A program made the translations under genes and the position numbers. Shown here one piece after another: positions 1-52,176 of a stretch of 52,176 nt of DNA (position 1 is the first letter of the stretch; every line of letters begins with the position of its first letter). Origin of the DNA: a bacterium (GTDB lineage Bacteria; Patescibacteriota; Microgenomatia; UBA1400; PJMF01); the NCBI GenBank assembly GCA_027620445.1, contig JAQBYG010000005.1, forward strand, positions 1-52,176, in the 5' to 3' direction. The notes beneath the pieces were generated by a model. It did not search any database and had not been told where the DNA came from. It worked only from the letters and a program-made list of their open reading frames with translations.

Positions 1-133
1 GAAAAAATAAAAATTTCAAATAATGGAAAAATTCTTCAGAAAAATAATAAGGAATGAAAAAATATTGAAAAATACGCTTCGGGGGTCGTTGCACTTTATT
101 TTTCTTCCGTTATCACTACAGAAAATCACCCTC

Positions 134-230
134 GCACAACACAGTATATCTGGCTCACTCCCGCCGTCGCTCGACCCATATTTGCCTTCGTTTCACAACG
201 GTAAACATCAGATATACTGAAACAATAAGT
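134..230 (+). repeat. Imperfect palindrome resembling a degenerate integron attC site
   Basis: GCACAAC (R''-like, 134-140); perfect 11-bp inverted repeat CAGTATATCTG 142-152 / CAGATATACTG 209-219; inner hairpin TTTGCC 181-186 / GGTAAA 200-205; AATAAGT (224-230) sits where GTTRRRY would be expected. Confidence 0.45.
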
Positions 231-257
231 GAAATTTGTAAAAAACTCTTGTAAAAT
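229..257 (+). promoter_or_regulatory. Putative sigma70 promoter for csaA, likely leaderless
   Basis: GTGAAA-17 bp-TAAAAT (252-257), 5 nt before ATG 263; no SD. Confidence 0.5.
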
Positions 258-262
258 AAGCC

Positions 263-592
263 ATGATTCGTTTTGAAGACTTCGAGAAAGTAGACATCCG
301 CGTTGGTGAGATATCCAACGTCCAGCAACTCGAAAATGCTAAATACACAACCCACAAGCTCACTATCGACTTCGGCAGAGTAATCGGTAAAAAGCAATCT
401 TGTGCAAGAGTCATAAACTATAGTGACGAAGAGCTTATGGGAAAACGTGTGATTGGTATTCTTAATTTACCGCCCAAACAGATCGGACAAAATATGTCAG
501 AAGTGTTGACATTAGGAGTGCCGGATTCAAATGGAGAGTGTGTGCTTGTCAGTCCTGACAAAGATATTCCGTTAGGCGGCAAGTTGTATTAG
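263..592 (+). CDS. csaA: tRNA-binding protein / export chaperone CsaA (Trbp111-like)
   Basis: 109 aa; FEDFEKVDIRVG start, NLPPKQIG..MSEVLTLG and GGKLY end typical of the CsaA OB fold. Confidence 0.9.
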   Translation: MIRFEDFEKVDIRVGEISNVQQLENAKYTTHKLTIDFGRVIGKKQSCARVINYSDEELMGKRVIGILNLPPKQIGQNMSEVLTLGVPDSNGECVLVSPDKDIPLGGKLY

Positions 593-596
593 TCGG

Positions 597-633
597 TGAG
601 AGTTTTTTTGCAAACTCTTATTTGGTCTTTTTC
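597..633 (+). terminator. Possible intrinsic terminator after csaA
   Basis: TGAGAGTTT 597-605 pairs with AAACTCTTA 612-620, followed by a T-rich tract; the stem is AT-rich and weak. Confidence 0.35.
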
Positions 634-638
634 TCACC

Positions 639-1589
639 TTGCATATTGAAAGTTACAGAATAATAACGAAAGATCACCTGAAAAAGATACTTGCAATTAC
701 GCTCATCCTTTTCATCGCCTTTACCTTATTGCGAAATGTTTACAAACAGAGATGTGATTACCAAGAGCCAGAGGCATACAGTGAATTTATAGAATCTCAT
801 GGTGTGAGGATTAACTACGCATTGGTTGGAGATCCTGAGAAACAGAAACTCATTTTTATACATGGCTGGCCAATGCGGTTTCTGAACTATGAACCAATGA
901 GTCTTAATCCTGTTCTAGAAGTGTTAACAAAGCATTTCTATGTGTTTGCCATCACTCCTCCAGGGATGCTTCACTCAGGTCCTCCCTCGATAGATTGGGA
1001 TCAGTCAAAAACAACTCAAATCATTGCAGAACTTACTGATGAGCTTGACTGGAAAGAATCGATAGTCCTGGGCCAATCTAATGGTGGTGGTATTGCAGCT
1101 GCTTATGCTAGTGATTTTCCAGAAAAGGTACAAACACTGGTTTTGGTTGATTCAACAACAACTGAGCGAGCAGATACCAGACTGAATACATATTTTAAGA
1201 TGCTTGATGTCTTCTCGGTGTATAAAAAGATTTTGTTATCTTCAGTTACCCCATTTGAAGCCAAGAAGTGTCTCGTGTATCAAATACACAACGCGGCAAA
1301 TCGGTATCTGACAAAGGAAGAAGTGCCAAAGTATCAATTTGTGCTTCGCAAACAGAACCTCGTTTCTGTTGATTACGCCACAATCGAATCTCCAACCATT
1401 TTGATTTGGGGAGTCGATGATGAGATCACTCCAATTTCCGCTGCTGATCAAATTTTGAATGTTGTAGATGACGTTGAGTTAGTAATCGTTCCTGGTTCTC
1501 ACACGGTGTTATACGACGATCCTGGCTTGGTCATTGGAGAACTTCTGAAAGTTCTCGAAAAAAGTGATGGTGGGATGGAAAAGCTATAG
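639..1589 (+). CDS. Membrane-anchored alpha/beta hydrolase
   Basis: N-terminal hydrophobic segment, IHGWP oxyanion motif, GQSNGG nucleophile elbow, WGVDD acid, GSH histidine; TTG start uncertain. Confidence 0.85.
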   Translation: MHIESYRIITKDHLKKILAITLILFIAFTLLRNVYKQRCDYQEPEAYSEFIESHGVRINYALVGDPEKQKLIFIHGWPMRFLNYEPMSLNPVLEVLTKHFYVFAITPPGMLHSGPPSIDWDQSKTTQIIAELTDELDWKESIVLGQSNGGGIAAAYASDFPEKVQTLVLVDSTTTERADTRLNTYFKMLDVFSVYKKILLSSVTPFEAKKCLVYQIHNAANRYLTKEEVPKYQFVLRKQNLVSVDYATIESPTILIWGVDDEITPISAADQILNVVDDVELVIVPGSHTVLYDDPGLVIGELLKVLEKSDGGMEKL

Positions 1590-1616
1590 TTACAATTCTG
1601 TACTATACTACTACCT

Positions 1617-2576
1617 GTGCCAAAACTACCAAAGATTTTTCTTGCCCTTATAGCTCTTCTCATTCTCGCCGTCGCTGGAGTTTATGGCGGTGCAAAGTAT
1701 CTCCTTTCCCCTGTAGCAAATACAGGTGAGGATACCAAGTTCGTCGTGGCCAAAGGTCAAGGCATTGTTGCCATCGGGGCAAAATTGGAGGAAGCCAAGC
1801 TCATACGCTCCAAACACGCCTTTCGTGCATATGTATTGCTCAACAAGATCGATAAAAAAATCCAAGCTGGCACCTTTACGCTCAGCCCAGCCCAGAGTAC
1901 CCCAGAGATCGCGCAGGCGCTGACCGAAGGCACCGAAGATGTTTGGATCACGCTTCTTGAGGGATGGAGAAGAGAAGAAATTGCAGAGTACCTAGAGAAA
2001 GCAGAGTTATCAGAGTTTGACTCCGCCGAATTTCTTGAGCTCACGAGTACCTTTGAGGGCTATCTTTTCCCAGATACCTACTTGGTTCCAAGAGAAATCA
2101 CTACCGCGGCCTTGGTTGATCTCTTTACAACCACCTTTGAAACTAAAGTTGCCACCCTTGGCGATCTCACCCCGAGTGAGGTTGAACGCCTGGTTATTCT
2201 TGCATCGCTCGTAGAGCGCGAGGCCAGAGGGAGTGAGCAGATACGACGAGTAGCTGGAATTCTCGAGAATCGACTTGAGCTTGGTATGGCGCTGCAGGTT
2301 GATGCAACTCTGCAGTATATTCGCGGTCGAGTTGGTAGTGATTGGTGGGCGCCACCTCTCGTGGCAGACAAAGAGCGGAAGTCTGCGTTTAACACGTATC
2401 TCAACGCTGGTTTGCCGCCTCGCCCTATTGCCAACCCAGGTCTGTCAGCACTGCAAGCAGTGCACGCACCTCTGGCCAGCGACGATTATTTTTATCTGCA
2501 CGCCCCAACTGGGGAGATCTACTATGCCGAAACGTACGAAGAGCACCTCGTGAACATTTCTCGCTACTTGCAGTGA
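1617..2576 (+). CDS. mltG: Endolytic transglycosylase MltG (YceG family)
   Basis: N-terminal TM, EGYLFPDTY, ASLVERE catalytic Glu, LQVDAT, FNTYLNAGLPPRPIANPG. Confidence 0.95.
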   Translation: MPKLPKIFLALIALLILAVAGVYGGAKYLLSPVANTGEDTKFVVAKGQGIVAIGAKLEEAKLIRSKHAFRAYVLLNKIDKKIQAGTFTLSPAQSTPEIAQALTEGTEDVWITLLEGWRREEIAEYLEKAELSEFDSAEFLELTSTFEGYLFPDTYLVPREITTAALVDLFTTTFETKVATLGDLTPSEVERLVILASLVEREARGSEQIRRVAGILENRLELGMALQVDATLQYIRGRVGSDWWAPPLVADKERKSAFNTYLNAGLPPRPIANPGLSALQAVHAPLASDDYFYLHAPTGEIYYAETYEEHLVNISRYLQ

Positions 2577-2596
2577 GAACTCGATCGTGTTAAAAT
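2568..2596 (+). promoter_or_regulatory. sigma70-type promoter for rpoB
   Basis: TTGCAG (2568-2573)-17 bp-TAAAAT (2591-2596) with extended TG. Confidence 0.6.
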
Positions 2597-2602
2597 CCTG
2601 AG

Positions 2603-2770
2603 TTCAGCTATTAGGAAACAAATTAGTAGGGGTGATTTTCTGAAGACCACAACACATCGTTTTTTGGTCAGTGAGTAATGTGTCACGCAAGCACGACAGC
2701 GTCGTGGTTGTGTTTTTGTTGGCCGAACATCACCCAGTACCACCAGAGGTACTAAGGTAAAGGAGCGCTT
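2603..2770 (+). promoter_or_regulatory. Structured rpoB 5' leader
   Basis: GGGTGAT 2630-2636 / ATCACCC 2729-2735, CACGAC/GTCGTG 2692-2706, AGTACC/GGTACT 2736-2753, then an AAGGAG SD. Confidence 0.45.
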
Positions 2771-5700
2771 ATGTCACAACTTAATCGGCAAAATTGGGGT
2801 CTTGTGCAAACTACTTTACCAGAATTAGATCTGGTAGGTTTGCAGGTAGAGAGTTACCGGATTTTTCTTGAGCAAGGCATCCGCGAAACCATTGCCGAGA
2901 TTTATGCTGACGAAGGCGTGCAAGATTACACCGGCAAAAACTGGTCGCTGACCTTTGGCGAACACTACTTTGGCAAACAAAAATACTCCATTGCAGAAGC
3001 AAAGCAGAAGGGCGTTTCGTACGATATGCCGCTGTACGTTTCAGCACAGTTGACCAACAAGCGCACAGGTGATGTGCAAGCGCAAGACGTTTTCTTGGGT
3101 GACATCCCAAAAATGACCAACATTGGTACCTTTATTATTAATGGTATTGAGCGCGCTGTAGTGACACAGTTGGTTCGCTCACCAGGTGTCTTTTTTTCAG
3201 GTGAAGCAGATCCTATTACTGGTAGACAGCTGTTTACCGCAGAACTTCGCCCAAAACGAGGTTCTTGGCTCGAGCTGACTGTTGGTAAGAAAAATGTCAT
3301 CACAGTCAAGATTGATCGCCGACGAAAAATCCCTGTCACTACACTTCTTCGCGCGCTTGGTTATAGTACCGACGAAGAAATTACCGCGATGTTGCGCGAT
3401 GAAATTACTCAAGATGAGTATGATTTGATTCAAACAACCCTTTCCAAAGATACGACAAAATCACAGGCAGAAGCGCTCATTGAAATCTATGAGAAGATGC
3501 GCCCTGGCGAACCAGCCGTTATAGAAACAGCAAAAGAGTATCTCAGCCAGCTCTTTTTTGACCGTCGCCGTTATGATCTTGGCAAAGTTGGTCGCTACAA
3601 ACTCAATCGACGTTTGTCGCTCAAAACTAATCCAGATACAACTGTTTTGACCCCAGAAGATATCACAGCCGCAGTCAAGTACCTTATGTTGCTACAGAAC
3701 GAAAAGGGAAAGGTCGATGATATTGATCACTTGAGTAATCGTCGTGTTCGCCAAATTGGCGAGCTCGTCCAAGAGTCAGCGTTCCGTATCGGCTTAATCC
3801 GACTCGAGCGCTCTATCCGAGAAAAAATGTCTCTGACAAAAACGGATGAACTGTTGAGTCCAGCCAGTTTAGTCAATGCACGTCCACTGATTGCGACCAT
3901 CTCAGAGTTCTTCCGACGCAACCGTTTGTCAACTATTCTTGACCAAACCAACCCGCTATCAGAAGTAGACAATCTTCGTCGTTTGTCTGTCATGGGTACC
4001 GGTGGTGTGACACGAGAGCGCGCGTCGTTTTCGATGCGTGACATCAATGCTTCTCAATACTCGAGGATTGACCCCGTTCGTTCGCCAGAAGGTCCAAACA
4101 TCGGTTTAGTCACGTATCTTTCGCTCTACGCACGCGTCAATAGTTTCGGCTTTCTCAAGGCACCATATCAACCAGTCAAAAAAGCTGGCGCAAAAATGAA
4201 GGTGTCCGATGAGATCGTGTATCTGTCTGCAGACGAAGAAGAAGATTACAAGATTACCCACCGCAGTATTAATTTGAACAAAGACAATGTCATCGAAGAT
4301 GAGTGGGTGCCAATTCGCCACATGAACACGTTTATCGAAGGACCGGTTACCGATGTGCAGTACATCGACGTTGTCCCTCGTCAAGTGGTTGGTACTTCCG
4401 CTTCACTGATTCCTTTTATCGCCCACGACGAAGCAAACAGAGCACTGATGGGTACCCACATGCAGTGTCAGGCAGTTCCTCTGATCAAGCCTCAGGCACC
4501 AATTGTTGGCACAGGCATGGAGACAGCTGTAGCTACCTCGATGCATCGCTCGGTCAAAGCACGACATGCTGGAACCGTTGTGAGTGTCGATGGCACAAAA
4601 GTTGAGATCAAGTTATCAAAAGCTGATGCCGCCAAAACTGATGCCTCTCTCAATGATGAAACCACTTTCATCAAAGGTGACGTTGAAACATACAATATAG
4701 AAAAGTTTGTTCGCACCTCGCAGAGTACTTGTTACTCCCAAACCCCAATCGTCACCATAGGACAAGCAGTCAAAGCAGGGGACGTCATTATTGACGGACC
4801 AGCAGCAGACCACGGTGAGTTGGCTCTCGGTAGTAATGTGGTCATTGCCTACACCTCATTTGACGGTCTTGGCTATGAAGATGCTATTGTTATCTCAGAG
4901 CGTCTGGTTCGCGAAGATGTTTTGACCTCGATTCAAATCAACGAGTTCAAAGCAAAAGTAATGGATACTAAGCTCGGACCAGAAGAGTTGACGAGTGATA
5001 TCCCAAATGTTGCCGAAGTGTTTCTCAGTAACTTGACCGAAGATGGCGTAGTCCGAGTCGGTAGTGTTGTGAGCTCCGGTGATATTTTGGTCGGCAAGAT
5101 TGCACCAAAGGGAGAAACAGAGTTGACCCCAGAAGAGCGTTTGCTTCGTGCAATTTTTGGAGAAAAATCTCGAGAAGTTCGCGATACTTCGCTTCGCATG
5201 CCACATGGTGAGTCCGGCACAGTGATTGATGTACAGGTACTAAACGCAGCAAGTGGAGACGAGCTTGATCCAGGTACCCTGCAAGAAGTGACCGTTCGTG
5301 TTGCACAGCTGAGAAAAATTACCGTCGGTGACAAACTCGCAGGACGTCATGGTAACAAGGGTGTTATTTCAAAGATTGTTCCTATGGCAGATATGCCACA
5401 CCTCGAAGATGGCACGCCAGTCGATGTTATTATTTCCCCACTTTCCGTGCTTGCACGTATGAACTTGGGACAATTACTCGAGGCACATGCAGGTTGGGCA
5501 GCCAAGAAACTTGGTTACAAAATCGCAGTTCCAGCCTTTGAGCGCTTTGAGGAAGACAAAATTTGGCAAGAATTGGATCGTGCAGGATTGCCAACAAGTG
5601 GAAAAGCACAACTCTATGATGGCCGAACGGGCGAAGCATATGGTGAGCCAAGTACCGTGGGTATCGGCTATATCCTTAAGCTTTCGCACATGGTCGAAGA

Positions 5701-6223
5701 CAAGATGCATGCGCGTTCGACTGGACCATACTCACTCGTGACCCAACAACCTCTGGGCGGAAAAGCACAGATGGGTGGACAGCGTTTGGGAGAAATGGAA
5801 GTCTGGGCGCTCGAGGCACATCGCGCAGCTCACACCCTACAAGAAATGTTGACGATCAAATCAGATGATGTCATGGGTCGATCCAAGGCGTTCGAAGCTA
5901 TCGTCAAGGGCGAAGTGATTCCAGCACCAACAGTGCCAGAGTCGTTCCGAGTTTTGATGCGAGAGCTCAACTCACTTGGTCTTGATGTAGTACCTCATGG
6001 TGTCGAAGAAGAGATTATCGAAGAAGTTGTTGCCATTCCAGATGGAGACGAGCCTGACATGGTAGAAGATCCAGATGATGCTGATGAGTCCGATGAGGGC
6101 GAAGGTGAAGATGTTTCGAGTGACGATCCAAGCGATGATCCAACTGCGGATACAACCTCAGATGACCTCGCCGATGATGATGCAGATGAAACTGCAGAAC
6201 CAGTAGAGGATGAACAAAACTAA
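2771..6223 (+). CDS. rpoB: DNA-directed RNA polymerase beta subunit
   Basis: GDKLAGRHGNKG, PEGPNIGL and GGQRLGEMEVWALEA motifs; acidic C-terminal tail. Confidence 0.99.
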   Translation: MSQLNRQNWGLVQTTLPELDLVGLQVESYRIFLEQGIRETIAEIYADEGVQDYTGKNWSLTFGEHYFGKQKYSIAEAKQKGVSYDMPLYVSAQLTNKRTGDVQAQDVFLGDIPKMTNIGTFIINGIERAVVTQLVRSPGVFFSGEADPITGRQLFTAELRPKRGSWLELTVGKKNVITVKIDRRRKIPVTTLLRALGYSTDEEITAMLRDEITQDEYDLIQTTLSKDTTKSQAEALIEIYEKMRPGEPAVIETAKEYLSQLFFDRRRYDLGKVGRYKLNRRLSLKTNPDTTVLTPEDITAAVKYLMLLQNEKGKVDDIDHLSNRRVRQIGELVQESAFRIGLIRLERSIREKMSLTKTDELLSPASLVNARPLIATISEFFRRNRLSTILDQTNPLSEVDNLRRLSVMGTGGVTRERASFSMRDINASQYSRIDPVRSPEGPNIGLVTYLSLYARVNSFGFLKAPYQPVKKAGAKMKVSDEIVYLSADEEEDYKITHRSINLNKDNVIEDEWVPIRHMNTFIEGPVTDVQYIDVVPRQVVGTSASLIPFIAHDEANRALMGTHMQCQAVPLIKPQAPIVGTGMETAVATSMHRSVKARHAGTVVSVDGTKVEIKLSKADAAKTDASLNDETTFIKGDVETYNIEKFVRTSQSTCYSQTPIVTIGQAVKAGDVIIDGPAADHGELALGSNVVIAYTSFDGLGYEDAIVISERLVREDVLTSIQINEFKAKVMDTKLGPEELTSDIPNVAEVFLSNLTEDGVVRVGSVVSSGDILVGKIAPKGETELTPEERLLRAIFGEKSREVRDTSLRMPHGESGTVIDVQVLNAASGDELDPGTLQEVTVRVAQLRKITVGDKLAGRHGNKGVISKIVPMADMPHLEDGTPVDVIISPLSVLARMNLGQLLEAHAGWAAKKLGYKIAVPAFERFEEDKIWQELDRAGLPTSGKAQLYDGRTGEAYGEPSTVGIGYILKLSHMVEDKMHARSTGPYSLVTQQPLGGKAQMGGQRLGEMEVWALEAHRAAHTLQEMLTIKSDDVMGRSKAFEAIVKGEVIPAPTVPESFRVLMRELNSLGLDVVPHGVEEEIIEEVVAIPDGDEPDMVEDPDDADESDEGEGEDVSSDDPSDDPTADTTSDDLADDDADETAEPVEDEQN

Positions 6224-6231
6224 AGGAGCAT

Positions 6232-9200
6232 ATGAAAAACATAATAGATTTTACCGCTCTCGAGATTAGAATTGCTTCACCCGAAGTAATCAAATCCTGG
6301 TCCTTTGGCGAAGTTCGCAAGCCAGAGACGATCAACTACCGTTCCCTCAAGGCAGAAAAAGATGGACTCTTTGATGAAAAGATCTTCGGTCCTATGAAGG
6401 ATTACGAGTGTTACTGTGGAAAGTACAAGCGCATTCGCTATCGCGGCATTGTCTGCGACAAGTGTGGTGTCGAAGTAACACAGTCCAAAGTTCGCAGAGA
6501 GCGTATGGGTCACATTAGTTTGGCTGCTCCTGTTTCACACATCTGGTTTTTTAAGGGTGCTCCTTCCAAATTATCACTTTTGCTCGATATTTCTCCCCGA
6601 AACATCAACGCACTGGTGTACTTTTCTAAGTACATTGTGCTCGAGGTAGATGCTGACGAAAAAGCAAAAAACCTCGAAAAGATGGATATAGATTTGGTCG
6701 CAGCGGTCGATGAGCTCAAAGATGTCGCAAAAACAGAAATGGAAAAAGTTGCGCAGACGCTCAAGGAAAATCTTGCCAGTCTCAAAGAAAAAGTAAGCAA
6801 CAAAGAAACGCTGCAGCTAAAGGTGACTGAGCTCGAGCTCAAGGCAAAGAACAAGATTGTTTCACTCAAGAAGCAGCTTGATAGCCAATCAGTACAAACC
6901 GAAGAGATCTACAAAGCGCTCAAGGCGATGGTAAAGAAGATCAATCTTGGTGTGATTCTTTCCGAAGATGAGTACCTTAAAATCGAAGAGTACGATGTAG
7001 CTTCACACTTACGTGTCGGCATGGGTGCAGAGAGTTTGCTCGAACTCGTGCAAGATCTCAAGCTCGATGATCTGATCGAAAAGTTGCGTGTCGAGATGAA
7101 TGACAGCAAAGGTGCGCGTCGTATCAAAGCGACGAAGCGCTTGCGTGTGATCGAGGGCATGCAGAAGGCACAGATTGATCCAACTTGGATGTTCCTTACT
7201 GTGTTGCCAGTTATTCCTCCAGACCTCAGACCAATGGTTCAGCTGAGTGGTGGTCGATTTGCTACCTCAGATTTGAATGACTTATATCGTCGAGTGATCA
7301 ACCGCAATAACCGTTTGAAACACTTGATTGATCTTGGTGCGCCAGAAATCATTTTGCGCAACGAAAAGCGCATGCTCCAAGAAGCAGTTGATTCACTTAT
7401 CGATGGTACCCAAGCACGTCAGTCTCGACGCAGAGCTACCCGCAGACCGTTGAAGTCTCTCAGTGAAATGCTGCGTGGCAAGCAGGGTCGATTTCGACAA
7501 AATCTGTTGGGTAAGCGCGTTGACTACTCTGGTCGTTCGGTCATCGTTGTTGGTCCAGAGCTCAAGCTCAATGAGTGCGGTATTCCAAAGGATATGGCGC
7601 TTGAGATATTCAAGCCATATGTTTTGCGCGAGTTGATCGTGCAAGGTGTTGCACCAAACGTGAAGAGTGCGCGACAGCTGATAGAGCGTCGTGAGCCAAT
7701 GGTGTATGACATTCTCGAACAAGTCACGACTAACCATCCTGTTATCTTGAACCGTGCACCGACCTTACACAAGCTTGGTATGCAGTCGTTCTTCCCCATT
7801 TTGATTGAGGGAAATGCGATTCGTCTTCACCCTTGTGTTTGTTCTGGTTACAACGCTGACTTTGATGGTGACCAAATGGCTGTTCACGTACCGTTGACAG
7901 TTGAGGCACAGGCAGAGGCAGGCGGTCAGATGCTCGCAACACATAACTTACTGAAGCCAGCCAATGGTGAGCCAATCACCGTGCCAAATAAAGAGATGGC
8001 AATGGGTATCTACTACCTCACCATTGTGAATGAAGATAGACCAGCGTCGAAACAGATTTATGCAAGTACGCAAGAAGCACTCTTTGCATACCAGATTGGG
8101 CACATCACTCGTCGTCAACTCATCACTGTTCGCCTCGAGATCGCAGGCAAGACAGAGCGAGTAGAGACGACCGTAGGACGCTTGCTTTTTAATGCAGTTT
8201 TGCCTGACTCATTTGAGTTTATCAATGAGCCGGTGAACGCACAACGCATTAAGCAAATTGTGACTCGTGCTATTCAGATCCACGACAGCGAAGCTGTTTC
8301 CGCACTGATCGATGACATCAAAGATCTTGGGTTCAAAGCAGCGACCGACTCGGGACTTTCAGTCTCGGTTACGGACTGTGCCATGATTCCAGAAAAAGAT
8401 GGCATCATTGAGGAAGCAAACAAGCAGGTTGAGACGATTCAAGAGGAGTACCTCGAGGGAAGTATCTCAGCAGACGAACGCAAACGTTTGGCGTTTGATG
8501 TTTGGATCAAGACAACCGATACCGTTGCTGAACAAACTTGGAACTCCTATTCCGAGAAGAATGCAGTCAAGGTCATGATCAACTCTGGAGGCACCCGTGC
8601 TTCCAAGGATCAGGTTAAGCAGCTTGCCGCAATGCGTGGTTTGGTTGTTGACCCACTTGGAAACATCGTGGAAATGCCGACGAAGTCTAACTTCCGAGAA
8701 GGCCTCTCCATTTTTGAGTACGTGACTTCCGCTCGTGGTTCGAGAAAAGGTTTGACTGACTCTGCCATCAAAACCGCAGATGCAGGTTACCTCACTCGAC
8801 GCTTGTGTGATGTTGCACATGACGTGATCATCAGGTTAGAGGATTGTGGAGCAACCGAGGGAATTGAAATTGCACAGGCAGATCGCCCAGAAATCTTTGC
8901 GACAAGAATCATGGGTCGCGTAGCGGCTCAGGATATCAAGGCAGGCAAAAAGACTTTGGTAAAACAAGGCGAGATTATCACGCCCGCTGTTTCTAAAGAG
9001 ATTGCCGAGGCCAATGTCGGCACAGTATTTGTTCGCTCCCCACTAGCTTGTCAAGCAATTAAGGGTATGTGTTCACAGTGTTATGGTTGGGATTTCTCCA
9101 CCCATGACATGGTGCAACTTGGTGTCCCAGTCGGCATCGTTGCCGCACAATCTATTGGTGAGCCAGGTACGCAGCTAACCATGCGCGTGAAGCACTCGGG

Positions 9201-9912
9201 CGGTATTCTCGGTCTTGACGTGACGCAAGGTTTGCCACGTGTTGAGGAGTTACTCGAAGCCCGAACACCAAAGAATCAGGCTTTGATTGCTGAGGTTGCA
9301 GGTAAGGTGAAGATCAAAACCAAGGATGACGAGACAATCATTACGATTGGCACGACAGACAAGGTCGAGTACACCATTTCATCGCGCACACCACTGATTG
9401 TTGAGGACGGAGATTTGGTACACATTGGTCAACAGCTCACGGCAGGCTCTATCAACATGCGAGAGATGTTGCAGTTGCAGGGTCTTTTGCCAGTTCAGCA
9501 GCACCTCGTGCGAGAAGTACAGCGTGTCTATGAGTCACAAGGCATTCCAATTCATGACAAGCATTTTGAAGTGATTGTCCGCAAGATGAGTGACAAATTG
9601 CAGATTGAATCGTCTGGAGACACCTCGTTCTTAGCTGGTGAAATTGCGCAACGCAGCCGCTTTAGTCAGATCAATGAAGAGACGATCGCTGCAGGTGGTG
9701 AACCGGCAACTGCCAAGGTGTTATTCCTCGGCATCACTCGCTCGTCACTGTACACTGATTCGTGGTTGTCAGCCGCATCGTTCCAGCACACAAAACATAT
9801 TTTGACTGATGCTGCAAGTATTGGCGCCATTGATGAGTTGCAGGGCCTCAAAGAGAACGTGATTATTGGTCGTTTGATCCCGACAAGTGAGGAGAGAGCC
9901 AGAATTATCTGA
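6232..9912 (+). CDS. rpoC: DNA-directed RNA polymerase beta' subunit
   Basis: NADFDGDQM catalytic motif, N-terminal zinc finger [21 protein letters not shown]; SD AAGGAG. Confidence 0.99.
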
Positions 9913-9939
9913 TTTACCTCTGCACTCAGGCGGGGAATA

Positions 9940-9948
9940 TGATAAAAT
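9940..9948 (+). promoter_or_regulatory. Extended -10 element upstream of rpsL
   Basis: TGATAAAAT 25 nt upstream of the rpsL ATG. Confidence 0.45.
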
Positions 9949-9973
9949 CATGAATCTGTAAAGAGAGAAATCT

Positions 9974-10381
9974 ATGCCAACAATTAATCAATTAGTTCGA
10001 AAAGGCCGCAGAAGCAAGCGAGCTACGATCAAAGCAACAGCACTACGTCGTAGTTTTAACTCGAACACTGGTCGTCCTGTCAAGACAAACAACCCACAAA
10101 AACGTGGTGTCTGTACTGTCGTCAAGACAATGACGCCAAAGAAACCAAACTCTGCTTTGCGTAAAGTTGCTCGTGTTCGTCTTTCCAATAAAATGGAAGT
10201 CACCGCCTACATCATGGGCGAAGGACACTCCTTAGCAGAACACAGCATTGTGTTGGTACGTGGTGGTAGAGTAAAAGATTTGCCTGGTGTGAAGTATCAC
10301 ATTGTGCGTGGCAAGTTCGATGCTACCGGCGTAGAAGGTCGTAAGACCAGTCGTAGTAAGTACGGTGTGAAGCGCAGTTAA
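9974..10381 (+). CDS. rpsL: 30S ribosomal protein S12
   Basis: [28 protein letters not shown]. Confidence 0.99.
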
Positions 10382-10396
10382 TCTGCTCTAAATAAT

Positions 10397-10873
10397 ATGC
10401 GATCAAAACAAGCTCCATCCAGAACAGTTCTTCCAGACGGCAAGTACGACTCAGCAGTCGTTGCACGTCTGATTAATTATGTCATGAAAGATGGCAAACA
10501 GAGTGTTGCCAAGAAGCAAGTATATGGTGCTCTCGAACTTGCGGCGACAAAGACTAAACTGAAACCACTCGAGTTACTAGATTCAGTTTTATCTGCAGTC
10601 AGTCCACAGATGGAAGTTCGTTCTCGTCGTGTCGGTGGTGCTGCATATCAGGTTCCGATGCCGGTTCGACCAAAAAGAAGCGAAGCCCTCGCGCTTCGTT
10701 GGTTGGTGCAGGAATCAAACAAACGACCAAGTAAACAATTTCACTCCTTTAGTGAGAAGCTAGCAGCCGAGATGCTCGACGCAATCGAGAACACCGGCGG
10801 AGCTATCAATCGCAAACAAACTGCACATCGTATGGCAGAGGCCAATAAAGCATTTGCTCACTTCCGTTGGTAA
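10397..10873 (+). CDS. rpsG: 30S ribosomal protein S7
   Basis: EVRSRRVGGAAYQVP, MAEANKAFAHFRW. Confidence 0.99.
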   Translation: MRSKQAPSRTVLPDGKYDSAVVARLINYVMKDGKQSVAKKQVYGALELAATKTKLKPLELLDSVLSAVSPQMEVRSRRVGGAAYQVPMPVRPKRSEALALRWLVQESNKRPSKQFHSFSEKLAAEMLDAIENTGGAINRKQTAHRMAEANKAFAHFRW

Positions 10874-10882
10874 AGGTAGTAT

Positions 10883-13009
10883 ATGGCCACTCTTACCCCA
10901 ACGTCTCAAAAGGTTCCGCTGAGCCGCATTCGCAATATCGGCATCATCGCCCATATCGATGCAGGCAAGACTACAACTACCGAGCGTATTCTCTTCTTTA
11001 CTGGCAAAACCTACAAAATCGGTGAGGTGCATGAGGGTGCTGCGACGATGGACTGGATGGCACAAGAACAAGAGCGTGGTATTACCATTGTGTCTGCTGC
11101 AACTACGACTTTCTGGACACCGTACCTCGATGCTCATCTGGACAAATTGCCATACCGACTCAACATTATCGACACTCCAGGTCATGTAGACTTTACCGCC
11201 GAAGTAGAACGCAGTTTGCGCGTACTTGATGGTGGTGTAACCGTGCTCGACGCGAGTGAAGGCGTGCAATCACAATCAGAAACTGTTTGGAGACAAGCAG
11301 ACAAATACAATGTTCCTCGAATCTGTTTCATCAACAAAATGGATAAACTTGGCGCAGATTTCTTGGCAACGATTGAAGACATCAGGGTAAAATTTGGTGT
11401 CAAACCCGCAGTCATGGTCATCCCAATGGGCGCAGAAAATGATTTTAAAGGTGTTATCCAGTTGCTCGAGCGCAAAGCGCTGTTTTGGAACGACTCTGCC
11501 ACAGCCACTGAGCCAGAAATTGCAGAAGTTCCAGAAGAATATAAGGCTCAAGTAGAACAAAAGCGTCTTGAGTTAGTTGAAGCCATTGCCGAGACCGATG
11601 ACGCACTGCTCGAAAAGTTTTTTGCAGAAGAAGAAATTTCCGTTAACGAGCTCAAAGCAGCCCTGCGCAGAGCAGTCATTGCCTATAAACTCGTGCCCGT
11701 TTTTGCAGGCTCTTCCCTCAAGAACACTGGTGTACAACCGGTACTTGATGCGGTTGTTGAGTACTTGCCATCACCAACCGACATTGATCACATCACTGGA
11801 ATCGATCCTAAAACAGATGCAGAGCTAGTGCGCAAATTGGTGCCAGAAGAAAAACTGAGTCTCCTTGCTTTCAAGATCCAGACTGACCCACACGTTGGGA
11901 AATTAACGTACTGCCGAGTGTATTCTGGGGTACTGAACTCTGGTACGTATATTTACAACTCTACCAGAAGAAAGAAAGAGCGTATTGGACGCCTCCTCCT
12001 GATGCACGCCAATCAGCGCGAAGAAATCACTGAAGCAAAAGCAGGGGAAATTGTTGCAATTGTTGGTCTCAAAGATACTAAGACTGGTGATACTCTCTGT
12101 GACGAGGCTAACCCAATTATTCTTGAGGGTATTACCTTCTCAGATCCGGTTATCTCACTTGCGATTGAACCAAGAACAAAATCAGATCAAGAGAAAATGG
12201 GTATGGCTTTGGCAAAATTGGGAGAAGAAGATCCTACTTTCAAGATTAGTTCCAACTCAGACACAGGTCAGACCATCATTGGTGGTATGGGAGAGCTGCA
12301 CTTGGAGATCATTGTTGATCGTATGAAACGAGAGTTTGGTGTCGATGCGAATGTTGGAAAGCCACAGGTTGCATACAAAGAAACAATTACGAAAGTGGCA
12401 GAAGCAGAAGGCAAGTACATCAAACAATCTGGTGGTAGAGGACAGTATGGACACGTACTGCTCAGACTTGAGCCAAAAGATCGAGGCACCGGTTACGAAT
12501 TCAAGAATGAAATCACAGGCGGTGTTGTCCCACGAGAATATATTGAACCAACCAATAAGGGTATCCAAGAATCACTCGAAAGGGGCTTTCTCGCTGGTTA
12601 CCCGATGACTGACATCGCTGTTGCGCTGCATGACGGTTCGTACCACGATGTTGACTCGAGTGAACTTTCATTCAAGATGGCAGGCTCTCTCGGTATGCGC
12701 GAAGGTGTAAAGACTGCTGGTATGGTGCTGCTCGAGCCCATTATGAAGCTCGAAGTTTCTACACCAGATGATTTTATGGGAGATGTCATTGGCGATTTAG
12801 GTTCACGTAGAGCGCAAATTCAAGGCACCGCAACTCGGGGAGCAACCACAATCATCACAGCACTCGCGCCATTGGCAGAGATGCAGGGCTATGTTACAAT
12901 TCTCAGAAGTATGACTCAAGGAAGAGCGTCTTCAGTGATGCTTCCAAGTCATTATGAAATTGTTCCGCAGTCGATCACGGAAAAAATTATCGCAGAACGT
13001 CAAAAGTAA
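10883..13009 (+). CDS. fusA: Elongation factor G
   Basis: [29 protein letters not shown]. Confidence 0.99.
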
Positions 13010-13048
13010 TAAGTAGTAGTTTGAAGTAATAAAAAAAACGGAGGCACA

Positions 13049-14239
13049 ATGGCAGACGCAAATAAATTTGTCCGCAATAAGCAACATGTAAACATCGGGA
13101 CCATTGGTCACGTTGACCATGGTAAAACAACTCTTTCGGCAGCAATTACCACCACGCTCGCTGCACTTTATCCTTCCGCTTTGAACAAGGCAATGGGGTA
13201 TGGTGATATCGATAATGCTCCAGAAGAAGCTGCTCGTGGTGTTACCATCAATATCTCTCACATTGAGTACGAAACAGAAAAGCGTCACTACGCACACATT
13301 GATGCTCCAGGTCATGCTGACTATATCAAGAACATGATCACTGGCGCAGCGCAGATGGATGGTGCAATTCTTGTTGTCGCCGCTACCGATGGTCCAATGC
13401 CACAGACACGAGAGCACATTCTCTTGGCCAAGCAGGTCAACGTTCCTCAGATCGTTGTTGCACTCAATAAAGTTGACATGGTCGATGATGCTGAGTTGCT
13501 CGATCTGGTCGAGATGGAAGTTCGCGAATTGCTTACCAAGTATGGATATGATGGTGACAAGACTCCTATTGTCCGAGTCAGTGCACTCAAAGCCCTCGAG
13601 GGTGATAAAGATGCACAAGCTCAGGTCATGGAGCTTATGGCCACGGTTGACTCATACATCCCAGATCCAGTTCGAGAGTTGGATAAGCCATTTGCAATGC
13701 CAATCGAAGATGTTTTCTCGATCAAAGGTCGAGGAACAGTAGTGACCGGTAGAATCGCTTCGGGCGTGGTCAAAGTCGGCGAGGAAATCGAAATTGTTGG
13801 TATTCGTGACGCACAAAAGACGACTGTCACTGGTGTTGAGATGTTCCGCAAGTTGCTTGATCAAGGCGAAGCAGGCGACAACGTCGGTATTCTCTTGCGC
13901 GGTGTCGGCAAAGACGATGTCGAGCGTGGACAAGTCCTGGCCAAGCCTGGAACTGCAAAACCATACACCGACTTCGAGGCTGAGGTATACATTCTCACCA
14001 AAGAAGAAGGTGGCAGACACAAGCCATTCTTCACTGGTTACCGTCCACAGTTCTACATCAGAACAACAGACGTTACGGGTGAGATAACTCTGCCGGAAGG
14101 TGTTGAGATGGTCATTCCTGGTGATAACGCCAAGATGACAGTAATTGTGCCAGTAGCCCTACACGAAGGATTGCGTTTCGCAATTCGTGAAGGCGGACAC
14201 ACGATTGGTGCAGGAGCAATAACCAAAATCCTGAAGTAA
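13049..14239 (+). CDS. tuf: Elongation factor Tu
   Basis: [29 protein letters not shown]; SD GGAGG. Confidence 0.99.
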
Positions 14240-14260
14240 GGTATAGCAAAAATTAAGAGT

Positions 14261-14295
14261 AGCGCTCGAGGAAACCTCGGGCGCTTCTTTTTTTT
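14261..14295 (+). terminator. Rho-independent terminator after tuf
   Basis: AGCGCTCGAGG-AAA-CCTCGGGCGCT stem followed by a T run. Confidence 0.9.
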
Positions 14296-14331
14296 GACAG
14301 ATGCGTAAATAAACAATCTCGAGTGACGGGG

Positions 14332-14360
14332 TTTACTTCTCGAGAAAAAGTTTGTATAAT
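14332..14360 (+). promoter_or_regulatory. sigma70 promoter of the S10 cluster
   Basis: TTTACT-17 bp-TATAAT, 30 nt upstream of the rpsJ ATG and just after the tuf terminator. Confidence 0.7.
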
Positions 14361-14390
14361 CGCACCCTACGATTTGGTCAAGAAAGATAC

Positions 14391-14723
14391 ATGGCAAAAC
14401 AAGTAAAAACAGACGCAGCAACCAACAAGATTCGAGTACGTCTCAAATCGTATGACCATCGTGTCATTGATGAGGCAAGCAAGAAAATTCTTGAGACAAC
14501 ACTCTCAACTGGAGCACAGGTTGTTGGTCCCGTCCCATTACCGACTCACATCAGAGCCTTTACTGTTTTGACCTCGCCACACGCAGACAAGAACGCCCAA
14601 GAGCACTACGAGATCAGAACACACAAACGTATGCTCGATATCGTAAACCCAACAAGCAAAACAATCGACTCGTTAATGCATTTAGAGCTGCCAGCAGGAG
14701 TATCAATACAGATAAAGATGTAA
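14391..14723 (+). CDS. rpsJ: 30S ribosomal protein S10
   Basis: [27 protein letters not shown]; ATG 14391 preferred over the TTG inside the -10 region. Confidence 0.98.
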
Positions 14724-14759
14724 GCTGAATGCTCCAAGAGAATAGAGAAACATATACGT

Positions 14760-15503
14760 ATGCAAGATATCTTTGTGACAAAAATTGGCATGACACAAGC
14801 CTGGAACACCGCCGGGAAGCGTATTGCTGTGACTCGTTGCAAAGCAGCCGATAATTTAATCGTCGCTTCAAAAGCATCAGACGCTGAAAATACCACCTCC
14901 CTTATCGTGGGATATGGCAAAAAAAACCTCAAAAACATGAAGAAACCAGTCCGCTCTCAGCTTGCTCAGAGCGGTTTTACTATTGGTGCACAACTATTGC
15001 GCGGCACCAAGTTTACAGCCACAGATGAAGCCACTGCAGCACCAAGTGTTGGCAGTAGCATCTCTGCTCTCGATGTGCTCACAGTAGGGGATGTCGTCAA
15101 GGTGCAGGGCACATCAAAAGGAAGAGGTTTCGCTGGTGGTGTCAAACGATATGGTTTTAAAGGTGGACCTAAGACGCATGGTCAATCAGATCGTACTCGT
15201 GCAATTGGTTCTATCGGTGCAGGTACTACTCCCGGTAGAGTGTACAAAGGCAAACGAATGCCTGGACACTTCGGTGTGGACGTCATCACCGTTTCTGGAC
15301 TGGTTGTGGTGCACGTTGACCCAGCTGGAAAAGAGATTTGGATTAGTGGTCCAGTGCCAGGTTCTATCAGCTCATCACTGCGAATTCGCAAACAAGGTGA
15401 ACACCAAGCGGTTTCACTCAACTTTGCTGCATCTGGTGTAGCAGAGCCGGTTGTGGAGAAGACAGACGAACCAAAAGAAGCAGTGACAGAGGCAGCAGCG
15501 TAA
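14760..15503 (+). CDS. rplC: 50S ribosomal protein L3
   Basis: [25 protein letters not shown]. Confidence 0.98.
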
Positions 15504-15504
15504 C

Positions 15505-16200
15505 ATGAAAAAAGCAATCAATACAAAACTAGTCGCCCAAGCTGTTTCAGTCGTGCTCTCGAACAAGCGACAGGGTACGAGTAAAACCAAAACACGTGCT
15601 GAAGTATCACGTACTAAGAAAAAATTGTACAAGCAAAAAGGTACGGGTGGAGCTCGTCATGGCGCACGATCTGCTCCAATTTTTGTGGGTGGTGGAGTTG
15701 CGCACGGACCAAGAGGTAACGCCAATTGGAGTCGCGCTTTGCCACCGGCAATGAAGCGACAAGCGCTCTCTGAGGCTTTGAGTATGCAAGCGGCGGTTAC
15801 TTCTATAATTTCTGGCCTCTCAACTCTTACTGGTAAAACAAAAGGTGCAGTAGAGTTGCTCAAAAAAGCAGCTCCCGATGCTACCAAGATTTGCATTGTT
15901 CTTGATAAATCAGACGCAAATGTGCTTCGTTCCCTCAGAAACATTGCAAGAGTAACACCAGTACTTGCAGCCCAATTGAACGTACTACACGTAGTTCAAG
16001 CTGATGCAATTTTGTTTACCAAAGAATCAAAAGCGATGGTTGATGCGCGAATTGGTGGCGAACCAAGTGTTGTAGTTGTAGAAAAGCCAGTTGTCGAGTC
16101 AGCTGCGAAGAAACCAGCAGCTAAAAAAACTGTTACCAAAAAAGCAGTTGCCAAAAAAACCACTGTAAAGCCAGCAGTGACGAAAGCAAAAAAGGCATAA
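15505..16200 (+). CDS. rplD: 50S ribosomal protein L4 (short N-terminus, Lys/Ala-rich C-tail)
   Basis: [24 protein letters not shown]. Confidence 0.97.
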
Positions 16201-16509
16201 ATGCAAACATTCTCGATAAAAAAACCAATCATCACTGAGAAAACCTATCAATTGGCAGCAACCGGAAACGCCTATACCTTTGCAGTCGCTACCAGTGCTA
16301 CCAAAAATCAAATTAAAGAAGCAGTTGAGAAGGCATTTTCAGTCACTGTTTTGGCTGTCCGCACGCTTATGTACAACTCACACAGTAAACGTGTCGGCAC
16401 AAAGCGTCTTTTGTCTCAAAAGAAAAAGGTGAAGCGAGCAGTAGTCACGCTCAAGGCTGGTGATAGTATCGATTTATTTAATGTAGGAGCAGCAGAAAAA
16501 ACTGCATAA
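16201..16509 (+). CDS. rplW: 50S ribosomal protein L23
   Basis: PIITEK, ATKNQIKEAVE, KRAVVTL. Confidence 0.97.
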   Translation: MQTFSIKKPIITEKTYQLAATGNAYTFAVATSATKNQIKEAVEKAFSVTVLAVRTLMYNSHSKRVGTKRLLSQKKKVKRAVVTLKAGDSIDLFNVGAAEKTA

Positions 16510-16512
16510 ACT

Positions 16513-17349
16513 ATGTTACGACAACGCAAACCAACCAGCGACGGCAGAAGAAATCAAGTAGTGATCGATCGTTCCGAACTACACAAAGGTTCTCCCGAGA
16601 AATCACTGCTCGTTCCAGGTCACAAAAAGAGACAGGGTCGAGGTTTCCGTGGCCATGTCACGGTTCGTCATCGCGGTGGTGGTGTTAAGAAACGTTTGCG
16701 GGTTATCGATTGGAAGCGTAGCAAACGCAACATCTCAGGTGTAGTGCAGCGAATCGAGTACGATCCAATGCGCAGTGCTCACATAGCTTTGATTCAATAC
16801 CCAGATGGAGAAAAAACCTATCAACTTTCTCCAGAAGGTCTCCAAGTAGGTGACGCCATTATGGCCGGGCCAACTGCAGAAATTAGACCAGGAAATGCTT
16901 TGCCTCTAGCAAATATTCCCGTGGGTGTATTTATTCACAACATTGAAATGACACCAGGTAAAGGCGCTCAAATCGTTCGTGGAGCAGGTACTGGCGCACT
17001 GATTCAATCCAAAGAAGAGAAGTTCGCAGTTGTGTTGCTTCCCTCAAAAGAACTTCGTTTGCTAAAACTTGATTGTATCGCTACAATCGGCCAGGTTGGT
17101 AATCAAGAGTGGAAGGGTCGCAAGCTCGGCAAAGCTGGCACAAAGCGCTTGCTTGGTATTCGTCCAACGGTTCGTGGTACTGCACAACATCCAAACAGTC
17201 ATCCACATGGTGGTGGTGAAGGTCGCAGTGGCGTTGGTATGAAGTATCCAAAGACGCCATGGGGCAAACATGCATTTGGTAAGAAAACTCGCAGTAAGCG
17301 AAAAACAAGTAAAAAATATATTGTACGAGATAGACGGAGCAAAAAATAA
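16513..17349 (+). CDS. rplB: 50S ribosomal protein L2
   Basis: [28 protein letters not shown]. Confidence 0.99.
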
Positions 17350-17351
17350 TC

Positions 17352-17636
17352 ATGTCAAGATCAAGTAAAAAAGGACCATATGTCGATCCAAAACTGCTCA
17401 TCAAAGTGATGAAGCAGAAGCAGATGGGCGATAAGACAGCTATCAAGACCTGGAGTAGGCACTCGGTTATCAGTCCTGATTTTGTTGGTCACACTTTTCT
17501 GATTCATCAGGGCAAGGCTTTTGTTGAGGTTTTTATTAGCGAGGCTATGGTCGGTCACAAGTTGGGTGAGTTTGCCCCAACCAGAACATTCCGCGGTCAC
17601 GGCAGAATCGTAAAACGAGTACTTACCAAGACATAA
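17352..17636 (+). CDS. rpsS: 30S ribosomal protein S19
   Basis: [28 protein letters not shown]. Confidence 0.99.
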
Positions 17637-17643
17637 ACTGCAT

Positions 17644-18105
17644 ATGATCATTAGAGTAGTTCAAAAAAATACCAGACAAACACCGAGAAAAATTCGCTTC
17701 GTTGCCGATGCGGTACGCAGTCTGTCTGTCGAGGCAGCTCTCAAGCAGCTCGCGGTTGTCGAAAGACGATCAGCTTTAGTGATGCTCAAAGTCTTTCGTC
17801 AGGCGCTTGCAAATGCACAACATAATCACAATCTTTCGATTGATCAACTAAAAATTAAGTCAATTCAAGTAAATGAGGGTGCTCGCTACAAACGATTCCG
17901 TGCGGTTAGTCGAGGTCGCGCACACAGCATTGTTAAATTGGCCAGCCACGTCATTTTGGAGCTCGAAGAAGTAGAGAAAAAGGCTGAAGAGCCAAAAAAA
18001 GAGATTGAAGTAAAGTCTGAAGCAAAAGTTGAACCAAAATCTGAACCAAAAAAAGTGATAGCAAAAAAAACAGTAGCAAGTACAAAAAAGCCAAGTAAAA
18101 AGTAA
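17644..18105 (+). CDS. rplV: 50S ribosomal protein L22 with charged C-terminal extension
   Basis: TPRKIR, ALANA.HN, KRFRAVSRGRA. Confidence 0.97.
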   Translation: MIIRVVQKNTRQTPRKIRFVADAVRSLSVEAALKQLAVVERRSALVMLKVFRQALANAQHNHNLSIDQLKIKSIQVNEGARYKRFRAVSRGRAHSIVKLASHVILELEEVEKKAEEPKKEIEVKSEAKVEPKSEPKKVIAKKTVASTKKPSKK

Positions 18106-18138
18106 GAGAGTGTAGTACAATACCCCTCTGGTAAAAAT

Positions 18139-18789
18139 ATGGGACAAAAAGTTCATCCAACTGGCTTTCGCACTGGCAACACTTTCGGTTGGAAGTCGCG
18201 CTGGTTTGCTGAACCCGCGCAATACAGCGATACTGTTATCGAAGATTATCGATTGCGCACACACCTCAAAAAGAAGTTATTGAGTGCTGGAGTTGTGCAG
18301 GTTGATATCGAACGATCTTTAACTATCATCAAAATTGTGTTGTACGTATCTCGTCCTGGCGTTGTGATTGGTCGCGGTGGTGTAAACCTCGAGGAAGTAA
18401 AGAAAGATGTCGAGCGCTTACTCAATGTCTCAAAACTCAAGAAGGACCGTGTCAAAATTGATTTGCGTGTCGAAGAAGTAAATAAACCAGATTTAAGTGC
18501 AAAGCTAGTTGTTGAGCGAATCCAAAATCAACTCCTGAAGCGATTCCCTCATCGCAGAGCTGTTATGCAAGCGATTGAGCGCGTGATGCAGGCGGGAGCA
18601 CTCGGAGTAAAAATCGAGTTGTCAGGAAGAATTGGTGGCGCAGAAATTGGACGCAACGAGAAGTACTCACAAGGAAGCGTGCCAACACAAACACTACGTG
18701 CAAATATAGATTATTACCAAGAAGCCGCGCCAACTCGTTCAGGATTTGTCGGCATCAAGGTTTGGATCTATAGAGGAGAGGTAGTATAG
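18139..18789 (+). CDS. rpsC: 30S ribosomal protein S3
   Basis: MGQKVHPTGFR, RPGVVIGRGG, GIKVWIY. Confidence 0.99.
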   Translation: MGQKVHPTGFRTGNTFGWKSRWFAEPAQYSDTVIEDYRLRTHLKKKLLSAGVVQVDIERSLTIIKIVLYVSRPGVVIGRGGVNLEEVKKDVERLLNVSKLKKDRVKIDLRVEEVNKPDLSAKLVVERIQNQLLKRFPHRRAVMQAIERVMQAGALGVKIELSGRIGGAEIGRNEKYSQGSVPTQTLRANIDYYQEAAPTRSGFVGIKVWIYRGEVV

Positions 18790-18791
18790 CT

Positions 18792-19196
18792 ATGTTGCAA
18801 CCGCGAAAAGAAAAATTCCGCAAGCAATTTAGAGGCAAACGCCGTGGTATAGCTACCCGAGGTGTTGATGTTGCGTTTGGTGAGTTTGGTTTGCAGGCTG
18901 CTTCGTCTGGTTGGGTGTCGGGACGACAAATCGAAGCCGCCCGTAAGAAGATTACGTTTATGACCAAACGGGCTGGTAAGTACTGGGTTCGTGTCTTCCC
19001 ACACAAGCCAATTACTAAGAAGCCAGTTGGGGTAAAAATGGGTTCGGGTAAAGGTGCAGTCGAAGAACACGTAGCGGTAGTAAAATCTGGCTCGGTTCTT
19101 TTCGAGTTGTCCGGTGTAACAGAAGAAATTGCAAGAGATGCATTTCGCAAAGCAGGACATAAATTATCGGTCAAAACAGCTTTTTTGAAAAAATGA
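18792..19196 (+). CDS. rplP: 50S ribosomal protein L16
   Basis: MLQP..KFRKQ, QIEAAR, KMGSGKG. Confidence 0.99.
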   Translation: MLQPRKEKFRKQFRGKRRGIATRGVDVAFGEFGLQAASSGWVSGRQIEAARKKITFMTKRAGKYWVRVFPHKPITKKPVGVKMGSGKGAVEEHVAVVKSGSVLFELSGVTEEIARDAFRKAGHKLSVKTAFLKK

Positions 19197-19197
19197 C

Positions 19198-19404
19198 ATG
19201 AAACAAAACGATATACACAAACTACACGAACTAGAAGCGAGTGAGCTCATACAGAAACTTGATGAGTTGAGAACCTCTTTTGTTTCGCTGCGAATGCAGA
19301 AGTTTTCGCACAAGCTCGCAAACATTGCCCAAGTTTCTCACTTGGCCAAAGACATTGCTCGCGTACAGACCGTGTTAAAAGAAAAGATGAAGGCAACAGC
19401 ATGA
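19198..19404 (+). CDS. rpmC: 50S ribosomal protein L29
   Basis: 68-aa helical protein, KDIARVQTVL, canonical position. Confidence 0.92.
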   Translation: MKQNDIHKLHELEASELIQKLDELRTSFVSLRMQKFSHKLANIAQVSHLAKDIARVQTVLKEKMKATA

Positions 19405-19640
19405 AACAGCTTCAAGGCATAATTACTACACTCAAGACACCAAACACGGCACAAGTTACCGTAACCAGACAGTGGCAGCACCCCATGTACGGCAAGTCAG
19501 TTAAACGCACAAAGCGATATGCCTGTCACTACACAGACCTTAAGTTGCAAGAAGGTGACGAGGTAGTGATCGAGTCATGCAGACCAATGAGTAAAACAAA
19601 ACGATTTAAAGTAGCAGCAAAAGTAGTGAAAGCAGAATGA
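19401..19640 (+). CDS. rpsQ: 30S ribosomal protein S17
   Basis: [16 protein letters not shown]. Confidence 0.97.
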
Positions 19641-20011
19641 TTCAATTGCGAACCGTATTAGCTGTGAGTGACAACAGTGGGCCAAAACGCCTGCGCGTTA
19701 TTCAAGTGCATGGCGGATCACAACGACGTTTCGGTTATATTGGCGATATTGTGGCCGCGTCAGTGATTGCTGCTGATCCACAATCGAACATTAAAAAAGG
19801 TGAAAAAGTGAAAGCCGTGATCGTTCGCACTAGAAAAGAGTTTCGCAGAGCCAATGGCACCTACGTACGATTTGACGACAATGCTGCCGTGATTATAGAG
19901 TCTATGAAGAGTCCTAATCCCATTGGTACTCGTGTATTTGGACCAGTGGCTCGCGAGGTAAAGAATAGAGGCTTTGCAAAAATTGCAAGCTTGGCACCAG
20001 AGGTACTATAA
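19637..20011 (+). CDS. rplN: 50S ribosomal protein L14
   Basis: [30 protein letters not shown]. Confidence 0.99.
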
Positions 20012-20013
20012 CT

Positions 20014-20340
20014 ATGAAAGTATTTGTAGGCGACAAAGTACTGGTGACATCGGGTAGAGATAAGGGAATGACCGGAGAGATCACTAAGGTTTTTCCAAAA
20101 GAAAATAAGGTCGTCGTCGCTGGTGCAAATATGTACTCGCGCCATGTCAAACCAAGAGACGGCCAAGCAGGAGAGATCCGCAAGGTAGAGCGACCACTTG
20201 ATATGGGAAAGATAGCGGTCCTCAACGAAAAAGGAAAACAAGACAGAATAGGATTTGAGATCAAAGGTGGGACTAAGACAAGAATTTTTAAGAAATCCGG
20301 AGCTCTAGCACCAGTGGTGAAAGCTGCAAAAAAGAAATAA
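20014..20340 (+). CDS. rplX: 50S ribosomal protein L24
   Basis: GDKVLVTSGRDKG KOW motif. Confidence 0.97.
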   Translation: MKVFVGDKVLVTSGRDKGMTGEITKVFPKENKVVVAGANMYSRHVKPRDGQAGEIRKVERPLDMGKIAVLNEKGKQDRIGFEIKGGTKTRIFKKSGALAPVVKAAKKK

Positions 20341-20909
20341 TGACACAACTACAACAACACTACAAAGACACCGTCGTACCAGCACTCAAAAAAGAGATGG
20401 GTGTGCAGAGTGAGTTCGCCGTGCCAAGACTACTCAAGATAGTAGTAAATATGGGCGTGAGTAATCCGCAAGATCCTCGAGCTCGAAAACCAGTTCTAGA
20501 GAATATTGCACAACAGTTCATGGCCATCACGGGTCAAAAACCGAATATTACACTTGCTAAAAAATCTATCGCAACCTTTAAGTTGCGCCAGGGTGACCCA
20601 CTTGGAGTGAGTGTTACACTGCGCGACAACCGCATGTGGCAGTTCTTTGACAAATTACTCGCTGTTGCATTACCTAGAGTGAAAGATTTTCAAGGAGTGC
20701 CAAGTACGAGCTTCGATGGTAATGGCAATTATAGTTTGGGCATACAAGAGCAAATCATTTTTCCAGAAGTAAATTTTGATACAGTCGAGAGCATCAGAAG
20801 TTTTCAGGCAGTGTTTGTTACAACAGCAAACAACAATGCTGATGCCCTGCGATTGTTTACACTACTAGGTATGCCCTTCGTGAAAAAGGAAGATACATCA
20901 GGAAAGTAA
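20340..20909 (+). CDS. rplE: 50S ribosomal protein L5
   Basis: KIVVNMG, ITGQKP, FDGNGNY, EQIIFPE. Confidence 0.98.
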   Translation: MTQLQQHYKDTVVPALKKEMGVQSEFAVPRLLKIVVNMGVSNPQDPRARKPVLENIAQQFMAITGQKPNITLAKKSIATFKLRQGDPLGVSVTLRDNRMWQFFDKLLAVALPRVKDFQGVPSTSFDGNGNYSLGIQEQIIFPEVNFDTVESIRSFQAVFVTTANNNADALRLFTLLGMPFVKKEDTSGK

Positions 20910-20915
20910 TAGAGT

Positions 20916-21146
20916 ATGGCAAAGAAATCTAAAATCGCTAAATCATTACGGCTGTTGCAAAAGCGACGAGAGCTCATTCTCTCTGGAGAGAAAAAATATA
21001 ATCGAGTCTCGACTCGAGGAGTAAATCGATGTAAAATAACCGGCCGACCCAAGGCATATATGCGGTTCTTTGGTTTAAGTAGACTAACATTCAGAGAACT
21101 AGCACTCAAAGGTGAGCTACCTGGTGTTGTAAAGGCAAGTAAGTAA
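20916..21146 (+). CDS. rpsN: 30S ribosomal protein S14 (zinc-ribbon-less form)
   Basis: [30 protein letters not shown]. Confidence 0.97.
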
Positions 21147-21147
21147 C

Positions 21148-21537
21148 ATGACAGATCCAATCGCAGACTTTCTCATCCGAATCAAGAACGCACTACGTGC
21201 GCATCACACTATAGTGGAGTTGCCGTACTCAAAGATGCGTCACTCCCTTGGCGAAATCTTGGTTCAAGAGGGGTACATTACCAAAATTGAGCAGGTAACT
21301 ACTGGTAAGTTTCCATCTTTGAAAGTCGAGCTGAAGTACAACAATCGTGTCTCAGTTGTAAACGATGTTAAGCGCATTTCGAAGCCAGGTCGCAGAGTGT
21401 ATGCGCCAGCAAACAAAATTCCCCGAGCACTCGGAGGTTATGGCATTACGATTTTATCAACGAACGAAGGATTATTATCAGATAAAGAAGCGCGCAAGCG
21501 TAAGCTTGGCGGAGAACTGCTTTGTCAGGTTTGGTAA
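21148..21537 (+). CDS. rpsH: 30S ribosomal protein S8
   Basis: DPIADFLIRIKN, RISKPGRRVY, GGELL. Confidence 0.99.
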   Translation: MTDPIADFLIRIKNALRAHHTIVELPYSKMRHSLGEILVQEGYITKIEQVTTGKFPSLKVELKYNNRVSVVNDVKRISKPGRRVYAPANKIPRALGGYGITILSTNEGLLSDKEARKRKLGGELLCQVW

Positions 21538-21540
21538 GAT

Positions 21541-22080
21541 ATGTCAAAAATTGGACGCACACCCATCAGCATTCCTTCTGGCGTTACGCTCACTCAGAAC
21601 AATCGTGAAGTGGTTGTTACAGGCCCAAAGGGAGAGCTTACTGTTACGCTGCTTTCTGGTATTACTTTTACCCAAACAGAATCTGAAATCTCTGTTACTC
21701 GAGCAAACGACACGAGACAGAGCAAAGCAAACCATGGTTTAATCCGCAGTTTGTTGCAGAATGCAATTATTGGAGTGAGTACAGGCTATACCAAGACCTT
21801 AAAGCTTGTCGGCACAGGTTATAGAGCGCAGTCCAAAGGTGCTGGTGTTTCACTCGCCTTGGGATACTCTCACCCCATAGTTCAGGAGGCTATCCAGGGT
21901 ATTACCCTTGCTGTTCCAGACACAGAAACAATTATTATCACCGGAATTGACAAGCAACGTGTTGGTCAAATCGCAGCTGAGATTCGCGCAATGCGACCAC
22001 CAGAGCCTTACAAGGGCAAGGGCGTGCGATATGAGGGCGAAGTAGTCAAACGTAAACAAGGTAAGGCAGCCGCAGCATAA
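21541..22080 (+). CDS. rplF: 50S ribosomal protein L6
   Basis: MSKIGR, GPKGEL, RPPEPYKGKG. Confidence 0.99.
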   Translation: MSKIGRTPISIPSGVTLTQNNREVVVTGPKGELTVTLLSGITFTQTESEISVTRANDTRQSKANHGLIRSLLQNAIIGVSTGYTKTLKLVGTGYRAQSKGAGVSLALGYSHPIVQEAIQGITLAVPDTETIIITGIDKQRVGQIAAEIRAMRPPEPYKGKGVRYEGEVVKRKQGKAAAA

Positions 22081-22097
22081 AGTTGCAGAATACAACC

Positions 22098-22460
22098 ATG
22101 TCACAAGCATTTCACCATCTTACTACAGACCAAATTCGACAACGCAGAGTGCGTGCGAAGTTGTTTGGCACCGCTAAGCGACCAAGAATTTCCGTACTGC
22201 GTTCAAATAAGAAATTTCAAGTTCAGGTGATTGACGATGGAGCAGGGAAAACGCTGTTTGGTATGCACTCCAAATCACAACAAAAAGTTGGTGATGGTTT
22301 GACCAAGACACAAGTTTCCAACGCATTGGCCAAAGCAGTTGCAGCAGAGTTGCAGAAGAGAAAGATTGCAGCAGCAATCTTTGACCGTGGGCAGTATCCA
22401 TACTTGGGTAGAATTCGTGAGTTTGTACAGACAGTACGTGCAGAAGGCATTACAATATAG
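22098..22460 (+). CDS. rplR: 50S ribosomal protein L18
   Basis: GTAKRPRISV.RSNK, FDRGQYPYLGR; start ATG 22098 (TTG 22083 is an alternative). Confidence 0.95.
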   Translation: MSQAFHHLTTDQIRQRRVRAKLFGTAKRPRISVLRSNKKFQVQVIDDGAGKTLFGMHSKSQQKVGDGLTKTQVSNALAKAVAAELQKRKIAAAIFDRGQYPYLGRIREFVQTVRAEGITI

Positions 22461-22467
22461 GATTCTT

Positions 22468-23124
22468 ATGGCAGAACAGCACAACCAAGTATCAGAGTAC
22501 GACGAGAAGGTTATCCAAATCTCCCGTGTTTCAAAAAAAACAAAGGGCGGCAGTAAGGTAGGTTTCTCAGTACTCATGGTAGTTGGTGACAGAAAAGGTA
22601 AGGTTGGTGTTGGACTTGGCAAAGCAAAAGACGTGTCTTCTGCAATTCAAAAAGGCATCAAAAAAGCCAAGAAGCGCATGATTGTTGTACCAATCGATGG
22701 CACAACAATTCCATTTCGCATTGTCATGAAAAAAGGTGCGGGGCAAGTTCTTCTCAAACCAGCACCAAAAGGATCTGGAGTCATTGCTGGTGGTCCAGTT
22801 CGTGCTGTGGTCGAAGCAGCTGGCATCCGAGATATTTCGAGTAAAATATTGGGTGCTCAAAACCAGGCGTCAAATGTGTACGCGACTTTTGCAGCTTTGA
22901 CGAGCATTTCGGAAATCGTGCAACTCAAAAATATCTCATTGAAGTCAATTGCTCAGGTAGAGACAGAAGAGGCACAAAAGGTGAAGGAAGAGCAAAAGCG
23001 ATTGAGTGAAGTCAAAAAAGAAGCAGCTGAGCCAAAAAAAGAGGTCAAGCCAGAGGCATCTAAAAAACCGGTAAAAAAAGTGATTGCAAAAAGCCCAGCT
23101 AAAAAAGCAAGCAAGAAGAAATAA
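22468..23124 (+). CDS. rpsE: 30S ribosomal protein S5 with Lys/Glu-rich C-tail
   Basis: [20 protein letters not shown]; ATG 22468 just after the rplR stop. Confidence 0.97.
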
Positions 23125-23126
23125 GT

Positions 23127-23576
23127 ATGTCAAGTTTACTCTCCAAGTTACCCCCAAGCTCTATCAAACAACGCAAGCGAGTCGGTCGCGGTTATGGCTC
23201 AGGTGTCGGTGGTCACACTTCTACCAGAGGGCAAAAGGGACAGAAATCACGAGCTGGTGGAAAGACTGCATTATGGTTCGAGGGTGGACAGTTGCCACTC
23301 ATCAAGCGCATGCCAATGCTGCGAGGCAAAGGTCGTTTCGTCTCTTTCGGCAAGCGAGTTGAGCTTTCATTGAAAAAACTGAATCTTGTCTCTGCCACAA
23401 AAGTCACGCTCGAGACACTGAAGTTAGAAAAACTCGTGAGCTCTCGTGCACAAGCAGTCAAAATTATTGGTACAGGCGAAATCACAAAGAAGTTGCAAGT
23501 GATTGATATTGTCGTCACTCCAGGAGCACAAAAGAAAATTGAAGCAGCAGGCGGTAGTATTACACAGACTACATAA
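23127..23576 (+). CDS. rplO: 50S ribosomal protein L15
   Basis: [26 protein letters not shown]. Confidence 0.98.
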
Positions 23577-23584
23577 CCATAACT

Positions 23585-24868
23585 GTGCAGAGAATACTCA
23601 CCTTCTTCCAAAAAATCTGGTCCGCTCCACAACTGAGAAAAAAACTCCTCTTCACCGCTGGAGTCTTCCTAGTTTTTCGTATATTGGCTCACATCCCGCT
23701 CCCAGGAGTCGACATTGTTCGACTTGGGCAGTTGTTTGATGGCAGTCAGTTTCTGAGCCTACTCAATGTTTTTTCAGGCGGTACCCTTGCACGTTTTTCG
23801 ATTGCTGCCGTCGGCATCAACCCGTACATCACTGCTTCCATTGTGATGCAGTTGGCAGGTATGGTTGTGCCACAACTCAAAGCAATGCAAAAGGATGGCG
23901 AGAGTGGCAGAGAGAAAGTCAATCAATACACTCGCTTACTTTCAGTGCCTCTCGGTATTGTGCAGAGTATTTCTGTCCTTGCGCTGCTGCGTTCGCAAGA
24001 TTTGTTGCTCGCGTCTGATCCTATTATTTTGGGCGTGCTCATTCTTTCTTTGGTCACAGGCGCACTTATTGTTATGTGGCTTGGTGAGCTCATCACACTG
24101 TATGGCATTGGCAATGGTATCTCGATGATCTTGTTTGCTGGCATCATCAGTGAGTTGCCAACCGCAGTTGCCCAGATTTGGTCGCTCACTACAGCCGATC
24201 AATTGATGACAGTTGGGATTTTTCTTGCCCTGTTCCTGTTTGTGATTGCCCTAATTGTGTACATGAACGAAGCAGTTCGTAAAATCCAGATCCAGTATGC
24301 TAAGAGAACGCGTGGTAGCAAAGTGTATGGTGGCCAGAGTACCCACCTGCCTATCAAGGTAAATGTAACTGGCGTGTTGCCGATTATTTTTGCGGTATCA
24401 CTCATGCTCGTTCCTTCGTTTTTGGCGGGCATTCTTACTTCGTCTGGCAACGATACCTGGATTGCATTTGGACAGAACCTCAACATCTGGTTTGCACCAA
24501 CGTCATACATTTACATGGCCGTTTATTTCACCGTTGTTTTGATTTTCTCTTTTTTCTCGGCACTGGTGTTTTTTAACGCCGAAGATATTTCATCAGAGCT
24601 CAAGAAAAGCGGAGCATTTTTGCCTGGTATTCGACCGGGTGCGCCGACCAAAAAATACCTCGAGTTTGTCGTGTCGAGGATCACTTTTGCCGGAGCGCTC
24701 TTTCTTGGTTTTATCGCGGTTCTTCCTTCACTTGCACAGCTTTTGACAAATATTCAATCATTGGCTATTGGTGGTACTGGTGTGCTGATTGTCGTTTCGG
24801 TCATTTTGGAGACGACAAAGCAGGCCGAAAGTATGGTAGTCGAGCAGAACTACGATCAGTACACGTAA
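23585..24868 (+). CDS. secY: Preprotein translocase SecY
   Basis: Multiple TMs, GINPYITASI, GIGNGIS, PGIRPG, GGTGVLIVV. Confidence 0.99.
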   Translation: MQRILTFFQKIWSAPQLRKKLLFTAGVFLVFRILAHIPLPGVDIVRLGQLFDGSQFLSLLNVFSGGTLARFSIAAVGINPYITASIVMQLAGMVVPQLKAMQKDGESGREKVNQYTRLLSVPLGIVQSISVLALLRSQDLLLASDPIILGVLILSLVTGALIVMWLGELITLYGIGNGISMILFAGIISELPTAVAQIWSLTTADQLMTVGIFLALFLFVIALIVYMNEAVRKIQIQYAKRTRGSKVYGGQSTHLPIKVNVTGVLPIIFAVSLMLVPSFLAGILTSSGNDTWIAFGQNLNIWFAPTSYIYMAVYFTVVLIFSFFSALVFFNAEDISSELKKSGAFLPGIRPGAPTKKYLEFVVSRITFAGALFLGFIAVLPSLAQLLTNIQSLAIGGTGVLIVVSVILETTKQAESMVVEQNYDQYT

Positions 24869-24888
24869 GCAGTAATAGCATATAAAGG

Positions 24889-25431
24889 ATGACTATGAAA
24901 ATAGTTCTAATTGGTATTCAAGGTGCTGGTAAATCTACACAGGGGAACATGCTTTCTGAAAAGTACAACGTTCCCTACCTCTCTTCTGGGCACATCTTCC
25001 GAGAAATGGCGAAAGAGAAAACGAAGCTCGGTCGATGGCTCAAAGAGTTATTAAATTCTGGTGCATTGGTACCCGACGATACAACACTCGAAGTGGTTTT
25101 AACCTACCTAAAAAAGCCTGAGTACCAAAATGGTTTTGTGCTCGATGGTTTTCCTCGCACCGTTGCGCAGGCGGAGGCATTTAACGGTTCGATTGATCAT
25201 GTTGTCTATATCAATGTTTCAGACAAAGAGGCGCTCTGGAGAATTTCTGGCAGAGTAGCCGAGCGTGAGGATGAGACACTGGCTGCAATCAGGCAACGGA
25301 TTTCCCTCTTCCACGGCGTCACAACTCCCGTAATCGAGTATTACCGAGAAAAAGGTAAGTTGAGAGAAGTTGATGGTGAAGTTTCGATAGAGGAAGTATC
25401 AGATTTAATAATAAAAGAGATTGAAGCTTAA
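24889..25431 (+). CDS. adk: Adenylate kinase, short (LID-less) type
   Basis: GIQGAGKST P-loop, LDGFPR, R.D lid remnant; start may be 24895. Confidence 0.93.
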   Translation: MTMKIVLIGIQGAGKSTQGNMLSEKYNVPYLSSGHIFREMAKEKTKLGRWLKELLNSGALVPDDTTLEVVLTYLKKPEYQNGFVLDGFPRTVAQAEAFNGSIDHVVYINVSDKEALWRISGRVAEREDETLAAIRQRISLFHGVTTPVIEYYREKGKLREVDGEVSIEEVSDLIIKEIEA

Positions 25432-26185
25432 TTCGTCAGCACCAAAGCAACAAGATAAAGTTACTGCTATGCGGCGCGGTGGTCGCATCTTGGCTCAGAT
25501 TCGTGATGAGCTTGCACGTCGAACAACACCAGAGACAACTTTTGAAGAAATAGAAGCCTGGGCTCAGGCTCTGTTGCGAGAGCACAAGGCGAAGCCTAGT
25601 TTTTCTACCGTCCCTGGGTACCACTGGGCTACTTGTGTCATGTTAAATGATGCACTCTGCCATGGCATACCACAGCGTGGTGTCGTGCGAGATGGTGATT
25701 TGGTGACGATCGACATTGGTTTGCTCTGTGACGGGTATCATCTCGATACGACCACCAGTTTCGCTGTTGGCAGCGTCAGCAGTAAGTTGAGAGATTTTTT
25801 GGCAATTGGAAAAAAGAGCCTGAGTTCAGCCATAGCTAAAGTACGTCCGGGAGAGTCGGTATACGGCCTTAGTAAGGCAATGGAGAAAGTGCTTGACGCC
25901 CATGGTTTCGGCGCCGTACATCAGCTCACAGGACATGGAATCGGCAAACAGCTGCATATGGAACCGAGTATTCCTGTGTTAGCAAACAAGGCTGATAAGA
26001 GGGTAATGCTGACTGCTGGGCAGACGCTTGCAATCGAAGTGATGTATACAGCCGGCAGTCCCAACTTGGTGGTAGATGGCGACAAATGGACGTATCGCAC
26101 GGAGGATGGGTCACTTTCTGGCATGTTTGAGGAGACGGTCTTGGTAACAGATTCTGGATATGAGGTTCTGACAAAAAGCCTATAA
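25421..26185 (+). CDS. map: Methionine aminopeptidase type I
   Basis: CHGIP, DIG, HLDTT, GHGIG..LH.EP, AIEVM, FEET metal-ligand motifs. Confidence 0.95.
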   Translation: MKLNSSAPKQQDKVTAMRRGGRILAQIRDELARRTTPETTFEEIEAWAQALLREHKAKPSFSTVPGYHWATCVMLNDALCHGIPQRGVVRDGDLVTIDIGLLCDGYHLDTTTSFAVGSVSSKLRDFLAIGKKSLSSAIAKVRPGESVYGLSKAMEKVLDAHGFGAVHQLTGHGIGKQLHMEPSIPVLANKADKRVMLTAGQTLAIEVMYTAGSPNLVVDGDKWTYRTEDGSLSGMFEETVLVTDSGYEVLTKSL

Positions 26186-26196
26186 TTTGATATAAT
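26168..26196 (+). promoter_or_regulatory. Internal promoter for infA
   Basis: CTGACA-17 bp-TATAAT (26191-26196) with extended TG, 10 nt before the ATG. Confidence 0.65.
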
Positions 26197-26206
26197 TACG
26201 AGTTCT

Positions 26207-26536
26207 ATGGGAAAAGTTCAAGATCACAAACGAGCGGCAAAAGGCAGGCGCCAAGTTGACCCAACTCAGCAAAAAGCTGCCGCGATAGATCGATTTGAGG
26301 TCGAGGGTGAGGTTTCTCAGTGTTTGCCTAACACGATGTTTTATGTAAATGTCACACAATCGCAGTATCCCCAAATGGTTGGCAGACAACTCCTCGGCAC
26401 CTTGGTTGGCAAGATGCGTTTGTTCCGAATTCGGGTTTTGCCCGGTGATGCAGTGAAAGGTTACGTATCAAAATATGACCTCAAAAAGATGAAAATAACC
26501 TTTAGATCAACACAAAATGATACGCAGTCAATTTAA
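26207..26536 (+). CDS. infA: Translation initiation factor IF-1, extended
   Basis: EVEGEV...LPNTMF, GKMR..IRVLPGD.V, S.YDL.K..ITFR; position between map and rpmJ. Confidence 0.88.
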   Translation: MGKVQDHKRAAKGRRQVDPTQQKAAAIDRFEVEGEVSQCLPNTMFYVNVTQSQYPQMVGRQLLGTLVGKMRLFRIRVLPGDAVKGYVSKYDLKKMKITFRSTQNDTQSI

Positions 26537-26590
26537 GTCTTTTCAAATTAAGACACACCTGGTATAGTTCACCTCTCTTGAGGAAGAATA

Positions 26591-26707
26591 ATGAAAGTAC
26601 GTACATCACTAAAAACAATTTGCATAGGTTGCAAGTTTATTCGACGCAAGGGGGTCCTGCGCGTTGTTTGCAAGACAAATGCAAAGCATAAGCAGAGACA
26701 AGGCTAA
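26591..26707 (+). CDS. rpmJ: 50S ribosomal protein L36 (missed by the ORF track)
   Basis: Manual translation [38 protein letters not shown]; CxxC..C..H zinc ribbon; SD GAGGAAG. Confidence 0.97.
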
Positions 26708-26710
26708 GAT

Positions 26711-27118
26711 ATGATTCGTATTGTCGGTATCGACCTTCCAGAACACAAAAAAATTCGCTATGCACTGCGTAGTATTTTTGGTGTGGGCGATGCTCGATCC
26801 AAGAATATTCTTACCGAAGCACATGTCGATGAGCACAAACGAACGAGAGATCTCACCACAGATGAGGTAAACCGAATTCAAAGAGCTTTGGACAGGTTCC
26901 AAACAGAAGGAAACTTGCGCAGAGAGATCAATGACAACATCGATCGTCTCAAGAGAACCCGCGCGTACCGAGGCCTACGACACATTGCTCATTTACCAGT
27001 ACGAGGACAGCGAACTCGTACCAATTCACGAAGCGCTCGTGGTGGTGGTAAGAGAAAAACAGTCGGTTCGCTCAGTAAAGAAATGGCAGCAAAGCTAGAA
27101 GAACCAGCGAAAAAGTAA
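26711..27118 (+). CDS. rpsM: 30S ribosomal protein S13
   Basis: RIVGIDLP, YRGLRH..LPVRGQRTRTN. Confidence 0.99.
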   Translation: MIRIVGIDLPEHKKIRYALRSIFGVGDARSKNILTEAHVDEHKRTRDLTTDEVNRIQRALDRFQTEGNLRREINDNIDRLKRTRAYRGLRHIAHLPVRGQRTRTNSRSARGGGKRKTVGSLSKEMAAKLEEPAKK

Positions 27119-27121
27119 CGT

Positions 27122-27517
27122 ATGGCAAATATAACAAAAGCACCAGTCAAAAATAAAAAAGCACGATTAGTTTCGAGTGGTCGCATGTATGTGACCGCAA
27201 CTTTTAACACGACACTCGTTAGTATCACCGATGAGCAAGGCAATGTGCTTTGTTGGTCGTCTGCCGGAGAAGCTGGTTTTACCGGTTCTCGTAAATCGAC
27301 GCCATATGCTGCCACAATCACTCTGGAAAACGCAGTCAATAAAGCTCGCGTTTTTGGTATGCAAAACATGGACCTCTTTATTAAGGGTCCAGGTCCAGGC
27401 AGAGATGTCGCACTTCGAGTTCTTAAAGCACAGGGAATTCGCGTTAGTTTGATTGCTGATATGACACCTTCGCCACACAACGGTACTCGACCACGGAAAG
27501 CTAAGCACAACAAATAA
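27122..27517 (+). CDS. rpsK: 30S ribosomal protein S11
   Basis: GFTGSRKSTPYAA, KGPGPGR, PHNG.RP. Confidence 0.99.
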   Translation: MANITKAPVKNKKARLVSSGRMYVTATFNTTLVSITDEQGNVLCWSSAGEAGFTGSRKSTPYAATITLENAVNKARVFGMQNMDLFIKGPGPGRDVALRVLKAQGIRVSLIADMTPSPHNGTRPRKAKHNK

Positions 27518-27518
27518 T

Positions 27519-28124
27519 ATGTCAAGATATACCGCTTCTAGAAACAAGCTCGCTCGTCAAATTGGTGAGGATTTATCTCTCAAGACCAATGCTCTCAAGG
27601 TTGGGAAGAGAGTTAATATTCGACCAGGTCAACATGGGGCAAAACGACGCCGCAAACTTTCTGATTTTGGTACTCAGCTGAGAGAAAAACAAAAGATTCG
27701 ATATATCTACGGTATTACCGAAAAGCAGCTCAGAAAACTATATGAGCAAGCTGCCAGTAGTCAGCTCGCAACGGGATCTACGCTTATTTCGTTACTAGAG
27801 CGCAGACTCGATAATGTTGTTTTTCGTCTTGGTTGGGCTCCGACTAGAGCAGCTGCTCGACAGTTGGTGAGTCACCATCATGTTTTGCTCAACGGCAAAC
27901 ATCATAATGTCTCTTCATATCTGGTACAAACCAATGATACTTTTGTCTTGGGTACCACCGCGAGCAAAATTCCAGCTATCAAAGATATGCTGGAGTCAGA
28001 CGCTGTCCAGCCAGAGTGGTTAGAGAAAAAACAAGTTGCCGCAAAGGTGACACGTCTGCCAGTACGTAGTGATGTCGTTGAGCCAGTAGCAGAACAGTTG
28101 GTAGTGGAGTACTACAGTAGATAA
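27519..28124 (+). CDS. rpsD: 30S ribosomal protein S4
   Basis: PGQHG, QLREKQK, LERRLDNVVFR, VVEYYSR. Confidence 0.99.
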   Translation: MSRYTASRNKLARQIGEDLSLKTNALKVGKRVNIRPGQHGAKRRRKLSDFGTQLREKQKIRYIYGITEKQLRKLYEQAASSQLATGSTLISLLERRLDNVVFRLGWAPTRAAARQLVSHHHVLLNGKHHNVSSYLVQTNDTFVLGTTASKIPAIKDMLESDAVQPEWLEKKQVAAKVTRLPVRSDVVEPVAEQLVVEYYSR

Positions 28125-28190
28125 TAAAAGTATTAACCCAAAGAAACGGATTCTCTCGAAGCGAGAGGAGAAGAAACAAAAAGGAGAACT

Positions 28191-29135
28191 ATGTTACAAG
28201 ATCTTACACAATACCCGGTGATGAACCCAACCTTCGAGATGAGCGAAGTTGCCCAAAGCGAGACAGTCTCTGTCATTACCATCGATCCTCTCGAGCAGGG
28301 CTATGGTCACACCCTCGGTAATGCATTGCGACGAGTTCTCTTATCATCTTTGCCAGGTGCAGCGATCACTCAAATGCGCGTGAAAGGTGTTGATCATCAA
28401 TTCAGTGCTATCCCAGGTGTCACAGAAGATGTGTTGGAGATTGGCCTGAACCTTAAGCTCGTTCGCGTAGTTGCAGATAATGCTGGTACTGGTGTGCTTA
28501 GAATTGTTGCCAAAGGACCAAAGGTCATAACGGCGAAAGACATTGAGTGCGAAGCTGGTTTTTCTATTGCGAATGGCGATCAACACATCATGACCATTGC
28601 AAAATCTGGCTCGGTTGATATTGAGATGGTTGCGAGCACCGGTACTGGATACCAAGTCTCGGACGAAACACAGAGTACTGGTGTTGGTGATGTTATGCTT
28701 GATGCGCTTTTTTCACCTGTGATCAGTGTTTCTTATAAAGTGGAGTCAACCCGTGTTGGACGCAGAACTGATTTTGATAAATTGATCTTGAGTGTTACCA
28801 CCGATGGATCGATTGCACCAATAGTTGCAGTCAAACAAGCGGCTCATATTCTCTCACGTCAGTTTGCCCAGATCACCAACCCAACAGCGCAAGCGGTTGT
28901 AGAGCCAGAGTCTGCGCTCAGTCCAGAAGAAGCCGAAGTGCTCCGTCTGACGGTTGAGGAACTAGACTTGCCAACTCGAATCGCTAATGCGCTTCGCAAG
29001 GGCGGATTTGCCACAGTTGGAGACTTGGTTGGGGCGCCTAAGAGTGTTATAGCCAAGGTCAAAAACCTCGGTGAAAAGAGTGTTGTTGTTGTAGATGGTG
29101 CGTTAATAAAGAAGGGCGTCAGTTTAGGCGAATAA
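28191..29135 (+). CDS. rpoA: RNA polymerase alpha subunit
   Basis: PLEQGYGHTLGNALRR, RVGRRTDFDKL, CTD with KNLGEKS; SD AAGGAG. Confidence 0.98.
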   Translation: MLQDLTQYPVMNPTFEMSEVAQSETVSVITIDPLEQGYGHTLGNALRRVLLSSLPGAAITQMRVKGVDHQFSAIPGVTEDVLEIGLNLKLVRVVADNAGTGVLRIVAKGPKVITAKDIECEAGFSIANGDQHIMTIAKSGSVDIEMVASTGTGYQVSDETQSTGVGDVMLDALFSPVISVSYKVESTRVGRRTDFDKLILSVTTDGSIAPIVAVKQAAHILSRQFAQITNPTAQAVVEPESALSPEEAEVLRLTVEELDLPTRIANALRKGGFATVGDLVGAPKSVIAKVKNLGEKSVVVVDGALIKKGVSLGE

Positions 29136-29138
29136 TCA

Positions 29139-29615
29139 ATGAGACACAGAGTAGCAAAGCGCAAGTTCAATCGTGACACAAAACACAGGGGTGCTCTCCT
29201 GAAGAATTTGTTGCGTCAGTTGTTCTTGCATGGTGCAATTACCACCACTCAGGCGAAGGCAAAAGAGCTCAAACGCCAGGTAGATTCTATCGTGGTACAA
29301 GCAAAAACAGATTCAGTTGCGAGCAGACGAGAGATACACAAAACATTTGGCAAACACGATGTTACAAATACGCTGGTCGACGCAATAGGTCCAACCTTTG
29401 CGAAGCGAGACTCAGGGTTTACCACTATCGAGCCGGTCGGCATTCGACGTGGAGACGCAACGCCATTGTTTAAAGTAAGCTTGATGGAACAACGAGAGCG
29501 ATTGCACACGTTTAAACCAGCTACCCCAAAGAAAATTGCTCCTGCAAAGAAGAAAACTGAGGCGCCAAAAGCAAAAGCAAAACCAAAAACAGCAAAGAAA
29601 TTAGCAAAGAAGTAG
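29139..29615 (+). CDS. rplQ: 50S ribosomal protein L17 with Lys/Ala-rich tail
   Basis: MRHR, ITTTQAKAKE, RRGDA. Confidence 0.96.
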   Translation: MRHRVAKRKFNRDTKHRGALLKNLLRQLFLHGAITTTQAKAKELKRQVDSIVVQAKTDSVASRREIHKTFGKHDVTNTLVDAIGPTFAKRDSGFTTIEPVGIRRGDATPLFKVSLMEQRERLHTFKPATPKKIAPAKKKTEAPKAKAKPKTAKKLAKK

Positions 29616-29616
29616 T

Positions 29617-30042
29617 ATGCAACAAACAACTCTTATCAAACCAGCAGATGTTACCAGGTCGTGGCACATTATCGATGTTTCAAAAACAGTGCTCGGTCGC
29701 TCAGCTACCCAAATTGCTAAGTTGCTTGTGGGCAAGCACAAGCTTGGATACACCCCAAATGTTGATAATGGTGATTATGTTGTCGTGATCAATGCTTCAG
29801 AAGTGGTCGTCACGCGAAACAAACCACAGCAAAAGATGTACCACACACACTCAAACTATCCAGGCGGACTTCGTAGCATCAAGTTTGCTGACCTACAGAA
29901 GAAATTTCCTGAGCGAATTATAGAAAAAGCAGTCTTCAACATGTTGCCAAAGAATAAACTCAGAAGTATGAGAATGAATCGACTCAAGGTGTTTGCGGGC
30001 GCAGAGCACACTCACGAGAGTCAATTGGGAACAAAGGAGTAA
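29617..30042 (+). CDS. rplM: 50S ribosomal protein L13
   Basis: LVGKHK, GDYVVVINA, YPGG, MLPKNKL. Confidence 0.98.
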   Translation: MQQTTLIKPADVTRSWHIIDVSKTVLGRSATQIAKLLVGKHKLGYTPNVDNGDYVVVINASEVVVTRNKPQQKMYHTHSNYPGGLRSIKFADLQKKFPERIIEKAVFNMLPKNKLRSMRMNRLKVFAGAEHTHESQLGTKE

Positions 30043-30045
30043 GTC

Positions 30046-30561
30046 ATGGCGTTACGTTTAGCAAAGAAAAAAGGTCAGGCACAGCGAGTTGTAAAACGAA
30101 TTACTCCGGTTGCAGTCAAAAAAGCTGGAGTCAGCAATGAAAAGGTTGTCATACCAGCTCCAAGTGGTACGTACGTAGAGGGCATCGGCCGAAGAAAAGT
30201 TGCCACTGCTCGAGTACGACTCTTTTCTCAGGCAGGCAACTTTACTGTAAACGGCATGTTGGCGAATGAGTACTTTGGCTCGATTCCACAGGCAGCTAAG
30301 TTATTTACCCTGCCACTAACAGTTACGGAAACAGCTTTGGAATCAATTGCAGTTTCCGCGAAAGTTTCTGGATCCGGTATCAAGGCGCAGCTTGACGCAG
30401 TTGTTCATGGTTTGGCTCGAGCACTTGACGCACACAATCCAGAATTACACACTTTGTTAAAACAAGCAGGCTTACTCACCCGAGATGATCGTATGAAAGA
30501 GACGAGAAAAATTGGAATGGGTGGTAAAGCACGACGTTCTCGCCAATCACCTCGACGTTAA
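30046..30561 (+). CDS. rpsI: 30S ribosomal protein S9 with N-terminal extension
   Basis: GRRKVATARV, LLTRDDRMKE, KARR..QSPRR. Confidence 0.97.
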   Translation: MALRLAKKKGQAQRVVKRITPVAVKKAGVSNEKVVIPAPSGTYVEGIGRRKVATARVRLFSQAGNFTVNGMLANEYFGSIPQAAKLFTLPLTVTETALESIAVSAKVSGSGIKAQLDAVVHGLARALDAHNPELHTLLKQAGLLTRDDRMKETRKIGMGGKARRSRQSPRR

Positions 30562-31349
30562 CTGCTGGCGCTGGTGTATTTTTTCAGACTGAATTTCCAA
30601 AATTGCAGACTTGCAGCTAGCAAGGTCATCGTGACGATAAAAACTATTGGTAAGCTCACAGAGGGCGTTAAGTTCTGTAGTACTTGAGCCGGTATCGTCA
30701 ACATCAACCCAATTGGTAAGAGAAAGAATAGTACGAGTCGCACTGATTCGTGGTAAATGGTGATAGGAAATCTGCCAAGCGCAGAGAGGTCCCGATAGAG
30801 CCAAACCAGTCCATCAATCTCAACCATCGAAATGGCCATTGCAACGATGATGATATGCAGTGCCAAAGCTATGATTACTGCATTCAAAAAGAGTAAGCCA
30901 AAAAGTAGTAGCGAGCTCGTCGTGAGAGTGACGGAGAGTGTAGAGAGCAAGTAAGCACTGCCCAGAGTTGTGGGAATAAGAAAGAGTAGATCATTGATAT
31001 CTGGCTTGTCGGTCAGAATTCTAAAGAGTGGGTTGAGGGGTTTGATCAGCAGAAAATCGAGTTCTCCAGAACGCACTTGATTACCAAAGACATACACATT
31101 CCGAAAGAGCGTTTGAGCGACAGAGTCAATCAGCTGGTAGGTCAGAAAAAAAACAATCATCTCATCACTTGAGTAACCGGCGACACTAGAGACACTTTCT
31201 TTTATGAGAAATAAAAACAGTAAACTAATGAGAAATCGAAATGCTTTGCCTAACAAGAAGAACAGATTGGTACCTCGATTTACAAACGCGATCTGCAAGG
31301 CATTAGTTGCAGTTAATCGCCAGACCCTGAGATAGCTGTTAATTTTCAT
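30558..31349 (-). CDS. ABC-2 family permease (DUF990-like)
   Basis: About 6 TMs, VRSGELDFLLIKP, RFPITIY. Confidence 0.88.
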   Translation of the reverse strand: MKINSYLRVWRLTATNALQIAFVNRGTNLFFLLGKAFRFLISLLFLFLIKESVSSVAGYSSDEMIVFFLTYQLIDSVAQTLFRNVYVFGNQVRSGELDFLLIKPLNPLFRILTDKPDINDLLFLIPTTLGSAYLLSTLSVTLTTSSLLLFGLLFLNAVIIALALHIIIVAMAISMVEIDGLVWLYRDLSALGRFPITIYHESVRLVLFFLLPIGLMLTIPAQVLQNLTPSVSLPIVFIVTMTLLAASLQFWKFSLKKYTSASS

Positions 31350-32137
31350 TGTCCTTGAGCTGCGTAATTTTTGAGACCTTTATCCCAAAGGAATTTATTG
31401 AGCAGAAAGAAAAAGACGATCCAAAAACAGATAATTATTGAGTGTTGCAAAATGCTCTCTGGAGAAACTTTTCCGAGGAACAATTGACTCTGCATAAACG
31501 TAAGGTATGGAAATGGTGTCAGAAACAGCACAGTTTGCAACCACTCTGGCAGAATGTTGAGCGGAAATAATTTTCCAGCCGAAAAGTCGATAAAAATAAA
31601 GAATAAAAATTTCGGTCCCCACGTTTCTGGACTCCAGAAACCCAGCGTGCCAAAGAGTAGTGAGAATAAAAAATTGAGGATAGTGCCGCCAAATGCCCAA
31701 ACGAGAAACATCCCGAAGACCGCAAGTTGTGGGAACATTATTTGTGGTTGAAACAGCGCGATGAGGATGCCACTCTCGATGAGAGTAAACAGTACGTTGC
31801 GTGCTTTATCTGCAATTTCTTCGATCGCAAAGTATGAACCCAGCGACATAGGTTTTAGCAGGAGGGTACTTATTTCTCCCGAGTAAATTCTGCCTGCTAG
31901 ACCATGTAGTGCGGTTGCAAGGATGAGGCCTTGCAACAGGGCTGCGACAAAAATATAGCTAATCATTTCTGCGCGAGTGTACCCAAAGAGTTCTGTTTGA
32001 TTGACAAACAACACGCTCCAAACAGAGAGAGCCATTAGACTGCTCAAGAATTGGCGAAATCGCCACATCAAGAGATTCGTTCTGTACACGAGTCCATTTT
32101 GCCAACTCAGTGATAAGAGTTTTAGGTGAGAGTTCAC
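31346..32137 (-). CDS. ABC-2 family permease
   Basis: YR..L, IYSGEISTLLLKP, FSAGKLFPL..LPEWL; GTG 32137 overlaps the ATPase TGA (GTGA coupling). Confidence 0.85.
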   Translation of the reverse strand: MNSHLKLLSLSWQNGLVYRTNLLMWRFRQFLSSLMALSVWSVLFVNQTELFGYTRAEMISYIFVAALLQGLILATALHGLAGRIYSGEISTLLLKPMSLGSYFAIEEIADKARNVLFTLIESGILIALFQPQIMFPQLAVFGMFLVWAFGGTILNFLFSLLFGTLGFWSPETWGPKFLFFIFIDFSAGKLFPLNILPEWLQTVLFLTPFPYLTFMQSQLFLGKVSPESILQHSIIICFWIVFFFLLNKFLWDKGLKNYAAQGQ

Positions 32138-33126
32138 GCTGCTTTTGCTTGAGTGCCAAATACCTCGCGAATGATCGCTTCGAGTGGTGCTTCTTCGATA
32201 TTGAGATCTTGGACCGGGAGTGATTCCAGTAATCGCGCAGCAATTTTTGTTGCTTCCTTCCGGGGAACGAGCAGTGTAGCAGAAGTCTTGTTCCACTCCT
32301 TCATCGACCCAAATGTCGTAAGCGATTTTTTGGGAACAGATTCACTAAACACAAGTGAAAGTGTTTTGTTTCGTGCATATTTATCGATAATATTTTGCAG
32401 AGAGCCATCGTAGATTTTTTTGCCACGATCGATCATGATGACTCGCTTGCAGAGCTCCTTCACATCGTCCATGTAGTGACTAGTCAAAATAACCGTGGCG
32501 CCAAACTCGCGGTTATATTCTGCAATAAAGTCTCTGAGAGTCTTTTGCATGATGACGTCGAGTCCGATAGTGGGTTCGTCCAAGAAAAGAACCTTAGGAT
32601 TATGCAAAAGAGCCGCGATGAGTTCGCACTTCATTCTTTGTCCCAGCGAGAGTTTTCTGACCTGAATGTGAATGCAGTCGGCCACATCGAGTAACTCTAC
32701 TAGTTTATCGAGTGTTTTGCGAAACTGTGTCTCAGGAATGTCGTAAATAGCTTGGTTGAGTAAAAACGTTTCCATAGCAGGCAAGTCCCACCAGAGCTGA
32801 TTTTTTTGTCCAAGCACCAGAGAGAACTGTTTTTGGAACGCACTTTTTCGGTCCCAGGGATTAAAGCCTAGTACTGAGATGTCTCCACTGGTGGGATACA
32901 GCAGGCCAGAAAGCATTTTGAGCGTCGTTGTTTTGCCAGCGCCATTTTGGCCGATAAATCCGACGACTTCACCCTGCTCAATCATGAATGAAACACCATC
33001 AACGGCAGCGACCGTTTCGTACTCACGATGCCAGAGAGATCGAAATGAGGCAAGCAGTCCGGGTTGTTTTTTATAGACCGTGAAGTGTTTTTTTAGATTT
33101 GCAACAGTGATGACTGGTTGAGACAT
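32134..33126 (-). CDS. ABC transporter ATP-binding protein
   Basis: GQNGAGKT Walker A, LSLGQ signature, LFLDEPT Walker B, TSH. Confidence 0.95.
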   Translation of the reverse strand: MSQPVITVANLKKHFTVYKKQPGLLASFRSLWHREYETVAAVDGVSFMIEQGEVVGFIGQNGAGKTTTLKMLSGLLYPTSGDISVLGFNPWDRKSAFQKQFSLVLGQKNQLWWDLPAMETFLLNQAIYDIPETQFRKTLDKLVELLDVADCIHIQVRKLSLGQRMKCELIAALLHNPKVLFLDEPTIGLDVIMQKTLRDFIAEYNREFGATVILTSHYMDDVKELCKRVIMIDRGKKIYDGSLQNIIDKYARNKTLSLVFSESVPKKSLTTFGSMKEWNKTSATLLVPRKEATKIAARLLESLPVQDLNIEEAPLEAIIREVFGTQAKAA

Positions 33127-33147
33127 ACGATCCTTATTATACCTGGC

Positions 33148-33948
33148 CTAGTTGCCAACACTACTATACCTTTTGAGCGCGAAGTAAAAAAATGTGTGCG
33201 CCAGAATGAGAGACAGCAAACTGCTGACAAACAGCCACACGACCCACTTCGGTTCTGCTCTCTGGAGTAGAATTTCGCTTGGCACACTTGCGACGAGTGA
33301 AAAGGGCAGAATGATGGTAAAAAGAATAGAGGTAGCACCAGCAAAAACACCTCTTGGCACTTGCATGACACGCCTGAGTCCAGGGACTACCTCATTAATA
33401 TTATCAAGCTTTTCAATCCAGAATGCCGTGGTTGAGCATATAAACCAGATGGCATATATCAATAACGCTGCCGCCAAAAGCGCAAGTAGAAATAATGCTA
33501 CTTCAATAATAGAGGGCGAGGCACCGACTCTTTGCACAGAAATGACAATGACGACGCAACCAATTAGAAAGCGAAACACATTGTTGTAATTATTTGTTCC
33601 CATAGTGAGTAAAAAAATAGTGTTGATAGGCTTTGTCAGAAGAGTTGTAAGGGAGCCGGTAAAGATATGTTGTGTGTACTCGTGCATATTACGATGGAAG
33701 AAAGTCCAAGTTAGTGCATCAAGAACGGTAAACACACCGAGTAGTAGATACATTTCATCTGTGCTCCAGCCTGCAATAGTATTGGAAACACGCAAAATGA
33801 GTGAGAAAAAGAAAAAATTAAATCCTGTCCAAAGAATTGAGACTACAGCCCAAAAAATAAAATCACCTCGATACTCAATCATTCGCATCATTTCGAGTTT
33901 ACGAAAATGCCAAAATATGTTCCAGTATTTCTTATAAGTGGACATCAT
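33148..33948 (-). CDS. ABC-2 family permease (DUF990-like)
   Basis: EYRGDF, IAGWS, IFTGSLTTLLTKP; ATGA overlap with the upstream gene's stop. Confidence 0.85.
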   Translation of the reverse strand: MMSTYKKYWNIFWHFRKLEMMRMIEYRGDFIFWAVVSILWTGFNFFFFSLILRVSNTIAGWSTDEMYLLLGVFTVLDALTWTFFHRNMHEYTQHIFTGSLTTLLTKPINTIFLLTMGTNNYNNVFRFLIGCVVIVISVQRVGASPSIIEVALFLLALLAAALLIYAIWFICSTTAFWIEKLDNINEVVPGLRRVMQVPRGVFAGATSILFTIILPFSLVASVPSEILLQRAEPKWVVWLFVSSLLSLILAHTFFYFALKRYSSVGN

Positions 33949-34760
33949 CCTCCTGCCGAACTGTACTTTTGTATACCCTTGTTCCACAGTAACTTGCTGC
34001 ACAAAATCAAGAACATGATGGTTCCAAGCAGCAAGCCCCAATCTTCAAAAGTAGGAAGTACCCCCTTTTGTACCAGTTGAATTGGAACTGCAAAGAGAAA
34101 CTTCAGCGGCTGCGCATTAGTTGCTTGCAGCAGCCACTCAGGCATAAGCGGCAGAGGAATGAGCGTACCACTAAAGATAGCAACAATAAACCACTTTACA
34201 TGGAGGAGTCCATTTGCTTCTTCAAACCAAAAAGATAATAAGGAGATGCAGAGAGAGAATAACATCTGCATGCAGTATGCAAAAAACATTAAGAGTATGA
34301 ATGCAGCTAGATGTACTATAGTGAGATCTGGAAGTACAATCAGGCCTTGCTGCCAGAGCACTGTTCCAAGAATAATCAAAAGTGGACTGAGCATTAGTAT
34401 ATAGAGCAGCTTGCCGGCCAAATCATTGAGGACAATATCTTGAATATAGTTGTATGGTTTTATTAGAAAAAAATCAATTTTTCCCATGCGAATTTCTTTT
34501 GGCCGATACTCTTCAAAATGCGTGCTGGTAAACCCCTGGATGACAATCACTAGGAAGTAAAAGACCGTAAGATCAGAAAAGAGAATAGCCTGATTTTCTG
34601 AAACAGAGAGTACCGATTTCCAGATAAAGAGCAAAATGATAAACGGAAAGACATCAAGTAAAATCCAAAGCACCATTTCTGTTCGCCACTGGAGCGCTTT
34701 AATGAATTTAAAACGGATGACTTTTGAGTAAAATCGGATCTGGAGAGAAACTTTTTTCAT
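33945..34760 (-). CDS. ABC-2 family permease
   Basis: IRMGKIDFFLIKP, FSGTLIPL.LMPEWL, YSSAGG end; ATG 34760. Confidence 0.85.
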   Translation of the reverse strand: MKKVSLQIRFYSKVIRFKFIKALQWRTEMVLWILLDVFPFIILLFIWKSVLSVSENQAILFSDLTVFYFLVIVIQGFTSTHFEEYRPKEIRMGKIDFFLIKPYNYIQDIVLNDLAGKLLYILMLSPLLIILGTVLWQQGLIVLPDLTIVHLAAFILLMFFAYCMQMLFSLCISLLSFWFEEANGLLHVKWFIVAIFSGTLIPLPLMPEWLLQATNAQPLKFLFAVPIQLVQKGVLPTFEDWGLLLGTIMFLILCSKLLWNKGIQKYSSAGG

Positions 34761-34783
34761 ATGCGCTCTTGAGCTCTGAACCA

Positions 34784-34811
34784 AAAGCACCCTTTCGAAA
34801 AAGGGTGCTTT
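34784..34811 (-). terminator. Intrinsic terminator after hup
   Basis: 12-bp perfect stem AAAGCACCCTTT/AAAGGGTGCTTT with a TTCG loop on the minus strand, ending in Ts. Confidence 0.75.
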
Positions 34812-34834
34812 CTATTATCAAACTAAACCAAAGC

Positions 34835-35110
34835 CTACCAAACTGCTTTTTTGAGCGGTTTGCCTACTTTGAGGTTTACCACGCGGTGCGACTTAATCGT
34901 CTGACGTTTGGCTTCGTTGCCGAACGGGACAACTTGTTTGTCGTTGACCGTGCTGACATACAGCGTGCCAAAACCTGAGATGACTACCTTTTCACCCTTT
35001 TTAAGAGCACGGGTAACTTCATCAAACAGTGCTTCGATAGCATCTGATGATGCCTTCTTGGTAAGATGTGCTTTTTTGGCAACAACCGCGATGAGCTGTG
35101 ATTTTGTCAT
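34835..35110 (-). CDS. hup: DNA-binding protein HU
   Basis: MTKSQLI..VA, GEKVVISGFGT, K.GK.LKKAV; SD AAAGGA. Confidence 0.93.
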   Translation of the reverse strand: MTKSQLIAVVAKKAHLTKKASSDAIEALFDEVTRALKKGEKVVISGFGTLYVSTVNDKQVVPFGNEAKRQTIKSHRVVNLKVGKPLKKAVW

Positions 35111-35164
35111 GGGCTATTTCCTTTCATGTCAGCACAATATTACTTTTTTACTCTCAGCAAACCA

Positions 35165-35192
35165 AGTGTACTGGAAGGAAGTTTCAAGTCAA
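35165..35192 (-). promoter_or_regulatory. Putative hup promoter
   Basis: TTGACT-16 bp-TACACT on the minus strand. Confidence 0.55.
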
Positions 35193-35208
35193 GTAGATAA
35201 ACGATTTG

Positions 35209-35604
35209 CTAGATGTATCGATATAGTTTGAGAAATGCCAGGCTAGCTCCGAGCATATCAAAACCGACATCGCGCGCAGTCCCGAATCTGCCTGCGACAA
35301 AATTCTGGTGTACCTCGTCAGAAACTGCATAGAGCAGGACGAGAAAAAAAGGGAGCAACCAAACTCGTTTTTCTGTTACCGTCGCATCGCTCGTTATCAG
35401 TTGTGATCGATAGAGTAAAAAGTAGAGTATGGCGTACACCGTGATGTGAGCAATTTTTTTGAAGATAAAATCATAGGTTTCTACATAGAATCCAGGCAAA
35501 ATAGATTGAGCAGAGAGATAAAAGATGAGACTCGCCCAAAGCACGACTGGCAGATAGGCGTTCGCAACAGAATGATAGCTAACTGAGTGTTTTCCCTCGG
35601 GCAT
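35209..35604 (-). CDS. VanZ-like membrane protein
   Basis: LIFYLS, KKIAHITVYAIL, YAVSDEVHQNFVAGR, DVGFD. Confidence 0.88.
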   Translation of the reverse strand: MPEGKHSVSYHSVANAYLPVVLWASLIFYLSAQSILPGFYVETYDFIFKKIAHITVYAILYFLLYRSQLITSDATVTEKRVWLLPFFLVLLYAVSDEVHQNFVAGRFGTARDVGFDMLGASLAFLKLYRYI

Positions 35605-36751
35605 AGAGACTGCTTATGATGACAAGTAGACCTCCCAGTATACCATTGGCGGGAGTCTGTTTCCTGCTAGCTGGTGGTATTTGCTCGCTTTTGGTTTGTG
35701 CGGTGACAGTGTTTTCAGACTCGTAAAATGCAACTGTCTTTCTTATTGAGTACGGGTATGACTCACGCTTCGCTGTACTTCCAAGCACAGAGCCCTTGTC
35801 TGTTGTAGTGTTTTGATTATTAGTTTCCGGGGGTTTCTGAGTAAGAGGAGCTGGAGAGGGAGAAGGATTTGGAGATGCTACCGGTGAGGTCCAGGTCGTT
35901 CCGATGAGATTCAGACTACTGCCAGTAGTACACTCGCTGTAACTAGCTTCGTCAACGAGCACACCCAACTCGGTTGTAATCTTGATGCTGTCTCCGGTGT
36001 TGTTGAGCATGCTGCTACTCCAACTAAATACCGTGTGCTCATTTGCCGGCAGTTTCCCGGAAAGTCGCCGAGTGTTTCCGGTACTATCTGTTGCAATCCA
36101 GTTGAAAATTTCAAGCAGTTCGCCACCATTGAATAGCTTTATCCACTCAGGCTGACCTGAGACTGGGCAGGCCATTATTTCTGAGAGAGAGACGGGTGGT
36201 TTTGGTGCATTTGTAGCTGGTGTAGCTGAGGGGGTGGGAGAGGGAGTTGGGCTTGGCGCCACAGATGGTGAGGGAGTTGGTGATGGCGAGGGGGTTGGAC
36301 TTGGTGTTGCACTACTAGTGGCAACACGACCCGCACTTGGAGTCCCCTCATAGACTTCATTTGACAGCAAATTCAAATGCCAAGAGAGTCCCTTGTTCCC
36401 CGTGGGGTATGACAGCGTTGCCGAGGTAGTTGCGGCTGGGTCTCTGAGCACAACTGTGTCTCCGGTGTTATTCAATTTGCTACCGCTTACTGTAATCACA
36501 GATACTTCGTATGGCTTGAGCACAAAATCAACAAAAGTGTGAAGAATGCTCGACGAACTGAGTGTGTCTGTAAGTGTCCAGTTTGCTAGGTATGCCGAAG
36601 CCGATGCGTTGTTGTACAACTCGACCCATTCATTATCTCCTGTATCAGGAGCGGGATACACTTCTGTGATAACTACTTTTTGGGCGTGTGCTTGATCTGG
36701 AAAACACAGGAGTGTTGTAAGGAGTAGGGCTGCAATGTGAATTCTTTTCAC
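35579..36751 (-). CDS. Surface protein with two lamin-tail domains, Pro/Ser/Thr linkers and a C-terminal hydrophobic anchor
   Basis: Signal peptide ending AHA; two repeats of I.E...P....EW.EL/KL.N ... LNNTGD. Confidence 0.8.
   Translation of the reverse strand: MKRIHIAALLLTTLLCFPDQAHAQKVVITEVYPAPDTGDNEWVELYNNASASAYLANWTLTDTLSSSSILHTFVDFVLKPYEVSVITVSGSKLNNTGDTVVLRDPAATTSATLSYPTGNKGLSWHLNLLSNEVYEGTPSAGRVATSSATPSPTPSPSPTPSPSVAPSPTPSPTPSATPATNAPKPPVSLSEIMACPVSGQPEWIKLFNGGELLEIFNWIATDSTGNTRRLSGKLPANEHTVFSWSSSMLNNTGDSIKITTELGVLVDEASYSECTTGSSLNLIGTTWTSPVASPNPSPSPAPLTQKPPETNNQNTTTDKGSVLGSTAKRESYPYSIRKTVAFYESENTVTAQTKSEQIPPASRKQTPANGILGGLLVIISSLYARGKTLS
36210..36310 (-). repeat. Low-complexity (T/S)P dipeptide repeat linker
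   Basis: ATPSPTPSPSPTPSPSVAPSPTPSPTPSATP within the lamin-tail protein. Confidence 0.8.
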
Positions 36752-36795
36752 CGCTAAAGTTTAAGCGAAGAAGATGACAAGAACCGTAGTGTGGG

Positions 36796-37971
36796 TTAGT
36801 AGTTGACGTGTAAGTAGTACGTGCTAATTCCATCGCTTTGCTCAACTCGAACGTAGCGCAAGTTGCCACCGCCACAAGCTATGCTGCCTCGATAGAGTTT
36901 GCCAGGTTGGACCGCACGCACACGAGTGTCGCCAGAAGTACTCAGCATGTCGATTCCAGTGTGTGGAGAACCACCATAGGCACGACGGACGCGTGCATAA
37001 TATGTCATGCCATAGCCCTGAGTGATCCGAGCAGCATCATGCAGCGGCCAGTCCCAGTTTCCTCCAAAACCAAAAGGGGAGTCTGGTTCATTGTTCCAAA
37101 CAGGCGAAATTGATTTGAGATACGACGCGGGATCGCGATTGACGCCATCCTTGGCAACCTCAAAGTGCAAGTGGGTGCCAGTAGAACACACACTTGAGCC
37201 AGTAATAATGTTGGCAATCGTGTCTCCTGTATTTACCCCTCCAACTTCCGACTCGCTTCCTTTGCCGGCAATAATGGATTGTATAGCCGAAAGCTCTGCA
37301 AGTGTTTTTGCGAGCTCTGATTGATACAAGGATTCATTATTCTTGGTTTCTTTGAGGAGGAATTGTTGCTCATTTCTTTGCTTTGCCAGGACGTTTTGCT
37401 CTCGCTCCAGACGCTCCTGCACTTTTTCAATCTGCTCTTGCTTTTCTTCCTTGGTAGATTTTTGTTGATCAAAGGCTAATCGCTGTTCTTCCGCTCTTTG
37501 CATTGCAACAGCGGTTTGCATTCGCGCTTCCTTGAGATACTGCAATTGCGAAAAGAATGTGTTTGCCGATTTTGATTGTAAAAAGAGTAGATTAGAGTTG
37601 ACGCGTGTTTGCCTGTACTCCGTTTGAATACGTTCGACGAGTAGTGTGGTCAAGCGATCAAGTGATAAATTGAGTCCGCCAATGCGCTGACTCAGATCGC
37701 TGATCTGAGCTTCAAGCAAAGAAAGCTCTGCCTCAGTTTTTTGAATCTGTACTTCTTGGATTTCGACTTTGCCATTAATAATGCTAATGGTATTAGTCAG
37801 GGTGACCCGCTGCTGTTTTGTCTCTTCGAGTTTTTGTTCTAAACAACTCTGCTTGTTCTTGAGACAATCGACATCACTAGTGCTGTTACAAACAGTGGTG
37901 CACTCGATTGCATGAACAGAAGTGAGTCCCAAAGAAAGCCAGAGCAACCAGGTTAGAACGAACAATTTCAT
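36796..37971 (-). CDS. Secreted coiled-coil protein with a circularly permuted M23 peptidase domain (putative FtsEX partner)
   Basis: Signal peptide from ATG 37971; long CwlO/EnvC-like coiled coil; STGTHLHFEV precedes WDWP..ITQGYG..HTGID..YLH. Confidence 0.85.
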   Translation of the reverse strand: MKLFVLTWLLWLSLGLTSVHAIECTTVCNSTSDVDCLKNKQSCLEQKLEETKQQRVTLTNTISIINGKVEIQEVQIQKTEAELSLLEAQISDLSQRIGGLNLSLDRLTTLLVERIQTEYRQTRVNSNLLFLQSKSANTFFSQLQYLKEARMQTAVAMQRAEEQRLAFDQQKSTKEEKQEQIEKVQERLEREQNVLAKQRNEQQFLLKETKNNESLYQSELAKTLAELSAIQSIIAGKGSESEVGGVNTGDTIANIITGSSVCSTGTHLHFEVAKDGVNRDPASYLKSISPVWNNEPDSPFGFGGNWDWPLHDAARITQGYGMTYYARVRRAYGGSPHTGIDMLSTSGDTRVRAVQPGKLYRGSIACGGGNLRYVRVEQSDGISTYYLHVNY

Positions 37972-37981
37972 AAAAGAGTAC

Positions 37982-38854
37982 TTACGCACGTTGCGCAAAT
38001 CTGTTGGTGGCGACAAAACTGGCGAAGCCACCGAGAATTGCGCCAATTAGTACACCAGCACCGAGTTGCAACAGCAGGAATGTCAGCGGAATCGGAAAGG
38101 TAATGATACCGGAGAAAAAAGTGCTGAGTGTTGGTGTCAGGTACAACAAGATAGCAGTGATGGCGACCCAACCGATGAGGGCACCGAGAACTCCGTAGAG
38201 AATGCCTTCGACCACAAATGGTCTGTTGATATACCAGTTTGAGGCGCCGATCAGTCGCATGATAGTTACTGAGTATTTTTTATTGGCAGCTTTGAGCGTA
38301 ATGATAATGGTGATAGTGAGGAACGAAGCGAAGCTGAGGATGCCAACGTCAACGATTCCAGCGATTCGAAGCGCTTTTGTCCATGCACTGAGTTGTTCTA
38401 CGATGTCTTGTTGAAAAATAACATCATCGACAGGGCCTTCTTTTTTGAGTGCTTCGGCAAGCTGGCTGAGTGTATCGACATTATTGGCTGAAACCTCGAT
38501 GCTAGCTGGGAGGATATCTGCCGTGACAAGTTCGAGTAGCAGCGGGGAGTCGTCATACTCTTTTGCGTAATCTTTGAGTGCTTGTTCTTGGGTAATGAGG
38601 CGGACGTCTGTCACCCCTGCAGTGTTGGCGAGAGATTTAGCAAGCGCCTCCATCTCTTGTTTTTCGGTATCGAGCTTAAAAAAAGCAATTACTTGTGGTG
38701 AGGACTCGAAGTGAGAAAGAACGAGGTGGGCGCCAGAAAGAACAAATGAGAGGCGATAGCCTACAAAAAATGTGACTGCTACCATGAGTAGCGCCGCGAG
38801 CGACTGGTATGGTGTCCGGCGCATGGTGGTGAGGGCGTTTGCGAATGCTTGCAT
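37982..38854 (-). CDS. ftsX: Cell division permease FtsX
   Basis: 4 TMs, LPAS, IMRLIGASNWYINRPFVVEG. Confidence 0.92.
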   Translation of the reverse strand: MQAFANALTTMRRTPYQSLAALLMVAVTFFVGYRLSFVLSGAHLVLSHFESSPQVIAFFKLDTEKQEMEALAKSLANTAGVTDVRLITQEQALKDYAKEYDDSPLLLELVTADILPASIEVSANNVDTLSQLAEALKKEGPVDDVIFQQDIVEQLSAWTKALRIAGIVDVGILSFASFLTITIIITLKAANKKYSVTIMRLIGASNWYINRPFVVEGILYGVLGALIGWVAITAILLYLTPTLSTFFSGIITFPIPLTFLLLQLGAGVLIGAILGGFASFVATNRFAQRA

Positions 38855-38856
38855 GG

Positions 38857-39741
38857 TTATTTTACTGTTTCCTCGGTAGCAGCTACTTTTTTCTTGCTAT
38901 TCTTTTTTTCTTTTTCTTGCTTTGGTTTTTCGCTTCCTGACTTACTCTCAGCCTTCTCATTCTTGACAGTGTCCACGACTGGTTTTGTAAATAACCTACC
39001 TAACCAGCTTTCTTGCTTTGGTTTTGAGTTCTCTTTCTCTGGCTTCTTTTCTTCTTTTGGTTTGACTGACCGCACTTTTGCTTTTGAATCATGAACAAGT
39101 GTGCCCGAATCGAGATTGAGAATTCTGGTCTTGTCAGATTTTGTAAGGTCGAGATTGTGTGTGGCAAACAAAATTGTTGTACCAAGTTGATTAATTTTTT
39201 TGAGGAGCTCTACGATGGCTGTTGTATTATCGGAGTCGAGGTTGCCAGTCGGCTCATCGGCGAAGATGAGGTCTGGACCAAGTGCGAGCGCGCGAGCAAT
39301 GCCGACGCGCTGCGACTCCCCGCCGGAGAGTTGTGAAGGGAAGAGGTAGGGCTTTTCTACCAAGCCAATCAGTTTGAGCAAGTCTGTCACTCGGCTTTCA
39401 ATCTCAGCTTGCGGTTGGCCTGCAATCTCGAGCGGCAGTGCAATATTTTCCCAAACGTTTAGTTCTGGCAAGAGCTTGTAGTCTTGAAAGACGACTCCGA
39501 CCTTGCGCCTGAGCTCGGTGACTTTTTTCTGCGGCATGTTTGACAATTCCTCATCAAACAACGAGATTTGCCCAGAGGTTGGGGTGTACTCGCGAATAAT
39601 CAGGCGCATGAGGGTCGTTTTACCGCTGCCAGAAGGTCCAGTTATGAACACAAACTCGCCACTATCTACCGCAAAGGAAACCTGTTTGAGACCGAAGTTA
39701 TTTGGAGAAAACTCTTTCGAGACGTCTTGAAATCGAATCAT
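38857..39741 (-). CDS. ftsE: Cell division ATPase FtsE with C-terminal extension
   Basis: [41 protein letters not shown]. Confidence 0.93.
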
Positions 39742-39752
39742 AAGCAGTGTCT

Positions 39753-39781
39753 AGTGTAAAGAACTGCACGATACTTCGCAA
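39753..39781 (-). promoter_or_regulatory. Putative ftsEX promoter
   Basis: TTGCGA-17 bp-TACACT, 11 nt before the ftsE ATG. Confidence 0.6.
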
Positions 39782-39791
39782 CCACAGTCTG

Positions 39792-40379
39792 TTAGTTTTC
39801 TGTGGGAGCTTTACCGTCTACATCGATGACTTCGACTCGACCAACATCCATCAGCCAACCAGCTCTCTGTGCCTTAAAGGTTTCACCCCAAACTTTGACT
39901 TCCATGCCAGTTAGTTTATCGAGATCAGTGACTGAAGAAGTGAGATATACAGTTTGTGAATCACCACCCGGACGGAGCAGTTTGTGCGATCCTTCTCCAT
40001 TAATACCGCCTGCTTCGAGATAGCCAGTAGCTGGGTCGTTGAAAGCATCAGTGTCAGGACTGCCGAAGACATCTCCATTTTTGACATTGTCACCAGCGAC
40101 TTGCGACATAACTGCTGCAGATTCAGTTGGGGCAGTTGTGCTAGAACCAGCAAATAGGCGGAAGCTCCCGTAGCCTGTTGCAATGCCAGCCACAATGGCT
40201 GCAATGCTAAACCCAAGTGCAACATTTCTTTTCTTCATGGATGATTTCTCTTCTATTTGTTTATGACTAGTACCAGACTCAAGAGCTCGATTATTGCTTG
40301 CGGGTGGGAGTTCGTCAACCGCAGTTTCAATCGGTTCTATGATGGGGGTTTGTGGTGTGGTCAGATCAAGTTTATGCAT
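39792..40379 (-). CDS. Hypothetical single-TM protein with a beta-rich C-terminal domain
   Basis: One TM (VALGFSIAAIVAGIATGYG); C-terminal region GEGSHKL.RPGG.SQTVYLTSS..WGETF..GWLMDVGRV; start may be 40238. Confidence 0.7.
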   Translation of the reverse strand: MHKLDLTTPQTPIIEPIETAVDELPPASNNRALESGTSHKQIEEKSSMKKRNVALGFSIAAIVAGIATGYGSFRLFAGSSTTAPTESAAVMSQVAGDNVKNGDVFGSPDTDAFNDPATGYLEAGGINGEGSHKLLRPGGDSQTVYLTSSVTDLDKLTGMEVKVWGETFKAQRAGWLMDVGRVEVIDVDGKAPTEN

Positions 40380-40425
40380 GTTTTTTTTGCAGATTTTTAG
40401 TATAGCAGATCACTTTATGTCTCAG

Positions 40426-41502
40426 CTAGAGCCTTAATTCTGCTTCGATAAACTCATCGAGATCACCGTCGAGTATCGCCTGAACATCCGTGCGTACAAC
40501 TTCTGTTCGCACATCTTTGATTTGTTTGTAGGGGTGCAAAACATAATTGCGGATTTGATTGCCCCAACTTGCATGGGAGTGAGCGCCTTTTTCCTTTGCA
40601 ATCGAGGCCTCTCGCTCTGTTTCTTCACGGAAAGCAAGCTCGGCGCGCAGTTTTTGTAGCGCTCTTTCTTTATTTTGTACTTGCGAGCGTTCTTCTCGAC
40701 AGCGAACTACAATGCCAGTTGGTTTGTGGGTGAGCTCGACCGCTGTGTTCACTTTATTAACGTTTTGGCCACCCGCACCCCCGGCGCGAGAAAACTGCCA
40801 CTCGAGATCTTTGTCATCGATCAAGACAGATTTTTCACTTTCGGGTATGAGAGGGAGGACGGAGGTGAGAGCAAAGGAAGTTTGTCGTAATCCGTCGGCA
40901 TTAAACGGACTCTGTCTGACAAGTCGATGTGTGCCGCGCTCGTGTTTCAGATAACCATACACAAACGGACCGCGGACTTCGTACTCTGCGCTCTTGATCC
41001 CAGCTTCTTCGCCGCGTGATTCGCTGAGGAGCTCGCATTTCCAGCCTTTTCGCTCAAAGTAGCGAAGGTACATGCGGCTGAGCATATCTGCCCAGTCCAT
41101 CGCTTCGGTACCGCCCTGTCCAGAATGAACGGACAAGATCGCGCCAAAACTATCATACGGACCGCTGAGATACTGCTGCAGAGTGACTTTGCGAACAAGC
41201 TTGTCAAGATTTGCTTGACTCTCTGCCAGTTGTTTCTGCAGCTCTATCGCATCAGCGCTATCTTCTGTTGTGCTTTCTAGCAGTGTTTGGATCAGTTCTA
41301 GATCTTCCACCCCTGTTTTAAGTGCGGTTGCGGTATTGAGCTGTTCTTGCGCATACGAGAGTTCCCCCATGATGTCTTGGGCATCAGCTTTTTGCCAAAA
41401 ATCTGATTCGAGCGTTTTTGCTTCGAGTGCTTGGTGATCTGCTGCGAGCGCAGAAATATCAAGATTGCTCAAGAGAGCGTGCGCTTTTTCTAGATCTATC
41501 AT
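40426..41502 (-). CDS. prfB: Peptide chain release factor 2 (no internal frameshift)
   Basis: SPF anticodon-mimic motif, GGQ, GGTEA.DW; single continuous frame. Confidence 0.97.
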
Positions 41503-41506
41503 GCGA

Positions 41507-43057
41507 TCATTCTATCACGTACTCGAGAAAAGATTTGGTGAGCTGATGATTTTTTGCCCCTGTTGCCGAGATGGTTGTCAGCGTCGTCTCAGCGGTGCCG
41601 GGCTGTTTTTGCAGCATGATTTTTGAAAAGTTTGCAGGGTGTGAGAGCGTTATAGCAATTCTGGTTGTGTTGTTAGGTAGAGTAGTGACAAGAAAACCGA
41701 TTTGTTCAAACACCTGACCAGAGCTGCTCGTGATACTTTCACTGTCAAAGGTGGTGATTTGCTCACCGTTCACAACTATTTGCTCGATTGTTTGACCTGG
41801 GCTATAGAGCAGACGTTGGTAGTTCACATACCCATCTTGGGAGCTATCGTTGTGCAGAGTGATGCCAAGCTCAGTTAGCGTGTCGGAAACAGTCATCACG
41901 TACTCTCGCCTCACCTGCGCATTTACTTTGTTGATGCCAACGTTCGACTCGAGTGGGTAGTAAAAGTGTGTGTCTGGTTCTAGGATCGGCGGACCAAGTC
42001 TGCCTGAGAGGTTGAGCGATTGTGCAAGCGATTGCAATTCCTGCCTTGGGAAGTAGGCCAATATATTTCCTTGCAGCACATGCTGACGAAGTTGTTCCAA
42101 GAGTTGCTTTTTTTCCTCTAGACTCAGTTTGACTACTGCAAGTTTGAGTTGGGTAATGGCCTGCGAAAGAGTATCTTTTTTGGCAGTGCTCCCAGCGAAG
42201 AATGAGTCTCTATCAGCGCGAAGGACCTGGCTGACATTTGCTTCGCTCAGGACTTTGTCCTGATCTATGAGTTGAATCGGCCCGCTGATAGCAAGAATTG
42301 ACTTGACGAGTGGTAAGTTGATCGCCACAACCCCATCTATGTGACTCCGATTGGCCAGAGCAAAGAATCGCAGGGCATCTTGCGAGCTGAGTGCAAAGTC
42401 TGCGTGCCAGTTGGCATCTGGCAGACGCCAGCCTTTGCCGCCGCTGAGAAATTCCTCTACACCACTGGGTGGTTCAAAGTATTCTTTCACCTGACCGTCC
42501 GCGTCGTAGATGTCTTCCACCACGATTTCTCCCAAGTTGCCAGAATTGAAGTGCAGCAACACGTACGAACCCATGAAACCTCCGGTAGCGCGCAACTCAT
42601 CGGAGTTTTGTAGCAGGATAAGGAGGGTTTTTTCTCCCTCTGCAAAGTGCTTGAGAATTGGCAGTGTATCGGCAAGAACAGTAGAAATACTTGTAAGCTG
42701 ATCTCCTCTAGGTCCCAGCTTCGACGCAAATACTTGAGCATGAGATGCGAGTGCTTCCAGGTTTGCTACAAATGGTCCGATGTTCGGCGGTTCACCATTG
42801 CCAACGTTTGTTTGCACCATCTCAAGCGCGAGCAGCGTGTCGTTTGCTGCCAGTAGTGTGTGCAAGCCACTCGACCAGGTTTTATTCATTATCCGCGCAA
42901 TCGGCAGAGCCCTGTTGGCTGAGTTGCGAGATTGTTCGTACTTGCCGCTTTTGAATTGTTGATATGCCACAACACTGGTGATAGCACCAAAAGCAAGTAT
43001 GAGGCAGAACAGCCCGATGCAGATACAAAGTAACCAAAATGTGCTACGAGCTGACGT
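41507..43057 (-). CDS. DUF4012 domain membrane-anchored protein
   Basis: [35 protein letters not shown]; the frame extends past GTG 42970 through a TM helix to ACG 43057. Confidence 0.75.
41509..41517 (-). promoter_or_regulatory. Extended -10 element for a leaderless prfB transcript
   Basis: TGATAGAAT 6 nt before ATG 41502; no SD. Confidence 0.6.
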
Positions 43058-43059
43058 AT

Positions 43060-43692
43060 TTACTCCACCTTTGTTGACACAATTGAGTCGCCGACGGTTA
43101 TGTTTTCAACAACTTCCATACCTTGGGAGACGCGGCCAAAAATGGCGTGTTTGCCATCGAGCCAATCGGTCGCTTCATAGGTGATGAAAAACTGACTTCC
43201 GCCAGTATTTGCTCCGGAATTTGCCATTGAAACAACACCTGGTCCGCTGTGCGTTAGGCCGGGTCCAAACTCATCAGCAATCGTATAGCCAGGTCCACCG
43301 GTTCCCCACATTGCTTGTTTGCTTGGATCTTTGGTGAGTGGGTCACCGACTTGCGCCATGAAGTCAGCGATAACTCGATGAAATACGATGCCATTGTAAA
43401 AACCACTGTTTACGAGTGAAAGAAAGTTGGCTGTAGTGAGCGGCGCTTCTTCTCTGTAGAGCTCGATTACGACATCTCCTTTGGTAGTTGTGAGGGTGAC
43501 GGTCTTGCCGGTAATCTCGCCGAAATCGGTGAGCGTTTTTTCTGTTTTGCTGTTAGGTGACATAGCTTCCTTTTGAGTATTGGTACTAGTGTTGTTCGAC
43601 TTGAGCTGAATTGGTTCGCTTGGCGCCGGTGGCGTGCAGCCAGAAAAAAGCACTGCGGCAGTGAGTACAATGAGAAGGGGTATGGTTCGCAT
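43060..43692 (-). CDS. Cyclophilin-type peptidyl-prolyl isomerase, lipoprotein
   Basis: Lipobox LFSGC, FHRVI..FMAQ.GDP, SMANSG.NTGGSQFFIT, WLDGKH. Confidence 0.95.
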   Translation of the reverse strand: MRTIPLLIVLTAAVLFSGCTPPAPSEPIQLKSNNTSTNTQKEAMSPNSKTEKTLTDFGEITGKTVTLTTTKGDVVIELYREEAPLTTANFLSLVNSGFYNGIVFHRVIADFMAQVGDPLTKDPSKQAMWGTGGPGYTIADEFGPGLTHSGPGVVSMANSGANTGGSQFFITYEATDWLDGKHAIFGRVSQGMEVVENITVGDSIVSTKVE

Positions 43693-43763
43693 TCGCCCAG
43701 TATACGAAATCTTGCGCGTGAGACAAGGTGCGATTTTGGTCCAGAGGTGCGTATAATGGTGGC
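43693..43763. promoter_or_regulatory. Divergent back-to-back leaderless promoters
   Basis: TATACT (minus, 43704-43699) 6 nt before ATG 43692 and TATAAT (plus, 43752-43757) 6 nt before ATG 43764. Confidence 0.65.
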
Positions 43764-44474
43764 ATGTCAGGCATCTTACCAGAAGTAGTAATTCTCCACG
43801 GTTGGTCTCGGGATGAGTTTCCGAGCGTGAAGTGGCAACCGGTTGTTTTTCGACTGCAACAGGCGGGAGTCAAGGTATCAGCATTGCGGTTGCCGGGTTT
43901 TGAGCTGCCACTTGAGAAACCATGGGGGGTTGATGAGTACATCGCTTGGCTTGCCGAGCAGCTGTCCGAAAAGCAGGATTTTGTCTTAGTAGGTCACTCA
44001 TTTGGCGGCCATCTCGCAGCGACCTACGCCGCTCGTTTTCCTAAGAAAGTGAGCCGATTGGTTTTGATAGCATCTGCTGGTTTTCGCTCTCGCACTCTTT
44101 TTGCTCGATTAAAGCGAACTGGCTTTTATCATCTCGCAAAGTTGGGCAAGCAACTTTCAGACTCCAACACACTTCGGACGATGTTGCATCGATTGGCACG
44201 AGAGCGAGATTACCTGGAAGCAAATGCCGTGATGAGAGAAACAATGCGGCTCGTGATCGCGCACGAGATTGACGCTGATTTGCCGAACATTACTGTTCCT
44301 ACCACAATTATTTGGGGAGCAAATGACAAGGTTACGCCTCTGGAGTTTGCAGAGCGATTACAAGCTGGGATTCCAAGTGCGAAGCTTGAGGTGATAGCCG
44401 GCGCGCGTCATGGAGTGCCATTTACAGATTCTGAAGTCGTAGTAAAGAAGATCTTAGAGGTAGTGCATGTTTAG
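43764..44474 (+). CDS. Alpha/beta hydrolase
   Basis: LHGW, LPGF, GHSFGG elbow, WGANDKVTP, catalytic H in GARH. Confidence 0.9.
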   Translation: MSGILPEVVILHGWSRDEFPSVKWQPVVFRLQQAGVKVSALRLPGFELPLEKPWGVDEYIAWLAEQLSEKQDFVLVGHSFGGHLAATYAARFPKKVSRLVLIASAGFRSRTLFARLKRTGFYHLAKLGKQLSDSNTLRTMLHRLARERDYLEANAVMRETMRLVIAHEIDADLPNITVPTTIIWGANDKVTPLEFAERLQAGIPSAKLEVIAGARHGVPFTDSEVVVKKILEVVHV

Positions 44475-45873
44475 TGTTCTCTTTACGATCTACTTAGGCT
44501 GGATGATCGGTTTTCTTGCGGCCGTTGTGTGGTGGGTAGGATTACTGCAACAAAAGGAGTACCGACTCGACCGAGTGAAGGCACATTTTCACTCCCTGAC
44601 TGGACGTCAAATTCTACTACACATTTTGCCTTCGGTCGGATTACTGCATCCAAAGACTTTTAAGCGGCCTGTGAGAACTCTTCGCGTAAAGCTACTATTT
44701 GCAAGTGCTCTGCTCATTTTATTCTTGATTGCCTATCTGCTCCTGCCTTGGGTTGGTGCTGTGCCCTCACTGTTTATTGCTCGTTTAGTTTTGCTTCCTG
44801 TTTTGTTGTATGTATTTGCTCCGGTCGTCTTGTTGTCGCTCACCACCCTGATGAATGTAGCTGTTTGGGGAATCACGACATACTATTTGCACCGGGTGGA
44901 AAAGCTGATACTGGCAAGGAAGCCATTTGTGATTGGGATAACCGGTAGTTTTGGCAAAACAACGACCAAGCAACTGCTCGCTCATGTGTTGGCGCAGCGC
45001 GGGAGTGTTTGCACAACTCCAGGATCGGTCAACACTGCTTTGGGAGTATCGCGCAACCTACTAAACAACTTGGGGAGGGCAGAAACATTGGTGCTGGAGT
45101 ACGCAGCATACTGCCCGGGAGAGATTGCTCGCTTGGCAGCGGCCATACCTCCCGATATGGTGATTTTGACGGGACTCGGGAAGCAGCACATTGAGCTTTT
45201 TGGTTCGCAGCAGAACATTGCTTTGGCAAAAGCAGAGTTGCTTGAAGCACTACCGGAAGGATCGAGGGTGTTTTGCGCAAATGAGTCTGCGCTTGCAATC
45301 GTTTCGGCTGCAAAGAATCGAGCTACTTTACTGGTGGAAGAAACCTGGCTCAGCACCAAGCCAAAAGCGACGACCACAATTATCGGCGAGCAATTTACAA
45401 ATACCCTCAAGGTTGTTTCTGTCGTGGCTAAGCATCTTGGTGTATCTCAAAAACAAATTACGAGTAGTTTGGAATCTTTTGTGCCTACCGAAAAATGGAT
45501 TCGAAGGCGCACTTTGCGATCTGGCGCAGTGGTCATAGATGACTCTGGGACCAGTAACCCAGATGGCTTCTCTGCGGCTGTTAAAATACTTGCGCAAGAA
45601 AAAGCGCAGAGAAAAATTTTGCTGACCGCGGGAATCGTTGATCTGGGAAAAGAATCAATTAGCATCCATCGTATGCTTGCGACACAAGCTACAGATTGTG
45701 TAAGCGAAGTTTGGTACCTTGGTGAGGTAGGAAGGGAAGTATTTGCAACAGTTTTTGCCAAGAACTTGTTTGCCGGTGAAACCGAAATTTCACAGCGACT
45801 GCAGACGCTTGATGAAAAGACAGCAATCCTAATTGAGGGTCGCATTCCTCGCTGGTTGGAAGCAGCACTATGA
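44467..45873 (+). CDS. MurF-like Mur ligase with an N-terminal membrane domain
   Basis: About 140 aa hydrophobic N-terminus, GITGSFGKTTTK P-loop, VNTALG, H.E.FGS, IDDS..SNP. Confidence 0.85.
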   Translation: MFSVLFTIYLGWMIGFLAAVVWWVGLLQQKEYRLDRVKAHFHSLTGRQILLHILPSVGLLHPKTFKRPVRTLRVKLLFASALLILFLIAYLLLPWVGAVPSLFIARLVLLPVLLYVFAPVVLLSLTTLMNVAVWGITTYYLHRVEKLILARKPFVIGITGSFGKTTTKQLLAHVLAQRGSVCTTPGSVNTALGVSRNLLNNLGRAETLVLEYAAYCPGEIARLAAAIPPDMVILTGLGKQHIELFGSQQNIALAKAELLEALPEGSRVFCANESALAIVSAAKNRATLLVEETWLSTKPKATTTIIGEQFTNTLKVVSVVAKHLGVSQKQITSSLESFVPTEKWIRRRTLRSGAVVIDDSGTSNPDGFSAAVKILAQEKAQRKILLTAGIVDLGKESISIHRMLATQATDCVSEVWYLGEVGREVFATVFAKNLFAGETEISQRLQTLDEKTAILIEGRIPRWLEAAL

Positions 45874-48104
45874 AAAAAAATCAGCCGGTGTTTGGTAGTC
45901 TTGGTTCAAATTACTCTCTCGGGTTTGCCCTGAGACTGCTGTGGTGGTACTTCCTGCCGCCTGCCCGTTCGCAGGTTCAAACGACTTTGGCTCAGCAACT
46001 CCTCGATCGTTTTCCAGAGTTTTCTGAGCCGTATTTTTTTGCGACAGGCAGAGATGCGATTCAGTTTGCACTGCAGCACTTACCGAGCGCAGCAGGTTCC
46101 AAAATTCTTACCCAAGCGTTTAGTTGCGCTGCGATAGAGGAGGCGATCCTGGGCGCAAAAATGAAACCGGTGTTTGTTGATCTTGGCGAACGGTCGACCA
46201 ACCTAGATGCAGCGACACTGCAAGTCGCTTATGAAAAAAATCCCACAGCCAGAATTGTATTGGTGCAGCATGTACTCGGTTGTCCCGCAGATATCGCCTC
46301 TATCCGAGCTTGGTGTGACGAACACAATCTTCTGTTGATTGAAGACTTGGCGCAATCGTTTGGTGGTCTCACTACTACCGGAGAATCCCTTGGCAGCTTC
46401 GGTCACGTCATTGTCACCTCATTTGGGCGAGATAAGATTCTCGACGCAGTTGCAGGAGGTTGCTGCTTGTTCCGTCGAGGAGTGCTGCAGACTGAACCAG
46501 AGCGACCAGAACTGCAAGAGCGAAGTACTTTTCAGCACGCCATCTATCCGCTTTTGACTGTGTTGATTCGAAACACCTTTTCCTCGGGGTTCGGCAAAGT
46601 ACTGCAGCGCTTTGCACAGAATGCCGGCATTATTCGCACCCCTGTGCTTCGAACAACCCCGGTTTTGGGAAAGCTTTCGGTCGGTCAGGCTGCAGCTGTT
46701 CTGGAGCACCTGAAGCATTTGCCGCAACAACTTGAACACCGCTCAACAATCACAGCCATCTATGCGCGCTTGCTCAAAGAGCACTTGCTTTTCCCAGCTG
46801 CTCGAATGAGTGGGTGGTCAGCCTTGCGCGTCCCACTGGCAGTTTCGGATCCGGATGGATTGGCGACAAAACTAAAGCAACATCATTTTTACCTGACCGA
46901 TCGTTGGTATCGAGCGGCTGTTGATAGTGGTTCCATAGCTTGGAACTCTACCTATCATCCAGGTTTATGTCCGCGCGCAGAGACAGCTGCTCGTTCAGTT
47001 TTTACCCTACCAACCCATATGCGGGTAAGTGCTGCAAGCGCCGTTAGATTGGCAGTGTTACTTCGGCAAGTACTTGCACAGCAAGCAGCTTTTTCTGTAC
47101 AGGAAATTACTGATAAAACTACTTGGGAGGCTTGGATAGCTGATCGACCCGAAGCTAACTTTTTACAATCATGGAACTGGGGCGTTTTTCAGCAGCAGCT
47201 CGGGAATAAGATCATTCGGCTGGGATTGTATAACGACGGACAGTTGATCGGTGTTGCGCAAGGTGTTTTTGAGCGAGCCCGTCGCGGCTCGTACTGTAGT
47301 TTTCCTGGTGGTCCGCTGCTTGATTGGGATGATGTACAGGCAGTTGCGGCGCTATTTTCAGAGTTGCAAAAAATTGTTCGAGCGGCTGGCTGTTCTTTTA
47401 TTCGTTTTCGTCCTCAGTTGCTCGATGATGTTGTGGCGAGAGCTGTCGTCAAACAACTCGGCACACTGCATGCAGCGATGCACGTGACAGCTGATCGAAC
47501 AGTCGATATTGATATAACTCAGAGCGATGAGCAGCTACTGGCAAACATGAGAAAAAACACTCGCTCAGCAATTCGAAAGGCAGAAAAAGAGGGAATTACA
47601 ACAACAGTCTCTGACAATCCTGAAGACATCAAAGATTTTTATGAGCAGCAGCGGCTGGTAGCTCAACGCCACAAATTTGTACCATTCAGCTACCTCTTCT
47701 TGTTTGAGCAGTTTCAGACATTTGCAAAAGAACAGCAAGCCTTACTGATATCAGCTTACCGAGGGAGTGATCTACTCGCCACGGCTTTTGTCTTGATGTA
47801 TCACAAGCAGGCTGTGTATCACTATGGCATTTCTACCGCAGAGAACGCTACGCTGCCGGGTGCATATGCAGTGCAGTGGCGGGTAATGATCGAGGCTAAG
47901 CGAGCTGGTTGTGAGAGTTACAATTTATGGGGAGTTGCTCCTCCAGGGATGGAGTCACACCGATTTGCTGGAGTCTCAGTTTTCAAGCGTGGCTTTGGTG
48001 GTAGGGAAGTCCAGTATCTCGAAGCCCAAGATATTCCACTCAAACCAACTTACTGGCTCACAAGGACTTTTGAACTACTGCGCAAGAGGTACCGACACCT
48101 CTGA
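45870..48104 (+). CDS. Fusion of a DegT/DnrJ/EryC1/StrS PLP aminotransferase and a FemAB/MurM-family tRNA-dependent peptidyltransferase
   Basis: N-half: TGRDAI, IEDLAQSFG, SFGRDK, TLPTH; C-half: FLQSWNWG, GPLLDW, M..NTRSAIRKA.K, YNLWG, FKRGFGG. Confidence 0.88.
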   Translation: MKKNQPVFGSLGSNYSLGFALRLLWWYFLPPARSQVQTTLAQQLLDRFPEFSEPYFFATGRDAIQFALQHLPSAAGSKILTQAFSCAAIEEAILGAKMKPVFVDLGERSTNLDAATLQVAYEKNPTARIVLVQHVLGCPADIASIRAWCDEHNLLLIEDLAQSFGGLTTTGESLGSFGHVIVTSFGRDKILDAVAGGCCLFRRGVLQTEPERPELQERSTFQHAIYPLLTVLIRNTFSSGFGKVLQRFAQNAGIIRTPVLRTTPVLGKLSVGQAAAVLEHLKHLPQQLEHRSTITAIYARLLKEHLLFPAARMSGWSALRVPLAVSDPDGLATKLKQHHFYLTDRWYRAAVDSGSIAWNSTYHPGLCPRAETAARSVFTLPTHMRVSAASAVRLAVLLRQVLAQQAAFSVQEITDKTTWEAWIADRPEANFLQSWNWGVFQQQLGNKIIRLGLYNDGQLIGVAQGVFERARRGSYCSFPGGPLLDWDDVQAVAALFSELQKIVRAAGCSFIRFRPQLLDDVVARAVVKQLGTLHAAMHVTADRTVDIDITQSDEQLLANMRKNTRSAIRKAEKEGITTTVSDNPEDIKDFYEQQRLVAQRHKFVPFSYLFLFEQFQTFAKEQQALLISAYRGSDLLATAFVLMYHKQAVYHYGISTAENATLPGAYAVQWRVMIEAKRAGCESYNLWGVAPPGMESHRFAGVSVFKRGFGGREVQYLEAQDIPLKPTYWLTRTFELLRKRYRHL

Positions 48105-49508
48105 TTATTTTCGACTGACGTCATACGTAAGCAAGTGTTCAAGAAAAATTGCTGGCGGATCTTCTAGGATAAATTGTTGAAACTCTTGGTAAATTTGCTT
48201 GCGCTCTGCTTGTTCAAAGGTTTGTCTTCCTTTTTCGAGCAGGTTGTCAATACGGGTGTTTTTGTAGTGAGTGAAGTTAGTAGTTTGGTCGGAGTGCCAA
48301 AGGTGGTATTGGTCAGGATCAGCAGGAGATTCTTGTCCGATAAGGAGCAACTGAAAATCATTCGTGTCAGGAAAGTTAGAAATTTTCAGTGTCACTTTGA
48401 CGCGCATGTTGGGACATACATCTTTGTTTTCAATTGCTTTTGCAGTGAGACACTGTTCTTCGGCGTAGGTGCCAAACTCTTCCCACTCTTTTTTGACGCT
48501 CTCAGCTCGCTGTGAAAAAGTAGGTGTAGTCGTAAGGGTGAAGAGAAGCGGGAGTTGTGGTGGGTCATCAAACAATCGCTCGAGACCACGCTCCCAGTCT
48601 TTTTCATACGTTTTACCGCCAGGTAAATATGCCCAAGAATTTTTACTGATCGGACCAATTGCTCTGGTTTCATCGGTTGGCTTAGACGTGATGTACGAAA
48701 GCGCCTGGCGAGTATTCTTTGACATGAGTGGGTCTTGTAGGTTGAAAAAGATCGCCACATATCGATCGTCATCAAATCGTTTCGTTACAGTCGTTGTTGG
48801 CCAATCGTACATTTCGTGCTGCTTTACCAGATCGAGCAGCAGGTCGATCTTGCCCTGTTTAAATGCTATCTGCGCATCGTCTTCAGTTTGGTAAAAACGA
48901 TAAATATAGCGCTCTTGTTCACTGTCCACTACAAGCTCTTTCAGTTGGTTATTTCGAGTGCTGTAGTCACTAATGTAGTGATCCCCAATCCCTACAGGGA
49001 GTGGCCTGCTACGGGAAAAAGGTACTTTCTGTTCTGACATTTTCAACAATGGCTTTGCCACCAGACTAGGAAAAGGTGAAAACTCTGCAGGCAACTGAAA
49101 AATAAGATCATGGGCGGTGGTGGCGACAGTTGTATCCTTGAGACTAAACTGCATTTCTTCTGGCAGGACCTTGTTGCCGTCACTCCACACGAGGTTTTCT
49201 TTCAGTACAAAGCGATACGTCTTACCGCCTTGTTCTACGGCCCAGCGTTGTGCCAAAACAGGGACGACATCGCCATCTTCTGTCACCGCAGTCAAGCCCA
49301 CGCTGAGTTGATCTGTGATAATTTCTGGTAGCGAGAAAATGCTGTACTGTCCGATGATGCCAATATAAAAGCGTTCTCGTTTTTCTAGGCGAGTTGCGAT
49401 GATTGGAACAACAAATGAAAAGAATCCAATGGCGACTGCGAGCGAAGCAATCACCATCAATCCATGCTTACGAATGTAAGCAGTAAAATACCAATATGCT
49501 TTGCGCAT
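48105..49508 (-). CDS. Family 5 (oligopeptide-type) ABC substrate-binding protein, TM-anchored
   Basis: GL...G.V.P.LA..W, F.LK....WSDG, DPDQY..WHS, Y.N..ID.LLE.GR, EDPPAIFL. Confidence 0.87.
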   Translation of the reverse strand: MRKAYWYFTAYIRKHGLMVIASLAVAIGFFSFVVPIIATRLEKRERFYIGIIGQYSIFSLPEIITDQLSVGLTAVTEDGDVVPVLAQRWAVEQGGKTYRFVLKENLVWSDGNKVLPEEMQFSLKDTTVATTAHDLIFQLPAEFSPFPSLVAKPLLKMSEQKVPFSRSRPLPVGIGDHYISDYSTRNNQLKELVVDSEQERYIYRFYQTEDDAQIAFKQGKIDLLLDLVKQHEMYDWPTTTVTKRFDDDRYVAIFFNLQDPLMSKNTRQALSYITSKPTDETRAIGPISKNSWAYLPGGKTYEKDWERGLERLFDDPPQLPLLFTLTTTPTFSQRAESVKKEWEEFGTYAEEQCLTAKAIENKDVCPNMRVKVTLKISNFPDTNDFQLLLIGQESPADPDQYHLWHSDQTTNFTHYKNTRIDNLLEKGRQTFEQAERKQIYQEFQQFILEDPPAIFLEHLLTYDVSRK

Positions 49509-49514
49509 AATATT

Positions 49515-49733
49515 TTAGCGAGTGGAGACAACTCCGAGAGCTGCCACGATAAACAAAACCACTCCCGCAATTGTGAGATAAAAGAGAACTTTTTCCAAGC
49601 CCCTACGCGTGTGGTATGTTTCGCCTCCACCGCCCCAAGTAGCTCCTAAACCCGAGCCCTGCGACTGCAACAGAATCGCTGCAATCAGAAAAACCGAGAC
49701 AACAATTTGTAGTGCGAGCCAAAATTCATTCAT
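49515..49733 (-). CDS. secG: Preprotein translocase SecG
   Basis: ILLQ..GSGLG..WGG, RRGLEK.L, two TMs; SD AGGAG. Confidence 0.93.
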   Translation of the reverse strand: MNEFWLALQIVVSVFLIAAILLQSQGSGLGATWGGGGETYHTRRGLEKVLFYLTIAGVVLFIVAALGVVSTR

Positions 49734-49761
49734 CTTGTTCTCCTAGTATAGCGCACAATCT

Positions 49762-51336
49762 TTAGGTAGCGATAGCTTGCGCTCTCACTTCACGAATGAC
49801 CGAGACCGTGACAGTACCTGGGTAGGTCATGCTCGTCTTGATCTCGTCGCGGATCTTTGAGCTCAGCACGGTGACGTCATCGTCTTTGGATTGTTCTGGC
49901 ATCAGGATTACGCGAACCTCTCGGCCTGCTTGAATGGCAAATGCTTGTTTTACCTGAGGATACTTTGTTGCTATCTCTTCAAGTTGTTGTAAGCGCTTGA
50001 CATATGCGTCGTAGTTTTCGTAGCGAGCACCAGGTCGAGCGCCAGAAATTGCGTCGGCGATATAGACGAGTACTTGCTCTGGTCCAGAAAATGGCTCATC
50101 TTCGTGGTGTTGTGCAATACAATCAATGACTGCCTGCGGTAACTTAAATTGCTGGGCAATTTTGACGCCGAGCTCGACATGACTCCCCTCAGCTTCTTCA
50201 GAGACTTTACCGATGTCGTGCAGTAGACAGCCAAGTTTGACAGTGTTCACATCAAGTCCCAGCTCGCTGGCAAGCTTGATACCAATCTTTGTCTCTTCAA
50301 GCGTATGCGCGATCATATTTTGTCCGTAAGAAAATCGGAACTTAAATTTACCGATCATGCGCATGAGATCGACTGGGAAGTTGTAGACACCAAGATCGTG
50401 ACAAAGTTTTTTGCCTGCTTCAAACGTGACTTTGTCGATCTCTTGTCGGACTTTTGTGACCACCTCTTCTATGCGGGTGGGTTGGATTCGACCATCTTTG
50501 ATTAATCGTTCCAGCGAAATACGAGCAATCTCTCGACGGACGGGATCAAAGCACGAGAGACGAACTTCGGTTGGAGAAGTGTCGAGGTCGACATCGACGC
50601 CAGTTTCGTGCTCAAAGGCATTGATGTTGCGACCAGATTTTCCAATGATTTTTCCCTTAACTTCTTCAGATGGAAGTTGCACAACAGAGATGGTGTACTC
50701 TGGAACATAGTCGGTTGCACCATGCTTCATGGCGTCGATCAAAATTTCCTGAACTTTTTCGCCAGCTTCTTCCTTTGCCTCTTCCTCTTTTTGACGAACG
50801 AAACGAGCCTTTTCTTTGCTCAGTTGCTCATCGAGATCAGCAAAAAGTGATTTGCGAGCTTCTTCTCTTGTTAACTCTGCGACTGACTCGAGTTTCTTGG
50901 TAAGTTTGTCGCGCTCAAGCTTGAGATCTTCGGCTGCTTTTTCTAATTCCTTGCGACTTTTGTCCAAATCTTGCTCGCGCTTATCCATGCTCGACAGGCG
51001 TTCATCAATTCGATCGAGTTTCTGGTTGAGCAGTCGCTGTTGTTCCTCAAGATTGCGGGCGTTTTCTTGTGTTTCTCGTTCTGCTTTGCTACGGATAGCA
51101 AGTGCCTCTGCCTTGGCTTCAACAATAATTTCTCGCGCTTTCTCTTGTGTATCGCGATCAATCTGAACTGGCTGTGGTTGTTTCTGCTGTGGCTGTGCTA
51201 TGGGGATGACTGGGGGAGGGGTGACCGATTTCCTTTCTTGTTTCTGGGCACCCTGTTTACCCGGTTGAGCGGGAAATTTCTGCTTCTGCTTTGTTTGTGG
51301 CCCAAAGAGGGACGAGAGATTACTAAATAATGACAT
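49762..51336 (-). CDS. rny: Ribonuclease Y
   Basis: Coiled coil, KH domain KGKIIGKSGRNI, HD domain LLHDIGK, ADAISGARPGAR, IQAGREVR. Confidence 0.97.
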   Translation of the reverse strand: MSLFSNLSSLFGPQTKQKQKFPAQPGKQGAQKQERKSVTPPPVIPIAQPQQKQPQPVQIDRDTQEKAREIIVEAKAEALAIRSKAERETQENARNLEEQQRLLNQKLDRIDERLSSMDKREQDLDKSRKELEKAAEDLKLERDKLTKKLESVAELTREEARKSLFADLDEQLSKEKARFVRQKEEEAKEEAGEKVQEILIDAMKHGATDYVPEYTISVVQLPSEEVKGKIIGKSGRNINAFEHETGVDVDLDTSPTEVRLSCFDPVRREIARISLERLIKDGRIQPTRIEEVVTKVRQEIDKVTFEAGKKLCHDLGVYNFPVDLMRMIGKFKFRFSYGQNMIAHTLEETKIGIKLASELGLDVNTVKLGCLLHDIGKVSEEAEGSHVELGVKIAQQFKLPQAVIDCIAQHHEDEPFSGPEQVLVYIADAISGARPGARYENYDAYVKRLQQLEEIATKYPQVKQAFAIQAGREVRVILMPEQSKDDDVTVLSSKIRDEIKTSMTYPGTVTVSVIREVRAQAIAT

Positions 51337-51510
51337 AAGACTCCTTGTCTGTGTTTCTATAACAAACCCTATGAGGAAAAAATAAAAGAGTAGGAATCAA
51401 TGCGCAACAAAACTCTACGTTATATCGTATGCGCGGGTTGAGTAAGAACAAAATATTGATTCATAAGGACAATTTTACTTTTATTTTCTCTACGTTCTCG
51501 TAGGATTTCT
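51337..51510 (-). ncRNA. Structured RNA upstream of rny (leader or 6S-like)
   Basis: Nested inverted repeats 51379-51388/51478-51487, 51394-51401/51455-51462, 51402-51406/51430-51434, 51416-51419/51426-51429. Confidence 0.45.
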
Positions 51511-51516
51511 CCTGCA

Positions 51517-51545
51517 ATTGTACTGCCAATGTGACTCAGAGTCAA
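51517..51545 (-). promoter_or_regulatory. Near-consensus sigma70 promoter overlapping the recA stop
   Basis: TTGACT (51545-51540)-17 bp-TACAAT (51522-51517). Confidence 0.75.
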
Positions 51546-52176
51546 TCGGACTGCTTAATCTTTTGCCAGATCTCTTTCTGTATTTTCTTGAGTAAATCTG
51601 GGTGTTCTGCCAAGTATGCTTTGGTCGCTTCGCGGCCTTGCGCCAGCACCTCACCACCATACTTGAAAAAGCTCCCGCTCTTTTCGATAATGCCTTCTTG
51701 GGCACCGATATCTACCGTATCTCCAGTCATCGAAATACCATTCTCGTCCATGTCGAACTCAGCGACTTGAAAGGGTGGAGCAACTTTGTTTTTCTTGACC
51801 CGAACGCGGTGACGACTACCGACGACTTTTTCGCCTTCTTGGATGTTACCTATTTTGCGAATATCAAGTCTCTGGGTGGCATAAAACTTGAGCGCATTGC
51901 CACCGGTTGTTGTCTCGGGACTGCCAAACATAACGCCAATTTTCATACGAATCTGATTGGTAAACATCACAAGCGTATTGGTTCGACTAATCGCAGCCGT
52001 CAACTTTCTCATCGCTTGCGACATCAATCGAGCTTGGACACCCATCTGGGCATCGCCCATCTCTCCCTCAATTTCTGATTTTGGTACCAACGCAGCGACT
52101 GAGTCGATAACGACAATGTCAACACCACCTGAGCGAATCAGCGTCTCAGCAATTTCGAGTGCTTGCTCGCCGTAAT
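51542..52176 (-). CDS. recA: Recombinase A (5' part outside the window)
   Basis: [49 protein letters not shown]. Confidence 0.98.

Follow-up and report, generated by a model that had tools for sequence, protein, structure and literature searches.

A candidate murF cassette of Patescibacteria combining a membrane MurF-type ligase with a DegT-Fem pair almost exclusive of canonical Ddl

The window, the whole 52,176-nucleotide stretch analysed here, originates from a metagenome-assembled Patescibacteria (CPR) genome of about 0.9 Mb in 56 contigs (G000). ORF calling locates three plus-strand genes at 43764..44474, 44467..45873 and 45870..48104, with products of 236, 468 and 744 aa, the first extending to 248 aa from an alternative GTG start at 43728. 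Genes 1 and 2 overlap by 8 nt (ATGTTTAG) and genes 2 and 3 by 4 nt (ATGA), coordinates which bear out the overlaps described in the initial annotation and indicate translational coupling. The features of the locus are as follows.

43752..43757, plus strand: -10-like hexamer, a perfect TATAAT 6 nt before the ATG at 43764 (consensus match only)
43764..44474, plus strand: serine alpha/beta-hydrolase, 236 aa (Pfam Abhydrolase_6, 76.9 bits)
44467..44925, plus strand: MurF-type ligase, membrane domain at the N-terminus, residues 1-153 (hydropathy, ortholog conservation)
44926..45873, plus strand: MurF-type ligase, ATP-binding and C-terminal domains (Mur_ligase_M, Mur_ligase_C)
45870..47084, plus strand: DegT-like fold-type-I PLP domain, residues 1-405 (PF01041, 111.7 bits)
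47085..48104, plus strand: FemX-like aminoacyl-tRNA transferase domain with a double-GNAT fold, residues 406-744 (PF02388, 118.6 bits)
48085..48102, plus strand: terminator-like hairpin with T-rich tail at the operon end, overlapping the stop codon (pattern scan only)

A leaderless promoter had been proposed for this operon. The position of TATAAT is compatible with a possible leaderless transcript from 43764, and a pattern scan upstream of this ATG finds neither a Shine-Dalgarno sequence nor a -35 match. Convergent to the operon lies a gene for a membrane-anchored family-5 peptide-binding protein, a synteny kept within the family of the window's genome; permease and ATPase genes adjoining the operon are absent among the neighbouring window ORFs.

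The third gene carries both Pfam domains, DegT_DnrJ_EryC1 (residues 59-391) and FemAB (residues 416-709), and the combination of PF01041 and PF02388 is matched in one 744-aa ORF with a junction at residues ~392-416 (nt 47043-47117), a range that includes the position near 47080 suggested initially. The D-x-A-Q and SFGRDK motifs noticed earlier are found as EDLAQS (residues 158-163; E-D-L-A-Q, nt 46341-46358), which contains Asp159, and S-F-G-R-D-K (residues 184-189, nt 46419-46436), which contains the putative Schiff-base Lys189. No variation is seen at K189, D159 and S184 among 35 fusions and 45 DegT-like homologs, nor at the Fem catalytic pair F705-K706 (within nt 47976-47999) among the 35 fusions. 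In Foldseek comparisons the PLP domain resembles ArnB, perosamine synthase and DesV (target-normalised TM 0.71-0.77), and the Fem domain, which lacks the coiled-coil insert, resembles Weissella FemX (TM 0.82, rmsd ~3.2 A) and Sbb17/Sba18 (TM 0.77-0.80). The string VFK is common to the fusion (F705-K706) and FemX (F304-K305), and a catalytic role of FemX K305 is described in the review PMC12945691. Both domains look active, and they form a confident unit in the AlphaFold prediction (mean pLDDT 92.9, pTM 0.89).

As the source is a metagenome-assembled genome in 56 contigs, the fusion could be an artefact of assembly or gene calling that joins unrelated neighbours, a reading to which we assign a negligible probability and which is effectively refuted by the open frames of relatives and an independent contig across the junction. 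Another study yields a 472-nt contig over 46945-47413 that differs by 39 substitutions but has no indels, and a 2418-nt contig from the probable source run, not an independent sample, covers 45581-47998 with 0 differences. No stop or frameshift interrupts the frame in the same-genus genomes G002 and G003 (71% and 62% identity), the frame is also open in two distant loci, and 28 of the best 150 representatives (50% identity) have at least 700 aa. In addition to these observations, the high pLDDT argues against the artefact; the 744-aa ORF is real, with catalytic residues retained in both halves (K189, D159, S184; F705-K706).

The second gene matches Mur_ligase_C and, over residues 158-285, Mur_ligase_M (86.9 bits), carries the P-loop G-I-T-G-S-F-G-K-T-T (nt 44929-44970) and has murF as its top NCBIfam match at 168 bits, under the cutoff of 288.6. 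Its best PDB matches, the MurF entries 3zl8, 4cvk and 1gg4, align only from residue ~154, to MurF residue ~83-105. In the preceding part a simple Kyte-Doolittle scan marks residues 1-28 and 69-138 as hydrophobic, and conservation is seen in Q-Q-K-E-Y-R-x-D-R (residues 28-36), in K-R-P-x-x-T (T71) and at P119; 18 orthologs show no variation at Q28, Y32, T71 and P119. A conserved membrane domain is thereby predicted to take the place of canonical MurF domain 1, which binds the UDP moiety. MurF-type genes occur in 41/41 related genomes, at least one in each, with no score exceeding the curated cutoff, and in many of these genomes the membrane type is the sole one; the dcw (division/cell-wall) cluster of G000 itself contains no murF. 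The ligase had been regarded as an additional tailoring enzyme, which does not hold, as gene 2 is the positional murF of the relatives' dcw clusters and their lone MurF-type gene in many cases. As shown by this comparative evidence, the membrane-embedded ligase is the predicted enzyme of the final ligation step that builds the stem peptide of peptidoglycan in the cytoplasm.

The hydrolase possesses a catalytic triad of Ser79, in the elbow G-H-S-F-G-G (nt 43989-44012), Asp188 and His216, which is invariant in 25/25 aligned orthologs, and also matches S33-type aminopeptidase models. A MurF-type gene adjoins it in all loci with upstream DNA and, since this pairing is kept where DegT-Fem is absent, the hydrolase belongs with MurF and not, as first grouped, to the DegT-Fem pathway, whose loss the pair outlasts. 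It could perform proofreading or release, accompanying MurF whatever the source of the dipeptide.

With respect to conservation, 80 named CPR loci gathered with a DegT-like profile show a near-universal order of MurF-hydrolase-DegT-Fem or hydrolase-TM-MurF-DegT-Fem. Upstream of DegT lie the hydrolase followed by TM-MurF (56/80) or soluble MurF followed by the hydrolase (23/80), one locus having no upstream DNA (1/80); downstream, Fem is a separate gene in 74/80, is fused in 4/80, which fall in two different subclades, and is cut off by the contig end in 2/80. The genes co-occur, mostly as split neighbours, and the coupled operon stands as claimed, conserved across loci and devoted to peptidoglycan-precursor synthesis. 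The cassette is often located at the murF position of the dcw cluster, in other families as well (L036, L042, L045, L104, L114, L124), with murC/murB/murA on one side and mraY-murI-murD-ftsW-murG-ftsA-ftsZ on the other. Judged by this gene order, the three genes are the putative murF cassette of the lineage. The DegT tree, built by a quick search, rooted at the midpoint and supported by SH-aLRT values only, includes further DegT lineages with a Fem linkage (f43, G035). We found no paper describing a DegT-Fem fusion or a membrane MurF.

This context bears on the proposal of an aminoacylated amino-sugar in a non-peptidoglycan glycan or nucleotide sugar, for which DegT would place an amine on an NDP-keto-sugar and Fem would aminoacylate that amine, as Orf11/Sbb17 do on streptothrisamine. 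The characterised DegT members we know of all use sugar-type ketones, seven extended-SDR (epimerase/dehydratase-family) genes in G000 could supply keto-sugars, and the structural neighbours Sbb17/Sba18 and the Fem linkage of the other DegT lineages fit as well. However, a dehydratase, oxidoreductase, glycosyltransferase or flippase accompanies 0/80 cassettes, the GFO_IDH_MocA oxidoreductase was not found in G000, the cassettes are linked with murF and the dcw cluster rather than with glycan loci, and the exclusion of Ddl is left unexplained, so that this proposal appears very improbable.

The new result is that the DegT-Fem pair excludes Ddl. Among 41 related genomes, which are not independent samples, canonical Ddl (at least 150 bits) occurs in 15/17 without but in only 1/24 with the module Fem, and the single exception, G026, has a cassette without DegT; PF07478 at E<=1e-8 has no match in 14 module-bearing genomes. 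Phylum-wide, where the A3 profile is not clade-specific and 23/97 genomes were therefore dropped by family, extrapolated from 7 tree rows, hand cross-tabulation at E<=1e-40 gives Ddl in 4/97 DegT-like-positive against 126/304 negative genomes. All four belong to families f43/f33, representatives of which fall outside the cassette clade, and in families with both states (f36, f86, f119) Ddl and DegT-like never overlap. The DegT-Fem slot directly 3' of hydrolase-TM-MurF is filled on the same strand by a true Ddl in G021 and G023 (279-284 bits against a cutoff of 245.65), in G038 Ddl abuts hydrolase-TM-MurF convergently, and in G006-G009 it abuts soluble MurF, joined in G009 by Alr. Full-size Alr matches are found in 0/24 module genomes versus 5/17 others, and phylum-wide in 10/97 DegT-like-positive versus 135/304 negative genomes; a fold-IV D-amino-acid transaminase (Dat) is found in 0/41. 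Canonical Ddl and the DegT-Fem pair hardly ever occur together and use a common genomic slot. Exceptions are G034, with Fem but neither DegT nor Ddl, G022, with neither cassette nor Ddl, and G280, G385 and G399, with cassette DegT plus full Alr, while strong Ddl (strict 1e-40) is also absent from 178/304 DegT-like-negative phylum genomes. G000 and its genus retain a second, soluble MurF besides a divergent Ddl-like ligase (174 bits against a cutoff of 245.65) encoded in a van-like operon, so that the cassette need not be the sole dipeptide source here.

Ddl could also be dispensable because the host provides the peptide ends, the cassette of an episymbiont then processing imported muropeptide fragments in Mpl/LdcA-style recycling. 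Consistent with such salvage or remodelling are the syntenic peptide-binding protein beside the operon, the aminopeptidase matches of the hydrolase and the small genomes without Alr, Dat and often Ddl. On the other hand, this synteny is limited to the family-level context and absent from dcw-embedded cassettes, no permease or ATPase genes adjoin, intact MurC, MurD and MurE indicate that stems are built de novo, and an aminoacyl-tRNA transferase is left without a role; we consider salvage improbable.

The cassette hints at a new way to finish the cell-wall peptide in genomes without the usual Ddl. In the reading we prefer, with about an even chance of being correct, the DegT-Fem pair supplies the dipeptide of MurF by PLP and aminoacyl-tRNA chemistry and displaces Alr and Ddl, as comparative genomics suggests. 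The PLP domain might generate or epimerise an alanine-type residue with a free alpha-amine, solely by analogy with DhpH (see below), and the Fem domain would form the peptide bond from an aminoacyl-tRNA as activated acyl donor, replacing the ATP-grasp chemistry of Ddl, with fusion or tight adjacency passing the intermediate between sites. The product would be D-Ala-D-Ala or an analogue, joined by MurF to UDP-MurNAc-tripeptide. Against this proposal, Fem enzymes, to our knowledge, transfer only L-amino acids or glycine, which does not account for a D-residue at stem position 4, and the substrates of all characterised DegT-family members we know of are keto-sugars or inososes rather than amino acids. 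Dtd, present in 8 cassette-bearing relatives, lends no support to free D-aminoacyl-tRNA intermediates.

The initial annotation had the PLP domain make an amine that Fem acylates, for a non-standard cross-bridge or an aminoacylated glycan. The logic stays viable, but a cross-bridge or glycan role is less probable than a replacement of Alr/Ddl, because the pair and canonical Ddl are near-exclusive and use the same slot. In its peptidoglycan form, that idea amounts to FemX-type branch synthesis, in which Fem, acting between the MurF and MraY steps, transfers an amino acid from aminoacyl-tRNA to the side-chain amine at position 3 of UDP-MurNAc-pentapeptide, the PLP partner making the acceptor amine or tailoring the alpha-amine of the added residue by epimerisation or transamination. 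We judge this rather unlikely. The nearest solved relatives of the Fem domain are the S. aureus and Weissella FemX, the gene lies between murF and mraY in dcw clusters, several Fem paralogs occur per genome as in bacteria with multi-residue bridges, and the combination of Ddl and cassette Fem in G026 implies that Fem can have a Ddl-independent role. Nevertheless, branch synthesis leaves the absence of canonical Ddl, and largely of Alr, and the shared slot unexplained and would leave DegT-Fem genomes with no known dipeptide source for MurF; the Weissella Arg211 is replaced by Ser (low alignment confidence). Furthermore, a second Fem paralog (~25% identity), which almost every relative and each of the 24 module-bearing genomes possesses, can fill the cross-bridge role and appears the better candidate for it.

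Compared with known systems, the fusion is, contrary to the initial annotation, not entirely without precedent. The N-terminal domain of DhpH is PLP-dependent, is not known to belong to the DegT family and makes the amine that the C-terminal domain acylates. According to an excerpt of PMC12945691, DhpH-C, a C-terminal Fem-like domain from dehydrophos biosynthesis in Streptomyces luridus, converts L-Ala(P) to the dipeptide Leu-Ala(P) with Leu-tRNA, and Fem-like enzymes acylate small-molecule amines, Orf11 acting on an amino sugar. The likeness, by description, is a single polypeptide with a C-terminal Fem-like domain acylating an alanine-analogue amine (excerpt of PMC12945691), although DhpH serves actinomycete secondary metabolism and the fusion stands in a murF/dcw context in CPR bacteria.

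The fusion belongs to the same Pfam family as the DegT/DnrJ/EryC1/StrS sugar aminotransferases (such as DesV, perosamine synthase, ArnB, PglE and WbpE) and has their fold, PLP lysine and aspartate, but in sequence it matches solved members with no more than 63 bits, mainly in the PLP-binding half (residues ~46-205), and cassette DegT forms its own clade, always Fem- and MurF-linked and without sugar-pathway context. FemX of Weissella viridescens (UDP-MurNAc-pentapeptide:L-Ala transferase; PDB 1NE9, 4II9) and S. aureus FemX/FmhB (6SNR) have the same coiled-coil-free double-GNAT fold, F-K motif and peptidoglycan-precursor context; in contrast, identity is only ~19%, cassette Fem has a PLP enzyme as fusion partner or neighbour, Arg211, which has a role in UDP-MurNAc-pentapeptide binding, aligns with low confidence to Ser, and the distribution anticorrelates with Ddl, which we do not know of for other Fem enzymes.

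Canonical MurF (TIGR01143; PDB 1GG4, 3ZL8, 4CVK) has the central ATP-binding and C-terminal domains and P-loop of gene 2, which occupies the same dcw position in relatives, but gene 2 carries a conserved membrane domain of ~150 residues instead of domain 1, scores under the curated cutoff and is always paired with a serine hydrolase. Finally, we infer equivalence of the DegT-Fem pair to Ddl plus Alr from the same proposed function in dipeptide supply, the same slot beside murF and a complementary phyletic pattern. There is no homology between them, Ddl being an ATP-grasp and Alr a fold-III PLP enzyme, whereas the cassette combines a fold-I DegT-like PLP enzyme with an aminoacyl-tRNA-dependent GNAT transferase.

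The initial annotation had described three overlapping genes behind one apparent leaderless promoter, and the overlaps, of 8 nt and 4 nt between open reading frames on the + strand, are as it stated:

43764..44474 (alternative GTG start at 43728), + strand: alpha/beta-hydrolase gene (ORF, Pfam)
44467..45873, + strand: MurF-type ligase gene (Mur_ligase_M and C domains after ~150 hydrophobic residues)
45870..48104, + strand: DegT-Fem fusion gene (DegT_DnrJ_EryC1 at residues 59-391, FemAB at residues 416-709)

The promoter stands in part, with a perfect TATAAT ending 6 nt 5' of the first ATG and no Shine-Dalgarno sequence, but no -35 element; the end of the operon is marked by a terminator-like hairpin found in a pattern scan. 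In the 71-nt divergent intergenic region (43693-43763), -10-like boxes lie 6-7 nt from both start codons, with TATAAT preceding 43764 (+) and TATACT, ending at 43699, preceding the ATG of a PPIase gene at 43692 (-); the hydrolase gene and the divergent PPIase gene may both be leaderless.

Otherwise the window carries housekeeping genes (rpoBC, ribosomal proteins, secY, ftsEX, prfB, RNase Y, recA), and it gave no matches when scanned against Rfam and for tRNAs. The source genome, G000 (other G numbers denote genomes, L numbers loci, f numbers families and C numbers contigs of G000), comprises 909 kb on 56 contigs and is 96% complete, and homologs carry the labels Pacebacteria, Microgenomates and Patescibacteria. 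Upstream of the cassette region lies a - strand operon (35579-39741) of ftsE (38857-39741), ftsX (37982-38854), an M23 peptidase (36796-38046) and a Lamin-tail-domain protein (35579-36751); patescibacterial operons with ABC transporters, peptidases and LTD proteins are mentioned in a preprint (10.1101/2025.01.14.632903). A further pairing of a hydrolase with a cell-wall gene is formed by a second alpha/beta-hydrolase (639-1589, +), immediately 5' of a YceG/MltG-family gene (1617-2576, +). Convergent on the operon end, with zero intergenic bases, is the gene of a membrane-anchored family-5 solute-binding (oligopeptide/MppA-like) protein (48105-49508, -), which is syntenic with the cassette across the window's whole family and has no permease genes among its neighbours.

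The third gene had been read as one open frame across the DegT-Fem junction, which is confirmed by a contig of the probable source run spanning the junction with 0 differences and, from another study, by a ~92%-identical contig that crosses 46945-47413 without indels. The single frame is kept in two other species of the genus (71% and 62% identity). Among the best 150 representatives in a library of 1.8 billion proteins, 28 are at least 700 aa long, and the other members are either ~400-aa DegT-like proteins matching residues 5-400 or ~340-aa Fem proteins matching residues 408-744. The AlphaFold2 model, with 35 fused homologs, has a pLDDT of 92.9 and a pTM of 0.89.

The N-terminal part belongs to PF01041 (111.7 bits vs a cutoff of 19.8, residues 59-391) and adopts a fold-type-I aminotransferase fold, with Foldseek TM scores of 0.71-0.77 to ArnB, Per and DesV, while its C-terminal half is divergent. 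The D-x-A-Q motif and the lysine of SFGRDK, noted at the outset, are present as D159 in EDLAQ and K189; neither residue varies across 35 fusions and 45 homologs, nor does S184 in the PLP domain, and position 189 is a lysine and not the His of E1/ColD dehydratases. By alignment, we take K189 to be the Schiff-base lysine and D159 the Asp pairing with the pyridine nitrogen. An aminoacyl-sugar as the product of the fusion would be in keeping with such a fold, the substrates of the family being NDP-keto-sugars (or inososes), and is nevertheless very improbable; sugar-pathway genes were found in none of the 80 cassettes compared.

The complete Fem domain of the initial annotation is likewise real, as the C-terminal part belongs to PF02388 (118.6 bits vs a cutoff of 24) and has a double-GNAT fold with a Foldseek TM of 0.82 to Weissella FemX. 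F705-K706, the counterpart of the FemX F304-K305 motif, is invariant in 35 fusions, and a VFK string is common to the Fem domain and FemX, the HMMER local alignment being offset by 3 residues; K305 of FemX Wv is given as the catalytic Lys in PMC12945691. FemX Arg211 and Tyr215 are aligned to Ser and Leu here, with low alignment confidence. This likeness would suit a FemX-type branch synthesis with PLP tailoring, which we consider unlikely, although deserving attention: the genomic pattern points to an acceptor other than the side-chain amine of UDP-MurNAc-pentapeptide or lipid II, and the cross-bridges can come from another Fem paralog, which nearly all relatives possess.

The hydrolase possesses the serine triad of alpha/beta-hydrolases (G-x-S-x-G elbow, Asp and His), with S79-D188-H216 invariant in 25/25 orthologs and the elbow reading G77-H78-S79-F-G81-G82. 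The ligase with the N-terminal membrane domain (TM-MurF) has murF as its best NCBIfam match, at 168 bits vs the TIGR01143 cutoff of 288.6, a cutoff exceeded by no MurF match in the related genomes (0/41). The three domains of MurF are not all recognizable, as residues 1-153 form the membrane domain and MurF structures align from MurF residue ~83-105. The membrane domain is more than an anchor, because Q28, Y32, T71 and P119 are invariant.

With respect to genomic position, the cassette is embedded in the dcw cluster at four loci (L036, L042, L045, L104), and examples of the gene order in families other than that of the window are murC-murB-murA-hydrolase-TM-MurF-DegT-Fem-...-ftsW-murG-ftsA-ftsZ and murD-murI-MurF-hydrolase-DegT-Fem-mraY-ftsW-murG. 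At least one MurF-type gene is found in 41/41 relatives, many of which have the membrane type only, and TM-MurF is the only MurF-type match in G010, G012, G016, G017, G019, G023-26, G029-31, G038 and G039. In G000, MurC, MurD and MurE exceed their cutoffs, two genes of MurF type, that of the cassette and a soluble one on C38, score below the MurF cutoff, and murF is absent from the dcw cluster (mraZ ... murE-cofD-murC-murB-murA-mraY-ftsW-murG). By position TM-MurF thus appears to be the MurF of the lineage, and by score and domain 1 it does not.

The soluble MurF-type gene of G000, i.e. the type without a membrane domain, encodes 530 aa (C38:19686-21278; L139 7687-9279, -) and is convergent to an mreB-mreC-PBP2 cluster. 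Saccharimonadales-, Davies- and Levybacteria-like genomes have the soluble type as their cassette MurF, and both types occur together only in a few genomes (G000, G002, G003, G005, G021, G034). The MurE of G000 (C11:27850-29082; L001 1360-2592) is also devoid of the usual N-terminal domain, because it has only 410 aa and its match to MurE profiles starts at ~position 97; DAP-adding models fit it better than Lys-adding ones (304 vs 195 bits). A CofD/YvcK-family gene is located between murE and murC in the dcw cluster of G000 (C11; L140 10080-11060) and, in G026 and G034 (L035 11099-12211, L036 11190-12176), directly 5' of the cassette.

The genes do co-occur in relatives, with hydrolase, TM-MurF, DegT-like and Fem recurring in that order in 23 neighbourhoods of the same taxonomic order, whether or not they share the window's synteny. 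When species-level genomes were scanned with a profile of the DegT domain, 80 named CPR loci were obtained, in which the DegT-like gene is preceded by hydrolase then TM-MurF (56), by soluble MurF then hydrolase (23), or begins the locus, which starts inside DegT (1). Split and fused forms both exist: Fem is the next gene in 74/80 loci, fused in 4/80 and lost at a contig end in 2/80. The fusion arose at least twice, because the four fusions fall into two separate subclades of a quick maximum-likelihood tree, the window's genus on the one hand and L121 with L132 on the other; an 803-aa frame in G158 may be a third case. The family f29 genomes G366, G379 and G405 were left out of the fusion count, as open-frame lengths disagree between two analyses (908-952 aa around the DegT and Fem matches vs 432-516 aa for the DegT part).

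A rule that the DegT-like gene never occurs without Fem was rejected upon finding solitary homologs in f33 (L133-L135) and G341 (L138). The G341 homolog is an ordinary DegT (224 bits) and the quick tree places the f33 proteins outside the cassette clade, and therefore the rule holds only inside the cassette clade. The hydrolase-TM-MurF pair, in turn, occurs without DegT-Fem in G021, G023, G031 and G038, and the cassette therefore consists of two sub-modules. A transglutaminase-core protein flanks the DegT-Fem pair of two genomes (L033 10450-11280 in G036; L046 10249-11241 in G035), and G035 has two weak Ddl-like ATP-grasp genes nearby and a DegT that the quick tree groups with ordinary DegTs; such pairs may be a different Fem-linked system.

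Neither Alr nor a canonical Ddl was found in G000, the sole Ddl-family gene of which (174 bits vs a cutoff of 245.65) lies inside a van-like operon. With canonical Ddl among the 41 relatives defined as at least 150 bits, it is present in 15/17 relatives without the module Fem vs 1/24 with it; the single exception, G026, has a cassette without DegT, and 14 of the 24 module genomes have no PF07478 match. Full-size Alr occurs in five of the 41 relatives, all of them module-free, and a fold-IV D-amino-acid transaminase in none (0/41). In a phylum sample of 401 genomes, cross-tabulated by hand from lists, Ddl (E<=1e-40) is found in 4/97 DegT-like-positive vs 126/304 DegT-like-negative genomes, the 126 including one unpublished genome (G194), and Alr (E<=1e-20) in 10/97 vs 135/304. 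The four genomes with both Ddl and DegT-like belong to f43 and f33, whose representatives lie outside the cassette clade. After dropping 23 genomes as outside this clade (f33, f43, G341, G035), an assignment extrapolated by family from 7 tree rows, the counts are 0/74 for Ddl and 5/74 for Alr, two of these weak. Three families (f36, f86, f119) hold both states, DegT-like and Ddl, with zero overlap. These counts represent related genomes and not independent samples. Alr as a strict complement of the cassette was discarded, as 12 relatives have neither gene and three phylum genomes have both; the relation of Alr to the cassette is depletion only.

Ddl and DegT-Fem alternate in one slot beside murF, because several genomes carry Ddl next to MurF: a bona fide Ddl (279-284 bits) is located directly 3' of hydrolase-TM-MurF in G021 and G023, Ddl abuts the pair convergently in G038, and it adjoins the soluble MurF in G006-G009, of which G009 also has Alr. 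Based on these distributions and gene orders, we give even chances to a non-orthologous displacement, in which DegT-Fem would supply the dipeptide of MurF as Alr and Ddl do elsewhere, and which is the simplest account of the exclusion of Ddl and Alr. In its wider form, plausible if somewhat doubtful, many Patescibacteria would have dropped Alr and Ddl, with a PLP enzyme and an aminoacyl-tRNA-dependent Fem-type synthase making the dipeptide for the membrane-domain MurF. Such a route to D-Ala-D-Ala, or to a new stem terminus, would be tRNA-dependent and ATP-grasp-independent, and the dipeptide would be handed to a MurF whose substrate-holding domain became a membrane domain; in the window both enzymes are joined in one protein. 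The exact chemistry of DegT-Fem is our inference, the alternatives comprising the residue taken from the tRNA, the PLP step (racemization of free alanine, epimerization of the dipeptide N-terminus or transamination of pyruvate) and whether D-Ala-D-Ala is the product.

Alr, Ddl and MurF catalyse textbook, near-universal steps of wall synthesis, against which D-cycloserine and, indirectly, vancomycin act, and missing ddl and alr genes in CPR genomes are usually taken as auxotrophy or host dependence. That the module could serve the salvage of host peptides is a quite improbable reading. Against displacement, a strong Ddl is also missing in 178/304 DegT-like-negative genomes. Further observations against displacement are that Fem occurs together with Ddl in G026 and without DegT and without Ddl in G034, that G022 has neither cassette nor Ddl, that G280, G385 and G399 carry the cassette plus Alr, and that the genus of G000 possesses an additional MurF as well as a van-like ligase. 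The van-like operon (L141, G000:C3:49000-57000; 2935-5509, -, and 5690-6370, +) encodes a VanX-like D-Ala-D-Ala dipeptidase of 258 aa, the divergent Ddl-family ligase of 359 aa and an Asp/Glu-type amino-acid racemase (178 bits, above cutoff), adjoining a divergent OmpR/VanR-type response regulator; similarly weak Ddl matches occur in 5/5 genomes of the genus, and the operon may feed the second, soluble MurF. The distribution of the D-aminoacyl-tRNA deacylase Dtd (PF02580) gives no backing to free D-aminoacyl-tRNA intermediates: it was not found in the window's family (0/25 genomes) and is present in 10/16 relatives from other families in the order. Of these 10, 8 are cassette-bearing, a further observation against displacement.

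Each part of the cassette belongs to a known superfamily, including DegT and Fem by their family models; new are the combination of the parts and the apparent role, with the putative displacement of Ddl and Alr. Neither the fusion nor the membrane MurF nor the Ddl exclusion was found described in the literature covered, which lies largely outside subscription journals. If true, displacement would represent new enzymology in primary cell-wall metabolism, a widespread non-homologous replacement in which a PLP enzyme works with a Fem transferase that depends on tRNA, would change the scoring of peptidoglycan capacity in CPR genomes, and would predict either that the stem peptide has a novel terminus or that D-Ala-D-Ala is made by a new route. 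Displacement would also provide a concrete candidate function for three unannotated families, the DegT-like clade, the cassette Fem and the membrane MurF with its hydrolase, which are found together in ~1/5 to 1/4 of the sampled Patescibacteria.

Among known systems, according to PMC12945691, DhpH-C is a Fem-like enzyme that acylates a small amine, L-Ala(P), and Orf11/Sbb17 are Fem-like and act on an amino sugar; Sbb17 is also a structural neighbour of the Fem domain. Ddl is not a homologue of DegT-Fem and would be its functional analogue, as their phyletic exclusion and their shared genomic slot indirectly suggest.
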